Shown: positions 1-64,000 of the stretch, piece after piece
Position numbering within the stretch: position 1 is the stretch's first letter
Layout: each line of letters begins with the position of its first letter
Assembly: GCA_965227445.1 (NCBI GenBank)
Contig: OZ245751.1
Span: 4,178,499 to 4,242,498, forward strand
Length of the DNA stretch: 64,000 bases
Origin: Saprospiraceae bacterium
GTDB taxonomy: Bacteria; Bacteroidota; Bacteroidia; Chitinophagales; Saprospiraceae
Direction: 5' to 3'
Program-made: the position numbers and the translations under genes
Notes under the pieces: model-generated
Databases searched by the model: none
What the model saw: the letters and a program-made list of their open reading frames with translations, nothing else
Told to the model about the DNA's origin: nothing

Positions 1-696
1 ACCTTCAATGTTCATTTTAGCCATGTCATGCCCTGCCCGCAGCAGATCGAAGTAGTGCATGTCAACAGCGTGTTTTTGCTTGATAACCTGAGTAATACTG
101 ACCGTTCGAACCAGGTTGTTACGGTTCATGATTACGTCATTCCAGGGGTCACCATCGCCCGCATGAGTGTGAAAATGCCTGATGGCTTCGGGCTGATACG
201 TCTGCTGTTCTTTCCATTGTTCAAACCATTGCTCGCGACGAGCACGTGCACTGGCATCGTACAAGGTTGCCGATGACCAAATATACGGTTGATCGGTTTC
301 CAGAAAGCTAATGTACTGCTTTTTTCCATCCCACCGATATTCGAACAGTTTAGTCCGGTCATAGATTACCATTGTAAACGGTTCAATATTAGTAAAATCG
401 AACTGTCCAAAAAAATCACCGGCTGTTTTGTAGGAAAAAAAATCCAGGGCCATAATGCCCCGCGACAGCCGATAAGGAGGCTTTCGTTTGTGCAGGGTAA
501 AAGCCCCATTGAGTACGCAAACGACCCGATCATCAGCGGAGGCGGCAACCCAGGTACCACCGGCACCGGTATCGCGGGGAAACAACATACCCGGCAACTC
601 TTCAATTCCGCGAGGAGAGCGACCGGGGGCCTCGTCTCTGTTAGTTGTCAACACAAATGAATGCTCCCCTTGAGGAACGTAGGTTACGGTGCACAT
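1..696 (-). CDS. NRDE-family (TANGO2-like) protein, 3' end runs off window edge
   Basis: Minus-strand frame is open from the ATG at 694-696 to position 1 (about 232 aa, no stop), so it is absent from the ORF track. The translation starts MCTVTYVPQGEHSFVLTTNRDEAP, matching the MC start and the NRDE motif of the family. Confidence 0.55.
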   Translation of the reverse strand, partial: MCTVTYVPQGEHSFVLTTNRDEAPGRSPRGIEELPGMLFPRDTGAGGTWVAASADDRVVCVLNGAFTLHKRKPPYRLSRGIMALDFFSYKTAGDFFGQFDFTNIEPFTMVIYDRTKLFEYRWDGKKQYISFLETDQPYIWSSATLYDASARARREQWFEQWKEQQTYQPEAIRHFHTHAGDGDPWNDVIMNRNNLVRTVSITQVIKQKHAVDMHYFDLLRAGHDMAKMNIEG

Positions 697-860
697 AATT
701 AATATGGTTCTCTGACAATTTCGGCGCCTTGATCCAAAGGCTTGCGCAAAAATTGTCAGTGAAGGATTACTACTTAGAGCGTGTTTGGGATTTGTTTTTG
801 ATGGCGAAAATGTCTAGAATTTGCAGTCCAAAGGATAAATCCCAAACACGCTCTTAGAAG

Positions 861-1550
861 CTATTCCCCGCTTCGGTAGTGAATAATGACCTGGTTCTTG
901 TTTTTTCGCTCCAGTACCGGGACTTCCGCATCAGAAGCAGGATACCCCACCGGGATCAACAGGAAGGCGCGTTCATTTTTTGGACGCTCCAGCAATTCCT
1001 GCAGAAAGTTCATTGGACTTGGCGTATGAGTTAGTGCTACCAGCCCCGCCTGGTGGATGGCGGCCAACAAGAAACCGGCAGCTATACCTACCGATTCGTT
1101 GACGTAGTAGTTTTTTTGCTTTTCGCCATCAATCAGATCGTAGGCTTTTTTAAACAAAACGATCAGGTAAGGGGCCGTTTCCAGGAATGGTTTGTTCCAA
1201 TCAGTAGCAAAAGGCTCCAGATCCGTCAACCACTCCTCAGACATGCGGCCATTATAGTTTTCGTATTCCTCTTCCTCGGCTGCCGCGCGGACCTTTTTCT
1301 TGAGGGCCGGGTCACTGATCAGGCAAAATGTCCAGGGTTGTTTGTGGGCGCCACTCGGTGCGGTGGAGGCAGTCATGATGATGTTTTCGACGACTTCCTG
1401 TGGAACGGGTTTATCCGAAAACATGCGCAGGCTGCGGCGCTTATCCATGTATTGATAAAACGCACGTGAGCGACTCAGCATTTCGGACCGGGTATACTGG
1501 AGTCCCCGATAGGGTGTAAATAGTTTTTCTTCGGTTGACATACGGTGCAT
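861..1550 (-). CDS. nitroreductase-family protein (iodotyrosine-deiodinase-like)
   Basis: RRSLRMFSDKPVPQEVV nitroreductase N-terminal motif and overall nitroreductase-fold length. Abuts the next gene, suggesting an operon. Confidence 0.65.
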   Translation of the reverse strand: MHRMSTEEKLFTPYRGLQYTRSEMLSRSRAFYQYMDKRRSLRMFSDKPVPQEVVENIIMTASTAPSGAHKQPWTFCLISDPALKKKVRAAAEEEEYENYNGRMSEEWLTDLEPFATDWNKPFLETAPYLIVLFKKAYDLIDGEKQKNYYVNESVGIAAGFLLAAIHQAGLVALTHTPSPMNFLQELLERPKNERAFLLIPVGYPASDAEVPVLERKNKNQVIIHYRSGE

Positions 1551-1552
1551 TA

Positions 1553-2305
1553 TTAAGGTGTCGAGACACTTACCGGCAGCACTTTACCATTAAAAAACTG
1601 GTGGCCCTGCCGGGCAAAATAGGCCATAAAGCTAGCCATTTGTGCACACTCTACCGGTGCTTTCATCCCGGGAAAAGCATCGTTGAGCATTTCAGTCTGA
1701 ACGGCCCCAAGCGCCAAACCATTTACGGCTACGCCCATATCTTTGAATTCTTCAGCCAGGCATTCCGTCAGATTGGAGATGGCAGCTTTGCTGGTACTGT
1801 ATCCGGTCAGACCGGGAAATTTGCTACTGCCCTGGAATCCTCCCATACTCGTAACGTTGACAATATGGGCATTTTCCGAGCGCTGTAACTCTGGTAATAG
1901 TCGTTGTATCAGGGCTACGGCCGAAAAGAAATTCACTTCAAAAAGCTGTTCCCAGTCGCTGCGTTCCAACTCGGCAAAGGGTTTATTGATCAACAGACCG
2001 GCATTATTAATGAGTACGTCCATACCGCCCATCTTGCGAACCGCCACGGCCAGGGCCGGCCAGTCAGGGTCGGTCAGATCAAAGGGTAAAACAATGATTG
2101 CATTGCGCCCTGTATTTTCCCTGGCTTGTTTAGCCAGATCCTGAAGTCGGGCTTCGTTTCGCGAAAGCGCCAGGATCTGATTATCGGGATCGGAGGCTAG
2201 TTCCAGGGCAGTATCGCGTCCGATCCCTCGGCTGGCACCAGTGATAAGGTATTTCATAAAGCAGGTTGATTTTGTCTTGTTAATTCGAGTTTGAGCATTA
2301 ACCAA
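1553..2305 (-). CDS. SDR-family short-chain dehydrogenase/reductase
   Basis: ITGASRGIGRDTA Rossmann TGxxxGxG motif; about 250 aa. Confidence 0.8.
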   Translation of the reverse strand: MVNAQTRINKTKSTCFMKYLITGASRGIGRDTALELASDPDNQILALSRNEARLQDLAKQARENTGRNAIIVLPFDLTDPDWPALAVAVRKMGGMDVLINNAGLLINKPFAELERSDWEQLFEVNFFSAVALIQRLLPELQRSENAHIVNVTSMGGFQGSSKFPGLTGYSTSKAAISNLTECLAEEFKDMGVAVNGLALGAVQTEMLNDAFPGMKAPVECAQMASFMAYFARQGHQFFNGKVLPVSVSTP

Positions 2306-2471
2306 TTCGTAAAGTAATGATTGTCAAAGCCCAAACCCGTGGTAAAGAGTAGTAGGCAGAGGGAAGACGGATTAAAGCAAGTCCTGCTACCTTACACCCT
2401 TTACTTAATACAAAGTGAGGTGGTGACATTCAGTTGTTTAGCAATGCTTAGCCTGTCAACCTCACGTTTAA

Positions 2472-3173
2472 TTACAAATCACCCCGTTGGGGGCGAAGGG
2501 TGATTTCTTCTACTACTGCTGAAGGAGCCAATTCCCAGGCCTTCAGTACAATTTGTCCAATATCTTGGGGTTGCATCAGCCGATCCTTTGGCAATTCCAC
2601 CCCCTCCCAGGTATTCGACCATGTTTGTCCCGGTAAGATAGCTGTGACGCTGATACCGCGGTCTTTGGTTTCGGATCGCAGGCTGCGCGTCAGGCTGAGC
2701 AGCGCACTTTTAGTTGCCGAGTAGGCGGCACTACCCGCCTGTGGGTGAACGGAAGCCACCGAGCAGATATTAATGACGTGCCCGCTTCCGCGCTCGATCA
2801 TCCCGGGCACGATACCCCGCATCAGATCGTAGGGTCCTGCGACATTAACGGCCCACATATACGCCAGATCATCGGCTGCATCTAATAGCGCTGCCGGCTT
2901 GTAGACGCCCGCATTGTTGATCAGCAGATCCCAGGGAATGGTATCCAGTTCGGCAATAGCCTTTTCCCGCTCTGCCCTGCTACCCAAATCTACCGGATAG
3001 AACGGAAAGGTACGGTTCGGATATTGCTGCAGGAGTTTTTCCTGAAAACGGACCAGGTCTGACCGGTTTCGCGCCAGTAAGCCAACATCAAAACCAGCCC
3101 CGGCCAGGGCTTCTGAAATAGAACGCCCCATTCCTTTGGTAGCTCCGGTAACCAGGGCACGAAATTGATTCAT
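2472..3173 (-). CDS. SDR-family oxidoreductase
   Basis: VTGATKGMGRSIS glycine-rich motif; about 233 aa. Confidence 0.8.
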   Translation of the reverse strand: MNQFRALVTGATKGMGRSISEALAGAGFDVGLLARNRSDLVRFQEKLLQQYPNRTFPFYPVDLGSRAEREKAIAELDTIPWDLLINNAGVYKPAALLDAADDLAYMWAVNVAGPYDLMRGIVPGMIERGSGHVINICSVASVHPQAGSAAYSATKSALLSLTRSLRSETKDRGISVTAILPGQTWSNTWEGVELPKDRLMQPQDIGQIVLKAWELAPSAVVEEITLRPQRGDL

Positions 3174-3480
3174 ATGAATGGTTTATTCATCATAGACAGA
3201 TGGAAGGGTCACAAGTTATACCGCTTCCGAAAAGGTTTGGGCTTTGCCAAACCTTTTCACGCGAGTATATACCCGACTCGAAGTGGTTTGGAGTCCCAGC
3301 ACGAAGTACTGCGGAGCAAAACCACTTCATTGTCGGTATATTTGCTGTTTTCATTCAACTCTTAATTCAAGTGGATTGTTGAGTCTAGTCGGCAGTAAAG
3401 AAGGAAAGGGTGTATTTCCGTTTTACCCTTAATTCAGCTACTTTTGCGGGGCCTTCTCGCCGTGCCGCTCTGGTGGGGTT

Positions 3481-4251
3481 GTGAACAACCGGAACATCGC
3501 CTATATGATAATCGTAACGTTTTTAGAATCTTTTGGCCGGTACCTGCAAATGCTGGGCACCGCATTTTCCCGACCGGAAAAAGTCTCCATGTACTACAAG
3601 GAGACCATGCGGCAAATGAATGATATCGGGGTGGGGTCTCTGATTATCGTCGCTCTGATATCCCTGTTTATTGGTGCCGTTACTGCTGTTCAATTTGCCT
3701 ACCAACTCGATGGGACCCTGGTACCGGTCTACTACATCGGCTACATCGTCCGGGACAGTACCATCATTGAATTGGCCCCCACGATCACCTGCCTGGTACT
3801 AGCCGGTAAGGTAGGGTCAAACATGGCGGCTGAGCTGGGGGGAATGCGGCAAAAGGAACACATTGACGCCATGGAGATCATGGGCGTTAATACGGCTGCC
3901 TACCTCATTATGCCTCGTCTGGTGGCAGCCCTTGTTGTCATCCCCATGCTGGTGGCCATAGCGGCATTCGTTAGCATCATCGGCGGATTTATTGCAACGG
4001 TTCCGGCGGGGTATATGTCGAGTGAAGAATACGTACAGGGGGTTCGCAGCTTCTTCGAAGCTAATAATGTTTTCATGATGTTCGTCAAATCGGTCACCTT
4101 TGCCTTCCTGCTGACGAGTGTATCCTGTTTTCAGGGGTACTACGTACAAGGAGGTAGTATCGAACTGGGAAAGGCCAGTACTAATGCCGTGGTCTTTAGC
4201 GACATATTGATCCTGATTGCCGATTATATCATCGCCATTTTGCTCACCTAA
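3481..4251 (+). CDS. mlaE: MlaE-type ABC transporter permease
   Basis: Multi-TM protein with the conserved MlaE core ELAPTITCLVLAGKVGSNMAAELGGM. GTG start; directly followed by the ATPase. Confidence 0.75.
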   Translation: MNNRNIAYMIIVTFLESFGRYLQMLGTAFSRPEKVSMYYKETMRQMNDIGVGSLIIVALISLFIGAVTAVQFAYQLDGTLVPVYYIGYIVRDSTIIELAPTITCLVLAGKVGSNMAAELGGMRQKEHIDAMEIMGVNTAAYLIMPRLVAALVVIPMLVAIAAFVSIIGGFIATVPAGYMSSEEYVQGVRSFFEANNVFMMFVKSVTFAFLLTSVSCFQGYYVQGGSIELGKASTNAVVFSDILILIADYIIAILLT

Positions 4252-4262
4252 GCCAACCGTTT

Positions 4263-5027
4263 ATGATACGCACCGAAGAACTGTATAAATCTTTTGGGGA
4301 AACCGAAGTGCTTAAGGGAATTTCTACCGAATTCTATCAGGGCAAAACCAACCTGATCATTGGCCGGAGCGGAGCTGGAAAAACGGTACTACTCAAATGC
4401 CTGGTGGGGCTGATTCGTCCTACGCAAGGAAAGATTTTCTACAGTGACACGGCCTTTTCCCAGCTGGATAAAAAGCAGATCAAAGCCATCCGAATGGAAG
4501 TGGGTATGCTGTTTCAGGGATCCGCCCTGTTCGACTCCATGACGGTAGAGGAAAATGTGCGCTTCCCACTCGACATGTTCACCAACATGACCCGTAAGGA
4601 AAAACTGAACCGGGTCAATGAAACCCTGGAGCGGGTCGAACTGACCGGGGTGAATGATCGCTACCCTTCCGAAACCAGTGGCGGTATGCAAAAACGGGTA
4701 GGTATTGCCCGCGCCATTGTCATGCAACCGAAATACCTGTTCTGCGATGAACCCAACTCCGGCCTCGATCCCAAAACGGCCATTCTGATCGATGAGTTGA
4801 TCCTGGATATTACCAAAGACCAAAACATCACAACGGTGATTAATACCCACGACATGAACTCTGTCATGGAGATCGGGGACAATATCATTCTGCTGCACCA
4901 CGGGCATGTTGCCTGGCGGGGAACCAACGCCGAAGTATTGGAAAGTGACAATGAAATTTTGCAGAATTTCATTTTCGCATCTCCCTTTTTGCAAAAGCTA
5001 CGCAAAAATGCGCTGGAAAATCTATAG
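4263..5027 (+). CDS. mlaF: MlaF-type ABC transporter ATP-binding protein
   Basis: Walker A GRSGAGKT, ABC signature SGGMQKRVGIARA, Walker B LFCDEP. Confidence 0.8.
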   Translation: MIRTEELYKSFGETEVLKGISTEFYQGKTNLIIGRSGAGKTVLLKCLVGLIRPTQGKIFYSDTAFSQLDKKQIKAIRMEVGMLFQGSALFDSMTVEENVRFPLDMFTNMTRKEKLNRVNETLERVELTGVNDRYPSETSGGMQKRVGIARAIVMQPKYLFCDEPNSGLDPKTAILIDELILDITKDQNITTVINTHDMNSVMEIGDNIILLHHGHVAWRGTNAEVLESDNEILQNFIFASPFLQKLRKNALENL

Positions 5028-5135
5028 GCTGGTACTTGGAGTTTTTATAAAAAGCCTGTAGTTTTGCGTGGCTTTAAGCAAAGGACTTAAAGTTCACTTG
5101 AACGTGTCGGAACAGCTTTACTTTGGATCCCTTTT

Positions 5136-5219
5136 GCCCGGGTGCTGGAATTGGTAGACAGGCATGGTTGAGGGCCATGTGTCCGTTAGGGCGTGCGGGT
5201 TCGACTCCCGCCTCGGGCA
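5136..5219 (+). tRNA. tRNA-Leu (anticodon GAG)
   Basis: Acceptor stem GCCCGGG/CTCGGGC, D-loop GGAATTGGTAGAC, anticodon loop TTGAGGG, long variable arm, T-arm GCGGGTTCGACTCCCGC. Confidence 0.8.
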
Positions 5220-5471
5220 CTCTACCACCAAAGTGAACTGTTGACACGTTCTTTTTTTTGCCCTGATTTCTTTTTTCTTTTAGAAATCGGACTTGCCCCC
5301 AAGGTTTTCTGCAACGACTAAACAAAGTTCTTCCCGGTGTTGTATCTTTAAAACGTGTATGCTCCTAGAGCGACATTTTCGGATACTACACATACGCAGT
5401 GAAAACCGGAAAGACATGAATGCTCTTCGTCGTACGACATCGTATTTTATCACCCAAGCAGTCGCGCCACC

Positions 5472-5789
5472 ATGGAAAGCAAAAAAGGAGTTTTAAACGA
5501 ACAAGAAGCGGAAAAGCTGGAGCGCATCGCTTTTATCCTCAAAACCGTTGCCCACCCATTGCGCCTCGGTATTATTCACCTGCTTGAGCAGCACCCGAAA
5601 CTGTCGGTTTCTGAGATCTGTGAAATGTTGGGCAGCGAGCAATCCCTGACCTCACACCATCTCCAGAATATGCGCCTGAAGGGTATTCTCAGTGTGAAAA
5701 GAGACGGACGAAGCATGATGTATTCGCTCAAAGAACGGGATGTCAGCCTGATCATCGAGTGCCTGGAGAATTGCCAGTGCAATATGTAA
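5472..5789 (+). CDS. ArsR/SmtB-family transcriptional regulator
   Basis: wHTH region HPLRLGIIHLLEQHPKLSVSEICEMLGSEQSLTSHHL; about 105 aa. Confidence 0.75.
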   Translation: MESKKGVLNEQEAEKLERIAFILKTVAHPLRLGIIHLLEQHPKLSVSEICEMLGSEQSLTSHHLQNMRLKGILSVKRDGRSMMYSLKERDVSLIIECLENCQCNM

Positions 5790-5800
5790 GAAAAACGGAA

Positions 5801-5826
5801 AGCACCCGCACGGGTGCTTTTTTTCC
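5801..5826 (+). terminator. rho-independent terminator after ArsR gene
   Basis: Hairpin GCACCCG-ca-CGGGTGC followed by a T-run. Confidence 0.5.
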
Positions 5827-5864
5827 CCTTATTTACATGAACATCTGATCATATTTTTGCGTAA

Positions 5865-6287
5865 ATGAGCCTGATTAATAAAGGAAATCCACTGTATGGC
5901 CCGGCAAAACTCCGGTGCCCGCGTTGCCACGAAGGAAAACTATTTAAGACTCCGACCTTTTCCTATTCCAAACCCTTTGAGATGCCCGAACGCTGTTCCC
6001 ACTGTGGGTTGGACTATTGGCCGGAGCCCGGTTTTTATTACGGTGCTATGTTTATCTCCTATATCTTCACCGGCTTCTTTTGTATCTCTTTTGTACTGGC
6101 CCTTCACTGGGGACTCGGCTGGAGCACAGGAGCTTCCTTTGCCGCACTGATCGCCATTTGTGCCATCTTTTTTGTGTACATTTTTCGCCTGGCTCGCGCC
6201 ATTTGGTTGAGTATCAATGTGCGGTACAATCCAAATACCGTCGACCACGACACCACCTCTATCTCCAATCGATACGGTAACTCATGA
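5865..6287 (+). CDS. DUF983-like membrane protein with CxxC...CxxC zinc ribbon
   Basis: CPRCHEGKLFK and CSHCGL pairs followed by hydrophobic segments. Confidence 0.45.
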   Translation: MSLINKGNPLYGPAKLRCPRCHEGKLFKTPTFSYSKPFEMPERCSHCGLDYWPEPGFYYGAMFISYIFTGFFCISFVLALHWGLGWSTGASFAALIAICAIFFVYIFRLARAIWLSINVRYNPNTVDHDTTSISNRYGNS

Positions 6288-6946
6288 AGGATACGAACCC
6301 AACCATTTCCAACCTCCTGCGCCAACACTACCCGCATCTGGCAGAACTGGATTTACAGGAGGAGATCGCCCGGGTTGGCCAGTTACTGCACTTCTCCGCC
6401 GGCGAAGTAATAATGGATGTCGACAACTACATCAAGCTGGTTCCCCTCGTCATAGAAGGTTCTATCAAAGTTGTCAGGGAAGACGAAGACGGGAAAGAGC
6501 TATTCCTCTACTACCTGAACAGCGGTGATACCTGTTCCATGTCGTTCACCTGCTGCATGATGGACAAAAAAAGTTCGATCCGCACCGTGGCCGAGGAGCC
6601 AACCACCCTGATCGGCATTCCCATCCGGTATGTCGACCAATGGATGACGAAATATCAGAGTTGGAAAAACTTTGTGATGCGCAGTTACGATGACCGGATG
6701 CTCGAGCTGGTCAGGACCATCGACAATATCGCTTTTAAGAAGATGGATGAGCGGTTACTGGATTATTTACAAAAAAAAGCTTCCGCTACCCAATCAAAGG
6801 TTATCCAGGCTACTCATCAGGATATTGCCTACGACCTTAATGCCAGCCGCGAAGCTGTTTCCCGACTCCTGAAACAACTGGAACGTTCGGGAACCGTACA
6901 GTTGGGCCGCAACAAAATTGAACTAAAAGAAGCCTCTTCCGGTTAG
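6284..6946 (+). CDS. Crp/Fnr-family transcriptional regulator
   Basis: cNMP-binding-like N-terminal half and C-terminal HTH IAYDLNASREAVSRLLKQLERSGTV. Overlaps the preceding gene stop by 4 nt. Confidence 0.75.
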   Translation: MKDTNPTISNLLRQHYPHLAELDLQEEIARVGQLLHFSAGEVIMDVDNYIKLVPLVIEGSIKVVREDEDGKELFLYYLNSGDTCSMSFTCCMMDKKSSIRTVAEEPTTLIGIPIRYVDQWMTKYQSWKNFVMRSYDDRMLELVRTIDNIAFKKMDERLLDYLQKKASATQSKVIQATHQDIAYDLNASREAVSRLLKQLERSGTVQLGRNKIELKEASSG

Positions 6947-7135
6947 ACCATTATAGCGAGCTTGGTGGCCGGGCCTGTTTTCATACGGACCAGTATAAAA
7001 TTAATTTCCTGCACGCTAGTGACCGGGCCGTAAATTTGTTAATTTAATAGCCCGCGTAACAATTGTCCTCGTCAGGGCGTATTGTTATCAACAGAATTCA
7101 TTTATCCACCCAACTACGCAAAATAATCACGGATT

Positions 7136-7549
7136 ATGGCTCCCCGCGATTTGGACCAAATGCTCCAACATCTCGAAGCGAATGCCGAGAATGAATTGGC
7201 ATTCTTGGCCGATACGGGAGCCGAATATTTCAGTACGGCCCAACTTATTCGACTCAAAGGGCAATGGCAGGCCAAACACACCATCTTCCGCCAACTAAAT
7301 TTTGTCCTTATTCGTATTGTTGCCCTATCGCCCGTTTCACTCATCCTTTGGATGGGTGCCATGGCCCTGAATTTCCGACTGTTGGGTTTGTTTTTTCTAT
7401 TGTTCTTTCCCTTTTCTTTTCTGGTCTTCTTTGGTGGTCAATTGTTCATTCGCTTTGCCTTTAAAGGAAACGGTCACCACGAGCAGGTTGGCGAAATGAT
7501 TGATCGCGAACTGGAAAAACGTCGGCTCAACCGCAAGAATGCCAGGTAG
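7136..7549 (+). CDS. hypothetical membrane protein
   Basis: Two hydrophobic segments; no recognisable motif. Confidence 0.3.
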   Translation: MAPRDLDQMLQHLEANAENELAFLADTGAEYFSTAQLIRLKGQWQAKHTIFRQLNFVLIRIVALSPVSLILWMGAMALNFRLLGLFFLLFFPFSFLVFFGGQLFIRFAFKGNGHHEQVGEMIDRELEKRRLNRKNAR

Positions 7550-7715
7550 GCTTCCTACACGGATTTTCAATTTAGAATCGTTCCAAAAAGGAGTCCCGGG
7601 CCGGTTTGTAATCCAAATCACTAACATCCCCCTTCCCTCATAGCCATATTGCCGGTATATTTATGAGGCAGACGATCACGTCTTCTCATCGCAAATTGAC
7701 ATAAACCCGGACATA

Positions 7716-9101
7716 ATGGATGTCGAAATACTCTCCCGGATTCAATTCGCTTTCACCGTTGCTTTTCACTACATCTACCCGCCCCTGAGCATTGGCATTG
7801 GTCTGATCATCGTGATCATGGAAGGGCTATACCTGCGTACGCGTAATAAAGTGTACGAAGACATGACCCGTTTCTGGATTAAGATCTTTGCCCTGACCTT
7901 TGGGATTGGGGTAGCTACGGGTATTGTCATGGAATTTGAATTCGGCACGAATTGGGCTACTTATTCACGGTACGTCGGTGACGTGTTTGGCAGTGCGCTG
8001 GCCGCCGAAGGTATTTTTGCCTTTGCCCTGGAAAGCGGCTTTCTCGGGATCCTGCTATTCGGTTGGAACCGGGTTTCACCCAGAGTACATTTCATTTCCA
8101 CCATTGGGGTTTGGCTCGGATCTATGTTTTCGGCCATCTGGATCGTGGTGGCCAATAGCTGGCAACAGACACCAGCCGGTTACCACGTCGTTGGCGAAGG
8201 CATGAACGCCCGGGCAGAGATTACCGATTTCTGGGCCATGGTATTCAACCCCTCCTCCATCGACCGGCTCACCCATGTCTGGCTGGGAGCCTTTCTGGCG
8301 GGATCCTTCCTGGTACTTAGTGTCCACGCCTACTACCTATTGCGGAACCGCCACGTTGAGTTGTCAAAAAAAGCCTTTAAGATCGCTCTGGGCGTTGCAT
8401 TGGTTGCCTCCCTCGGACAGTTAGTTTCCGGCCACCAATCGGCCGATGGGGTCGCAGTCAACCAGCCTGCCAAATTAGCGGCTATGGAAGGGCATTTTGA
8501 CAGTCTGGCCCCTGCACCTTTATACCTTATGGGTTGGGTCAATAAAGAAGCACAAACCGTCACCGGACTCAGTATCCCGGGCGGACTTTCGTTTATGGTG
8601 CACTTTGATGCCGCCGAACCGGTTACCGGCCTGAACGCCTTTCCGGAGGATGAACGGCCCACGGCCCTGAACGCCATTTTTCAATTCTATCACCTGATGG
8701 TAGCTTTTGGTATGTTGATGATTGGCCTGACGGTGCTGGCAGCCTTTTATTGGTGGCGAGGAACCCTGTTCCGGCAGCGATGGCTGCTGTGGATATTTGT
8801 TTTCGTGGTTATCGTCCCCCAGTTTGCCAATCAGTTTGGGTGGTACACCGCAGAGATGGGACGTCAGCCATGGGTTGTCTACGGATTGTTGCGGACTTCC
8901 GATGCCCTATCCAAGGTGGTCACCGCAAACCAGGTGCTCTTCTCGCTGGTCATGTTTACCCTGATCTATACCCTTCTTTTTGCCTTGTTCCTGTATTTGC
9001 TGAACAAAAAGATCAAAATGGGCCCCGACAGCCACGAGCGGATACAACACAGCCCTCAGCACGAAGAAATGGCCGGCTGGCTCGAAAATGACACCCAATA
9101 A
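7716..9101 (+). CDS. cydA: cytochrome bd ubiquinol oxidase subunit I
   Basis: N-terminus [27 protein letters not shown] closely resembles E. coli CydA; multi-TM; 461 aa. Confidence 0.9.
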
Positions 9102-9122
9102 TCGCCCCTTAAACTTGTTGAT

Positions 9123-10166
9123 ATGCTTACGCTCGCCACAATTCTTGGAATCGATTACCCTACCCTCTGGTTTTTGGTGGTAGGTGGCCTCTTCAGCGGA
9201 TACGCCATCCTCGATGGCTTTGACCTGGGAGCAGGCGCCTGGCACCTGTTTTTCCGAAAGGAGCAAAGCCGCCGCATTGCCCTGAATGCAATTGGCCCGG
9301 TCTGGGACGGAAACGAAGTATGGCTGGTTATTGGCGGCGGAGCGCTGTTTGCTGGTTTCCCCGTACTCTATGCCACCATGTTTTCGGCCATGTACATCCC
9401 TTTCATGCTCTTCCTGGCCTTTCTTATTTTCCGGGCGGTAAGCATTGAGTTCCGCTCGAAGGAACCCATGAAATGGTGGCGGCAGATGTGGGATGTGGCT
9501 TACAGTGTATCGAGTATTGCGTTGGCCCTTCTGTTGGGCGTAGTGCTGGGCAATGTGTTGCAAGGATTCCCTATCGGCCCCGACCTGGAATTCTCCGGCA
9601 ATTGGGTGAACTTCCTGAATCCGTATGCCATCATGGTGGGGGTTACGACGGTAGCCTTGTTTATGATGCACGGCGCCATATTTCTCACCATGAAAACGGA
9701 AGGTCGGCTTTTCGCCAAAATCACCATTCTGCTAAGGCGGGCAATCATCTTTTTTGTAATCAGCTTTGGGTTAGTAACAATGTATACCTTAATCTATATT
9801 CCCCATTTGACCGACCGTTTTAAGACGGCTCCCTGGCTGTTTTTAGTTCCAGTCTTAGCTTTCCTCGCAATTGCTAATATTCCCCGCCTGGCTGCTAAAC
9901 GGCGCTTTAAGCGAGCTTTTATTTTTTCCTCCACCACCGTAGCGCTCCTACTTGCCCTGGTAGCTATCGAACTGTACCCCGTATTGATCCTGTCAACGGA
10001 GGATCCGGCCAACAATATTACCATTTACAATGCCGCTTCGTCTACTAAGTCCATGGGTATTATGCTGACAATTGCCGCAATCGGCACTCCCCTGGTCCTG
10101 AGTTATACCGCCTTCGTATACTATACCTTCCGGGGAAAAACCCGACTCGACGATACCTCTTACTGA
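9123..10166 (+). CDS. cydB: cytochrome bd ubiquinol oxidase subunit II
   Basis: Immediately downstream of cydA; multi-TM; 347 aa; DGFDLGAGAW motif region. Confidence 0.85.
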   Translation: MLTLATILGIDYPTLWFLVVGGLFSGYAILDGFDLGAGAWHLFFRKEQSRRIALNAIGPVWDGNEVWLVIGGGALFAGFPVLYATMFSAMYIPFMLFLAFLIFRAVSIEFRSKEPMKWWRQMWDVAYSVSSIALALLLGVVLGNVLQGFPIGPDLEFSGNWVNFLNPYAIMVGVTTVALFMMHGAIFLTMKTEGRLFAKITILLRRAIIFFVISFGLVTMYTLIYIPHLTDRFKTAPWLFLVPVLAFLAIANIPRLAAKRRFKRAFIFSSTTVALLLALVAIELYPVLILSTEDPANNITIYNAASSTKSMGIMLTIAAIGTPLVLSYTAFVYYTFRGKTRLDDTSY

Positions 10167-10298
10167 CCTGTTTACAGGATGCTACGGGTATTGTTTTACC
10201 GTAAGACTGCCGGTTCAACTATTTTCTCCCTATCTTCCTTTACAAAGGAGAGGGCTTGCCAGGAATGGATCCCGATTAGGTCATAATCCCTGCAACAT

Positions 10299-11111
10299 AT
10301 GGAACAGAAATTCATTCAATCCCTATACGATGCACACCAGCGGGCACCACGCATGCCCGAACCAGCTTTAGTTTGCAACTGGCTGGAAGGCTTACTCGGT
10401 GTGCTTTTTCCGGAATTTTCCAATCATCGCTACCGCTCACACCGGGAGTTCACACAGCATTTCGGAGACTTACAGCTTGAACTCTTTCGCATTCTGCAGT
10501 CCCTCGACGATCGGCATGGTGTCGTTCCTGAGCACGTGGAGCATCAATTCATGGAACGGTTGCCCTTCGTGCGCGACCTCCTGCTGCAAGATGCCGACGC
10601 CATTTTAGCTGGTGACCCGGCAGCTGTCAGCTTAACGGAAGTGATACGCACCTATCCGGGTTTCTACGCCATTGCGGTGTATCGCCTCGCCCATGAATTT
10701 CAGCAACTGCAGATTCCTCTGATCCCGCGCATCCTCACCGAACACGCACACAGTAAAACAGGCATCGACATTCACCCGGCGGCCCGAATCGGACCGGGCT
10801 TTTGCATTGATCACGGTACCGGGGTAGTGATCGGAGAAACCTGTGACATCGGACACCAGGTAAAAATTTACCAGGGGGTCACCCTCGGTGCCCTGAGTGT
10901 TCGCAAAGATCTGGCGCGCACCAAGCGCCACCCCACGATTGAGGATCGGGCGATCATTTATGCCGGCGCTACCATTCTGGGTGGCGATACGGTCATTGGC
11001 CACGATACGATTATCGGTGGTAATGTCTGGATCACCAAGAGCGTTCCGCCGCATTGCCGGATTTACTATACGGGATATATTCGCCAACAGGAAGCCGCCG
11101 GGAAGGAGTAA
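10299..11111 (+). CDS. cysE: serine O-acetyltransferase
   Basis: Hexapeptide-repeat region DIHPAARIGPGFCIDHGTGVVIGETCDIGHQVKIYQGVTLG, typical of CysE. Confidence 0.8.
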   Translation: MEQKFIQSLYDAHQRAPRMPEPALVCNWLEGLLGVLFPEFSNHRYRSHREFTQHFGDLQLELFRILQSLDDRHGVVPEHVEHQFMERLPFVRDLLLQDADAILAGDPAAVSLTEVIRTYPGFYAIAVYRLAHEFQQLQIPLIPRILTEHAHSKTGIDIHPAARIGPGFCIDHGTGVVIGETCDIGHQVKIYQGVTLGALSVRKDLARTKRHPTIEDRAIIYAGATILGGDTVIGHDTIIGGNVWITKSVPPHCRIYYTGYIRQQEAAGKE

Positions 11112-11215
11112 ATTTTTACCATGAGGTTGGGTGTAGATCATTTCGTAAAGTAATGGCAGTCAAGGCCTGACCTCCCGCTTTTTAGCTTTCGCAAAAAAAC
11201 CAGAAACCGACATCT

Positions 11216-12100
11216 ATGCCAGGTATTATTGATCTGATCGGGAACACCCCCCTCGTTGAACTCACCCGCCTATTCGATCGGCCCGAGGTGACCGTGTACG
11301 GAAAACTCGAAGGCCAGAACCCCGGCGGCAGCGTTAAGGATCGCGCCGCTTACGGAATGATTAAAGGAGCCCTGGACCGGGGCGACATACTGCAAGGGAC
11401 CAAATTAGTAGAAGCAACCAGTGGCAATACAGGTATCGCCCTGGCTATGATCGCACGGTTGTTTGGTATTCCCATCACCCTGATCATGCCGGAAAATGCG
11501 ACCAAAGAACGCGTGCAGACCATGGAAGCTTACGGGGCTACCGTGCTCCTGACTCCAGCCGAAAAAACCATTGAATATTCCCGCGAAAAAGCTGAATCCA
11601 TGGCTCAGTCCGGCGAGTATGTCTTGCTCAATCAATTCGCCAATCCCGATAACTGGGGCATGCATTATCGCACTACCGGACCCGAAATTTGGCGTGATAC
11701 GCAGGGAAAAGTAACACACTTTGTATCTTCCATGGGAACTACGGGCACCATCATGGGCGTCAGTCGCTTCCTGAAGGAGCAAAACGATCAGGTACAAATC
11801 GTTGGCGTACAACCCACCGACGGCAGCAGCATCCCGGGCATACGCCGTTGGTCCCCCGAATTCCTGCCCGCTATTTTCGAGCGTGAACGGGTAGATACGG
11901 TTATCGATGTCTCCCAGGAAGAAGCCGTAACCATGGCACGACGCCTGGCCGCAGAGGAAGGTATATTTGCGGGTATGAGTAGCGGAGGAGCCGTAACGGC
12001 CGCCCGTAAATTAGTAGATCAATTAACAGGTCCGGCCACCATTGTCTGCATCATTTGCGACCGGGGTGACCGCTACCTATCAAGCGACCTATTTGGATAA
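11216..12100 (+). CDS. cysteine synthase (CysK/CysM type, PLP-dependent)
   Basis: GNTPLVEL and KLEGQNPGGSVKDRAAYGMI PLP-lysine region; 294 aa. Confidence 0.85.
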   Translation: MPGIIDLIGNTPLVELTRLFDRPEVTVYGKLEGQNPGGSVKDRAAYGMIKGALDRGDILQGTKLVEATSGNTGIALAMIARLFGIPITLIMPENATKERVQTMEAYGATVLLTPAEKTIEYSREKAESMAQSGEYVLLNQFANPDNWGMHYRTTGPEIWRDTQGKVTHFVSSMGTTGTIMGVSRFLKEQNDQVQIVGVQPTDGSSIPGIRRWSPEFLPAIFERERVDTVIDVSQEEAVTMARRLAAEEGIFAGMSSGGAVTAARKLVDQLTGPATIVCIICDRGDRYLSSDLFG

Positions 12101-12115
12101 CAAGCAAAACGAACT

Positions 12116-12643
12116 ATGAACCAAACAAACAACCTTATCTTATTACTAACTGCAGTACTCATCATCTCCGGATGCCAAACGACATCTGAGTCAACAACCC
12201 CCGAAGCCCCTACCGATCCAACTACCCTATTCCTGGTACGCCACGCCGAAAAGGCCAGTGACGGCACCACTGATCCGCCACTCACCGAAGAAGGTCACGC
12301 CCGGGCACGAGCCCTGCGGGATATGCTGTACGTCGCCGGCATCGATGCCATCTACAGCACCGAGTTCAAGCGTACCCGCCTCACCGCCCAACCCCTGGCC
12401 GATACCCTGGGCATTGAGATCCAAAGTTATCCACCCTTCGACTCTGCCTGGACCTCGGCCCTGCCCGAGCGTCACGCCGGCGAGCAAATCCTGATCGTCG
12501 GTCACTCCAATACCACCCCGGCCCTGGTCAACCATCTGGCGGGGAGCAACTACAAGCAACTGGGCGAGATGGAGTACGATAAGGTTTTCGTAGTGAGCGG
12601 GGATAATAGGCGAATGGTGGCGACGCAGTTGGTGTTGAATTAA
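12116..12643 (+). CDS. histidine phosphatase-family lipoprotein (SixA-like)
   Basis: Lipobox LIISGC; catalytic RHAE motif (LVRHAEKA) and second His motif VGHSNT. Confidence 0.6.
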   Translation: MNQTNNLILLLTAVLIISGCQTTSESTTPEAPTDPTTLFLVRHAEKASDGTTDPPLTEEGHARARALRDMLYVAGIDAIYSTEFKRTRLTAQPLADTLGIEIQSYPPFDSAWTSALPERHAGEQILIVGHSNTTPALVNHLAGSNYKQLGEMEYDKVFVVSGDNRRMVATQLVLN

Positions 12644-12647
12644 AAAA

Positions 12648-12690
12648 GAAACGGCTATCGGAAATCCTTCCCGATAGCCGTTTCTTTTTT
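12648..12690. terminator. bidirectional rho-independent terminator between convergent genes
   Basis: 14-bp perfect stem GAAACGGCTATCGG/CCGATAGCCGTTTC with flanking A-run and T-run. Confidence 0.65.
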
Positions 12691-12711
12691 GCCGAAAGGC
12701 AGAAAAGACTA

Positions 12712-13293
12712 TTACATGGACCACGTCTTTACCGGTACGCGGACCATGGTATCGTCCCAGGCCATGATCAGGTGAGCACCATCTTCCACTTCCTCGAACA
12801 TGATGGTGAACGCCTCCACGGTATCCTCCGTATCCATAGAAGGCACCGTGATGGTAGCCACATTATTATCGGCGCTGTAGGCGTAAGCACCCCAGCCGTC
12901 GAGGTCCGTATTGATCATCACTTCCCATTCGTCCTCACCGGGAACGGTGTATAGGGTGTATCGTCCGGCCTTGACTTTGGTGTCACCAACAACTACGTCT
13001 TCAAAAAAGGTGATCTCCGTAGATTCGTTGGCTCCGGCACGCCATACCTCACCGTAGCTGATCAGGTCGCCAAAAATATCGCGCCCTTTCTTCTGGGGGC
13101 GGGAGTATACGACCTTCATGACCGGCTGCATAGCCATTTTTTGTGCATCGGTATCCGCAAAGGCACGGAATGCAGCCCGATTCGGGAAATAGGCAGCGTC
13201 CATGGGCGATGCGTCCAATTCGGGCATTTCCTGAGCACTGACGGTACCCAGAGTTATCAGCATTAGGGCAGCCAAAGTTAAAAACCACTTCAT
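12712..13293 (-). CDS. DUF2911-family secreted protein
   Basis: Signal peptide; YSRPQKKGRDIFG...YGEVWRAGANEST motif region characteristic of DUF2911. Confidence 0.5.
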   Translation of the reverse strand: MKWFLTLAALMLITLGTVSAQEMPELDASPMDAAYFPNRAAFRAFADTDAQKMAMQPVMKVVYSRPQKKGRDIFGDLISYGEVWRAGANESTEITFFEDVVVGDTKVKAGRYTLYTVPGEDEWEVMINTDLDGWGAYAYSADNNVATITVPSMDTEDTVEAFTIMFEEVEDGAHLIMAWDDTMVRVPVKTWSM

Positions 13294-13498
13294 ACTATCG
13301 AATTTTAATGAGTAAAAGGAAAAATTAGCACTCCGTGATTGGTGAACGAGGCACTAATACGTTTGCATAACAAGGAGAATCTAATCTGGTTGCTTGCAAT
13401 CGACGTAAAGGTCGATTGTACCGCCGAATTGAACTGACGTGGCAGCGACATAGACCATAATCGAACGAAATTGTATCTTTCCGGCAAAGGCTTATTTC

Positions 13499-14047
13499 AT
13501 GACTCCTTACGAACCCCTGGACGATACCTCTCAATGGGACGACGGGCCATCCAACGGTGCCCCCAATGCCGTTACCCTCGAAGTGCCCAATGAAAACCAG
13601 TTCATCCTCTTGTGTGTGGTGACCCTGGGATTGTATGCCGTGTGGTGGATGTACAAAACCTGGCGTTTCTTTGATGAGCGGGAACAAGCCAACCTCTACC
13701 CTGTCCTGCGGGCAGTATTAGCTCTGTTCTTCCTGTACAGCCTGTTGCAACGCATCAAGGGCTATGCTCTGGAGCGAGAACAGGAGGTTCCCTTTCAGCC
13801 GGTGGTACAGTACCTGGCTTATATTGCCCTATCCCTGACCGGCTACCTGCCGGAGCCCTACTTTCTGGTAGCCCTGGCAGCCTATCTAATGCTTTTACCG
13901 GGTTACCGAACCCTCTACGCGGCAATGGACGCCGATCCCCACTTTCGGATCCATTTTCAGGTACAGTTAAGCCAGCGACAATTAGCACTGGTATTCGTCG
14001 GTGGATTTTTCTGGCTCATGATGATCGTTGGACTCTTCGGCAGCTAG
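13499..14047 (+). CDS. hypothetical membrane protein
   Basis: Four or so hydrophobic helices; no motif. Confidence 0.3.
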   Translation: MTPYEPLDDTSQWDDGPSNGAPNAVTLEVPNENQFILLCVVTLGLYAVWWMYKTWRFFDEREQANLYPVLRAVLALFFLYSLLQRIKGYALEREQEVPFQPVVQYLAYIALSLTGYLPEPYFLVALAAYLMLLPGYRTLYAAMDADPHFRIHFQVQLSQRQLALVFVGGFFWLMMIVGLFGS

Positions 14048-14128
14048 TGGTGACAGAACAAAAAGCCGGTAAAAACGTGGTGGGAATACACCATTTTTAG
14101 TGTTACCTGCATCACTTATTATAGCCAT

Positions 14129-14320
14129 ATGAAAACGCTACTTACTATCTGGGCCTGCCTGCTTGGACTGTGCAGCCTGAATGCCCAAAACCTACCCGTC
14201 TTTACCGCACAGGCGGAAGACGATGCCAATTACTTTGAAACCATCGACAACTTGCCCGGCGATGAATACAAAGATACCGCCATTTCCGAGCTTTTGATCG
14301 ACGGGGTGGGTGTACACTAG
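14129..14320 (+). CDS. small secreted hypothetical protein
   Basis: Signal peptide MKTLLTIWACLLGLCSLNAQ; 63 aa. Confidence 0.25.
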   Translation: MKTLLTIWACLLGLCSLNAQNLPVFTAQAEDDANYFETIDNLPGDEYKDTAISELLIDGVGVH

Positions 14321-14344
14321 ACAAAAATTCTTTAAAGGCTTGCC

Positions 14345-14575
14345 AAAGTCGGAAAGCGGAAAGCGGAGGTCGGAAATTAATCGGGACTGCTGAGACGATA
14401 GAGACTACAGAAACTGAAGGGACCGGAGTGACTTGATGAAATCGGTAGCCTGCGCTAAAGCTACGGCAGTCAGGGAAATCGGAAGGCGGAAGTAAAGGAT
14501 GGAGAGGACCGAAGCGACAGTAGAGATCTTAGAGACCAAGTCGCTAAAGTCCTAATACATAATACCTAATACCAT
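14345..14575. repeat. degenerate heptamer-periodic intergenic repeat block
   Basis: CGGAAAG/CGGAGGT/CGGAAAT and TAATACA/TAATACC heptamer runs. Shares words such as GGACCGGAGTGACTTGA with the blocks at 44.6 and 50.2 kb. Confidence 0.5.
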
Positions 14576-14584
14576 GTACCACAA

Positions 14585-16381
14585 CTAATAATCCAGATCC
14601 ACGCCACCTGATTCGGGTTCTTTTTGGTCTTCTTCAGTACGCTCTTGGAACTCCTGGCGGAAGGTTTTGCGGAAGCGCAATCGCTGACGGTAGGGATACA
14701 CAGTGACCAGCTCGCCGGCTTCCAGACGCTTTTGGACATCGATCCAGAAGGTGACATCAAACAGGTCTTGGTGCCGCTCCAGAAACATATCCCTGATCTC
14801 CTTGCGGCCGATCAAAAAACGCGGAAACTCTTCCGGGAATACGTCGTTAGCACCTACGGAATACCAGGGATCCGATGACATCTCTTCCTCGTAGGTCCGC
14901 GCCTCCGGAATGCGCCGGAAGTTGTAATCAGTCAAAAAACCGATCTCGTCGTAGTCGTAGAAAACCACCCTTTTAAGGCGGGTCACACCGAAGTTCTTCA
15001 GCAGCATATCACCTGGAAAGATATTGACGCAGGCCATCTGCTTGATCGCTTTCCCGTATTCCTGGATAACTTCCCGTGCTTCCTCCGGTTTCGCCGTTTC
15101 CAGATACAGATTGAGTGGAATCATCTTCTTTTCAATGTACATATGGCTGACCTCTACGGTATCCTCCTCTACAATGACTTTGGAACCACATTCATTGATC
15201 AGTTCTTCGAGCAGGTCATCGGATATACGGCTGCGATCGAACACAAAATTCTGAAAAACGTGGCTATCGGCCATCCGTCCGACGCGATCGTGCAGGGAGA
15301 CGATTTCGTATTTTTCCCGCACCTCCTTTTCGGTCACTTTCTTGGGTGCCGCGAAACGGTCTTTTATAACCTTAAAGACCATATTATAGCTCGGCAGGTG
15401 AAACACAGTCATTACCATACCTTTGATACCGGGCGTAAATTCAAACTGGTCGGTGGAAACCTGCAGGTGCCGCAAAAAATCACGGTAGAGCACCGTCTTA
15501 CCGTGCTTTTCGAAGCCGATGGAGTTGTACACCTCCCCCATGCTTTTGGTAGGCAGAATAGACCGCAAAAAGTCGACCTGCTCGCTGACGATGTCGGTCT
15601 CCACCAGGAAATAGGAACGGTTGTAGGAAAAGATGGAACTCACATCGTTCATTTCCAGTAATACCGTATCGACAAATATCCCCCGCTCCTCGTGCAGCAG
15701 AGGCAGCACAAACGGATGCAGTTTATCATCGAGGTAGAGCCGACCGACCACGTAGGCGGCCTTATTCCGGAAAAAAATGGATTTCAGCACCTCAATACGG
15801 GCGGTGCGAAAAGCCCGGTGACCATCGAGCAGCTTAGTGCGGAGGGTTTCGCAAATAAACCGAATGTCGCGGTCCAGGTCTTCAAAGGGAGCATCAAAAC
15901 GAAAGTAAGTAAACAACTGTTGCACCGTCATCTCAATGGGGTCCGTCAGGTAGAGGGTATGGTAGATTGGAATCGCTGACTTGAACTCCCGGTACGTTCC
16001 GGTAGCGTGGACAAACATAAGTTCCTCGTCCACACTCAACCCGCGATGGCTATGACGAAACACAGAATTGTAGTAGGTTTCCGCAATATTTCGGGTGTTG
16101 AAGTTGGTGATCTCATCGAGGAACATATCCTTGAGTTCCTGCCATATTTCCCGGTCGTGCCGCCGCTCGCCCAGAAAAGACAGTAATTTGTCGGTGGTAT
16201 CCCCGACCGAATCCCGGTACAGAGTAAGGCGGGATCGCGCATCTTCCTGGATGCCGTGCCAGTCACGGTGCTCAAAGCGGATCTTGGCCCGTTTGGTGAT
16301 CCGCTTGAAGAGGTGATGGTATTGTAAATAGGCCTCCAGGATTATGTAGGCCGCATCATAGGGTATGAGCTTCTTAAACAT
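14585..16381 (-). CDS. aceK: isocitrate dehydrogenase kinase/phosphatase
   Basis: FEHRDWHGIQ...IAETYYNSVF N-terminal region and C-terminal NIFPGDMLLKNFGVTRLKRVVFYDYDEIGFLTDYNFRRIP...DPWYSV...VFPEEF, strongly resembling E. coli AceK. Start trimmed to the internal ATG at 16381 (599 aa) rather than the track's 658 aa. Confidence 0.85.
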   Translation of the reverse strand: MFKKLIPYDAAYIILEAYLQYHHLFKRITKRAKIRFEHRDWHGIQEDARSRLTLYRDSVGDTTDKLLSFLGERRHDREIWQELKDMFLDEITNFNTRNIAETYYNSVFRHSHRGLSVDEELMFVHATGTYREFKSAIPIYHTLYLTDPIEMTVQQLFTYFRFDAPFEDLDRDIRFICETLRTKLLDGHRAFRTARIEVLKSIFFRNKAAYVVGRLYLDDKLHPFVLPLLHEERGIFVDTVLLEMNDVSSIFSYNRSYFLVETDIVSEQVDFLRSILPTKSMGEVYNSIGFEKHGKTVLYRDFLRHLQVSTDQFEFTPGIKGMVMTVFHLPSYNMVFKVIKDRFAAPKKVTEKEVREKYEIVSLHDRVGRMADSHVFQNFVFDRSRISDDLLEELINECGSKVIVEEDTVEVSHMYIEKKMIPLNLYLETAKPEEAREVIQEYGKAIKQMACVNIFPGDMLLKNFGVTRLKRVVFYDYDEIGFLTDYNFRRIPEARTYEEEMSSDPWYSVGANDVFPEEFPRFLIGRKEIRDMFLERHQDLFDVTFWIDVQKRLEAGELVTVYPYRQRLRFRKTFRQEFQERTEEDQKEPESGGVDLDY

Positions 16382-16445
16382 GCAGCAATTAAAAGTTCGT
16401 TCGTTAAGTAAAGTACGCAATCGCTTTAGCAAAACTAAACTCGAA

Positions 16446-19061
16446 ATGATTCGAAGGCTTTTTTCCTGCATATCCCTCCTTTTCTTCCTGGCGACACTTT
16501 CTGCCCAAACACCTAAGCCTGCCCTCGAGACCGATAAGGTCAGTGCCTTTCGGCAAAACACAACGCCCGCTAAGGTGTTGCTGCTCGTCGATTCACTGCC
16601 TGCCTTTCGAAACTGGTTGGAGCAGAAAAATATGCTTCATGACTCAATTCGTTGGTTCCCGGAGCATAGTGGCTGCCTGATCAGGCTTTCGCCAAAAGAC
16701 TACGCCCGCATGGTGGAGGAATATCCCGGACTGCGGTACGCTGATATCCGTAACCGTATCCCCCGGCCCGAAGCCCCGCAAAGCAGATACGACCAGACGC
16801 TGAACCGATTAAATGTGGTACGAGACCGTTTCCCAAACCTCACGGGATTTACAGAGGTGCTGGCGATCAAGGAACCTCGCTTCGATACTACCGACCTCGA
16901 TGTGAAGGGGCGATACCTGCCCTCCGGGCTGGAAACCGACGAAAGCGACCAACACGCCACCGATATGGCTACCCTGGCTGCCGGGTCGGGTTTGAGCTTT
17001 TACACGGCTCTGGGGGTCGCTCCCGAAGTCCTGTTGACCAGTTCCGATTTTCTGCGTCTGTTACCCGATCCCAGTGATCTGTTTGTGCAGACGGGCAGCC
17101 GGGTGCAAAACCACTCCTACGGCCTCGGCATTGAAAACTATTACGGAGCTGAGGCCCGGGCCTACGATCAGCAGATACACGATTTTGGCGACCTGACGCA
17201 CGTTTTTTCGGCCGGCAATGCCGGTACGGAAACCCCGGATACGGGTCGCTACGAAGGTATTTCGGGGGTTGCCAACCTGACCGGCACCTTCAAACAAGCC
17301 AAAAACGTTCTGACGGTGGGGGCCGTCGATTCGGCCGGACAAATTGAGGAGCGCAGTTCCCGGGGACCGGCCTACGACGGCCGCATCAAACCCGAGCTCG
17401 TGGCTTTCGGGCAGGATGGTAGCTCGGGAGCAGCGGCCATCACCTCGGGGGTAGCAACCCTCTTACACCAACGCTTTCGGGAACAACAGGGGAATCCCAT
17501 TCCGGCTTCCCTGCTGCGGGCTATCCTGCTTAACAGTGCGCAGGATCAGGGTCCCCCGGGCCCGGATTTCACCTATGGCTTCGGGCTCCTCGACGCTTAC
17601 GAAGCATTGGATCAACTGACCAATGTTCAGTTTTTTAGCGGAAGTGTACCGGCCAGCGAATCCCGGGATGTTACTATCGAATTACCCGAGGGTACGGGGC
17701 AGCTCAGGGTCACGCTGGCCTGGACCGATCCGGCCGGCGGGTTACTTCCCGAACGGGCGTTAGTGCATGACCTGGACCTCACCCTGGTTCACCTCAGTTC
17801 GGGTACCACTTATCAGCCATGGGTGCCTTCGGCCCATCCGGATTCGTTGAAACTGGAGGCTGTACCGGGACGTGATTCTTTAAACCCGCAGGAACAGATT
17901 ACCATCGAGCAACCACCGGCCGGAACCTACCAGATCGTAGTGCAGGGACCGTCAAGCCTTACTACGACTCAGCAGGCCTTTGCGATTGCTTACGACTGGG
18001 TGCCTGCCAATACGCTGAGCTGGGAATATCCCCTGCGCAACGATCCGGTGCGGGGCGGACGGGAAGTATACCTTCGCTGGCAGGCCTCCCCCAACAATAC
18101 CGCAACCGCTGCTCTCGACTGGAAATGGACGGGGGATGCCACCTGGCAAGAGCTGACACCTAACGTATCCTTGCGCGACCGACAGTGGCGCTGGAAGATT
18201 CCCGACACTATTGGTCTGGCCCAACTTCGAATCCGGACAAATGATCGAGAAGTGATTTCCGACACTTTTGTCGTTTCCCGTCCGCTTGATCTTTCGGTGG
18301 CCTATCAATGCCGGGAAGACGTACTGATCCAATGGGAAAATGTGAACCAGGCCGTCGGCTACGAAATAACTCGCATCGACAACCAGGGGATAACCAACGA
18401 AACAGTTGGTCAGGACACAACGGCTCTGTTCAGGGTGTCCGAGCCAGACAAAACCTTCCTGGCTGTACAGCCACTGCTGCCGGGTAGCAGAGCCGGCATT
18501 CGCTCGCTGGCCATCAACGTGGGGTTTCAGCAAGCCGCCTGCTTCGTGGAACGTTTTAGCGGAAGCGAAATAAATGGTAGCATCGAATTAAACCTGACAC
18601 TGGGCTTCGAAGGGAACATCTCCCGGATCGAAATAGCAAAAGACACGCGAATGGGGGAGCAACAACTAGCTGCCATCGTACCTGATAATCGTGTCACCTA
18701 CCAATTAACCGATACCGAACCACTGATCGGTAACAACCGGTACATCGCCCGTCTGCACTTTACAGATGATCGGGATCCAATCACAGTGACGACCACTGTC
18801 CCTTTCCAGGGAGATGAAACAGCCGTAGTCTTTGCCAGCGGCAGCGCGCGTTCGGGCCTGGTGGTGCGGATTGTTCCCCAACAAGTGGGATCCATCTTTG
18901 AAGTGTACGATATGCTGGGACGCCGGGTAGTCCGAACCGACCTGCTGTCCACCGTAGAGTCCGTGTCTACGGCTACCTTACCTGCGGGCTGGTATGTATA
19001 TCGGCTGTTGGAGGATGGGGCATCCAGGGCGGAAGGCATTTTTCAGGTGATTAGCAGGTAA
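16446..19061 (+). CDS. S8-family serine peptidase with T9SS C-terminal sorting domain
   Basis: Signal peptide from the internal ATG at 16446; subtilase Ser region GSSGAAAITSG; C-terminal about 80 aa beta-sandwich tail ...VYDMLGRRV...AGWYVYRL typical of Por/T9SS cargo. Confidence 0.7.
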   Translation: MIRRLFSCISLLFFLATLSAQTPKPALETDKVSAFRQNTTPAKVLLLVDSLPAFRNWLEQKNMLHDSIRWFPEHSGCLIRLSPKDYARMVEEYPGLRYADIRNRIPRPEAPQSRYDQTLNRLNVVRDRFPNLTGFTEVLAIKEPRFDTTDLDVKGRYLPSGLETDESDQHATDMATLAAGSGLSFYTALGVAPEVLLTSSDFLRLLPDPSDLFVQTGSRVQNHSYGLGIENYYGAEARAYDQQIHDFGDLTHVFSAGNAGTETPDTGRYEGISGVANLTGTFKQAKNVLTVGAVDSAGQIEERSSRGPAYDGRIKPELVAFGQDGSSGAAAITSGVATLLHQRFREQQGNPIPASLLRAILLNSAQDQGPPGPDFTYGFGLLDAYEALDQLTNVQFFSGSVPASESRDVTIELPEGTGQLRVTLAWTDPAGGLLPERALVHDLDLTLVHLSSGTTYQPWVPSAHPDSLKLEAVPGRDSLNPQEQITIEQPPAGTYQIVVQGPSSLTTTQQAFAIAYDWVPANTLSWEYPLRNDPVRGGREVYLRWQASPNNTATAALDWKWTGDATWQELTPNVSLRDRQWRWKIPDTIGLAQLRIRTNDREVISDTFVVSRPLDLSVAYQCREDVLIQWENVNQAVGYEITRIDNQGITNETVGQDTTALFRVSEPDKTFLAVQPLLPGSRAGIRSLAINVGFQQAACFVERFSGSEINGSIELNLTLGFEGNISRIEIAKDTRMGEQQLAAIVPDNRVTYQLTDTEPLIGNNRYIARLHFTDDRDPITVTTTVPFQGDETAVVFASGSARSGLVVRIVPQQVGSIFEVYDMLGRRVVRTDLLSTVESVSTATLPAGWYVYRLLEDGASRAEGIFQVISR

Positions 19062-19088
19062 CTACCATATTTATTCCATTAATCAAAA

Positions 19089-19116
19089 GGGGGTACGCTA
19101 CAACTAGCGTACCCCC
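19089..19116. terminator. bidirectional terminator hairpin
   Basis: Perfect 11-bp stem GGGGGTACGCT/AGCGTACCCCC with a 6-nt loop, between convergent genes. Confidence 0.6.
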
Positions 19117-19145
19117 AATGCCTTTAAGTGATCCTGCAGATCAGA

Positions 19146-20090
19146 TTAGTACAGATAATCCAATGCTGTTTTATCATCGTTGTTGAATGGACGATCTGAC
19201 CCATCCGTACAGGACAGCATCCAAGATGCAGCGGATAAGGTTGCACCCGTTGGTGTACCGGGAATATGGATAGCTCCGACACCAGCATCCCCTTCGTTAG
19301 AAGTAGACCCACCGCAGCTAATGCTCCGATCAAAATAATCGGTGTGGCGGAAGCCGATACAGTGACCCATTTCGTGGGCGATGATGGTTGCGATACCATT
19401 TACGGACAATCCATACGAGCTTTCCAGCACACCACTCATATTTATGGTTCCGTAAGGGTCACCTGCCGAAGTAGGAAATCCAGCAGAACCGAGTACACCG
19501 CGGCGCTCATCTCGTTTATTCAGACGGCGAACTACAATATCAGCCCCAGTTGAACTGGTAGTTCGTACGAAGGATAATTCCAGGTTTTCATTATTGAAAC
19601 GAGCAATAGCTTCGTTCATTGCTAAGTCGTACGTTGAAGGAAACGCAGCGCCAGAGGTACTTCCACCCGGCTTCCCACCTCCTTTACCACCACCATTGTT
19701 GCCGCCACCGCCGCCACCGCCGTCGTCAGTGCCTTCAACTTCCATGTATACGGTGATTGTACGGCTGCCACCCGTCGTCACCAGATTGGTTGTGTGGTAC
19801 TGTTCGGCATTAGGTACGCGAACCTCCTTGGGCTGAGAAGCCAGCAGATCCTCCGTAATGATGATGTCCCGCTCAATGCGGTACCCTTCGTCCACCTTTT
19901 CAATACCGTCGGGGTTAAAGCCCATTCCGTAGAGCTGATCAATAACTTCCTGCGGTACTTCACCGCGGGCTTCGTAATCATCTTTTTCGCAAGAAAACAC
20001 AAAAAGTCCCATGGCTACTACGAGTAGCAGAATAATTTTTTTCATACTAGAATAATTTGCTTTACTAAAATATTCGTTTGACTGACTCAA
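19146..20090 (-). CDS. zinc metalloprotease lipoprotein (HExxHxxGxxH zincin)
   Basis: Lipobox VFSCEKDD; IIAHEMGHCIGFRHTD zinc-binding motif; poly-Gly linker GGGGGGGNNGGGKGGGKPGG. Confidence 0.6.
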   Translation of the reverse strand: MSQSNEYFSKANYSSMKKIILLLVVAMGLFVFSCEKDDYEARGEVPQEVIDQLYGMGFNPDGIEKVDEGYRIERDIIITEDLLASQPKEVRVPNAEQYHTTNLVTTGGSRTITVYMEVEGTDDGGGGGGGNNGGGKGGGKPGGSTSGAAFPSTYDLAMNEAIARFNNENLELSFVRTTSSTGADIVVRRLNKRDERRGVLGSAGFPTSAGDPYGTINMSGVLESSYGLSVNGIATIIAHEMGHCIGFRHTDYFDRSISCGGSTSNEGDAGVGAIHIPGTPTGATLSAASWMLSCTDGSDRPFNNDDKTALDYLY

Positions 20091-20429
20091 TAAACGAAAT
20101 ATTTAATTTGCTGAAAAATGAATTCAGCTTCCTTACCTGAGTATTTCACCTGAGTCGGAGCGAACAAACGAACACTACCGTCAAACAATTAACTGATATT
20201 CAACAACCTAACCCCTAAGGCGTATGGCGAAAAGAATCATTCATTTATTCGAAAGAATCCATGTTTTTTTTTCAAAACGAGAAAAAACTATACCCGTAAA
20301 TACCACAAAAAGGGTAACGTACAGAATAAAAAATAACCTATATGTCGCTATTTAGTCAAAAACCAGCGACTTAAACAGGCCGTGATAAGCACTGGATAAT
20401 TCACTTATATCACTTTGATTGCTGAAAGA

Positions 20430-21518
20430 TTACTTGAGCTGAGCCGGAGGAGACAGGAAAAAGCCCAGCTTGAGATAGGGAGCATTACCCGGACGCAATT
20501 CATAGGATGTCTGTCCTGATTGGGTCGCTTCCAGGCGGGTATTAAAATTCCACTGATAACCGACCTTGGCGTTCAGCCAGACCCAGGGTACCACTCGCCG
20601 TTCCAGGCTTATGCCCGTTTGAATTTCTGAGTGGTTGAAGTGGTAAATAGAGGTACCCTCTTCCAGCGTCCGGCCGGGCATATCGACGGAGTAGGAATTG
20701 CTGTTAAACTCGTATCCAAAGAGCAGGATGGTGCTCTTATCCACATTGTATCGTCCCTTAATTTGAGCGGGAAATACCGCTTCGATCCCCCATTTATCGC
20801 TGAAGTTGCGATTGTACATAATGAATGGCAGAGCCAGCGTACGCCGGAAGTTGTGGCTGAAGGCAGCACCTACCCCCCATTCAAAGTCATCACTCTTCTT
20901 GACACCGTACAGAAAGGTAGCATTATAGGCTGCATAGCGCTGATCAAAATCCACCCAATTGGTGTAATCACCGTTCAGGCGCATTTTCAGGCGACCGCCT
21001 ACGTATGTCCGGTCATCAATGGGCTTGAGGAAATATACTCCAAATCCGTTGCTGTTCAGCTTTCGGGTATCAATGGTACTGAAATACGAACTTTCCTTTG
21101 ATAACAGCTGGCTGTTGCCAAAAGCATAGATTTCGGGCTGATAGTCATATCCCAGCAGTAGTTTAAACCCTGGTTTATTGAGCAGCGGAATCTTCAACTT
21201 GACATTTAGCCGCTGGAAATAGTCCAGTTCCTGTGGAAGAACACCCCCCAACTCACTACTACCATTGATGGGACCGCCGGCAAAATAGTTGTAGGAGACC
21301 TCAAAACCACGACCTCTCGACTTATTATCGATACCCGGATCACAAAGGGTCGGACCACTGCCATTTCGCGGCAAATCGGCTACCGCCTGTGCCCGCGCTT
21401 TGCAGGGACACAAGGTGCACCAGGTACACCAGGTAACAAAACCGATCCATATCCATCGAACTATTCGCACAGTGGTTTTCTCTTTTGTTATTACTATCAG
21501 AGGACGCAAGTCAAGCAA
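20430..21518 (-). CDS. hypothetical outer-membrane beta-barrel protein
   Basis: Alternating amphipathic strands; aromatic-rich C-terminus ...YLKLGFFLSPPAQLK. True start uncertain, and the N-terminal 40 aa of the track ORF look non-native. Confidence 0.35.
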   Translation of the reverse strand: MLDLRPLIVITKEKTTVRIVRWIWIGFVTWCTWCTLCPCKARAQAVADLPRNGSGPTLCDPGIDNKSRGRGFEVSYNYFAGGPINGSSELGGVLPQELDYFQRLNVKLKIPLLNKPGFKLLLGYDYQPEIYAFGNSQLLSKESSYFSTIDTRKLNSNGFGVYFLKPIDDRTYVGGRLKMRLNGDYTNWVDFDQRYAAYNATFLYGVKKSDDFEWGVGAAFSHNFRRTLALPFIMYNRNFSDKWGIEAVFPAQIKGRYNVDKSTILLFGYEFNSNSYSVDMPGRTLEEGTSIYHFNHSEIQTGISLERRVVPWVWLNAKVGYQWNFNTRLEATQSGQTSYELRPGNAPYLKLGFFLSPPAQLK

Positions 21519-21664
21519 CCAACGGCCTGCTTACGGGCGATCGATAACGTCCGCAAATGCCTGAACAAGTTAGCCTTATACCTTAAATATTGACTGCCGC
21601 CTCCCTAACAACTACGGAAATGCGACCGTTATTGTTCCCTTTCGACGTTTATAACCGTCCAAAG

Positions 21665-22393
21665 TCACGTAATCAGACGCTCCAGAAAGAAACCGACATA
21701 ATAAGCGACTCCAGCTGCCAGCACGCCAAGTATAAGCGTTTCAATAATTCCCTTCCAGGTAGACGTTTCCGTCACGTAGGTTTTTAGCCATCCGACGCCC
21801 ACAAAAGCGACCCCCGTACCTATGCACGTCCAGGTAAACAGGTCTCCAGGAAAGGGGCTTAGAAAATCATAGACGTAGAGTAACAGCGGGATCAACCCCA
21901 TCAGAATAAATGCCAGGTAGGTTACCAGGCCAATGGTCCAGGGTGAGCGATTGGCTTCCATCATTTCTAATTCCTCTTTCATCATAGTGTCCACCCACCG
22001 TTCGGGTTGGGCAGTGATTACATCCACCACCTGCTCCAGCAGTTTTCCCGAAAACCCCTTTTGGCGGTAAATAGTCCGTACCTCTTCCCGCCCCTCCTGC
22101 GGCCGGTTACGGACCTCTTCGTACTCCTGCTTTTGGTGTTTCAAGAAATTGTCCTGTTCCGATTTGGCCGACAGGTAGGCCCCCACCGACATGGAAAAAC
22201 CGTCGGCTAATAAATTTGCAAAACCCAGGATCAGAATGATCGACGTATCCAGTCCGGCACCTACGGCCCCCGCCACCACTGCAAAGGTAGTAATGCTGCC
22301 ATCTATTCCTCCGTATACGAATTCCCCCAGGTATTTCTGGTGCTGGTGCAGGAATCCGCCGGCACGTTCAGCTGTTCTTTCCATAATGACCAC
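21665..22393 (-). CDS. VIT1/CCC1-family iron/manganese transporter
   Basis: [24 protein letters not shown] motif of the VIT family; C-terminal TM bundle. Confidence 0.75.
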
Positions 22394-22453
22394 AAATTCA
22401 CGGCCGGGTTGCCCGGTTCATCGAAAATAGAAAAATCCAGTCATTCCAAAGCA

Positions 22454-23629
22454 CTAGTGGCCATGCCCCCCTTCCCCGCTATCCATGGTTCCTTGTACGT
22501 AATAGGCGCCTTTTACTACCAGATTGGTATTTGCGGGATCCTCAAGCCCCCGAATTTCGAGGTACCCGTTGCGTGATCGCCCAACGGACACTTCTTTTTG
22601 GCGAAAGCCGCCATCTTCCTGAATAAATACCGAAGCCGTATTTTCCGAACGAATCACCGCCGACTCAGGTACACTCCAAACCCGGGTTGTATCGAGGTAT
22701 ATCCGCGCCTGAACGTAGGTGCCCGGCGGCAGGGCATCCGCCTCGTTGTGGAAGTGCCCGTGGACTACGGCCGTTTTATCTTCGAGGTCAATAGATCGCC
22801 CAATCCGGTATACATAGGCGGTGGAGGGGCGGTCCGTTCCAGGCACGTACACCTCCATCGGCTGGTCGCGCTTCAATTTGCGCAAATCCTTGGCGTACAC
22901 ATTGAGTTCGATGTGCTGGTGTTCTACATCGAGCACCTCGTACAGTAATTGACTATCATCGACCAGCTTACCCGGGTTCACATTGATCTGTTCGATGTAC
23001 CCACTTACGGGTGCATAGACCCCAGTGCTGGTTTGAAATTCACCGGCCAGCACCTGAGCTGTATCTATCCCGACCATGCTTAGTTCGGCCGCCAAACCGC
23101 GAAAGGTGGCCATTTGCCGGTCATAAATAGCCTCGGCCTCCTCCAGGGAGCGTTGGGAGGCAGCATCTGCTCCGGCCAGGGTTTCCTTGCGTTCAACATC
23201 TTTGCGCAGAGTCGATAGCTGAGAGGCTGCTTCCGCAAAAAGTCGTTGTTTATGGATTAACTCGGGGTGCCGTAGGGTAGTAAGTAAGGTTCCCTTGCGC
23301 ACAAAATCCCCGATTAATTGAGGCACTTTACCCACAAACCCTTTGGTGGTAGCGTACACCAAATGGCGGTTATTAGGCGGCAGTTCAATGTAGCCGGTAC
23401 ACTCGACAAAATCGCTGATTGGTCGCTGCTCCGGCGAGCCCACGCTGATGTTGGCCAGGGCCATCTGAGTACTATCCAACCGGATCAGGTCCGTTGAAAT
23501 ATTCACTTCTGAGGATTGTTCAGCGGTCTCCATATCGCCCGGGACCGGATCAGAACCGCCAGATTGATTAGCGCAGCCAGCACTTACAAAAAGGATTAAA
23601 CTTCCTATCAGGACATGAATGAGTTTCAT
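22454..23629 (-). CDS. efflux RND periplasmic adaptor (CzcB/CusB-like membrane fusion protein)
   Basis: Lipobox LFVSAGC; coiled-coil hairpin region and beta-barrel domains; 12 nt downstream of the RND pump gene. Confidence 0.75.
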   Translation of the reverse strand: MKLIHVLIGSLILFVSAGCANQSGGSDPVPGDMETAEQSSEVNISTDLIRLDSTQMALANISVGSPEQRPISDFVECTGYIELPPNNRHLVYATTKGFVGKVPQLIGDFVRKGTLLTTLRHPELIHKQRLFAEAASQLSTLRKDVERKETLAGADAASQRSLEEAEAIYDRQMATFRGLAAELSMVGIDTAQVLAGEFQTSTGVYAPVSGYIEQINVNPGKLVDDSQLLYEVLDVEHQHIELNVYAKDLRKLKRDQPMEVYVPGTDRPSTAYVYRIGRSIDLEDKTAVVHGHFHNEADALPPGTYVQARIYLDTTRVWSVPESAVIRSENTASVFIQEDGGFRQKEVSVGRSRNGYLEIRGLEDPANTNLVVKGAYYVQGTMDSGEGGHGH

Positions 23630-23640
23630 GATATTATAAA

Positions 23641-26600
23641 TTATCGGATGAAGAAATTAAGATCGATCACGGCCTGATTATATGCGTGGATCAGGTGGAG
23701 GTAATCGAGTTCGTTGCGCAGGGCTGCTTCCAGGGCCTGCACATACTGGAAATAATCGATGTCCCCGCTTTCCAATTGGCGGGTGGCCAGGTCGCGTAAG
23801 ATGCCGGCCTCCTCCCGGAGTTCAGCACCCTGGGTATCCAGTGCGTCTCTGCGGATCCGGACCGTCCGGGATTGCCCTTCCACCGAACGCAGAAGCTCTA
23901 CCCGCACCCGCTCCAACTGGTGTTGGGCTGCGATCTGTTCCAATTGCTGCTCCTGAATACGAGCTTCCCCCGCCTTGCGAAATAAGGGAATCTGTACCCC
24001 GGTAATGACTCCCATCAGGCTATATCGTGGACGTAGGCTTTGGTTGAAGTATCCTACCTGAAAGCTGGGGCCGAGTTCTTTCTCCCGCACCCGGGTCCGC
24101 AATTGTTCCATTACAACCTGTTCCTCCTGGGGCGCAAAAAGCAATTCCTGAGCAATGAGTTCCGCCGGTTGGGGAAGTGCTTCGTATGTCTCTGTCGTAG
24201 TCCAGGATTGACCGTTAAGCCAGGCTCTTTGCCGGAGTTCATTTAAGGCGGATTCAACCGCTACTCTGGCTTCCGCCAAATCCTGGTCCAGGCGAGTGCG
24301 CTGGTTACGCACCAGGGTCTGGTCCAGGCGGTTAATAGCACCGGTGCGAAGTTGCAGGTTGGTCTTGGCGACAACGGAATCCAGGGTAACACGCAGGTCG
24401 AGCAACCGGCGCAGGCGGGCCTCTTCGTACACCCAACGGTACCAGGCTTTAGTGACCTCGTACACCAGTTGGTATTCCAGTTGTTCCTGTTGGCTGAGGG
24501 CCACGTCAATACCCTGTCGAGCCATTTCCTTACGCTGTTTATCCGCCCCGATCTGCCCAAGGCTCTGTGTGATCGAGAGGTTGTAATCGATCAGGGTTCC
24601 GTCGGTTTGTCCGATCTGTAAACTGGTGCTCAAGGGAGGAATTTGTCGTGCCTGGTTCACCCCGAGTTCGGCCTGACGTACCCGAACGGCTGCCGTGCGC
24701 AGTATAGGGTGCCGCAGCGTAGCACTGTCTATGGCTGCTCCGAGTGTTAATGGTTCCGGGCTTCCGGCTTGCGCCAAAAGTTTGTGCCCGGGTAGTCCCG
24801 TAACCAGAACGATAGCCACTACCCCTGCCGCAACCTTGCGAATCGATTGGCGATTGACCAGGTAGTAGAAGATGGGCAGAACCACCAGAGTGAGCAGGGT
24901 TGCCGTGATTAAGCCCCCGATGACCACCGTTGCCAGTGGTTTCTGGACCTCAGCTCCATTCGAGGTTGATAGTGCCATAGGCAAAAAGCCAAGGGCCGCT
25001 ACGGTAGCAGTCATTAAGACGGGGCGCAAGCGGGTAAGTGCACCTTCCATGATGATTGCCCGGAGGTCACCCCGGTCATCGGTATACCACATTTCATTGA
25101 AGCGACTGATCAGGACAATGCCATTCAGCACCGCCACCCCAAATAATGCAATGAACCCGACACCGGCCGAAATACTAAAGGGCATGCCTCGAATCCAGAG
25201 GGCTACGACCCCGCCAATGGCGGCCAGAGGAACTGCAGAAAAAATCATGAGTGCGTATTTGAGTTTCCCGAAAGTGAAGTAGAGAAGTATAAAAATGAGT
25301 CCTAAAGCAGCCGGAACCGCCAGGGAAAGCCGACGCTGAGCGCGCTGCAAATTCTCAAACTCCCCTCCAAAAGTAATGGCATAACCAGGGGGGAGATCCA
25401 GGTTTTGCTCCAGAGTATTTTGCAGTTCATCGACCAGGGATGCTACATCCCGGCCCCGCACGTTTACTCCTATATTGATACGTCGGCGAGTATCCTCGCG
25501 GCTAATCTGCAGCGGACCTTCCTCGAAGCGCACCTCTGCCACTTCGCTCAGTGGAATGGGTTTGCCATTAGGTCGCCTGATGAACAACCGGTCCAGATTC
25601 ACATCCTCGCGGTATTGCTCTTGCAGGCGAACGACCAGATCGAAGGTCCGTTCATTCTCGTAAACCGTACCGGCGGTTTCTCCGGCGTAGGCCGAACGAA
25701 TGATGGTATTCAGGTCTTCGATATGCAATCCGTATTCGGCAATGCGAGCCCGGTCGTATCTGATCATTAACTGGGGTAAACCCTGGGTCTGATCCACCCG
25801 CACATCAGCGGCGCCCGGCACCCGCGCGATCAGGGGCTCCGCCTCATCGGCCAACGCCTTCAATACCTCGTTGTCCTCCCCAAATATTTTAATGGCAATG
25901 TCCGACTTGGCCCCGGTCATTAATTCGTTGAAACGAAGCTGGATGGGTTGGGTGAATTCGAAGGATGCGCCGACAACTACTGACAGGGCTTCCTTCATTT
26001 TTTCCACCAACTCTTCCCGGTCAGAGGCACTTTCCCACTCCGAACGGGGTTTCAGGATGATCATGATGTCCCCATCCTCCACCGCCATGGGATCGGTGGG
26101 TACCTCCGCCGTTCCGATCTTGGACACAACGTGGGTTATCTCCGGAAAGCGATCCAGCAGGATGCGCTCCGCCTTTGTACTGGTCCGGATGCTCTCGTCC
26201 AGGCTGGACCCGGGCTGGATGGTCATCTGCATGGCGAGGTCGCCCTCCTCCAGCGTCGGGATGAACTCCGCCCCCAGTGTCCGGAACAGCAGAACTGCCC
26301 CGACCAGTACGGCCAGGGCCAGCCCGAGGACGACGTACGGCAAACGCAAAGCACCTCGCAAAATAGGCCTGTAACCGTTCTGCAAACGCACTAACACCCG
26401 GTCAGACCAGGAATTGTGTCCCTGGATCTTTTTTTGCAACAGCAAGGAAGAAAGCATGGGGACGTACGTCAGCGAGAGGATCAATGCCCCCAGGATGGCA
26501 AAACTGAACGTCAGGGCCATGGGCCGGAACATCTTCCCCTCAATCCCAGTGAGTGTCATCACCGGAATAAAAACCACCAGAATGATAAAAACCCCGAAAA

Positions 26601-27945
26601 CTGCGGATCGGAATAGGCGGGACGCCGAATCGATGATGATATTATCCATTTTCGATTGGGATAATCGCTGTCCCGCATACTGGGAGACCAGAGCAAAGAG
26701 AACACCCTCGACAATAATTACCGCCCCGTCGACCACAATACCGAAATCGATGGCTCCTAATGACATTAGGTTGGCTGACACCCCGAACTGACGCATCATG
26801 ATCAGCGCAAAAAGCAGGGCCAATGGAATCACCGAAGCCACGATCAGGCCCGCACGCCAATTTCCCAATAGTAAAATCAAGACCACAATGACAATGAGGC
26901 CACCCTCCATCAGGTTTTTTTCAACGGTGTGGATGGCATCGGCCACCAAATCGGAGCGATCCAGGTAAGGTGTTAAGCGGACGCCCTCGGGCAGGGATTT
27001 ACGCACTTGTTCTACCCGCTCGTGCACATTGTTGATTGCTTCCGATGAGTTGGCGCCGCGCAGCATCAGGGTGATACCGCCCACTGCTTCCCCTTTCCCA
27101 TCCATTGTCATGGCCCCGTAGCGTTTGGGGCTACCAAAACCGACGGTTCCCACATCGCGAATCAGCACCGGTGAGCCCGAACGCTGAGCCACTACGATCT
27201 GCTCAATATCCTCGAGGGACTGGACGACCCCTTCCGTCCTGATGTAGTATGCATTGGTTTGCTTGGTGATATAACTGCCGCCGCTGTTCTGGTTGTTCAT
27301 AGCCAGTGCTTCGAATACTTCCGGTATGGCAATGTCATAGGATTGCAGCAGCAGAGGATCCAGAGCTACCTCGTATTGCTTCAGATAACCACCAAAGCTG
27401 CTCACTTCGATGATCCCCGGAATACCCGCCAATTGTCTTTTGACGATCCAGTCCTGTATGGTCCGCAGTCGCATGGGATCGAACTCGTGTTCGTACCCTG
27501 GTTCGACCTCCAGGACATACTGGTAAATTTCCCCCAGGCCGGTGGTGATAGGCATGAGTTCGGGTCGGCCTAATTCGGGGGGGATCTGTTGTTCGGCTAT
27601 CCCGATCTGCTCTTTTACGAATTGGCGGGCATCGAGAACCGGCATGCCCTCCTCAAATACGATGGTGACCACCGAAAGGCCAAAGCGGGAGATGGAACGT
27701 ATTTCAGTCACCCTCGGGATGTTGGCCATCGCCACCTCCACGGGGTAAGTAATAAATTGCTCCACCTCCTGAGGGGCCAGGGAGGTGGATACGGTTACAA
27801 CCTGCACCTGGTTGTTGGTGATATCGGGAACTGCATCAATAGGCAGACGTTGTGCGGAGTATACGCCGGCTATTATCAACCCTACGACTAGTAGTCCGAT
27901 GATCAGTTTGTTGCGTACGGAAAAACGTATGATCGCTTCAATCAT
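23641..27945 (-). CDS. CzcA/CusA-family heavy-metal RND pump fused in frame to a CzcC/TolC-like outer-membrane factor
   Basis: First about 1040 aa are a canonical CzcA (12 TM, MIEAIIRFSVRNKLII start). The frame continues with no stop through a signal-peptide-like RKVAAGVVAIVLVTGLPGHKLLAQA and about 390 aa of coiled-coil TolC/CzcC-like sequence. Confidence 0.8.
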   Translation of the reverse strand: MIEAIIRFSVRNKLIIGLLVVGLIIAGVYSAQRLPIDAVPDITNNQVQVVTVSTSLAPQEVEQFITYPVEVAMANIPRVTEIRSISRFGLSVVTIVFEEGMPVLDARQFVKEQIGIAEQQIPPELGRPELMPITTGLGEIYQYVLEVEPGYEHEFDPMRLRTIQDWIVKRQLAGIPGIIEVSSFGGYLKQYEVALDPLLLQSYDIAIPEVFEALAMNNQNSGGSYITKQTNAYYIRTEGVVQSLEDIEQIVVAQRSGSPVLIRDVGTVGFGSPKRYGAMTMDGKGEAVGGITLMLRGANSSEAINNVHERVEQVRKSLPEGVRLTPYLDRSDLVADAIHTVEKNLMEGGLIVIVVLILLLGNWRAGLIVASVIPLALLFALIMMRQFGVSANLMSLGAIDFGIVVDGAVIIVEGVLFALVSQYAGQRLSQSKMDNIIIDSASRLFRSAVFGVFIILVVFIPVMTLTGIEGKMFRPMALTFSFAILGALILSLTYVPMLSSLLLQKKIQGHNSWSDRVLVRLQNGYRPILRGALRLPYVVLGLALAVLVGAVLLFRTLGAEFIPTLEEGDLAMQMTIQPGSSLDESIRTSTKAERILLDRFPEITHVVSKIGTAEVPTDPMAVEDGDIMIILKPRSEWESASDREELVEKMKEALSVVVGASFEFTQPIQLRFNELMTGAKSDIAIKIFGEDNEVLKALADEAEPLIARVPGAADVRVDQTQGLPQLMIRYDRARIAEYGLHIEDLNTIIRSAYAGETAGTVYENERTFDLVVRLQEQYREDVNLDRLFIRRPNGKPIPLSEVAEVRFEEGPLQISREDTRRRINIGVNVRGRDVASLVDELQNTLEQNLDLPPGYAITFGGEFENLQRAQRRLSLAVPAALGLIFILLYFTFGKLKYALMIFSAVPLAAIGGVVALWIRGMPFSISAGVGFIALFGVAVLNGIVLISRFNEMWYTDDRGDLRAIIMEGALTRLRPVLMTATVAALGFLPMALSTSNGAEVQKPLATVVIGGLITATLLTLVVLPIFYYLVNRQSIRKVAAGVVAIVLVTGLPGHKLLAQAGSPEPLTLGAAIDSATLRHPILRTAAVRVRQAELGVNQARQIPPLSTSLQIGQTDGTLIDYNLSITQSLGQIGADKQRKEMARQGIDVALSQQEQLEYQLVYEVTKAWYRWVYEEARLRRLLDLRVTLDSVVAKTNLQLRTGAINRLDQTLVRNQRTRLDQDLAEARVAVESALNELRQRAWLNGQSWTTTETYEALPQPAELIAQELLFAPQEEQVVMEQLRTRVREKELGPSFQVGYFNQSLRPRYSLMGVITGVQIPLFRKAGEARIQEQQLEQIAAQHQLERVRVELLRSVEGQSRTVRIRRDALDTQGAELREEAGILRDLATRQLESGDIDYFQYVQALEAALRNELDYLHLIHAYNQAVIDLNFFIR

Positions 27946-28253
27946 AATTTGCTGCTCGAATTTGTTCGTGAAAAAACACCGGCTAGTGGATTGATCTGTA
28001 AATGCTTAACCATTTAACATTCAGCACCAGCAAGCGCTCCGGGCGTGAAAAAATGATCAAATGATTCGGTCAGGTCGCACTGGAACCAGATGAAAAAAGA
28101 CATCCTTTCACGTCCGGTATTTCCCCATAGGGGCATTACCGGCAGCTTACATCACGTACGCGGAAAGGCTACCATTACGGTGATTTTTGGCGGTACTCCC
28201 GTCAAAAAACATAAATAGTACTACTACGTGACACAATGGAAACTACCGCCAAA

Positions 28254-28700
28254 TCAGGCAGCAATGGGTGGTTGAAATAGCTGATCAGAATGGTCAACGC
28301 CACTTCCCAGGCCCTGACCAAAAGCGAGGGATTCAGATGCGAAATAAAAGACTACATCAGGCAAGGTTTCTCCGTGGCAAGCCATTTGAATATGACTTCC
28401 CAGATGTTGCAGAGGTAAATCCTGATGATCGGATCCCGGATGAGAGTCGGGATGTTCACCGGTCTGATAGAAGTGGATACTCAAAAACTCCAGGAAATTC
28501 ATGTCTTCCCCTTTATCCGCGGCGAGCGTCTGGTGTTCCTGGAAATGATCAATTAAAAAGGGGATTCGCGCTAACTGACAAAAATCCGAGGCCGGGAAGA
28601 AGCTTCCCAACAGTAGATAAGCGGATAATGTGATGGCAGTTAATCGCATAATTAAGGATAAGAAGCTATTTGAATTTAATCCTTCGACTTTGTTAGGCAC
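28254..28700 (-). CDS. hypothetical His-rich membrane-anchored protein (strand ambiguous)
   Basis: Minus-strand ORF has an N-terminal TM helix and HFQEH/HPDSHPGSDH His-rich stretches. A 121-aa antisense ORF overlaps it, so which strand is expressed is unresolved. Confidence 0.25.
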   Translation of the reverse strand: MPNKVEGLNSNSFLSLIMRLTAITLSAYLLLGSFFPASDFCQLARIPFLIDHFQEHQTLAADKGEDMNFLEFLSIHFYQTGEHPDSHPGSDHQDLPLQHLGSHIQMACHGETLPDVVFYFASESLAFGQGLGSGVDHSDQLFQPPIAA

Positions 28701-28890
28701 CTTTTGCGGCTACTTTTCGTTACCAAAATCCTCATTTAGCGCTGCTAAACTCCGGTTTTGGTGCCTCAATTAGCCACAATATGTACACTAACAATTTTCA
28801 AAAACCAAATTCAAACAGCTTCTAAGTGTACTAAAAAATAATCAGAAATATTGCAGGCAGGATCAATTACCCTGCCTGCAATCACTTTCC

Positions 28891-29553
28891 TTAGATGGAT
28901 TTCTTGACCAGGTAGAAGTCTACCTTTTCATCGTAGGCACCCTCGATACGCTCATTCATGGCGTCCAGCGTTTTGGGTGGAGGGACGATGGCTTTTTCGC
29001 CTTCTTTCCAGTTGACCGGCATGGCAACACCATTGGCATCAGCTGTTTTCAGGGCCAGCAGAATGCGTTTGATCTCTTCCATATTACGTCCGATGTTAAG
29101 CGGATAATACAGGATGAGGCGAATGGTCTGGCTCGGATCAATGAAGAATACGGCCCGCACAGCGGCAGTAGTGGCTTCACCCGGGTGGATCATACCGTAT
29201 TTTTTGGATACGCTCATATCCAGGTCGGCAATGATTGGGAAATCCATATAGACACCTGTATTCTGGCGTACGTTGTTTACCCAGGCCAGGTGGGAGTGGA
29301 TACTGTCGATCGACAGCCCGATCAGTTTGGTATCGTGCTTGTCGAAAAACGCTTTCTCCTGTGCAAAGGCTGACAATTCAGTAGTGCATACGGGCGTGAA
29401 GTCCGCAGGGTGCGAAAACATGACGACCCATTTATCTTTACCGTACTCCGAAAAAGTCAGATTTCCATGTGTGGTTGGAGCTGTGAAATCCGGAGCCTTT
29501 TCGCCGATCCGGGGCATGGGTTGAATGGCTGGTTGTTGGTTTTGACCTTCCAT
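28891..29553 (-). CDS. 1-Cys peroxiredoxin (Prx6-like, AhpC/TSA family)
   Basis: DFTPVCTTEL peroxidatic-cysteine motif; 220 aa. Confidence 0.85.
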   Translation of the reverse strand: MEGQNQQPAIQPMPRIGEKAPDFTAPTTHGNLTFSEYGKDKWVVMFSHPADFTPVCTTELSAFAQEKAFFDKHDTKLIGLSIDSIHSHLAWVNNVRQNTGVYMDFPIIADLDMSVSKKYGMIHPGEATTAAVRAVFFIDPSQTIRLILYYPLNIGRNMEEIKRILLALKTADANGVAMPVNWKEGEKAIVPPPKTLDAMNERIEGAYDEKVDFYLVKKSI

Positions 29554-29952
29554 AGGTTGTATAAATGTTTTATGATCTTATAAATAGGACTTTGGGCAAA
29601 GTACTTCTCTTGCGAGGTAATCAAAAGCTCCCCGAAAACCCTGACGAGATCTTGACGAAAGCCCGGGTACCCCCCAAAGCCAATACTTGCAATGTCGGAA
29701 GTTGTGCGCGAACCTTCAGTGAGCCAGATCACCGTGTAGCATTCCTTACACATCGGCGATAGCCTCAATCCGGTTTCGTCGTATTTTCCATCAAATTTGC
29801 CGAGAAAAGATGACTTTCCATCTCAAATAAAACACTTTAGACAATGTATTCGGTCGAAAACCGAGTACCCTTTTTCAAGAATCGTTTGGGGTCACCGTAT
29901 ACCACGACGTACTCGTGCCGTGCTGAACCCCACACCAAACAACACACAGATT

Positions 29953-30174
29953 ATGGGAGTCCTTGCAGGATTGATGTTTTTCAGTTTGATGATGGCCATG
30001 GTCGGTTTGTGGATCTACGCTATCGTCGACGTAGTTCGCTCCGAATTCAAGGGAGAAAATGACAAATTAATCTGGCTGTTACTGGTCATACTACTGCCTT
30101 TTGTGGGTACAATCTTGTACTTTATCATTGGAAAAGACCAAAAGACCAGTGGTCCGGGAACAGACTTGGTGTAA
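29953..30174 (+). CDS. PLD-nuclease N-terminal domain (PLDc_N) small membrane protein
   Basis: Internal ATG at 29953. Two TM helices with WLLLVILLPFVGTILYFIIGKD, typical of the cardiolipin-synthase N-terminal-like family. Confidence 0.5.
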   Translation: MGVLAGLMFFSLMMAMVGLWIYAIVDVVRSEFKGENDKLIWLLLVILLPFVGTILYFIIGKDQKTSGPGTDLV

Positions 30175-30295
30175 GCGACGCGCAGTAAACTAAGTGTCGC
30201 GTTTGGCCAGACAGGTGCTTTCTTTACCTCTCAAAAAAACACCTAGCCCATATTTTCGCACCCTGTTATACACCTATAAACCTATACACAAAGCC

Positions 30296-30934
30296 ATGCG
30301 TGAATTTCTGGAGGTAGCCCTGCTACCGGTCAACCTTTTCTACACCTTCCTGCTGCTATTCATGTTGGTGTACTGGCTGTCCGTCATCTTCGGAGCCCTG
30401 GATGTGCATTTCCTGGATTTCGATCTGGATGCGGACCTCGATGCCGACCTGGACCTCGATGCCGACGTGGATGCCCACATCGGTGGCGGATGGCTGGCCG
30501 GAACCCTCCAGTTTTTCAATATTGGCCGGGTACCCTTCATGACCATCCTTACCGTAGTGATCCTGAATAGCTGGATCCTTATGCTACTGGGTAACTACTA
30601 CCTCGGCCAGAACAGTTGGTGGTTTTTTGCCGCTGCCTTCATCCCCGTCTTATTTGTCAGCCTACTTATCGCCAAACTGATCACCACTCCGCTCATACCT
30701 GTATTTGACCGATTGAATACTGCTGCTGAACCCGTTGTGTATCTGGGACGCGAAGGGCGCCTCCGCCTGCCGGCCAGCTACGAAATGTTCGGACAGATGG
30801 AAGTCGTCATTGACGATAGCTCCTTCCTGTTAAGTGTTCGTACAACTGGTCCCGAAACGACAATACCGTCGGGGACGGATGTACGCATTGTTGACCGGCT
30901 TGAGAACGGCCAGTTTGTAATTGAAAAATGCTAA
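30296..30934 (+). CDS. YqiJ/NfeD-like membrane protein (flotillin partner) with acidic D-x repeat
   Basis: Start taken at the internal ATG at 30296. TM helices, HFLDFDLDADLDADLDLDADVDAH repeat, and a C-terminal NfeD-like OB-fold region GQMEVVIDD...VRIVDRLENGQFVIE. Immediately upstream of flotillin. Confidence 0.55.
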   Translation: MREFLEVALLPVNLFYTFLLLFMLVYWLSVIFGALDVHFLDFDLDADLDADLDLDADVDAHIGGGWLAGTLQFFNIGRVPFMTILTVVILNSWILMLLGNYYLGQNSWWFFAAAFIPVLFVSLLIAKLITTPLIPVFDRLNTAAEPVVYLGREGRLRLPASYEMFGQMEVVIDDSSFLLSVRTTGPETTIPSGTDVRIVDRLENGQFVIEKC

Positions 30935-30946
30935 AACCTCGCCAAT

Positions 30947-33055
30947 ATGTTTGCTAACACCGCTCTGCTAATTTACCTGGGTATCGGCCTTTTTGTGCTG
31001 CTGGGCATCTTCTTCATGATCGCCAAATGGTATAAAAAGGTACCCCAGGGGAAGGCTATGATAGCTACCGGTTTTCGCGGAACCCGGGTAGCTTATGAGA
31101 ATGGTCTCATGGTCATCCCTATTTTTGAGATGTACGAACAGATGGACCTGTCGGTAAAAACCATCGAGATTCAACGCATGGAAAAGGACGGCCTGATCTG
31201 TAAGGACAATATCCGCGCCGACATTAAGGTCGTATTCTTTGTCCGCATCAATAAGGATGAAGCCGACATCAAAAAGGTAGCCCAGTCCATCGGTTGCGAA
31301 CGGGCCTCTGACCTGAATACCCTGCGGGAACTCTTCGAGGCAAAATTCTCCGAAGCTATCAAAACGGTCGGGAAGCGATTCGACTTTGTCGAACTCTACG
31401 ATAATCGCGAGAAGTTTAACCTGGAGATTCAGAATACCATCGGGGAATACCTGAATGGTTATAAACTGGATGATGTGTCCATCGATTATTTGGAGCAAAC
31501 CGACCTGGATTTCCTCAAAGTGGATAATATCCTGGATTCGGAGGGTATCAAAAAAATCACCGAACTCACGGCCCAGCAAAAGATCAAGGCCAACTTCATC
31601 CGCCGTGAAGAGGAAAAGACCCTCAAGGAACAAGACGTCGAAGCCCGCGAAGCCATCCTCGAATACGAACGCCAACTGGCGGAGAAGGAAGAACGACAAA
31701 AGCGGGAAATCGCCAATATCAAAGCCCGGGAAGGAGCGGAGATCGCCAAGATAAACGAGGAGGAGCGCTTGCGGTCCGAGATTGTCCGCATCAAAACCGA
31801 AGAAGAACTCGCTATTGCCGAAGAGAATAAAAACCGCCAGGTGATCGTCGCTGCCAAGAATAAGGAGCGCACCGATGTGGTAGAAACCGAACGCGTAGAG
31901 AAGGATCGTGCCCTGGAACAAACCGAACGCGAAAAGATCGTTGCCCTGGCCGATATCGAAAAAGAGCGCGCCCTGGAGGTGGAACGCAAAAACATCCAGG
32001 ATGTCATTCGCGAGCGCGTAATGGTCGAGAAAAAGACCGTCGAGGAAGAAGAGCGCATCAAGGACACCCGCGTTTTGGCCGAAACCAACCGCCTGAAGGA
32101 GAAGACCCTCATCGAGGCCTCCGCAACCGGTGAAGCCACCGTCATTGAGCAAGAGCGCAAAGCGGAAGCTCAGCGCCAGGCAGCCGAGATCCAGGCCAGG
32201 ACGCTGATTATCGAAGCTGAAGCACACAAAGATGCTGCCACCCGGGAAGCCGAAGCCCGCAAGATAAAGGCCGAAGCTAAAGCCGCCGAAGAAGCCACCA
32301 TTGGACTTTCCGAAGCACAGGTCATCGAGGCCAAAGCTAAAGCGGAAGAGCTACACGGCGAAGCGGAAGCCCGCGTACTGGAGAAGAAAGCTATTGCCGA
32401 AGCTACCGGCATCGAAGCCAAGGCCAAGGCCCTTCGCGAGCAAGGCCTGATGGAAGCAGAAGTGGCTCGCCAACAGGGCAACGCGGAAGCCGAGGTCATG
32501 GAACAGAAGTACGCTGCCGAAGCCAAAGGAGTGGAAGAGAAAGCCCTGGCCATGCAGAAACTCGACGGCGTCGGAAAAGAACACGAAGAGTTCAAACTAC
32601 GACTGGAAAAAGACAAGGCTGTCGAGCTGGCCCATATTGGCATCCAAAAGGATGTGGCCAACGCCCAGGCCGATGTTTTGGCGGAAGCCTTAAAACAAGC
32701 CAACATCGACATCATCGGTGGCGAAATGCAGTTCGTCAACAGCATCCTGAACTCGATCAATCGCGGCCGCAACATCGACGGCCTGATCGACAACAGTCAG
32801 CACCTGCAAGACCTGAAGTCATCCCTGATCGGAAACGGAAGCAACGGCAACGCCGGTGGCCTGTTTACCCAGATCAGCGGACTGCTGCAACGCTCTGGGC
32901 TTAAATTGTCCGACGTAAAGGATCTGACCCTGACGGCCCTGCTGATGCAGGTGCTGGATAAGAGCGATAAGGATGAGAAAGGGGCTATTCAGCGACTGAT
33001 CGACCGCGTAGAAGAACTCGGGATCGGTAAACTGAAAACAGAACACCTGATGTAG
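30947..33055 (+). CDS. flotillin-family SPFH/Band-7 protein (YqiK/FloT-like)
   Basis: N-terminal TM followed by an SPFH domain, then a very long Glu/Ala-rich coiled coil (AEAEAHKDAATREAEARKIKAEAKAAEEA...). 702 aa. Confidence 0.8.
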   Translation: MFANTALLIYLGIGLFVLLGIFFMIAKWYKKVPQGKAMIATGFRGTRVAYENGLMVIPIFEMYEQMDLSVKTIEIQRMEKDGLICKDNIRADIKVVFFVRINKDEADIKKVAQSIGCERASDLNTLRELFEAKFSEAIKTVGKRFDFVELYDNREKFNLEIQNTIGEYLNGYKLDDVSIDYLEQTDLDFLKVDNILDSEGIKKITELTAQQKIKANFIRREEEKTLKEQDVEAREAILEYERQLAEKEERQKREIANIKAREGAEIAKINEEERLRSEIVRIKTEEELAIAEENKNRQVIVAAKNKERTDVVETERVEKDRALEQTEREKIVALADIEKERALEVERKNIQDVIRERVMVEKKTVEEEERIKDTRVLAETNRLKEKTLIEASATGEATVIEQERKAEAQRQAAEIQARTLIIEAEAHKDAATREAEARKIKAEAKAAEEATIGLSEAQVIEAKAKAEELHGEAEARVLEKKAIAEATGIEAKAKALREQGLMEAEVARQQGNAEAEVMEQKYAAEAKGVEEKALAMQKLDGVGKEHEEFKLRLEKDKAVELAHIGIQKDVANAQADVLAEALKQANIDIIGGEMQFVNSILNSINRGRNIDGLIDNSQHLQDLKSSLIGNGSNGNAGGLFTQISGLLQRSGLKLSDVKDLTLTALLMQVLDKSDKDEKGAIQRLIDRVEELGIGKLKTEHLM

Positions 33056-33069
33056 TGTTATCGAATCGA

Positions 33070-33106
33070 AAGGATACGGATTAGAAAAGTCTATTCCGCA
33101 TCCTTT
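33070..33106. terminator. putative bidirectional terminator hairpin
   Basis: AAGGATACGGA...TCCGCATCCTT 11-bp stem with one mismatch, between convergent flotillin and Uma2 genes; overlaps the Uma2 stop. Confidence 0.4.
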
Positions 33107-33708
33107 CCCTTCTCAGCCGACCGGAATACATCTGACAGGTCTATTGCCAGTTCCGGGAATACATTGGATTGGACTTGATCATCCTCTGCAAGCGGTCGAT
33201 GACCTATGAACCGTCCCTCTTCATTGAGGACGTACATGATCAATACCTTCTGCAACGGATCGATCAGCCAGTATTCCGAAACGCCCGATTCCTGATAGAC
33301 ATCAAACTTTTCGGTCATTTCCGTCTTGGCATTACCGGGCGATAGGACTTCGATCACAAGGTCCGGTGCACCGTCGCATCCCTTTTCATCGAGTTTGTCA
33401 GGATCGCACACCACACAGAGATCTGGTTGAACAACGGTGAACGTCTGGTCTCCCTTTGGGACCGGCAGACGAACATCAAAAGGTGCTGGGAAAAATTGAC
33501 AGGAACGATCCTTAAAGTGATACCAAAACAGGCCGTAGAGATTACCAGCTATCCGCTGGTGCTCTTTACCCGGAGCGGGACTCATTTTGACCAGGCGACC
33601 ACGAATAAGTTCTACCCGTTCCTTGAAGGCCCAGGTCAGATAATCAGCGAAGGAATACTGCTTAGAAGTATCGAGTTGGTCAAGACTGGTGACGATCATT
33701 TGCTCCAT
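33091..33708 (-). CDS. Uma2-family (DUF820) putative restriction-endonuclease-like protein
   Basis: ...KMSPAPGKEHQ...PDLVIEVLSPGN...EKFDVYQESGVSEYWLIDP motif pattern of the Uma2/PD-(D/E)xK family. Confidence 0.7.
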   Translation of the reverse strand: MEQMIVTSLDQLDTSKQYSFADYLTWAFKERVELIRGRLVKMSPAPGKEHQRIAGNLYGLFWYHFKDRSCQFFPAPFDVRLPVPKGDQTFTVVQPDLCVVCDPDKLDEKGCDGAPDLVIEVLSPGNAKTEMTEKFDVYQESGVSEYWLIDPLQKVLIMYVLNEEGRFIGHRPLAEDDQVQSNVFPELAIDLSDVFRSAEKGKDAE

Positions 33709-33743
33709 TTATGGAAAAATACAACTAATTAAACTGCCAAACA

Positions 33744-36700
33744 ATGACCCAGAAGGCCCAAACAACCCTGGAAGGCGGTAGCTACGAGATCATTCGCAAG
33801 CGCTTATTGGAGCAAGCCGGAGAGCTCCGCCAGCGACTGCAAATGCTGAATACTGCCCGTAAGGATGTGTTCGGAGCGATCGAGAATACCCTCATCGCCA
33901 ACGAACGCATTCATACGGGTAACTACTGCATGGCCCGGGATATGGTCGCCCTCGGTGACTACTGCCTGTTTGGGTACAATGTGCATATCGGTTTGCGGTC
34001 GGGCATTGTTCTGCAGGATGTGTTCAGCATCTATACCTTCCGGGATCAATCGTTCGGAGAGGGGTCCCTGAATCTGATACAGGATGAAAAGTTCGTCACT
34101 GATTTCCAAAACCTCTACCGCTACTATAAAGACGCTTACTTCGCTCGCTTTTCCCGGCGAGGGCGGTACCTGTACATGGTGTTTTACCTCAGTGAAAAAG
34201 GAGAGGATATCAAGGCCTTCAAATGGCTGATTACCGATGATGGTCTCGAGTACATCGACAATCGGTCGGATCACGAGGTGGGCCTGCCCGATCAATACGA
34301 ATTCCGCTGGAAAGTCGCCGGCCGGGACGATCAACGCCGGGGAGCTCATCCGCACGTATCCATTCTGGATAGGGTGTTCGTGGAAACCCTTGGCGGAGAT
34401 CTGACCATTAAGGTGGAGGACAATACCGATGATGGGATGGGCATCCTCAGGGAACCCGTGGAACATCGCGACCAGACCCTCGACGATGCCGAGTTTCACT
34501 ACGCCGATCTGGGCAACCTCATTGCCCTGAAGATTCGACCCTACCAGGAAGAGCCACGGTATTTTATCTTCAACGAAAAGATACAGCAGGCCCTGCGCAT
34601 CGATGCCCTGGACCGCTCCGGTGTTTTGCTACCCGATCAGCAAGGCCTGATCTTCGCCAATGGCTACTACCTGCAAACCGGTGAATACAAAGTATTCGAC
34701 AACCAGCCCGAGTACCTGCAATTTAAAAAGCGGGTCGTATCTCCTAATGGGGAGGATTTTCTATTTGTATTCTACGCGCCGAAAGAAGGGCAGTACTGCC
34801 TGCACCACTATAACGTTATTGAGCAAACGGTCGCCACCCCCATCCTTTGCCATGGTTTTTCCATTTTTCCCGATGGTGAAATGGCCTATTTTAAGGCCGA
34901 AGATGAACCCACCAAACACCACCAGGTACAGATATGGCAAACGCCTTTTCTCGCCGGGGAGACCATTCCCTCGGAGCATACCGACAACTACCTCTTTAAG
35001 GTGGGTAATAAAGACCTGGTGAAGGCCATGGCCGAATGCCAGGAGATCTTATCGCTTACGCAAAAAGAAGACTCCTACGCCGACCTCTACGATGATCTGG
35101 TCCGGCGAACTACCGATGTACTGGATTCCTATTACTGGATTGGTCAGGCCGATACTTTTCGCCTCGATGAGCCGCTCGAAGCCCTGCGGGAAACGGCGCG
35201 TTCGGCCATCGGCGAATTCGAGAAAAAGCGCCGCCAGGAGCGGGAAACCCGGGAAGCTACCGAGCGGGTGCGAACGGAAGCCATCAACCTCTTCGAGCAG
35301 ATCAAACGGCAGACCTTCAACAGCATTGATCTGTTCGTCGGCAGCCTGGCCGACCTGCGTCGGTTGCGAGGGGAACTGGTCGGCCTCAAAGAGCGAAAAT
35401 ACGTGGACCTGGAGTTGGTCGAACAGCTGGAAGAGCAAGCGGGTAAGGCCAACGAACGCCTGTCAAATGATTGCGTCCAGTTCCTCCTGCAGGAAGAAGC
35501 CCTGAGTCCTTACGATGACCGTATCCAACAGGCAAGTCAGGGCATTGACCAACTGGCCACCGCCCGGGAAGCTGGTGAACGGGCCGAGACATTCCAGGAA
35601 ATCAGCAATGAACTGGAACTCCTGACGGAGATCGTGAGCAACCTTAAAATTGATGATGCTACCCAGACGACCCACATTATCGATCAGATCTCCGGCCTGT
35701 TCACCCTGCTGAACCAGTCGAAAGCTTCCCTGAAGCGCCACAAAGAAAATCTGCAGCGCACCGAAGCGACGGCAGAGTTTACGGCCCAACTAAAATTACT
35801 TGACCAAAGCACCATCAACTACCTGGACGTAGCTGACACCCCCGAAAAGTGTGACGATTACCTCAGTAAGATCATGGTTCAGCTGGAGGAACTCGAGAGT
35901 AAATTCGTGGAGATACCGGAATTTACCGAACGCCTGGCCGAAAAACGGGAAGAGATCTACGGTGCTCTGGAGGGCCGGAAAAACCGCCTGATCGAGGCCC
36001 TCAATAACCGCACCACCTCCCTGGTTTCTGCGGCAGATCGCATCCTCAGTGGTATTCGTAAACGCGTGCATGCATTCAAAAAAGCAGAAGAACTCAACAG
36101 CTTTTTCGCCGCCGACCTGATGGTGGAAAAAGTGCGGGATCTGGCTCGTCAGCTTACGGAGCTGAACGACAGCACTAAAGCCAATGGTGTGCTGACACGT
36201 CTCAAAACCCAGAAAGAAGATGCCTTGCGCCAATTACGCGACAAGCAGGACTTATTCGTAGATGGTGAGGACCTGATCAAGCTGGGACGGCATACCTTCA
36301 CCGTCAGTACCCAACCACTGGAGCTTACGGTGGTGCGGCAGGGCGAACAAATGGCCTTCCACCTCACTGGTACCAATTTCTACGATCCGATTGAGGATCA
36401 GTCTTTCCAGGCTACCCGCCCGATTTGGGATATGCAACTGCCCTCCGAAAATGAAGAGGTTTATCGCGGGGAATACCTGGCCTGGGAATTACTGCCCCTG
36501 GCCACCGAAGCGCCGTGGCCAACCGATGATTTTCCGGCTCTGCTCAAAATGGTACGGGCGGAGGCCGCCAAGCGCTACGAAGAGGGCTACGTAAAAGGTA
36601 TCCACGATGAAGATGCCACACGTATTTTAGCTGCCTTACGGCAAAAAAGCCAGGCGTTAGGCTTATTGCATTATTCATCACGGGTCCGCGCCTGTGGTTG

Positions 36701-38612
36701 CTTGTACTGGCACCATTTCCTGGAAACTGACCAGCGCAAGCATCTGGACCAGCAACTGGCTCATGCCGGACAGATTTTGCGGGTATTTCCCCGTACCAAA
36801 GAGTTCGATTATTTGCGGGGTGAACTGCGCAGTGCGCTGCAAAGGTTAAACGACCAATGGCAAATCTTTCCCGACTTCCTCATTCCGGAAGCGGCTGCTT
36901 ACCTATTCGAAGAGCGCGTACGTCGCCGCACCGGCTTTGTATCGGCACCCGAAGCGGCCGAATTATACAATGCCTTTTGGCAAACCATTACATCGCAAAA
37001 GGCCGTCGAAACCATCCGGGAAGGACTGGAAGAACTTGCTGAGCAACCCCTGGAGCAGTATCACCTGGTCAGGCAGTGGGTGTACGCTTTCCTGGAAACA
37101 AAATCTAATGGCGGCCAGCATGCCCTACTCGACGAAATCTCCTGCCTGGTGGTTATCGATGATTTTACGATCGACCATGCGGGCGAAGTATCCGCCCAAA
37201 GCACCCTGGAAGGGCTACGCGGCGACCATCCCCTTTTGCCGAAAGGCAAATACAAACTGAACTACCACGAGTTGACCGATAAAATGGAGCGGTTCCGGAA
37301 TGAAACGCAGCCCCTGTACCAACAATTTGCCGATCTGAAACGAACCCTGACCGAGGCTTTCCGGAAAGAAGCCCAACTGGATTCCTTTACGCCCAGGGTG
37401 CTCAGTTCCTTTGTCCGCAATCAATTGATTGATCAGGTCTATCTACCGATTTTCGGCGATAACCTGGCCAAGCAGATCGGTACGGCCGGCGAGCAAACCC
37501 GCACCGACCGCATGGGCATGCTGCTGTTAATTTCCCCACCCGGCTACGGGAAGACCACCTTGATGGAATACATCGCCGACCGCCTGGGCCTCATATTCGT
37601 GAAGGTGAACGGCCCGGCCATCGGACACCGGGTGACGGGCCTGGCCCCGTCCGATGCACCCACCATCGCCGCAGCCAACGAGCTGGAAAAACTGAACCTC
37701 GCCTTCGAGATGGGGGATAATATTATGCTGTACCTCGATGATATCCAGCACTGCCATCCCGAATTTCTCCAGAAATTCATCAGCCTGTGCGATGCCCAGC
37801 GCAAGATTGAAGGCGTGTATAAAGGAGAAGCCAAAACCTACGATCTGCGGGGACGGCGGGTCTGTGTAGTCATGGCCGGAAACCCCTATACCGAGCAGGG
37901 TGAGCGTTTTCAAATCCCGGATATGCTGGCCAACCGGGCCGATATTTACAATCTGGGAGATATCATTGGCGATAGTAAGGATGTTTTCGAGCTTAGCTAT
38001 CTGGAAAATGCACTTACCTCTAACGAACACCTCCAGGACCTGGTGGCGGGAGGACTCGACAATGTGTATGCCCTACTGAAAGCGATGAAGCAAGGGTCCA
38101 TGGAAGGAATTGACCTGAAAGGGAATTACGCACCGGAAGCTATCCGGGACTTCCAGGCTGTTTTGACAAAGATGGTACGCATCCGCGATGTTGTGCTGCG
38201 GGTTAACCAGGAATACATACGATCAGCTGCCACGGATGATGCTTTCCGTACCGAACCGTCCTTCAAATTGCAGGGTTCCTACCGAAATATGAATAAGCTG
38301 GCAGAAAAGGTAGTGCCCATAATGAACGAAGAGGAATTGAATACCCTCATCCTGGCCCATTACGAAGGGGAGTCCCAAACCCTGACTAGTGATGCCGAAG
38401 CCAACTTTCTGAAACTGAAGGAAATCATGGGGGCCCTCACCGAAGAAGAAGCCACCCGCTGGGAAGCCATTAAAGCGACTTTCGTCAAAAACAAACGCTT
38501 CTTCGGCGCAGACGGCACCGACCGCATGGCCCAGATCCTGGCCCAAATGGATGTATTTAACGAAAGTGTGCTGGGAATCCGCGATGCACTGCAAGGACGG
38601 AAGGACGGCTGA
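33744..38612 (+). CDS. giant (1622 aa) coiled-coil protein with C-terminal MoxR/AAA_5-like P-loop ATPase domain; function unknown
   Basis: About 450-aa globular N-terminal region, about 500-aa heptad-rich coiled coil, Walker A LLLISPPGYGKTTLMEY, Walker B-like IMLYLDDIQH, sensor VVMAGNPY. Stop codon is supplied by the first unit of the heptamer array. Confidence 0.6.
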   Translation: MTQKAQTTLEGGSYEIIRKRLLEQAGELRQRLQMLNTARKDVFGAIENTLIANERIHTGNYCMARDMVALGDYCLFGYNVHIGLRSGIVLQDVFSIYTFRDQSFGEGSLNLIQDEKFVTDFQNLYRYYKDAYFARFSRRGRYLYMVFYLSEKGEDIKAFKWLITDDGLEYIDNRSDHEVGLPDQYEFRWKVAGRDDQRRGAHPHVSILDRVFVETLGGDLTIKVEDNTDDGMGILREPVEHRDQTLDDAEFHYADLGNLIALKIRPYQEEPRYFIFNEKIQQALRIDALDRSGVLLPDQQGLIFANGYYLQTGEYKVFDNQPEYLQFKKRVVSPNGEDFLFVFYAPKEGQYCLHHYNVIEQTVATPILCHGFSIFPDGEMAYFKAEDEPTKHHQVQIWQTPFLAGETIPSEHTDNYLFKVGNKDLVKAMAECQEILSLTQKEDSYADLYDDLVRRTTDVLDSYYWIGQADTFRLDEPLEALRETARSAIGEFEKKRRQERETREATERVRTEAINLFEQIKRQTFNSIDLFVGSLADLRRLRGELVGLKERKYVDLELVEQLEEQAGKANERLSNDCVQFLLQEEALSPYDDRIQQASQGIDQLATAREAGERAETFQEISNELELLTEIVSNLKIDDATQTTHIIDQISGLFTLLNQSKASLKRHKENLQRTEATAEFTAQLKLLDQSTINYLDVADTPEKCDDYLSKIMVQLEELESKFVEIPEFTERLAEKREEIYGALEGRKNRLIEALNNRTTSLVSAADRILSGIRKRVHAFKKAEELNSFFAADLMVEKVRDLARQLTELNDSTKANGVLTRLKTQKEDALRQLRDKQDLFVDGEDLIKLGRHTFTVSTQPLELTVVRQGEQMAFHLTGTNFYDPIEDQSFQATRPIWDMQLPSENEEVYRGEYLAWELLPLATEAPWPTDDFPALLKMVRAEAAKRYEEGYVKGIHDEDATRILAALRQKSQALGLLHYSSRVRACGCLYWHHFLETDQRKHLDQQLAHAGQILRVFPRTKEFDYLRGELRSALQRLNDQWQIFPDFLIPEAAAYLFEERVRRRTGFVSAPEAAELYNAFWQTITSQKAVETIREGLEELAEQPLEQYHLVRQWVYAFLETKSNGGQHALLDEISCLVVIDDFTIDHAGEVSAQSTLEGLRGDHPLLPKGKYKLNYHELTDKMERFRNETQPLYQQFADLKRTLTEAFRKEAQLDSFTPRVLSSFVRNQLIDQVYLPIFGDNLAKQIGTAGEQTRTDRMGMLLLISPPGYGKTTLMEYIADRLGLIFVKVNGPAIGHRVTGLAPSDAPTIAAANELEKLNLAFEMGDNIMLYLDDIQHCHPEFLQKFISLCDAQRKIEGVYKGEAKTYDLRGRRVCVVMAGNPYTEQGERFQIPDMLANRADIYNLGDIIGDSKDVFELSYLENALTSNEHLQDLVAGGLDNVYALLKAMKQGSMEGIDLKGNYAPEAIRDFQAVLTKMVRIRDVVLRVNQEYIRSAATDDAFRTEPSFKLQGSYRNMNKLAEKVVPIMNEEELNTLILAHYEGESQTLTSDAEANFLKLKEIMGALTEEEATRWEAIKATFVKNKRFFGADGTDRMAQILAQMDVFNESVLGIRDALQGRKDG

Positions 38613-38995
38613 CGGCTGACGGCTGACGGCTGACGGCTGACGGCTGACGGCTGACGGCTGACGGCTGACGGCTGACGGCTGACGGCTGACGGCTGACGGC
38701 TGACGGCTGACGGCTGACGGCTGACGGCTGACGGCTGACGGCTGACGGCTGACGGCTGACGGCTGACGGCTGACGGCTGACGGCTGACGGCTGACGGCTG
38801 ACGGCTGACGGCTGACGGCTGACGGCTGACGGCTGACGGCTGACGGCTGACGGCTGACGGCTGACGGCTGACGGCTGACGGCTGACGGCTGACGGCTGAC
38901 GGCTGACGGCTGACGGCTGACGGCTGACGGCTGACGGCTGACGGCTGACGGCTGACGGCTGACGGCTGACGGCTGACGGCTGACGGCTGACGGCT
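38604..38995. repeat. perfect tandem heptanucleotide microsatellite (GACGGCT)x56
   Basis: 392 bp with no interruptions, read directly from the sequence; the reverse strand encodes (SRQPSAV)n. Confidence 0.95.
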
Positions 38996-39099
38996 AAGTT
39001 TTTATTTCCACTACACCGAGCCAAATTCTTGGGCCAAAAATTTGTCTGCTTTTATGGGCAAATCCGATGCTGTTATGAATCGCAATAAGCAAACCGTTT

Positions 39100-39581
39100 A
39101 CCGTAGGCCGTGAGCCGTGGGCCATGGACCATGGACCTTGCAGGCTGACCGGGAATAGAAAAAGTCTCCTGTTTTTTAACTGCTTCCCTCATTTGTTATC
39201 AATAAGAGTTTTGAGTATCCGTACAGCCCGCATGGTCATCAGAATTACTCCATGAACGGAGGCACTTAATGCTGTATGGGAACGACTTTTAGAACGTGCC
39301 TAACGGCACTCTTGGACATCCTGCTGCTCACTCCGCACCGGCTAACGCCGGCGCTACATGAAGGTCGTGCCTAACGGCACTGGTACAAATAAAGGTACAT
39401 GATTGAAAGACTCAATTTATGGAGTATCAATGTATGTGTTGAGTTCCCGGTCAGCCTGCTTGGACCGTGAACCGTGAACCGTGAACCGTGAACCGTGGAC
39501 CGTGAACCGTGGGCCGTCTACCTTGGACCGTGGACCTTAGACCTTGGCAGCCCCACTTCACACCTCCTACTTCCTACTTCA
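39100..39581. repeat. degenerate heptamer runs (CCGTRGG/CCATGGA; GAACCGT x about 12; TACTTCC x3) with a 16-bp hairpin direct repeat between them
   Basis: 39100-39145 has CCGTAGG CCGTGAG CCGTGGG CCATGGA CCATGGA. 39462-39550 has GGACCGTG AACCGTG x5... 39561-39581 has CACCTCC TACTTCC TACTTCA. CGTGCCTAACGGCACT occurs twice at 39295 and 39357. Confidence 0.6.
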
Positions 39582-39681
39582 TTTCTATGTGACAAAGATC
39601 ACTGGGTGGCATTGAGATATCTCATGCATTACCAGCCCTTACTCCCCCCATATTTGTCCCAGAACAAATCAACAAGATATT

Positions 39682-40278
39682 ATGAAGACCACTTATCAAA
39701 TGTTACTCACCGCTGTGCTCCTGATCGGAGCCGTTGGTCTGACTGCTCAGAATACATTCGGAGTTTCCGAATGCTCCATAAAGATCAATGGTACTTCATC
39801 CCTGCACGATTGGACCTCTACGGCCGAGGACGTATCCGGCACAGTCCAACTGGATGTAGCCAACCAAACGCTGAATGCCATTAAAGCTCTGACGGTTCGG
39901 ATAAAATCCGAGGGTGTTAAGAGCGAAAAGGGTCGCATCATGGATAATAAGACCCATAAGGCCCTGGCTGCTGATGATCATAAATACATCACTTACGCAC
40001 TCACCAAGGCGAGCATCACTCAGCAAAACGAGCAAAAAGTTACCGTGCGCGCCACCGGCGCCCTGACCATTGCCGGTCAGACCAAGACCATCACCATGGA
40101 TGTAACCGGAACAAAAAAGAACGGTTCCATACAATTTACCGGCAGTAAGGCCCTGAAAATGACTGACTTCGGCATTGATCCACCCACCGCTATGCTGGGT
40201 ACTCTCAAGACCGGAGATGACATTACTATTGATTTTTCACTAACACTTAAGACAAACACGTCCGATAGTAGCCGATAA
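39682..40278 (+). CDS. YceI-family periplasmic protein
   Basis: Signal peptide; ...KMTDFGIDPPTAMLGTLKTGDDITIDFSLTL YceI C-terminal signature. Confidence 0.75.
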   Translation: MKTTYQMLLTAVLLIGAVGLTAQNTFGVSECSIKINGTSSLHDWTSTAEDVSGTVQLDVANQTLNAIKALTVRIKSEGVKSEKGRIMDNKTHKALAADDHKYITYALTKASITQQNEQKVTVRATGALTIAGQTKTITMDVTGTKKNGSIQFTGSKALKMTDFGIDPPTAMLGTLKTGDDITIDFSLTLKTNTSDSSR

Positions 40279-40321
40279 GGCCACTCGCACTCACTATTAC
40301 AAACGAACAAAAAGCAACCTT

Positions 40322-41650
40322 ATGAAGATCCACATTCGTTTTTCCATTCTGGCGGCCCTGATGTTGGTCTCTGCCACCTGGGGTTTTGCCCAACAGCCGG
40401 ACATCTCTTTCATGCGTACGTATGACCAAAATGGTACCGGCATTTTTGAAGCTCCCAAATCGGAGGATTTCAACTTCGATTTCGAAGGATTGAAAGTACG
40501 CCTGGGAGGCGCGTTCACTCAACAGTTCCAGGCCCTCGAACACAGCAATACGCTTATCGACCTCGATGGTGACGGAGCCTTCGATAATCCACTGTATGCC
40601 CTGGAGCCCGGTTTTAACCTGGCCACTGCCAACCTGAATATCGACGTTCAACTGGCCGAAGGGGTACGCTTGAACCTGATCACCTACTTATCGTCTCGTC
40701 ACCACCCCGAAGCCTGGGTAAAAGGCGGATTCATCCAGTTGGATGCCATGCCCTTCCTGAACAGCGACTGGGTTGACAACATCATGGAAAATGTCCGTAT
40801 TAAGGTCGGTCACATGGAGATCAACTACGGTGATGCTCACTTCCGCCGCACCGACAACGGTAACGCCATCTACAACCCATTCGTAGGTAACTATATCGTA
40901 GATGCCTTTAACACCGAGATCGGAGCCGAGTTCTACTACCTGAAAGAGCCTTTCACGGCTATGTTAGGAATCACCGGTGGTGAGATCAACGGTAACGTAA
41001 CGGAAGCACGTACCAGTGACGTAGACGACAATGCCAAGCGCTCACCGTCTATCATCGGTAAATTAGCCTACGACAGCCAGGTAAATGACGATGTACGCCT
41101 TCGTCTTAGCACCTCTGTATACAGAACGGCTAGTTCATCGGTCAATCACCTCTACAGTGGTGACCGTGGTGGTTCTCGCTACTACCTGGTAATGGTTGCA
41201 CCTGGTGTCGGTGCTGGTGACCGTGGTGTATTCCCGAGTGGACGCTACAACCCCGGATTTGTCGATGAGGTCACCTCCTTCATGGGTAATGTGTTCCTGA
41301 AAGTTAAGGGCCTTGAGCTCTTCGGTACCTACGAGAGCTCTGCCGGCCGCAATTGGTTTGAAGCTGAGAACCGTAACATGAATCAATTCGCTGCCGAGGC
41401 ACTATACCGTTTTGGCGAAAGCCAGGATGTATACCTGGGTGCACGCTATAATACCGTGAGCGCCGACGATCCCAGCGGTGAGGAAATTAGTATCAACCGC
41501 TACCAACTGGGTGCTGGTTGGTTCCTGACCAAAAACATCCTGCTGAAAGGAGAATACGTGAATCAGGACTACATGGATTTCCCAACGGGAACCCAACTCT
41601 TTGAAGGTAACTTCAACGGATTTATCCTCGAAGCAGTCGTTGGATTCTAA
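40322..41650 (+). CDS. hypothetical outer-membrane porin-like beta-barrel
   Basis: Signal peptide MKIHIRFSILAALMLVSATWGFAQ; amphipathic beta-strand pattern; C-terminal aromatic residue (ends ...AVVGF). Confidence 0.4.
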   Translation: MKIHIRFSILAALMLVSATWGFAQQPDISFMRTYDQNGTGIFEAPKSEDFNFDFEGLKVRLGGAFTQQFQALEHSNTLIDLDGDGAFDNPLYALEPGFNLATANLNIDVQLAEGVRLNLITYLSSRHHPEAWVKGGFIQLDAMPFLNSDWVDNIMENVRIKVGHMEINYGDAHFRRTDNGNAIYNPFVGNYIVDAFNTEIGAEFYYLKEPFTAMLGITGGEINGNVTEARTSDVDDNAKRSPSIIGKLAYDSQVNDDVRLRLSTSVYRTASSSVNHLYSGDRGGSRYYLVMVAPGVGAGDRGVFPSGRYNPGFVDEVTSFMGNVFLKVKGLELFGTYESSAGRNWFEAENRNMNQFAAEALYRFGESQDVYLGARYNTVSADDPSGEEISINRYQLGAGWFLTKNILLKGEYVNQDYMDFPTGTQLFEGNFNGFILEAVVGF

Positions 41651-41750
41651 GTTAGACGTAATGCAATAACCATTGTTTGATTAAGGAACCCCGACTCTGC
41701 CAATGCGGCGGGGCCGGGGTTCTGTCTTTTCTGCCGCAAAAACCTACATT

Positions 41751-42362
41751 ATGAACTGGCCAACCCTATATTTTTTACTGCTGCTTCCATGGTCCACGGG
41801 TTACGAGCTCCCAACTCAACACATTGTGTTCCATAGTTCCAGCAGTCTGTCTATCTCCGGAAGCAGCAATGTGAACAAGTTCACCTGCAAGTGTGAACAA
41901 ACGTTGCACCCCATGCGTGTCGACCTGCAGGTACAACCGGGGGATCAGTTGGCTCGCTTTACCGGAGCAGTACTCGAGCTCGAAACCCGAGCGCTGGACT
42001 GCGGCCATAAGGGCATGAATAAGGATATGTATCAGACTCTAGAAGCCGACCAACACCCTACCATAGATATCAGACTGGAAGCTGTTCGGTATCAACCAGG
42101 GTACAGTCCGGAATTTTGCTCCGAATGGGTGACCATGCTGGCCAGTGCCGACCTGACGGTGGCGGGGCATACTAATAGGGTGCATCTTGAAATTCAGGGC
42201 CGACAAGTCGGAGACGACCAATATCGATTTAAAAGTCAACTGCCGATCCGCATGACTGACTTTGGCATCGAGCCACCAACGGCCCTCCTGGGATTAGTTA
42301 AAGTGGATAACGAAATCACCATCCACCTCGATCTTACGCTTTCAGCTAATGAGGTAGGTTAA
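41751..42362 (+). CDS. YceI-like domain protein (paralog)
   Basis: Start at the internal ATG at 41751, after a hairpin. C-terminus ...RMTDFGIEPPTALLGLVKVDNEITIHLDLTL parallels the upstream YceI gene. Confidence 0.55.
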   Translation: MNWPTLYFLLLLPWSTGYELPTQHIVFHSSSSLSISGSSNVNKFTCKCEQTLHPMRVDLQVQPGDQLARFTGAVLELETRALDCGHKGMNKDMYQTLEADQHPTIDIRLEAVRYQPGYSPEFCSEWVTMLASADLTVAGHTNRVHLEIQGRQVGDDQYRFKSQLPIRMTDFGIEPPTALLGLVKVDNEITIHLDLTLSANEVG

Positions 42363-42850
42363 AAATTGGCGGTAGCCTTCGTTTTCTTTTTATCGAGCAG
42401 CATTGACCCTTCCCGTTCCGGTAGACGCACGTGCACCATATTGCGCTGGTCATCGAACAACTCAAGCATCATGGTATTTTCTACGGTCAGAGATGTGAGT
42501 TTTTGTAGTTGGGGGGTAACCTTGAAGTAACAGGTAAGGGACGGAAAATTACTTTCCTTGCGGTCGAGTGTATATTTAACCGCTTTACCGTTGAGCAGAA
42601 TCTGTGTTTTTTCCTGCAAATAATCCATGATCAAGTCATCGACGGAAAGCTCTCCATTGGAAATTTTTTCCTGGTACTGTTCGTAATCGACCGCATTGCC
42701 GAAGTCGTCCATAAAAAAGGTGATGGACATCTCGAGCTCTCCGGCATCCGAACGGTATATCTCCGTCACACTCAAGTGTATGGGATGCAACTCCTCCATA
42801 TTCAGGGGTGCTGCCACTAATAATCCCGAAAAGATTAACAAGAACTTCAT
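42359..42850 (-). CDS. hypothetical secreted protein
   Basis: Signal peptide MKFLLIFSGLLVAAP from the internal ATG; no motif. Confidence 0.3.
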   Translation of the reverse strand: MKFLLIFSGLLVAAPLNMEELHPIHLSVTEIYRSDAGELEMSITFFMDDFGNAVDYEQYQEKISNGELSVDDLIMDYLQEKTQILLNGKAVKYTLDRKESNFPSLTCYFKVTPQLQKLTSLTVENTMMLELFDDQRNMVHVRLPEREGSMLLDKKKTKATANF

Positions 42851-42923
42851 AAGCAGTAATTCTTGTTCTATATAACGCAAATGCCCCGCAAAAAGATGGG
42901 TGACTGTTCACTTTAGCAAAACC

Positions 42924-44543
42924 CTAACGATCCCGTACAATACCAGCGGTAAATAACAGATCAGTCTCCGGGTCCAGCACCAGTGTTTCTGCTTTCCCGC
43001 TAAATGGTACCCGGACAGTTTGGGTACGCCCGCTAATCTCCACTGATTTTGTACCCAGATCACTTAATTCCGTATCGGCAACCTGAATGGTTAATGGAAA
43101 GGTAAATAGTTCATCCTGCTTCTGGGTAATGGTCACTTCCGCTGTACCTCCACCCTCGAGTACGTTCCACTGTACCTCCAGGTCGGGAAACCCCGGTTGT
43201 CGCAACCACTGGTCGAAGAACTGTTGGAGGTCTTGTCCCGACACCTCTTCCATGACGGCCCTAAGGTCCTCGGTAAGTGCATTCCTGAGCTGGTAGCGCC
43301 GATAGTAGGTTCGTATTCCCTGCCAAAAGGCCTGGTCGCCGATCTTACGACGCAGCATGTGCAGTACCCAACCACCCTTCTGGTAAGAATTGGGATTCAG
43401 TAGCTGATTGAAATCGCGCACCGAGGGATCAATAATAGGAGCACTTCGGCGACGGCCATATCGCAATACCTGCAAGCGGTCGGCCTGTAAACGTTCGTCA
43501 AGCACCTCCCGGCCCTCAGTAGCTTCTACCCATAAATGGGTAAAATAAGTAGCGAAACCCTCACTTAACCATACGTGGTACCAGCTGCCCTCTGTGGCGG
43601 AATTCCCAAACCACTGGTGAGCAATTTCGTGGGCGATCAGTGCATTGCGTTCCCGCTTACCGGTCACGCTGTTCTCGAAATAGAAGATGTTACCCGCGTT
43701 CTCCATACCTCCGTAGCGGGTTTTCGACTGCACATTGGCCAGCTTCAGATAAGGGTAGGGGCCTACCTCTTCCATAAACCACTCCAAAATGGATACCGCA
43801 GGCTGGTAGTCGTAAAAGCCCTCCTCCCGATTATCCGGAAATACCCAGCTGGTCACCGGAATACCGTTAGCGTCGCCGGCATACTGTACCGCAAAGGGCG
43901 CCACACCGATCACCATCACCTTAGTGGGCAAGGGTACCTCCGTGGCAAAGCGGGTGAGCCGCCTACCATCAGGCAGGGTTGTTTCCTCCGTTTGACGCCC
44001 ATTTGCTACCACCTGGTAGACACCGGGAGCCGTAACGATCCACTCTACCGTCGCCTTATCCGAAGGGTGATCTACGGTCGGCAACCAGTGCCGCGCACGG
44101 TTAGGCCAGTTATCCCCAAAAAACGTCCGACTACCGAAGCGGTTTTCGCCTATGATCAGTCCGTCTTGTGGTACCCCCTGATAGGCGATCTGCAAGTCCA
44201 GGTTTGTTCCGGCCGTTAAGCCTTTCGGCAAAAAAATACGCAAGGATTGACCCTGGTGGCTGTATTCCAATTCTTCCCCGTCCAATTGAATCGACTGAAC
44301 CTCCATACCGGCATCATTCTGCCTGGATTGTAAATCCAATGCCACTTGATCCATGGGTTGCAACAATCGCAGGCGAACCAGCGCCCGACCATCAATAGTA
44401 TTGGTCTGATCCGACAGAGTGAGGTCAAAGGTATAATGGAGTACATCGATTTGGCTGAGGCGGTCGAGCTGTTCCTGGGCAATTCCAAGTGTCAGCAGGA
44501 ACAGCATCAGCAGGGTCATACCGGAACGCAGGGTGTTGATCAT
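42924..44543 (-). CDS. M1-family zinc aminopeptidase
   Basis: HEIAHQWFGN...WLSEGFATY (HExxH-18-E) gluzincin motif; signal peptide; 539 aa. Confidence 0.8.
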   Translation of the reverse strand: MINTLRSGMTLLMLFLLTLGIAQEQLDRLSQIDVLHYTFDLTLSDQTNTIDGRALVRLRLLQPMDQVALDLQSRQNDAGMEVQSIQLDGEELEYSHQGQSLRIFLPKGLTAGTNLDLQIAYQGVPQDGLIIGENRFGSRTFFGDNWPNRARHWLPTVDHPSDKATVEWIVTAPGVYQVVANGRQTEETTLPDGRRLTRFATEVPLPTKVMVIGVAPFAVQYAGDANGIPVTSWVFPDNREEGFYDYQPAVSILEWFMEEVGPYPYLKLANVQSKTRYGGMENAGNIFYFENSVTGKRERNALIAHEIAHQWFGNSATEGSWYHVWLSEGFATYFTHLWVEATEGREVLDERLQADRLQVLRYGRRRSAPIIDPSVRDFNQLLNPNSYQKGGWVLHMLRRKIGDQAFWQGIRTYYRRYQLRNALTEDLRAVMEEVSGQDLQQFFDQWLRQPGFPDLEVQWNVLEGGGTAEVTITQKQDELFTFPLTIQVADTELSDLGTKSVEISGRTQTVRVPFSGKAETLVLDPETDLLFTAGIVRDR

Positions 44544-44644
44544 AGTTTTTGTTTTGGCCTAATTTAGGGTTTCCAAAAGATTTCTAGACACAAGATTGGA
44601 AATTATGGTAGTGAGTAACGGGTATTTGGTATTAAGACGATCCG

Positions 44645-45310
44645 GGGACTGGAGGGAACGGAGGGACTGAAGTGACCGGAGAGACTCGTCTGGGCCGGGC
44701 TGCTTTAGTTATGTCTGGCTGCTGTATCTCTGCTCTTTATTGCGTAGTGCGTAGTGCATCGAGCGTAGAGACAGGGAGCGACTGTCGAGAACAAAGAGAC
44801 TGGAGAGAATGAAGAGACTGGAGGGACTCGTCTGGGCCGGGCTGCTTCGTTTTGCTGGTAGCTGCTGTGTCTTTGCTCTAGATTGCGTAGCGCATTGAGC
44901 ATTGAGCGTAGGGGGCCAACGCAAGAACGGTGCGCCATGAAACACTGTGAACCACCGCCCGTACGGGCTGCGCTCACCGCGTGAAAAAGGTAGATTTAGA
45001 GTTTAGACTCAAGATTAAAGACTGAAGACTGAATTCGAAATCGGAAATCGGAGGTCGGAAATCGGACGGTTAATGACTTCACTCCCACCGCTGAAGCGGA
45101 TGGGCTTAAACTGCCAACCGCCAACTGAGAACTGGAGACTGCCTACTGAGAACTGCCTACTGAGAACTGCCTACTGAAGACTGAATTCGAAATCGGACGG
45201 TTAATGACTTCACTCCCACCGCTGAAGCGGATGGGCTTAAACTGCCAACCGCCAACTGAGAACTGGAGACTGCCTACTGAGAACTGCGAACTGCCTACTG
45301 CCAACCCTCC
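44645..45310. repeat. composite mosaic repeat (left copy): heptamer-word region, an 85-bp core, then two units of about 120-150 bp
   Basis: The 85-bp core CACCGCCCGTACGGGCTGCGCTCACCGCGTGAAAAAGGTAGATTTAGAGTTTAGACTCAAGATTAAAGA is near-identical to 50507-50580. The units contain TCGAAATCGGACGGTTAATGACTTCACTCCCACCGCTGAAGCGGATGGGCTTAAACTGCCAACCGCCAACTGAGAACTGGAGACTGCCTACTGAGAACTGC. Confidence 0.75.
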
Positions 45311-45390
45311 TTTTGGCGAAAGCCAAACAATAGACCAGAGTAATCCATCATTGAGCATTCAACATTCCCTTTCCCCGTCTCCACAAAACC

Positions 45391-46746
45391 TCATTTGATG
45401 TGTTTCGGCTTCATGTGTGCAGCTCCATGCCCATAGTAGGCATCCATGGCTTTCTGATACCCTTGCCGCAGGAGGTCCAGGTGACGTTCTGTGGAAAAGG
45501 TATTGGCTTGCTCCAGGCCTTTTTGGACAGTCTCCCTACATAATGTATCATCACCGGCCAGGCGTTCCATGGCACCGGCGATGGAAGATACATCGTAGGG
45601 GTCGACATAAATAGGTGCATCACCTCCCACCTCGGGCAAGGATGAACAATTTGACGTAATGACCGGTACGCCCAGCGACATGGCCTCCAATACCGGCAAC
45701 CCGAATCCTTCGTACAGGGACGGAAAAATGAGTGCCTTGGCTCCCCGTAACAAATACATTAGTTGTTGCCGGGGAAGGTACATATACCGTCGAACCGCTT
45801 GACTACCATCCTCCTTCACCTGCTTAATTCGCTTTTTTTCTTTTTTGTACAACCACCCGTCACGGCCGGCGATAATCAGTGGCAACTCTGTATTAGCCAT
45901 GCCGGCCGCCTCCAGAATACGCATTACATTTTTCTTGGGCTCTATGGCTCCGAAAAACAGAAAATACCCTTGTGGCTTAAGATTGAAATTTTTGCTCAAT
46001 ACACTCCGCAGTTCATTGGCCGACATATCGCGAATGGCCGTGGGCACCTGAACCGATTGATAGGTAACCTGTATCTTGTCTTCCTCAATACCAAAGACAC
46101 GCTGCAGGTCGCGTTTACTGTGCTCGGAGATGACGTAAATATGATCGGCCTGATTCAGGGAGGCCGTAATTATATTACGGTAATGCCGCAGCATAACGTT
46201 CGTACTGTGCGGCAAGATCAATGGGATCAGGTCGTGAAGAGTCAGTACATTGGGGACGCCCTTCATGCGGACAGGAAGGGGGCTTGTACTGTGGTAGATA
46301 TCAATACCAGCCTTCCGGGGCATCGAAATCTTAAACGATTTCGGAAAGAAAAAGGCATAAAACTGAGACACGCGATACAGTGAGGGCACATTGTAGGTAT
46401 CACTGCCGGTTGGCAAATGCATTTCCATCCCTCGTCTTTCCACCCATTCCGGTGGGTGAAGCTGCCGGGGCCGGAGAGGCATATTCAATAGGTAAGGCAA
46501 GCTGTATAGTATGGCATGGGTGCCGTACCGAAGCACTTCTTTGGAATCAGCCTCGCCGTGTACCATCAGTCGTTGAATAAAACGAGACCACTTCAAATCA
46601 GGCCGTCGTCCTAATTTATCCATCCCGTACAGTACACTGACATCAATCCCGCCCGAAGTCAGTGTTTTAGCCAACTCCCGGGAATAGGTGCTCAACCCGG
46701 TACCTTTTTTCAGGGACATAGCAAATCCGTCCAGGCATACCTTCAT
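45391..46746 (-). CDS. GT4-family glycosyltransferase (retaining, GT-B)
   Basis: C-terminal domain with E-x7-E-like region FPSLYEGFGLPVLEAMSLGVPVITS. Start trimmed to the internal ATG (MKVCLDGF...). Confidence 0.75.
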   Translation of the reverse strand: MKVCLDGFAMSLKKGTGLSTYSRELAKTLTSGGIDVSVLYGMDKLGRRPDLKWSRFIQRLMVHGEADSKEVLRYGTHAILYSLPYLLNMPLRPRQLHPPEWVERRGMEMHLPTGSDTYNVPSLYRVSQFYAFFFPKSFKISMPRKAGIDIYHSTSPLPVRMKGVPNVLTLHDLIPLILPHSTNVMLRHYRNIITASLNQADHIYVISEHSKRDLQRVFGIEEDKIQVTYQSVQVPTAIRDMSANELRSVLSKNFNLKPQGYFLFFGAIEPKKNVMRILEAAGMANTELPLIIAGRDGWLYKKEKKRIKQVKEDGSQAVRRYMYLPRQQLMYLLRGAKALIFPSLYEGFGLPVLEAMSLGVPVITSNCSSLPEVGGDAPIYVDPYDVSSIAGAMERLAGDDTLCRETVQKGLEQANTFSTERHLDLLRQGYQKAMDAYYGHGAAHMKPKHIK

Positions 46747-46765
46747 ATTAGTGGTGTTTCTAGTA

Positions 46766-48319
46766 CTAAACGTATCCGCCTTTGGGATTAATGAATTGAA
46801 TAATAGAGCGGCGATCAGATTCAATAGGCTGAACGATCCGGGCAATTTGGTCGGCAAAAGCCCCGGGGTCGGCATGGACATCTTCTACCCGGAAGACGTG
46901 CGCTTTATCCCCCACTTTTGACTGGAATCGGCGTACCATGTTCGTGTGATTATGAGCCACTTCCAATAATCGTTCGGCGTGTATGTCCCAATCTTTTCCA
47001 TCGTGCCGGGCTGAAGAACGGGCAATGGCTTCGGGGTCACGATATACAAATATGTAGACCGGACGTATTAACAAATGCCTTATTTTTTCAATGTAGTAAA
47101 TATTATTCGGCACCTTCCAGCCCCAGTAGGGGTAGGTACGATTCCGTTGATGAATGACTGGTCCCAATTGCTTCAGTGCGAGGTGCTTGTTTTTGGGTTT
47201 AATCTTGAATGCGGGGTCTTCGTACTGGCTGGTTCTCACCTCTCCCATGTATACACCTGCACGCTGCAGAGAGCCGGCAATCAGACTGGTACCCCCGCGG
47301 GGACATCCCAGAACGACAAAGGTTTTTTTAGTCTTGGGAAAAAGGCGAATCAACCAGGCAAAGGAGCGAAGATGCCATCCGGCAGTATGAAGCCGACGTA
47401 CTCCTCCCCGCAGGATGCCCTTTGCTCTTTTCGACGACCTTGATAAAAACCCGGGGGGGGGCAAAGGCTCTCCCTGGGGTTGATCCGTCTTATCGGGAGC
47501 CGGTAATGCCGGAATGCGTTTGTTTAGGTTCTCAAATATAGAGGGATCACCTACTGCTACCTCCTTTTGTTCAATCGCCTGTAGCAGAGCCTGATCTATT
47601 GGATCAAGCCAGTCATTCAGGTAAGTATTCAACTCCTTTCGGAAAAAATGGGTCATAAAGACCGTCTGTTGCAGGCTGAGGTCATTCCGGTGCCGTTTGG
47701 GTACTCCTTTATTAAACTGAGTAAAAGCTTTTTCTTTCACCTGATCCGCCAATTTGGCCAAATCGGGCAGCTCCGACTGGCTGTAGCCCAATTGGGCACC
47801 CAGCCGCAATAGAAATGCTTCACTGTGAAAAGCAACCTCATCGTAGGTAGACGCCAGTACCCCCGGCTGCGACACCCACGACTGATGGATGCTCATTTGG
47901 TTTTTGACGGTAGCCATAGCAGAGGCTACGGAATCAACATTCATGAATGCTCCGCGTCCGCGGTTCCGGGCGCGTCGTCCGGCATCGACAAGTGACAGCG
48001 TATTGTCGCGAGGATCACGAATATTTGCATGTCCCAAGCTATTTCCGTCCTGCAGCATGGCTATCAGATAAGGAGAAGGGGCCCCATGCGTTTTGATGGC
48101 CAGTATGCGTCCAGGTTCCAATGCATTCTCTATCTGGGTTGCCATTGATTCGTCGAAGGCCTCAGTTTGTTTGCCATTCAGGAAATTCACCCGGCGGTCC
48201 GTAAAAAAAGGTAAATCAAGTCGTTCCTGGGGGTGACCTAACGCCTCCAGCAAGCCTTTGGTAAGTTCAAAAGCAAGTGTGCTGCCCGATTTTCGAATGC
48301 CATAACTAAAGTAGAGCAT
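46766..48319 (-). CDS. tandem double sulfotransferase-domain protein
   Basis: Two P-loop-like 5'-PAPS-binding motifs: RKSGSTL near the N-terminus and GCPRGGTSL in the second half, each followed by sulfotransferase-like length. Confidence 0.5.
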   Translation of the reverse strand: MLYFSYGIRKSGSTLAFELTKGLLEALGHPQERLDLPFFTDRRVNFLNGKQTEAFDESMATQIENALEPGRILAIKTHGAPSPYLIAMLQDGNSLGHANIRDPRDNTLSLVDAGRRARNRGRGAFMNVDSVASAMATVKNQMSIHQSWVSQPGVLASTYDEVAFHSEAFLLRLGAQLGYSQSELPDLAKLADQVKEKAFTQFNKGVPKRHRNDLSLQQTVFMTHFFRKELNTYLNDWLDPIDQALLQAIEQKEVAVGDPSIFENLNKRIPALPAPDKTDQPQGEPLPPPGFLSRSSKRAKGILRGGVRRLHTAGWHLRSFAWLIRLFPKTKKTFVVLGCPRGGTSLIAGSLQRAGVYMGEVRTSQYEDPAFKIKPKNKHLALKQLGPVIHQRNRTYPYWGWKVPNNIYYIEKIRHLLIRPVYIFVYRDPEAIARSSARHDGKDWDIHAERLLEVAHNHTNMVRRFQSKVGDKAHVFRVEDVHADPGAFADQIARIVQPIESDRRSIIQFINPKGGYV

Positions 48320-48336
48320 ATAATGTATACTTCCCG

Positions 48337-49059
48337 CTACCCCGGAAACCGGTAGCCAAATTTATGTATTTCAAAAGCGTATTCCCGTTCAACAATTCCC
48401 TGTGTTTCGGAATCGAACAGGAAGGCAGGAATTGCCCAATCGGGCCTGATCCCTCCTTTGCTATTACCCAATCGCTTACTATCCCAGGGAATTTGCAGCT
48501 TCCGACAAATACGCGCCATCTCTTGCTCCAGATTTTCGTACCGGATCACCTCATCCAGGATGTAATCCTCTCCGATACAATAAATGCGTCGATCCACCGG
48601 AAATTTACCGTCTAAGATCCAGTGCCGGAATGCCATTCGCTCCTCCTCCGGAGTTCCGACCGGAATTCGGGCTTTACTTTTTTTAAAAAAATAGGAGGAA
48701 ATGACTTTCGTAAACGGGTTGCGGATGGTCGCGAACTTGAGATATCTTTCCCAAACCTCCGTTTCCACCTGACGGCGAACTTTGCGTGCCGACATGTGAT
48801 TATGCCATTTTGCCATCTTTTTTTGCCGCAAGGCCCGGACAAAGGGATAGGAGTATTGAAACTGCCACGTTCGCTCTTCCACGTACCTGTTTCCCCTTTT
48901 ACCTATGATACCATGGCTGGATTCATAAGGCAAGGCCTGATCACCAGGACTATCTTCCTCCGGTCCCAAGCAGAATGGTTCGAAGTAGTACTCAACCGAC
49001 GTGCTTGCCGTCTTGCGGGTCTTCAGGAAAATGAACTTATATCTATGGCTAACCAGCAT
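48337..49059 (-). CDS. sulfotransferase-family protein (family-2-like)
   Basis: FLKTRKTASTS N-terminal PAPS-binding motif; 240 aa. Confidence 0.5.
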   Translation of the reverse strand: MLVSHRYKFIFLKTRKTASTSVEYYFEPFCLGPEEDSPGDQALPYESSHGIIGKRGNRYVEERTWQFQYSYPFVRALRQKKMAKWHNHMSARKVRRQVETEVWERYLKFATIRNPFTKVISSYFFKKSKARIPVGTPEEERMAFRHWILDGKFPVDRRIYCIGEDYILDEVIRYENLEQEMARICRKLQIPWDSKRLGNSKGGIRPDWAIPAFLFDSETQGIVEREYAFEIHKFGYRFPG

Positions 49060-49078
49060 AAGAAGATTTTAACCGTGA

Positions 49079-50314
49079 TTAATCATCGTCATCGTCATCT
49101 CCTTCATCTATTTGGCCGGGAGACAGACAATCCGGATAAACCTCCTCTGTCACCAATCGGTGGTAGCATTCAATACCGGGATGAAATTTTCCCATAGTCA
49201 CCAGATTAGACATAATCCCTTTGAATAGCCCCAGAAAATTCCGCAGTAAAAACAAATAGGGTACTAGCCTGGGGGCTTCACTCCGTATATCTCCGGTAGC
49301 AAAAACAATGCCAGGAATAATGATCAGCGAAAGGGGAAAGAGGTATTCGGCAAAAAGGGGGCCGCGTCTTTTCTCCCGGCGAATGCCCAGCTTATTGCGC
49401 ATGGCTTCGCCCATATACCCGGTTTCGTATAGTTGGTAAATGCGCTTCCGCAAATCGACGTCAGCCATCGGAGCTTGCTCCAGAGAAGCCATAAAGTCCT
49501 TTTGTTCCTGCTTGCGACCGGTAGCAATCAGCTTCCGGTCCTTGACCGCCTTGGTAACCTTATTCATGGTTAACATGATAAACCCTCCGCTGACCAGAAG
49601 CAACAACAGCATCAGCAGGGTTACCAGTGGATTTAACCAGAGCAGAATAACCAGGTAAACGGGAATGGTTACCAAATCACTCAGAGCCGACGAGAACTGA
49701 CGCATCACATTTCCGCAGGAAAAGGCCAGGTTCGTGGTGATTCGACGTACGGGCCGAAGGGCAAAACGATCGGCAAATTTATACTGCAATGCCTCCAGCC
49801 CCCGGGCCGCGGCCTCCACGATGGTGGCCCGCATCACATCCAGTGTTCGCAAATGGAACACATAATTGATCCGGATTCCGGCAAATACAAACCCCACGAT
49901 CAACCCCATTAGCACGGAGATCGATACCGGTGTGATCGGGACCTCAACATCCCCGATCGATAACCTATCCAGGGAATTAGTCACATATCGGGTTAAGGGT
50001 ATGAGCAAGAGAAACCCACCAGCCGTACACAGGGAACTGACTACACTCAATACCGCAATCCGGATCAAACGGTAACGATTAATCCGCAGGAAACTCCGAA
50101 TGACCCGCAAGAGGGGCTTCAGGTAATCCCGCTGCACAGAAAAGGCCGCTATTGGTTGGCGAATGGACAATTGTAGCGTATTGCGTGGGTTCGCTGTAAA
50201 GCTACGTTTTTTTTCACTGTCAGTGCGTTGGAGACTGGAGGGACCGGGAGTGACTTGAGGGACTCGCCAGAGTAGGGGCTGTTCGGTTGCGATTGATTGC
50301 TGTGCTCTGCTCAT
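49079..50314 (-). CDS. membrane protein resembling an ABC-exporter transmembrane domain without nucleotide-binding domain; poly-Asp C-terminus
   Basis: Six predicted TM helices in an ABC type-I exporter-like arrangement, no Walker motifs, ends DEGDDDDDD. The 5' 90 nt lie inside the repeat block, so the start is uncertain. Confidence 0.35.
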   Translation of the reverse strand: MSRAQQSIATEQPLLWRVPQVTPGPSSLQRTDSEKKRSFTANPRNTLQLSIRQPIAAFSVQRDYLKPLLRVIRSFLRINRYRLIRIAVLSVVSSLCTAGGFLLLIPLTRYVTNSLDRLSIGDVEVPITPVSISVLMGLIVGFVFAGIRINYVFHLRTLDVMRATIVEAAARGLEALQYKFADRFALRPVRRITTNLAFSCGNVMRQFSSALSDLVTIPVYLVILLWLNPLVTLLMLLLLLVSGGFIMLTMNKVTKAVKDRKLIATGRKQEQKDFMASLEQAPMADVDLRKRIYQLYETGYMGEAMRNKLGIRREKRRGPLFAEYLFPLSLIIIPGIVFATGDIRSEAPRLVPYLFLLRNFLGLFKGIMSNLVTMGKFHPGIECYHRLVTEEVYPDCLSPGQIDEGDDDDDD

Positions 50315-51045
50315 ACTTGCGTCGAGCGTGGAGCGTAGGGACTGGGAGTGACTGAAGTGAACGAAGCGACCGGAGGGATTCGCCTGAGCCTGGCTGCCTC
50401 GTTTTGCTTACGGCGATTGGATCATTGCTCTTGATTGCATGGAGCGTAGTGCGTCGGGCGTCGAGCGTCGAGCGTGGAGCGTGGAGCGTCGAGCGTACCA
50501 CGGAAGCACCGCCCGTACGGGCTGCGCTCACCGCGTGAAAAAGGTAGATTTAGAGTTTAGACTCAAGATTAAAGATTGAAGACTGACTTCGAAATCGGAC
50601 GGTTAATGACTTCACTCCCACCGCTGAAGCGGATGGGCTTAAACTGCCAACCGCCAACTGAGAACTAGAGACTGCCTACTGAGAACTGCCTACTGAGAAC
50701 TGCCTACTGAGAACTGCCTACTGAAGACTGAATTCGAAATCGGACGGTTAATGACTTCACTCCCACCGCTGAAGCGGATGGGCTTAAACTGCCAACCGCC
50801 AACTGAGAACTAGAGACTGCCTACTGAGAACTGCCTACTGAAGACTGAATTCGAAATCGGACGGTTAATGACTCCAATCCCACCGCTGAAGCGGATGGGC
50901 TTAAACTGCCAACCGCCAACTGAGAACTGGAGACTGCCTACTGAGAACTGCCTACTGAAGACTGAATTCGAAATCGGACGGTTAATGACTCCAATCCCAC
51001 CGCTGAAGCGGATGGGCTTAAACTGCCCACTGACAAATCGTGCCT
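50220..51045. repeat. composite mosaic repeat (right copy): heptamer-word region (GAGCGTN)n, the 85-bp core, then four units of 145/117/117/about 80 bp
   Basis: Same orientation and near-identical to the left copy at 44645-45310. GAGCGTC GAGCGTG GAGCGTG GAGCGTC heptamers at 50459-50495. Confidence 0.75.
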
Positions 51046-51061
51046 GATCTCTGACCTCCAC

Positions 51062-52015
51062 TCACTCTGTCCATAGGTCCGACAATTCATAGGGCGACCC
51101 TTCCATGGCCCAGAGGCTACCGTCGATGTAGCGGAAATCCTTTCCAATGTGTTTTATGGCTTCCATGTCGCCTTCAGTGAGATTCACCTCGGCCGAAGCC
51201 AGGTTTTGCTCAATACGTCCGGGGTTAGTCGATTTCGGAATGACAGCGGTGCCCCTGTGCACAGCCCAACTGATCAGTACCTGGGCTGGAGTGCAATCAT
51301 ACTGCCTGGCAATGTCTTTGATGGTCGGGTCATCGAACAGGACGGGTTCATTTTCACGCTTCATGCGGCTCGCTCGGTCGCCGGAGCCCAGCGGCGAGTA
51401 TGCCGTCAAATGAATATCGTGGTCGTGGCAATAGTCAACTAATTTTTGTTGGGCCAGGTAAGGATGCATTTCCACCTGATTCATGGCGGGCCGGACCCGG
51501 GCATTTCGCATTACTTCGTCGAGCTTTTCGATATTGAAATTGGATACACCAATGTGGCGGGCGAGGCCTTCGGCGTGCATATCCTCCAGGCCAGACCAGG
51601 TTTCCGACAGCGGCACTTCGCTCAGGGAAAGAAAATCATCCGGCCCGTCCGGAAAGACTACGTCGGGCTTCATGGCCACCGGCCAGTGCACCAGGTATAG
51701 ATCGAGGTAATCCAATTGCAGGTCGGATAGGGTCTTTTTCAAGGCGGGCTTGATATCATCCCGTTTGTGGGCATTATTCCACAACTTAGACGTCACCCAA
51801 AGATCTTCACGCTTTACCAACCCGTCGTCCATTGCTTTACGCAGGGCTTTACCTACCTCTTTTTCGTTCATGTAGATGGCGGCACAATCGATGTGTCGGT
51901 ACCCCGATTTGATGGCGTGCAATACGGCATCGAATACTTCTCCGGGTGCAGATTTCCAGGTTCCAAGGCCGATGGCCGGCATAGTATCTCCATTGGCAAA
52001 GGTGAGGCTTTTCAT
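51062..52015 (-). CDS. aldo/keto reductase
   Basis: AIGLGTWKS, GYRHIDCAAIY and LVHWP AKR motifs; 317 aa. Confidence 0.85.
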   Translation of the reverse strand: MKSLTFANGDTMPAIGLGTWKSAPGEVFDAVLHAIKSGYRHIDCAAIYMNEKEVGKALRKAMDDGLVKREDLWVTSKLWNNAHKRDDIKPALKKTLSDLQLDYLDLYLVHWPVAMKPDVVFPDGPDDFLSLSEVPLSETWSGLEDMHAEGLARHIGVSNFNIEKLDEVMRNARVRPAMNQVEMHPYLAQQKLVDYCHDHDIHLTAYSPLGSGDRASRMKRENEPVLFDDPTIKDIARQYDCTPAQVLISWAVHRGTAVIPKSTNPGRIEQNLASAEVNLTEGDMEAIKHIGKDFRYIDGSLWAMEGSPYELSDLWTE

Positions 52016-52422
52016 ATTGGATATCAGGTTTGGTTGTTTGAATGAGATATACCCTTACAACAACTGCTCTGAACTGATGTTTCACCCGGCCCGGTCATTT
52101 CCGAAATGATCTACTCCGGTCCGGAATCAACCATCGTGATATCCCCTGGATATTTTGCGGGAAGCATGCTTCACCGCATGATAACTAATCAATAGCCACA
52201 TTTCAGAATAAAAAACTGAAACGCCCCGACCAAACCATAAATAATAAAAAGATCCCCCTGTAAAAGACACGTTAACAAACTATTATTTCAGACACCTCCA
52301 TTTGGAAATGTCGTAAAACGAACTACCTTTGCCGCCTTTTATTCCGCTCAATAAAGGGACGTTCCAGGCTTTTTAACAGCGGTCCATTCATGATGCAACA
52401 TCCAATACAAAGAATTGGCCCC

Positions 52423-53952
52423 ATGAAAAAATACTTCAACCTCTTCGACCTATCGCAAAAGGTAGACTACCGCACGGAAATCCTTTCCGGCCTGACCGTA
52501 GCCATGGCACTCATCCCCGAGGCCGTAGCCTTCGCTCTGATCGCTGGACTATCGCCCCTCACGGGCTTGTACGCGGCTTTTATGATGGGTCTGATCACTT
52601 CCATTTTCGGCGGACGTCCGGGTATGATTTCCGGTGCTACCGGTGCGATAGCGGTGGTCCTGGCCCCCCTGGCTCTGACCTACGGTGTAGAATACGTCTT
52701 TGCGGCCGTGGTCCTGGCTGGTTTGTTCCAGGTAATTGCAGGTGTATTGCGACTTGGTAAACTCATGCGCCTGGTACCACATCCGGTAATATTTGGATTT
52801 GTCAACGGTCTGGCCATTATCATCTTCATGTCGCAAATGGATCAGTTCAAAACGGAATCGGGCCAGTGGCTGCAGGGAACATCCCTGTACTTGATGTTGG
52901 GACTGGTGTTACTCACCATGCTGATCATCTGGGGATTGCCAAAACTAACTCGCGTGGTTCCTTCTTCCCTGGTCGCCATCCTGGTAGTCTTCGGCGTAGT
53001 GACGGCTATGCAATGGGATGTGCGTACAGTAGGGGACCTGGCTTCTATCAAGGGTGGCTTTCCACCTTTTCACTTACCGCTTGTACCCTTTACGCTGGAA
53101 ACGCTGCGAATCATTGCGCCATTTTCCGCCATTGTAGCGGGTGTCGGACTTATTGAAAGTCTGCTAACCCTCAACATCATCGACGAGATAACCCAAACGC
53201 GGGGTCGCGGCAATAAAGAAGCCGTAGCTCAGGGGATGGCCAACGTACTGTCCGGTATTTTTTCGGGTATGGGTGGTTGCGCTATGATCGGACAAAGCCT
53301 GATCAATATTTCCGCCGGAGCCCGTGCCCGGTTGTCCGGTATCGTAGCAGCCGTTATGTTGCTGGTATTCATCATGTTTGGCGCCAACCTGGTGGAACAA
53401 TTACCCATGGCAGCCCTGACCGGTTTGATGATCATGGTGGCCATCGGTACCTTCGAATGGGCCAGCCTCAAGACGATCAATAAGATGCCCCCTTCCGATA
53501 TCTTCGTAATGGTGGTAGTAACGGGCATCACTGCCGTACTGCACAACCTGGCGTTGGCGGTATTGATCGGTGTGATAATCGCTGCGCTCGTATTCGCGTG
53601 GGATAACGCCAAACGCATCCGTGCCAGAAAGCATACCGATGAGGATGGTGTGAAGCACTACGAAATATACGGCCCCCTGTTCTTCGGATCCGTGAGCGTC
53701 TTCAACGACAAATTCGATGTGCAAAATGACCCCGAAGAGGTCATCATCGATTTTCGCGAAAGCCGGGTAGTCGACATGTCGGCCATTGAAGCGTTGAATA
53801 AGATCACCGAGCGCTACCAAAAAGCGGGCAAGAAGGTTCACCTGCAGCACCTGAGCCCCGATTGCCGTAAGCTCCTGAAAAACGCGGATAAGATCATCGA
53901 TGTTAATGTCCTGGAAGACCCCAACTACAAATTGGTGGTCGACAAGATCTAG
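52423..53952 (+). CDS. SulP-family anion transporter with C-terminal STAS domain
   Basis: Start at the internal ATG (MKKYFNLFDLS...). Multi-TM core and a STAS-like C-terminal 120 aa. Confidence 0.8.
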   Translation: MKKYFNLFDLSQKVDYRTEILSGLTVAMALIPEAVAFALIAGLSPLTGLYAAFMMGLITSIFGGRPGMISGATGAIAVVLAPLALTYGVEYVFAAVVLAGLFQVIAGVLRLGKLMRLVPHPVIFGFVNGLAIIIFMSQMDQFKTESGQWLQGTSLYLMLGLVLLTMLIIWGLPKLTRVVPSSLVAILVVFGVVTAMQWDVRTVGDLASIKGGFPPFHLPLVPFTLETLRIIAPFSAIVAGVGLIESLLTLNIIDEITQTRGRGNKEAVAQGMANVLSGIFSGMGGCAMIGQSLINISAGARARLSGIVAAVMLLVFIMFGANLVEQLPMAALTGLMIMVAIGTFEWASLKTINKMPPSDIFVMVVVTGITAVLHNLALAVLIGVIIAALVFAWDNAKRIRARKHTDEDGVKHYEIYGPLFFGSVSVFNDKFDVQNDPEEVIIDFRESRVVDMSAIEALNKITERYQKAGKKVHLQHLSPDCRKLLKNADKIIDVNVLEDPNYKLVVDKI

Positions 53953-56654
53953 CCGGTGTTTTTCAGGCCTCCGGAGATGGCGTTGACCAGTAGCAGGAGC
54001 TTTTTAAGCAGCACATCCGCCTGTTTATCCGCTCCTTTTTGATTAGCATTTCGCCAATCGACGAGGTATTTCCGCTGCTGTGCGTTCAGGTGCTTAAGTA
54101 CATCCCCGCGCAACCGGATATTTTCGAGTTGTGATATCCGGCGGTCATCGGTAGGCCCACCCAACAGGTCGGAGATGCTGTTCAGTGCCAATTCCCGGTC
54201 ATTCCTGATCAGGTTTAGCATTTCGGTACTAAGGTCCCTATCGTCGACCAGACCGGCGTAAGCCGCCATTACGTCAGGATCAGCCAACAAGAGATTCGTT
54301 TCGACCTGGATCAACAGGTACTTCCAGAATGCCCAGGATTTGGCGGCCTCCTGCAGCCGCTCTTTTTCGTCGGTATGCTTTCGCAAAAAGGCATCCAGGG
54401 CGCTGCCGATCCCAAACCAACCCGTGAGGTGGAAACGGGCCTGACTCCAGCTGAACACCCAGGGTATGGCTCGCAGATCATTGAGGGTACGCTGCCCCGT
54501 GCGGCGTGCCGGGCGGGAACCAATCTTACTTTGCTCCAGCACATCGATGGGTGTAGCCTGACTATAAAAAGGAATAAAGCCGGGGTGATCGATCAATGTG
54601 CGGTATTTCTTCAAGGAATCATCTGCCAGTTTTTGAATGATTTCCTGAGGGTGATCAGGAGGTTGCGCTTGTTCCAGGCGGCTCCGCAGCGTTTGACGAG
54701 CTACACCGGCTACCAGCATTTCCAGATTGTAGGTGGCGTTCAACAGGTTGGCGTATTGCTGCGCAATGGTTTCTCCCTGGACGGTAAGTTTCATATGCCC
54801 GGTCACCGATCCGGTAGGTTTACTGTCGAGGAAGCGGTGAACCTTGCCTCCACCACGACTGATCGTTCCGCCTATACCGTGAAAAAAGCAGAGGTTTACC
54901 CCGTGTTTACGCCCCACTTCTGACAAGCGCTGTTCCGCTTTAAAAATATTCCAGCGACTCGCCAGGATACCACCATCTTTATTACTATCGCTATACCCCA
55001 GCATCACTTCCTGTACGGGGTGGTCCATTCCCTGACGGCGAGCTACCGTTACCGGATGGGCCAGGAAGGCATCTAAAATGTCGGGCCCATGCTCCAGGTC
55101 GTCCACCGTTTCAAAGAGGGGAACTACCGGCAGATCGGATTTTAGCAACCCGACTTCCCGCAGGAAAAGATATACCAAAAGCAGGTCACTCAAACTCCTG
55201 GTCATACTCACAATCATGGATCCTATGCCCGATGTGCCGTGTTTTTTGACGAAACGAGCCAGCTCCCGATAGTATCCCAGCAGAGCGTCAGCCTCGGGGC
55301 CACAGTTTATATCAGGCACCACAAATGGACGATTCCGCTCTAACTCTTCATTTAAGAATGCCAGGCGCTCTTCTTCTGTCCATTTGCCGTAATCAGAACC
55401 AAAGGCCCCCGATGCGATAAGCATTTGGGTGATGGCTTTCTCGTGATAAGCACTATTCTGTCGAACATCTAATTTAGCCAGATGGAAACCAAAGCTACGT
55501 ACCATGCGCTCAATGGGAAACAAATACTCCCACCAAACCCTCCGGGCACCTACCCGTTGCAGGGAATCCCTTAGAATATTCAGGTCCTCCGTGATCTCAT
55601 TGGCGTCTTCATAACCAAGGTGCTTACCCTGGTCAGCCCGATCCAGGCGCAGCAGGATTAAGTTCGTGAATTGGCGCCACGGCTCCTGAGGGTTGCGCCC
55701 GACAGCTTCTTCACCATCTTCTCCCATAGCGCTGGCGTAGGTAACTATTCGCTGCAGCATTTCGGGATCCTCCGGGTTACGGTAATCCGAAAAACTGATC
55801 TGAGCGGCAAAACGCTTCAATTGCTGTTTGAGCAGATGTATGGCTGCTTCCCGGTGGAGATATAGCGTCTCCCGGGTTATTTCGGGCGTTACAAACGGGT
55901 GACCATCACGATCACCCCCGACCCAACTGCCAAAGCAAAGTAAAGGATAGGCATCGGGATCCTCGAGGTAAGACGGGTCATAGCCTACCCATTCCCAGGC
56001 ATCCTGTAATCGCCGGTCCACCAAGTTCAGTGCGCGCGGAAAAACCTCCGTGAAGTAGTGCAGTACGTTCTTGCGTTCGGAGGCCAGGTCGGGCTTCTTC
56101 AGGTATATTTCACCGGTTCGCCACCATCGCTCCAGGAGTGCCTTGGTCTCCGTACGTATTCCGCGGCGTTCTGATCGCGACCATACCTGATTTTCCCGTT
56201 TTACCAGCAGTAAATACAACTCCCGGTGAAGGCCGAGTACCGTAACGCGCTTGGCCTCGGTAGGGTGAGCCGTCAGGGTAGGTTGCACCCGCATGCGCTT
56301 GAGTGACCTGATGGCCTCCTCCTCGGTAATTCCCGCTTCTTTCCAGGTCTGCAGGGTTTCGGCCCAGGACCCGCGGATCTTTTCCGGACCAACTTCCGTT
56401 TCCAGTTTACGTCGAAACTGAGCCGCGGCATTTTCTTCCACCATATTCAAAAGCTGGAAAGAGACACTAAGTGCCTGGATGGCTTTTTCCTCAGATACAT
56501 CGTCGGGGAAACGGGGAGTCTCATTTATCCAGGGCAGCACCTGGGTAAGGGCTTTCTCCCCCAGTTCTTCCAGTACCTCCCGGAAGCATTGCATGACCCA
56601 TTGCAGGTCCTGGCGTATTTTTTCGAGACCCTGCTTTTCAAGGATTTCTTTCAT
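53949..56654 (-). CDS. ppc: phosphoenolpyruvate carboxylase
   Basis: VMLGYSDSNKDGG and FHGRGGTISRGG-like (FHGIGGTISRGGG) PEPC signatures. Start trimmed to the internal ATG at 56654 (901 aa). Confidence 0.9.
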   Translation of the reverse strand: MKEILEKQGLEKIRQDLQWVMQCFREVLEELGEKALTQVLPWINETPRFPDDVSEEKAIQALSVSFQLLNMVEENAAAQFRRKLETEVGPEKIRGSWAETLQTWKEAGITEEEAIRSLKRMRVQPTLTAHPTEAKRVTVLGLHRELYLLLVKRENQVWSRSERRGIRTETKALLERWWRTGEIYLKKPDLASERKNVLHYFTEVFPRALNLVDRRLQDAWEWVGYDPSYLEDPDAYPLLCFGSWVGGDRDGHPFVTPEITRETLYLHREAAIHLLKQQLKRFAAQISFSDYRNPEDPEMLQRIVTYASAMGEDGEEAVGRNPQEPWRQFTNLILLRLDRADQGKHLGYEDANEITEDLNILRDSLQRVGARRVWWEYLFPIERMVRSFGFHLAKLDVRQNSAYHEKAITQMLIASGAFGSDYGKWTEEERLAFLNEELERNRPFVVPDINCGPEADALLGYYRELARFVKKHGTSGIGSMIVSMTRSLSDLLLVYLFLREVGLLKSDLPVVPLFETVDDLEHGPDILDAFLAHPVTVARRQGMDHPVQEVMLGYSDSNKDGGILASRWNIFKAEQRLSEVGRKHGVNLCFFHGIGGTISRGGGKVHRFLDSKPTGSVTGHMKLTVQGETIAQQYANLLNATYNLEMLVAGVARQTLRSRLEQAQPPDHPQEIIQKLADDSLKKYRTLIDHPGFIPFYSQATPIDVLEQSKIGSRPARRTGQRTLNDLRAIPWVFSWSQARFHLTGWFGIGSALDAFLRKHTDEKERLQEAAKSWAFWKYLLIQVETNLLLADPDVMAAYAGLVDDRDLSTEMLNLIRNDRELALNSISDLLGGPTDDRRISQLENIRLRGDVLKHLNAQQRKYLVDWRNANQKGADKQADVLLKKLLLLVNAISGGLKNTG

Positions 56655-56695
56655 AGGTGTGTTATTCCTTTTGGGTGTTTTGGAATGATTGGATA

Positions 56696-57199
56696 TTATT
56701 GGATTCGGGCTACGAATGCTTTGAGTTTTTCCGGTTCTTCGGTTTCCTGATAGGTATGTACATTGGCCAGGTAGTGCATCCCCAGGTAATCGGCTATTTC
56801 CCGAAAGGGAATCCAAAAATCGTCCCCCAAATTCCCGCCGTTCGAACAGCTCAGGACTGCCATACTTTTGCCCCGCAGCGTCCGTCCGAGGTCTTTTTCG
56901 ATGGTCAGCAGATCCGTAAACCGGTCAAAAAAGATTTTTAAGGTACCCGACATAGCGTACCAATATACCGGAGTCGCAAAAACAAACACCTCGTAATTCG
57001 TGGTCAAATGCCTCATCAGTGGCAGGAAATCATCGTTGCGGTTACGGTGGTGGTAGTCGTAAGCGGAGATCTGGTACTCATTGAGGTCTACGTGATCCCA
57101 TTCAGTGATTTCAGTGATGAACCTGACCTTCCGGTTGGTATCCCCGTCGCTACGTGCGCTCCCCTGAATTATGACCACCTTATTGCCTGACTTGTTCAT
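56696..57199 (-). CDS. flavodoxin-like fold NAD(P)H-dependent FMN reductase family protein
   Basis: VVIIQGSARSDGDT N-terminal flavodoxin-like motif and ATPVYWYAMSG. Confidence 0.55.
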   Translation of the reverse strand: MNKSGNKVVIIQGSARSDGDTNRKVRFITEITEWDHVDLNEYQISAYDYHHRNRNDDFLPLMRHLTTNYEVFVFATPVYWYAMSGTLKIFFDRFTDLLTIEKDLGRTLRGKSMAVLSCSNGGNLGDDFWIPFREIADYLGMHYLANVHTYQETEEPEKLKAFVARIQ

Positions 57200-57504
57200 A
57201 CATGGAGTTGCCGTACCCAGCGATCTGCCTTTTTAGTCACGGATTTACGCTCGTCGGATTGCAATACTTCAATCTTTGGCAGGAGCCATTGACGAAGGGA
57301 CTCGTCCTTGGCCGCACGCCTCCCTAAGAAATCCATGGTGGTATTCAGAACGACCCAATCCAACCAGGTTTCCAGGTTGTGTGCAAAAAAGATACATAGA
57401 TTCCAGGATAACCCAACTCCCGATCCGCTTAATAATTGAAGTGGTTTTACCGATAAACCTCAAGAATAGCACTCACAGTAATGAGAAGGTTGAAGGATCA
57501 ATGA

Positions 57505-57930
57505 TGAATGCTCAATATGAGTTTGCTTTTTGGGCTTTCGCCAGGCTTCAGTGGGCAGTAGGCAGTTTAAGCCCATCCGATTCAGCGGTGGGAGTGGAGT
57601 CAGTAACCGTCCGATCTCGAAGTCAGTCTCCAGTTCTCAGTTGGCAGTAGGCAGTTTATCTCCGATTTATTGCCATCAGTCGCTAACGCTCGTGTCCGGT
57701 TTCAAAATGCCTGCTCAACTCCGCTACGGTGAGCATTGCAGGTTGAGTTGAAAACCGTGAACCGTGCCCGCCTACCGAAGCTTTGCGTAGGCAGGGACCG
57801 TGAACCACTAAAGTGGTATGATGCTGGGGGATTCCGCTTTAACACCACAGCTGAAGCTGGGGCCTGATAATTATCCTGCCACGTGGTGCCTGAACCGTGG
57901 ACCGTGGACCGTGAGCCGTGAACCTCAAAC
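57505..57930. repeat. inverted, diverged copy of the mosaic repeat unit plus (GAACCGT)-type heptamer runs
   Basis: 57552-57672 is the reverse complement of the AAGCCCATCCGCTTCAGCGGTGGGAGTGAAGTCATTAACCGTCCGATTTCGA unit with about 10% divergence. ACCGTGAACCGTG and CCGTGGACCGTGGACCGTGAGCCGTGAACC recall 39462-39550. Confidence 0.6.
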
Positions 57931-58680
57931 GTTCGAATCCATCCAGATCTGCCATTGGCCTTCGGCATTGCGGCGCCAGATCAGGACGTACTTCCCTCCG
58001 TAGCTACCGGAGCACTGCCCGATCTCCAGAACCAGGTCCTTGCGCACCGGCTGAACCACCAGGGGGCTGAGGTGTAACGAATACTCTTCGTTATTCATGT
58101 AGCTGTACGTCGACGTGATCTGCTCACGCCCGACGATCATTGGCCGGTGATTGTAGTAGAGGGCTTCGGGTTCGTATAGTTGCTCTACCAGTGCGGCAGC
58201 ATCGTGCTCATTACACAATTCGATCCACTTGTCACGGGCCTGGTCAAGAGAAGCAAGGTCGGTACGACCGGGCGCCAAAGGCGCTACAAAATCCAATTCC
58301 CGCAGGTATTGCCCGTTTACCTCACGCCAGATCACCAATTGGATGTAATCGGGACCACTGGCGGGTTTTAACCGGCTGATATCGTAGCGAACATCGGTAT
58401 TGGGATTAGCAAGCTCGCAAAAGATGGGCTCTATGGAATTGACGGTCTGTTGCCGACTCAGCAGGGGCGCCAGGTACTTTTGCCGCTCTCCGGCAGTAGT
58501 AATCTGTCGTCCTTCTCCCGTAAGGGTGATGGCATGCCCGGTGTAATGCTTTTGAATGTATTGCGGCTGCTCGTTGAGCAGGCGTTGCCAGATGTGGTTC
58601 GCTGCTTCACATTCAGTGGGCAGATTAGTCGCTGGCGGGACAGACATCCCTACCAGGAGGTATAGAATAACGGTGAGCAT
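57925..58680 (-). CDS. NTF2-like fold protein, two tandem DUF4440/SnoaL-like domains
   Basis: Signal peptide; two repeats ending ...LVIWREVNGQY and ...YVLIWRRNAEGQWQIWMD. Confidence 0.4.
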   Translation of the reverse strand: MLTVILYLLVGMSVPPATNLPTECEAANHIWQRLLNEQPQYIQKHYTGHAITLTGEGRQITTAGERQKYLAPLLSRQQTVNSIEPIFCELANPNTDVRYDISRLKPASGPDYIQLVIWREVNGQYLRELDFVAPLAPGRTDLASLDQARDKWIELCNEHDAAALVEQLYEPEALYYNHRPMIVGREQITSTYSYMNNEEYSLHLSPLVVQPVRKDLVLEIGQCSGSYGGKYVLIWRRNAEGQWQIWMDSNV

Positions 58681-58689
58681 AGTTAATTA

Positions 58690-58734
58690 GGTTTGAGGTT
58701 TGAGGTTTGAGGTTTGAGGTTTGAGGATTTGAGG
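58690..58734. repeat. tandem heptamer (GTTTGAG)x5 plus a degenerate sixth unit
   Basis: Read directly; abuts the start codon region of the 57925-58680 gene. Confidence 0.85.
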
Positions 58735-58914
58735 CGGTCAGGGGAGGTTGCGGCCTGTAAAAGACCTGGGGCTATCCATATATACCGACAACGAAGTGGT
58801 TTGGGACTCCAAACCACTTCGAGTCGAGTATATACTCGCGTGAAAAGGTTTGGCAAAGCCCAAACCTTTTCGGAAGCGGTATAGATGCAATAAATAACGC
58901 TTTCGGTGGGTCCA

Positions 58915-59307
58915 TTATGCGACGGATGGTGGCTCGATCAGGTCCCAAAGGTTTCCGTAGGCATCCCGAAAAACCAGCACCTTCCCGTACTCCTCCACGG
59001 TGGGTTCGCGAACGATGGTGATGCCCTGTCGCAGCAATCGCTGGTGATCGCGGTCGAGGTCGTCCGTATGAACGAACAGGAATACTCGTCCCCCGGTTTG
59101 GTTCCCGATGCGGCTGGCTTGTTCTTCGTTTTTGGCTTTCGCCAAAAGAAGACGACAGCTACCCTTTCCGCCCGGGTCCACAACTACCCAACGCTTTTCG
59201 GATGACAAGGGTGTATCCTCAATGAGGGTGAACCCCAAATCACGGGTGTAGTGCGCAATGGCTCGATCGTAGTCATCAATGACGAGGGCAATTTGAAAAA
59301 GGCGCAT
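58915..59307 (-). CDS. VOC-family (glyoxalase/bleomycin-resistance fold) protein
   Basis: 130 aa with a beta-alpha-beta-beta-beta module pattern; ...DAYGNLWDLIEP C-terminus. Confidence 0.7.
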   Translation of the reverse strand: MRLFQIALVIDDYDRAIAHYTRDLGFTLIEDTPLSSEKRWVVVDPGGKGSCRLLLAKAKNEEQASRIGNQTGGRVFLFVHTDDLDRDHQRLLRQGITIVREPTVEEYGKVLVFRDAYGNLWDLIEPPSVA

Positions 59308-59317
59308 AGATGAGTGT

Positions 59318-60022
59318 CTAGGTAGTTTTTGACTGTAACAGGCTTAGTTCTTTGGCGGTAAGCTCACGCCACTGCCCGGGTTGGAGTTTCCCCAGATTAA
59401 TATGCATGATACGCACTCTTTTCAACGTACGCACCTCGTACCCCAGGTATTCACACATACGGCGAATCTGCCGATTCAGCCCCTGGGTGAGTACGATGCG
59501 AAAAGTAGCTTTACCCAGTTGCTCTACCTCACATTTTTTGGTAACGGTTCCGAGGATAGGTATGCCCTTTTGCATGCGATCCGCAAACCGTTGGTTGAAG
59601 GGCTTATCAACGGTGACTATGTATTCCTTTTCGTGTTCATTTTCCTCGCGCAGGACCTCATTGACAATATCCCCATCATTGGTGAGGAGGATGAGGCCCG
59701 ATGAAGCCTTATCAAGCCGTCCGATGGGGAAAATGCGCTGCGGATGGCCGACAAAATCAATGATATTGTCGCGGTCGCGCCGGTCGGTGGTGGAGGTGAT
59801 GCCCGGAGGCTTGTGCAGGGCGATGTAGACCGGCTTTGGTTTTTCGCCGACTACCTGCCCGTCGAGGGTCACCTCATCGCCCGGCATTACCCGGTTGCCC
59901 TTGCGAGCAACCGCTCCGTTAAGGTGCACCCGACCGGCTTCGATCATGCGATCGGCCTCCCTTCGGGAGCAAATACCAGTACTGCTGATGTATTTATTGA
60001 GGCTGATGGAATCGTCGGACAT
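59318..60022 (-). CDS. RsuA/RluF-family pseudouridine synthase with N-terminal S4 domain
   Basis: S4 domain ISLNKYISSTGICSRREADRMIEAGRV; catalytic Asp motif VGRLDKASSGLILLTNDG. Confidence 0.8.
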   Translation of the reverse strand: MSDDSISLNKYISSTGICSRREADRMIEAGRVHLNGAVARKGNRVMPGDEVTLDGQVVGEKPKPVYIALHKPPGITSTTDRRDRDNIIDFVGHPQRIFPIGRLDKASSGLILLTNDGDIVNEVLREENEHEKEYIVTVDKPFNQRFADRMQKGIPILGTVTKKCEVEQLGKATFRIVLTQGLNRQIRRMCEYLGYEVRTLKRVRIMHINLGKLQPGQWRELTAKELSLLQSKTT

Positions 60023-60058
60023 AGGGGATGTTTGACTGCAGGTGAAAGATAATAAAAT

Positions 60059-60287
60059 GGCGGTCGATCCTCTGGATCGACCTGACCAATCTTTCGAAGA
60101 CCAGCATTTTCCTTAAACCGAAGATCGTTGGGGCCAGGATGATTGTGCTTCAGCGCAAAAACAATTTTTCCAATGGAAAAGAGTTGTCGATCCAGAGGAT
60201 CGACCTCCAAAGGAAGTCGGTCCTCTGGACCGACTGTTCTTGCACCCAAAATTATTGCTTTTTGAACCGCGGCACTAGAGGATCGAG
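60059..60287. repeat. cluster of four REP-like palindromic hairpin elements
   Basis: GGTCGATCC-TCT-GGATCGACC (60061), GTCGATCC-AGA-GGATCGAC (60186), GTCGGTCC-TCT-GGACCGAC (60216), and partial CTAGAGGATCGAG (60275). Confidence 0.6.
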
Positions 60288-60292
60288 CACCA

Positions 60293-61528
60293 TTACGACC
60301 GACGCCGGTTCCGCCCATTCCGCTGGTTCCTCTGCTTCTTCCGACCTCCACGGGGTGGATTATTTGATGGCACGGTTTCTGGTCTGGAACCATTATCCGG
60401 GTAAGGGTGATCGGAAACAACGGGAATCCGCTGATCGATCAGTTTTTGAATATCTTTCAGATACGCTCGCTCCTCGGTGTCACAAAAGGAGATGGCAATA
60501 CCGCTGGCCTTGGCACGACCGGTTCGTCCTATACGGTGAACGTATGTCTCCGGGACGTTGGGTAAATCGTAATTGATTACGTACGACAGTTCATCGACAT
60601 CAATACCACGGGCAGCGATATCGGTAGCCACGAGGACGTTCAGGTCGCCGTCTTTAAATTCGCCCAGTGCCTTTTGACGGGCGTTTTGGGATTTATTACC
60701 GTGAATAGCTGCAGCCTTATGTCCGGCCCTTTCCAGGATCTTCACGATCTTATTGGCTCCGTGCTTGGTACGTGAAAATACCAGCAAAGAGTCCATGGAT
60801 TCCTCTTCTAATAAGTGTAATAACAGTTTGCGCTTGTCGGGCTTGCTGACATAGTACAGGGCCTGATCCACTTTTTCGGCCGTTGCCTGCTCGGGTTGAA
60901 TAGTGATCCGGGCGGGTTGGCCCAGGATATTCTTAGAGAGGGCTTCGATCTCTTTCGACATAGTAGCTGAAAAGAAAAGAGATTGCCTTTTTTGCGGAAG
61001 CAGACGTACGATCCGCTTAATATCGTGAATAAAGCCCATGTCCAGCATGTGATCGGCCTCATCGAGGACGGAATGGGTTACCGAACTCAGGTCGATAAAG
61101 CCCTGACCAATCAGGTCGAGCAACCGGCCCGGAGTCGCCACCAAAATGTCGGCACCTTTCTGCAGGGCCTGCGTCTGTTTTCCTTGCTTAACACCACCAT
61201 AGATAACCACCGAACGCAGTCCGGTGAATTGCCCATAGCTGGTAAAGCTTTCGTATATCTGAATCGCCAGCTCCCGGGTGGGCGCAACGATGAGAGCCCG
61301 AACGGGACGGGATCCCTTCTGGCGCGTTTTCGATTGATACAGATGTTGAATGATCGGAACGGCGAATGCGGCCGTTTTGCCGGTGCCGGTTTGGGCACAA
61401 CCCAGTAAATCTTTTCCGTTAAGTAGGAGGGGAATCGCTTGCTCTTGGATTGGAGTTGGGTGGGTGTAGCCTTCGCGTTGGAGGGCTTTCAGAATGGGGT
61501 CAATAATCCCCAATTGCTCAAATGTCAT
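60293..61528 (-). CDS. DEAD-box ATP-dependent RNA helicase (RhlE-like)
   Basis: Q-motif, Walker A AQTGTGKT, DEAD box VLDEADHML, SAT motif, HRIGRTGR, and an Arg-rich C-terminal tail. Confidence 0.85.
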   Translation of the reverse strand: MTFEQLGIIDPILKALQREGYTHPTPIQEQAIPLLLNGKDLLGCAQTGTGKTAAFAVPIIQHLYQSKTRQKGSRPVRALIVAPTRELAIQIYESFTSYGQFTGLRSVVIYGGVKQGKQTQALQKGADILVATPGRLLDLIGQGFIDLSSVTHSVLDEADHMLDMGFIHDIKRIVRLLPQKRQSLFFSATMSKEIEALSKNILGQPARITIQPEQATAEKVDQALYYVSKPDKRKLLLHLLEEESMDSLLVFSRTKHGANKIVKILERAGHKAAAIHGNKSQNARQKALGEFKDGDLNVLVATDIAARGIDVDELSYVINYDLPNVPETYVHRIGRTGRAKASGIAISFCDTEERAYLKDIQKLIDQRIPVVSDHPYPDNGSRPETVPSNNPPRGGRKKQRNQRNGRNRRRS

Positions 61529-61629
61529 AAAGTTGATATGAGCGGATCGTTCTTTTGCAATCCGCGATATAGAAAGTACAAAGGTACGGGATTTTTACAT
61601 AGGATGTACCAGTGGATTTGTTAACTTTT

Positions 61630-62328
61630 TTAAGGATTGCTTTCCAGGTATAGTCTGCCTTCCAGTGCCTCCAGGAATTTTCGGTTTTCCCGGATGGTCC
61701 GCCACGTGCCCGCATAGGTCTGTACCCTATGCAGCGGAGGCCAGGCCAGGCGGCCCTGGATGAGCGAGTAAGCCGCGGTAATCTGAGCTGCGTTAAACCA
61801 CAGGATCAGGGTTTGCCCCCAATCCCGGGAAACGGGCTGCAGGCCAAAGCGCTGAGCCGTGCGGGGATTTATAAAATAGGAAGTACCACGGACGAATTGA
61901 TCCAGACGCTCTTCGGAATGGGCTCGATCGGCCTCCCGCCGCAGTCCACTTACCATATCGTGGAACAGCCTTTTTTTGCGAAAGCGCAAAGATGGATAAG
62001 CTCGCAATACGTACCAATAATCGAATAAGGTACCTCCGTGTAGAATATGCCCTTTGTCTTTAACGGGCTGGAGGATACATAAGGGTGCGGCGTAGTGCAG
62101 AGTCCCCTTTCGAATGCCCGCCGGTGTATCCAGAAAAGGAGCAGCCAACTGCAGCGGAATAAAAATGAGCAAGCCCAGTCCATACAGTCCGGTACCGATG
62201 GCCAATGCGGCCAGAAAGAGGCAGCCCATTACCAGCAGACCAATGACCTGCCACTCCCGCCGACGCTGCCAGGGGCGGGAATGCTGAAAATAGGGATGAT
62301 CTAAAGAGTCCGGGGTCTGCTGCTGCAT
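61630..62328 (-). CDS. hypothetical membrane protein
   Basis: Two TM helices near the N-terminus; no motif. Confidence 0.3.
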   Translation of the reverse strand: MQQQTPDSLDHPYFQHSRPWQRRREWQVIGLLVMGCLFLAALAIGTGLYGLGLLIFIPLQLAAPFLDTPAGIRKGTLHYAAPLCILQPVKDKGHILHGGTLFDYWYVLRAYPSLRFRKKRLFHDMVSGLRREADRAHSEERLDQFVRGTSYFINPRTAQRFGLQPVSRDWGQTLILWFNAAQITAAYSLIQGRLAWPPLHRVQTYAGTWRTIRENRKFLEALEGRLYLESNP

Positions 62329-62381
62329 GGTTATTGCGGTTATATTTGATGCTATTTAGAAGCTCTTCGTTAAATAATGCT

Positions 62382-62864
62382 ATGGCTAAAATTGTTTCCA
62401 ATCCCCTTTCGGACCCCGAAAAGATGCCCGAGGCTTTTGTCACCGCCTGGATGGAGCGGGATGCCCACCAGCTGGCCAGTCGCTTTACCAAAGATGCGGA
62501 TTTTGTGAATGTGGTGGGATTGTGGTGGCACGACAGAAAGGCTATCTGGCAAGCACATGACTACGGTTTGCGGGTTATCTTTCCCGATTCACACCTTTCG
62601 GCCCGTCAGATTCGCAGCCGCTACATAGGTAAGGATGTAGCCATTATTCAAGCCCGTTTCCGGTTAAGTGGCCAAACCGCCCGCACTAACCAGGTAAATC
62701 CAGGCATACGGTTTACCATTTTCACCTTTGTGATGCAGCGATTCGATCAGGGATGGTTGTGTGTTACGGCCCATAATACCGATCAACAGCCAGGCAAGGA
62801 AACAAATGTGGTGGACCAGGATGGCAACCTGGAGCCCGTTGATTACCGGAGGCTGGATGATTGA
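62382..62864 (+). CDS. SgcJ/EcaC-type NTF2-like fold protein
   Basis: Start at the internal ATG (MAKIV...). FVTAWMERDAHQLASRFTKDADFVNV pattern of the SnoaL/SgcJ family. Confidence 0.5.
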   Translation: MAKIVSNPLSDPEKMPEAFVTAWMERDAHQLASRFTKDADFVNVVGLWWHDRKAIWQAHDYGLRVIFPDSHLSARQIRSRYIGKDVAIIQARFRLSGQTARTNQVNPGIRFTIFTFVMQRFDQGWLCVTAHNTDQQPGKETNVVDQDGNLEPVDYRRLDD

Positions 62865-63371
62865 TCAACTCACTCGCTCGTCCAACCGGTCGAGCGTCGC
62901 CGCAAAGGCAGTTGTTTCATTTTGTACCTGGGTCCGCAATAGTAAATATAAGGCCACTAAAAACAAAGGGCCTGCCAGAGAAGGTAATTGATTATCTTCG
63001 GCACCTTCGAGGAAACCAAGGGCAATGAGTACCGATCCCGATAGCAACACAAAGGCGACGACGGAAAGAATAACTATCGTCCGGCGACGCAACCGTACTG
63101 TAGCCAGAAGCAAAGCTCCATCCGGATTGGGCTCGATCGTCCCCTGAATTACGGGCATAACAATCGTACGTCCTCTAATGATCCGGCATAATTCGAAGGA
63201 ATTATCGGTCAGTTTACCCTCGTAACGGCGGTAATCAGGCGTCGAAAACAATCCTCCCCGCAGCTTTTTAGGCTCTTCGACAAATTGTTGGATCCGGCGA
63301 CTAACCTCTTCGGGTGGCCACGGCAGGGTACGCTGTAGCTTATTTGATAGAAAACTCGGCATAATACCCAA
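62865..63371 (-). CDS. hypothetical membrane protein
   Basis: Two TM helices in the C-terminal half; no motif. Confidence 0.3.
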   Translation of the reverse strand: MGIMPSFLSNKLQRTLPWPPEEVSRRIQQFVEEPKKLRGGLFSTPDYRRYEGKLTDNSFELCRIIRGRTIVMPVIQGTIEPNPDGALLLATVRLRRRTIVILSVVAFVLLSGSVLIALGFLEGAEDNQLPSLAGPLFLVALYLLLRTQVQNETTAFAATLDRLDERVS

Positions 63372-63583
63372 TATAGGAGAATTCGCTGGGTCGTTCTCAA
63401 AAAAACAAGGTAGATAAGCGTATTTCAGCTTACCTACCCGTTCCGTATGTATTAAATCACCCGATTATTAATCTGTAAAACACAAGATTAATACGTCTAT
63501 TCCAAAAAGATTGTAGCACCCGACCGGTAGCAGGGCATCCCCTACTCCACCGGAAGCGTACCGCCAACAATTAACGTTGGCAA

Positions 63584-63997
63584 TTAATGGGGTAGATGCC
63601 TGCGGATTACTCCGTAGGTAAAGGTCCCCAGCAGGGCACCCAGAATAATCATCCCAACGATCCAGTATCCGTGTCCCAACAGTACGTACATTGGTCCGGG
63701 GCAACAGCCCACCAGGGCCCAGCCCAGTCCAAAAATACTGCCTGCCAGTAAATGGCGGGGGATACTTAGTTTCATAGGCGTATACGACACCATTGTCTGG
63801 CGTAAGGTCTTTATGCGGGTGCGTTTCATAATGGCGATAATAATCGCCCCGAACACCACGGCCGTGCCAATGATTCCGTACATGTGGAAGCTCTCGAAGC
63901 GGAACATCTCATGAATCCGAAACCAGGAAATAGCCTCTGATTTAGTCATGATGATACCGAAGAGAACACCGACGGCGAGAAAACTTATATTTTTCAT
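63584..63997 (-). CDS. YeeE/YedE-like (sulfur-transport family) half-size membrane protein
   Basis: Four TM helices with the GWALVGCCPGP motif region typical of this family; 137 aa. Confidence 0.5.
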   Translation of the reverse strand: MKNISFLAVGVLFGIIMTKSEAISWFRIHEMFRFESFHMYGIIGTAVVFGAIIIAIMKRTRIKTLRQTMVSYTPMKLSIPRHLLAGSIFGLGWALVGCCPGPMYVLLGHGYWIVGMIILGALLGTFTYGVIRRHLPH

Positions 63998-64000
63998 CTT

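Follow-up and report, generated by a model that had tools for sequence, protein, structure and literature searches.

In the 64-kb stretch of Saprospiraceae DNA analysed here (the window), an operon of four genes lies between two long intergenic repeats in the same orientation. We propose that these repeats, which belong to a family dispersed in the clade, probably serve homologous recombination that deletes the accessory operon. Our best reading is that the repeats are generic and BIME-like and that the cassette is not a self-mobile element. The original prediction had pictured a non-autonomous or recombination-driven module. Single-repeat empty sites in relatives fit the loss of the cassette, and loss is all that we infer; movement of the cassette has no sign in our data. 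Deletion between repeats is a familiar type of genome change.

The left spacer (44653-45367) and the right spacer (50231-51045) are homologous over almost their entire length. Both follow the same order of A modules, core (C) and tandem U units with a hairpin, with 7-nt tracts interleaved (Table 1), and a T module is present on the left flank. The core had been predicted as an 85-bp sequence at 44953 and 50507. It is indeed identical at both places, while the sequence quoted for it measures 69 nt (44953-45021 and 50507-50575, chance expectation 0 matches) and lies within the slightly larger shared block given in Table 1. Because the homology reaches about 300 nt further left, through the A modules, each composite is about 700-800 nt long and fills its whole spacer. 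The A modules of the two flanks (44653-44911 versus 50231-50461) are 73-85% identical, and the longest stretch of exact left-right identity is 127 nt, while several others measure 69-81 nt.

Table 1. Repeat modules and genes of the cassette locus, with the third family member found in the window
Feature	Position	Strand	Basis and remarks
M1 peptidase	42924-44543		Pfam/ORF annotation; flanks left repeat
Two left A modules	44653-44768, 44795-44911	-	Direct-repeat families D3-D6, nhmmer; adjoin M1 peptidase start
Left core (C module) with GCCCGTACGGGC palindrome	44949-45031	-	Exact 69-nt match to 50507-50575; BLAST block
Two left tandem U units, 131 nt each	45047-45303	-	Hairpin CCCACCGC-TGAA-GCGGATGGG, ACTGNNN heptamer tracts; Tandem Repeats Finder
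Left T module	45304-45367	-	TTGGCGAAAGCCAA hairpin and CATTGAG-type heptamers; directly after GT4 stop codon; module matches
GT4 glycosyltransferase, cassette gene 4	45391-46746	-	Pfam Glycos_transf_1 E = 2.5e-26 and Glyco_transf_4; NCBIfam GT4 families
517-aa protein, weak sulfotransferase match, cassette gene 3	46766-48319	-	Pfam Sulfotransfer_3 23.5 bits, under 27-bit cut-off
Sulfotransfer_2 family protein, cassette gene 2	48337-49059	-	Pfam PF03567 32.9 bits, over 22-bit cut-off
Multi-helix membrane protein, cassette gene 1	49079-50200/50314	-	Longest ORF to 50314; outside curated families
Two right A modules and GAGCGTN heptamer tract	50231-50344, 50347-50461; tract 50442-50496	-	Direct-repeat, Tandem Repeats Finder, nhmmer
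Right core (C module)	50503-50585	-	BLAST block and exact match
Right tandem U units of 145, 117 and 117 nt with truncated copy	50577-51045	-	Tandem Repeats Finder, BLAST, module matches
Third family member, T and U modules	57499-57658	+	Inverted relative to both flanks; BLAST 87-91% identity; inverted pairs I1-I7; module matches

The two left and four right U units of 117-145 nt, the last one truncated, had been predicted and were seen again by BLAST and by Tandem Repeats Finder (left period 131 x 1.9; right periods 145 and 117). The sequence quoted for the unit, 77 nt long, is present with at most 2 mismatches in five copies starting at 45056, 45187, 50589, 50734 and 50851, and a sixth, truncated copy occupies 50968-51027. 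The lengths of the U units differ by multiples of 14 nt, which corresponds to two heptamers. The heptamer phasing is also apparent from the lag-7 match fraction (0.52-1.0 versus a background of 0.26) and from Tandem Repeats Finder periods of 7, 14 and 21, with ACTGNNN, GAGCGTN, GAACCGT and GACGGCT as unit types. The U hairpin sits within a longer imperfect palindrome, and the minus-strand fold of U is predicted at -38.7 kcal/mol (z = -2.45). Across 23 copies the hairpin is almost invariant, the few changes that occur break pairs, and there is no covariation because the copies hardly differ there. Searches against Rfam 15 gave 0 matches at gathering thresholds in the window and 0 at E <= 1 in 44400-51200. 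Intrinsic terminators and sigma-70 promoters in the repeats are not above the counts in shuffles, the sole sites from these scans inside the repeats being weak 5-bp stems in A modules.

As predicted, the two repeats share one orientation and bracket exactly four genes, all on the minus strand: a GT4 glycosyltransferase, two sulfotransferase-like proteins and a membrane protein. The operon probably modifies a surface glycan. NCBIfam and PDB searches with cassette gene 3 gave no match. The membrane protein had been called ABC-TMD-like, a label that Pfam, NCBIfam and PDB do not support and whose source is the JGI name of one cluster member only; its AlphaFold fold (mean pLDDT 50) was too poor and was left out of the fold search. 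The first ~30 codons of its longest ORF overlie an A module. The true start is probably near 50176, judging from the gene calls in relatives (307-365 aa). A conserved TAGCTTTA motif at ~50190 is a candidate operon promoter. On the outer sides, the gene at 42924-44543 was considered as a paralogue of the membrane protein and rejected since it encodes the M1 peptidase, and the AKR gene flanks the right repeat with its stop codon 16 nt from the repeat end; an exact look-up of the AKR protein found no identical record. In agreement with the prediction, Pfam detects no integrase or transposase in the cassette or the neighbouring genes.

The two flanks are members of a mosaic intergenic repeat family dispersed in this Saprospiraceae clade. 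The family occupies three loci within the window, the third being the spacer between the genes at 56696-57199 and 57925-58680 (U part 57533-57658, T part 57499-57559); this U part is absent from the orthologous spacers of two relatives, L014 and L018. In one related Tara Oceans Saprospiraceae MAG, a 26-base U pattern has 12 exact sites, spread over 10 contigs and all in long spacers beside unrelated housekeeping genes; the modules of the window recur there with their order unchanged on at least 10 contigs. The neighbours of the repeats in this MAG are holA, citrate synthase, gamma-glutamyltranspeptidase (GGT), an amidase and an ion channel, and T modules have copies at many of its loci too. 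Given these copies beside core genes and the third copy in the window, the repeats are not the cassette-specific module ends that had been proposed; the prediction had itself named repeats beside core genes genome-wide as telling against it, and the related MAG has them. The order (T)-U-(T)-C-A(n) is common to both window flanks and to L002, L003, L005, L007, L009, L014, L018, L019 and L022, with L010 (T-U-A-C) and L023 (no U module) as exceptions, and the orientation of the repeats relative to adjacent genes varies. When metagenome contigs were scanned for the core, one short contig, L021, came back. Viral contigs do not contain the U pattern, and a phage origin was rejected on this ground.

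The locus was compared in relatives, all of them represented by metagenome assemblies. The order of AKR, repeat, four genes, repeat and M1 peptidase is kept in the sister strain L019 (98.8% nucleotide identity, 6.8-Mb contig) and in two ~80%-identical lineages; the cassette lies between two composites also in the Tara loci L014-L016 (~81%) and in L018 (76-81%). L020 carries the cassette on a contig that ends within the repeats and is not counted for flanking genes; L028 begins 142 nt upstream of M1 and is uninformative on the cassette. As the predicted mode of loss would have it, two relatives have neither the four genes nor any remnant of them, and AKR directly precedes the M1 peptidase with one composite in between. 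The spacer measures 613 nt in L022 (JGI 3300076194; flanks 91.5-92.2% identical) and 749 nt in L023 (ERZ1757541; 83-85%, 467-kb contig). Both are closer to the window than the ~80%-identical lineages that bear the cassette. In L022 the leftmost 150 nt of the spacer are orthologous to the AKR-side portion of the right repeat and the right part of the spacer is continuous with the M1 side of the window (92%), with an interior that is a mosaic of right-like and left-like A modules. The outgroups L025 and L027, in which AKR also adjoins M1, have spacers of 227 nt and 290 nt with neither the cassette nor family modules. Also at odds with a cassette-specific module, the distant relative L017 (membrane protein 53% identical in amino acids) has the membrane-S1-GT4 genes at another locus and with no repeats. 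A skipped path across a repeat-flanked segment is a conceivable misassembly at empty sites, although the L023 contig measures 467 kb and L022 crosses other repeat-rich spacers unbroken.

The tree of the flanking genes reads ((W,L019),L022),L023, then L014 and L018, where W is the window. Between the window and L014 the cassette genes are 75-83% identical and the flanks 80.5-81%. As the divergence of the cassette matches that of the flanks, the cassette appears to have the age of the clade, and the empty sites most likely arose by deletion and are not the ancestral state. By event counts, two independent gains and one gain with two losses are equally parsimonious, so that the divergence argument alone favours loss. 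With up to 127 nt of perfect identity, the two copies are good substrates for RecA-type homologous recombination, and the process would presumably depend on RecA. A crossover between the direct repeats would pop out the operon and leave one hybrid repeat between AKR and the M1 peptidase. Within a single population, neither circular nor deleted forms were observed. Mapping of the exact crossover in L022 and L023 was defeated by the module mosaic, and the interior of the L022 spacer calls for subsequent turnover of modules or for a history of greater complexity.

The predicted variation in unit number is found between strains and between species. The right-flank U units measure 145/117/117 nt in the window versus 131/124/117 in L019, relatives at ~80% identity have one U unit per flank, and (GACGGCT)56 in the window compares with 10 copies in the sister strain. 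Such numbers may shift through unequal exchange and replication slippage, and gene conversion could hold the left and right copies alike. Nested mini-hairpin insertions are present in L009, L014, L018, L022 and L023 and in neither window flank. One contig, L011, which has three heptamers fewer, runs from the GT4 3' end through a T module, heptamers, the core and right-hand A modules into the membrane gene. We considered it as the junction of a circle or tandem copy and rejected this: bases 1-334 are 98.8% identical to the L020 lineage and the remainder 99% to the window, and because the switch of lineage falls inside the shared core the contig is probably a metagenome assembly chimera.

Alternatively, the single-repeat state may be ancestral, the AKR-M1 spacer having gained a composite once and the cassette having entered later, for example by Campbell-type integration of a composite-carrying circle or by homologous transfer from a relative. 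L022 and L023 would then never have had the cassette, or the window lineage would have regained it. This scenario also uses the repeats as recombination substrates. It accords with outgroups that have neither cassette nor repeat and with the equal event counts on the flank tree, and the L020 cassette, a mosaic relative to the window (GT4 87% but S2 73%), hints at exchange between lineages. Against it, the divergence of the cassette between the window and L014/L018 equals or exceeds that of the flanks, and the right and left repeats have the same architecture in three deep lineages, which makes it less likely that insertions of one architecture occurred independently at one spot. We regard an ancestral single repeat as unlikely, though deserving some weight.

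More boldly, the composite could be an actively spreading non-autonomous family peculiar to this Saprospiraceae clade, originating in 7-nt steps and accepting nested mini-hairpins, whose pairs routinely create operons that pop out and re-enter. Such behaviour would have its counterpart in filamentous cyanobacteria, in their unexplained STRR and small-dispersed-repeat systems, and would give the family a general role in driving the turnover of accessory genes across these genomes. We consider this speculative and decidedly unlikely.

The flanking could also be coincidental, with the repeats filling spacers either neutrally or in a regulatory role (for example as insulators, RNA-stability elements or protein-binding sites) and the loss of the cassette unrelated to them. 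A generic family found beside core genes, with an inconstant orientation to its neighbours as in the inverted copy at 57499-57658, is in line with this idea. However, both empty sites hold exactly one composite and no cassette remnant, and their outer ends correspond by orthology to the right repeat's AKR side and the left repeat's M1 side, which is the signature of exchange within repeats; illegitimate deletion would seldom be so clean twice. We consider coincidence very unlikely.

That the cassette and its repeats constitute a mobile element in their own right, non-autonomous, either MITE-like or integrative, and moved in trans by an enzyme from elsewhere, is extremely improbable: it would account for direct repeats at both ends and for the L011 junction, but L011 is probably the chimera described above, an inverted-repeat search of 43000-53000 found no terminal arms bounding the composites, there is no integrase and no tRNA at the cassette, every clade genome with the cassette has it at one same locus, and L017, the only other location, has no repeats. 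A MITE was rejected on the same search. An integrative element or genomic island was rejected on the integrase result, on the position of the sole tRNA of the window (5136-5220) and on the GC content of the cassette (0.48-0.51), which is near the overall window value and shows no anomaly.

Taken together, deletion by recombination between dispersed repeats, our preferred reading, makes this locus a natural example of generic intergenic repeats rendering an accessory operon, probably for a surface glycan, dispensable. Lineages only 5-15% apart differ in whether this site is occupied, and those without the operon have a single repeat there. The locus adds a marine Saprospiraceae clade to the few bacteria with spacers dominated by heptamer-phased mosaic repeats. 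Because the repeats break short-read assemblies here and can yield chimeric contigs, care is needed when gene content is called from MAGs of this group.

Among known repeats, a CRISPR array was rejected since the sequence between the U hairpins is itself repeated, the 117-145-nt units being 90-98% identical to one another. The closest parallel in organisation is with the BIME and REP/PU sequences of enterobacteria, studied by Gilson, Bachellier, Hofnung and colleagues. Like these, the Saprospiraceae elements are dispersed in intergenic spacers beside unrelated genes, combine a few short motifs with hairpin-capable imperfect palindromes in a recurring order, vary in the copy number of their clusters and are possible substrates for recombination and rearrangement. 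They differ in having no sequence similarity, a far greater length (400-900 nt), a strong 7-nt phase and a host in the Bacteroidota.

Small dispersed repeats nested in cyanobacterial MITE-like elements were reportedly described by Elhai and colleagues in Genome Research in 2008. There too, heptamer tracts and the hairpin elements themselves have received insertions of small hairpin elements; the two systems differ in sequence and in phylum, and the window flanks are free of mini-insertions. The cyanobacterial STRR are heptanucleotide tandem repeats, and long simple sequence repeats (LSSR) are said to have been treated by Mrazek in 2007. TAACTGA heptamer repeats are known from Beggiatoaceae, Cyanobacteria and Bacteroidetes (MacGregor 2015, PMC4679880). 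With all three the Saprospiraceae elements have in common several types of 7-nt unit in intergenic tandem arrays of up to tens of copies, strain-variable in number, in a clade rich in filamentous bacteria. In contrast, their heptamers are not TAACTGA but the four types given above, and they lie within larger modules (U, C, A and T), which are conserved and together form a dispersed composite.

The cassette itself resembles the minimal mobile elements and repeat-flanked islets of Neisseria (discussed in PMC1797815 and PMC3787668), which are exchanged mainly via flanking-gene homology after transformation. In both cases an accessory cassette without mobility genes lies between conserved genes, is present or absent in relatives (here present in the window, L019, L014 and L018 and absent from L022, L023, L025 and L027) and has a turnover ascribed to homologous recombination. 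The difference is that here the two direct repeats themselves give the intrachromosomal homology for a pop-out deletion.

All six genes around the repeats are on the minus strand (see table). The two spacers flanking the four-gene cassette contain an identical core (module C; matches in shuffles, 0/100). The original prediction placed this core correctly on both sides but gave its length as 85 bp, while the sequence it quoted has 69 nt. Its count of two units on the left and four on the right, the last truncated, is borne out by five matches to the quoted 77-nt unit (U; at most 2 mismatches) and a truncated copy ending at 51027. The periods are 131 nt on the left and 145 and 117 nt on the right (Tandem Repeats Finder), and the 14-nt steps between unit lengths correspond to two heptamers, ACTGCCT/ACTGAGA. 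Left and right share perfect identity over at most 127 nt. A more distant relationship (73-85 % identity) links the modules at 44653-44911 with those at 50231-50461. Homology thus reaches beyond the repeats first described, and we consider each spacer a single composite of about 700-800 nt, in the order (T)-U units-core-A modules-next gene on the gene strand.

Features of the cassette locus and of other repeats in the window
Feature	Position	Strand
82-nt repeat, inverted pair	3217-3298; 58802-58883	
Perfect (GACGGCT)56 array	38604-38995	
Arrays (GAACCGT/GGACCGT)n and (GAGGTTT)6	39088-39145; 39459-39547; 57745-57925; 58689-58734	
M1 peptidase	42924-44543	minus
Left composite	44653-45367	
Core copies	44953-45021; 50507-50575	
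77-nt U units, match positions	45056; 45187; 50589; 50734; 50851	
GT4 glycosyltransferase	45391-46746	minus
S1, Sulfotransfer_3-like protein, weak match	46766-48319	minus
S2, Sulfotransfer_2 protein	48337-49059	minus
Membrane protein, no curated family	49079-50314	minus
Right composite	50231-51045	
Aldo-keto reductase (AKR)	51062-52015	minus
Third T+U copy, inverted	57499-57658	
Mini-hairpin site	57769-57797	

The 7-nt phasing is strong, with a lag-7 match fraction of 0.52-0.65 in the composites compared to 0.26 window-wide. An imperfect palindrome in the U unit has a better minus-strand fold than shuffles (z = -2.45); the copies vary too little for covariation to show. The repeats have no match in Rfam and no enrichment in terminator-like or promoter-like sites, and no terminal inverted repeats were found at the composite boundaries.

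The annotated start of the 411-aa membrane protein (50314) sits within the repeat, and the true start probably lies farther downstream. A unique segment (50150-50200) separates this gene from the right-hand A module and has an A-run followed by CGTAGCTTTA, conserved in all species (window, L014, L018 and L020, a separate lineage); this motif resembles TAnnTTTG, the -7 promoter box of Bacteroidota. In the 517-aa S1 protein, P-loop-like motifs occur twice, as GIRKSGST near the N-terminus and as GCPRGGTS around residue 340. The protein may combine two fused sulfotransferase-like domains, of which Pfam picks up the C-terminal one only, and weakly.

The composite is not confined to the cassette. 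The third T+U copy lies in a different spacer of the window, and a scan with a 26-base U pattern, one genome per species, found 12 sites on 10 contigs, all in one Tara Oceans 'uncultured Saprospiraceae' MAG. These sites are in long spacers adjoining unrelated genes, among them those for the DNA polymerase III delta subunit, citrate synthase, gamma-glutamyltranspeptidase, an amidase, an ion channel and a carotenoid oxygenase. Profile searches with the four modules found the order (T)-U-(T)-C-A(n) at most of these loci, while orientation relative to the neighbouring genes varies. This dispersal and common order indicate a recurring mosaic element that is not special to the cassette; the repeats are generic genome-wide elements.

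Orthologues of spacer 57200-57924 (L014 1060-1720, L018 1300-2040) differ from it and from each other in entire modules: only the window has the U hairpin and only L018 a core fragment, and heptamer tract lengths differ.

Relatives were found through homologues of the membrane protein, GT4 and M1 peptidase, and their contigs compared. Filled sites keep the order AKR-composite-membrane-S2-S1-GT4-composite-M1 in the sister strain L019 (6.8-Mb contig, 98.8 % nt identity over 17.9 kb), the Tara species L014-L016 (~81 %) and the JGI contig L018 (76-81 %). The window and L019 both carry four U units on the right and two on the left with differing heptamer counts, and the ~80 % lineages have one per side, in agreement with the unit-number variation proposed originally.

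The cassette is missing from two relatives that lie nearer to the window than the Tara species do: L022 (flanks 91.5-92.2 % identical, M1 protein 96 %) and L023 (467-kb contig, flanks 83-85 %). In both, AKR is directly followed by M1 peptidase, and the spacer (613 and 749 nt respectively) contains exactly one composite. In the L022 spacer, the left 150 nt are orthologous to the right repeat, in its AKR-side part, as found in L018 and the Tara species. Bases 154-350 match the Tara left repeat at 89 % identity, and the final part runs on into the M1 side of the window (92 %). AKR also adjoins M1 in the outgroups L025/L026 (M1 70 % aa identical, spacer 227 nt) and L027 (67 %, 290 nt); profile searches found no module of the family in these spacers.

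In the flank-gene tree, the window and L019 are joined in turn by L022, by L023, by L014 and L018 (~80 %), and by the outgroups. Between the window and L014, cassette genes are 75-83 % identical and flanks 80.5-81 %; the cassette therefore seems to date back as far as the clade itself. For the two empty sites, independent deletions are the best explanation. One composite but no trace of the genes is left at each, so that exchange between the direct repeats is the most likely route; later reshuffling of the A-module arrays keeps the precise crossover from being located. With the opposite polarity, the cassette may instead have recombined into a lone composite already resident there, in which case the repeats would still be the recombination substrate. 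The original observation is confirmed and its interpretation partly supported: two empty sites, each with a single repeat left, back repeat-mediated loss of the operon, while the data show no movement of the cassette.

Across 45391-50200, identity of L020 to the window is uneven (GT4 87 %, membrane gene 80 %, S1 75 %, S2 73 %), suggesting that lineages have recombined within the operon.

A conspecific MAG contig (L011 1-620; GCA_030148525.1, JASBTH010000326.1) has the junction expected from a circle or tandem copy. Its first 334 nt, with a GT4 3' end, are 98.8 % identical to the L020 lineage, the switch falls within the shared core, and the membrane gene beyond is window-type (99 %). Joining two lineages in this way, it is most likely an assembly chimera formed at the repeat; less probably, two diverged cassettes truly lie in tandem.

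Nothing supports the view that the cassette is mobile as a module bounded by ends of its own: no terminal inverted repeats bound the composites, and the cassette has no mobility genes (no integrase or transposase, as originally stated), no tRNA and no compositional anomaly. In L017, a distant relative whose membrane protein is 53 % aa identical, membrane-S1-GT4 occur at another locus with gaps of 76 and 17 nt and no repeats.

Among other repeats, the GACGGCT array starts in the last codons of a 1622-aa gene (33744-38612), provides its stop codon, and has 56 copies compared to 10 in the 98.8 %-identical sister strain (L019 17749-17818). The other heptamer arrays, in long spacers, vary in length at orthologous sites of the window, L014 and L018. 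In ACGCTCN heptamer tracts, mini-hairpins of two types (CTGCCCGCC-GAAG-GTGGGCG and CCTGCCTACGC...GCTTCGGCAGGCA) are inserted and nested like Russian dolls (L009 5428, 7573; L014 8808; L018 8389, 8559; L022 9737, 9774; L023 9644, 9732; and the window); none is in the window's two cassette flanks. The 82-nt repeat (unrelated to the composites; copies 99 % identical, 55 kb apart, each with two short hairpins) is probably another dispersed family.

The composites show the three features tested for dispersed mosaic intergenic repeats, an already known general class of which they are a new member. The likeness to known systems is one without sequence relationship. In the way it works, the composite resembles both the BIME/REP clusters of enterobacteria and the heptamer-rich spacers found in filamentous cyanobacteria and Beggiatoaceae (PMC4679880), the nested mini-hairpin insertions of the relatives recall cyanobacterial small dispersed repeats, and the filled or empty locus resembles the minimal mobile elements of Neisseria (PMC1797815, PMC3787668).
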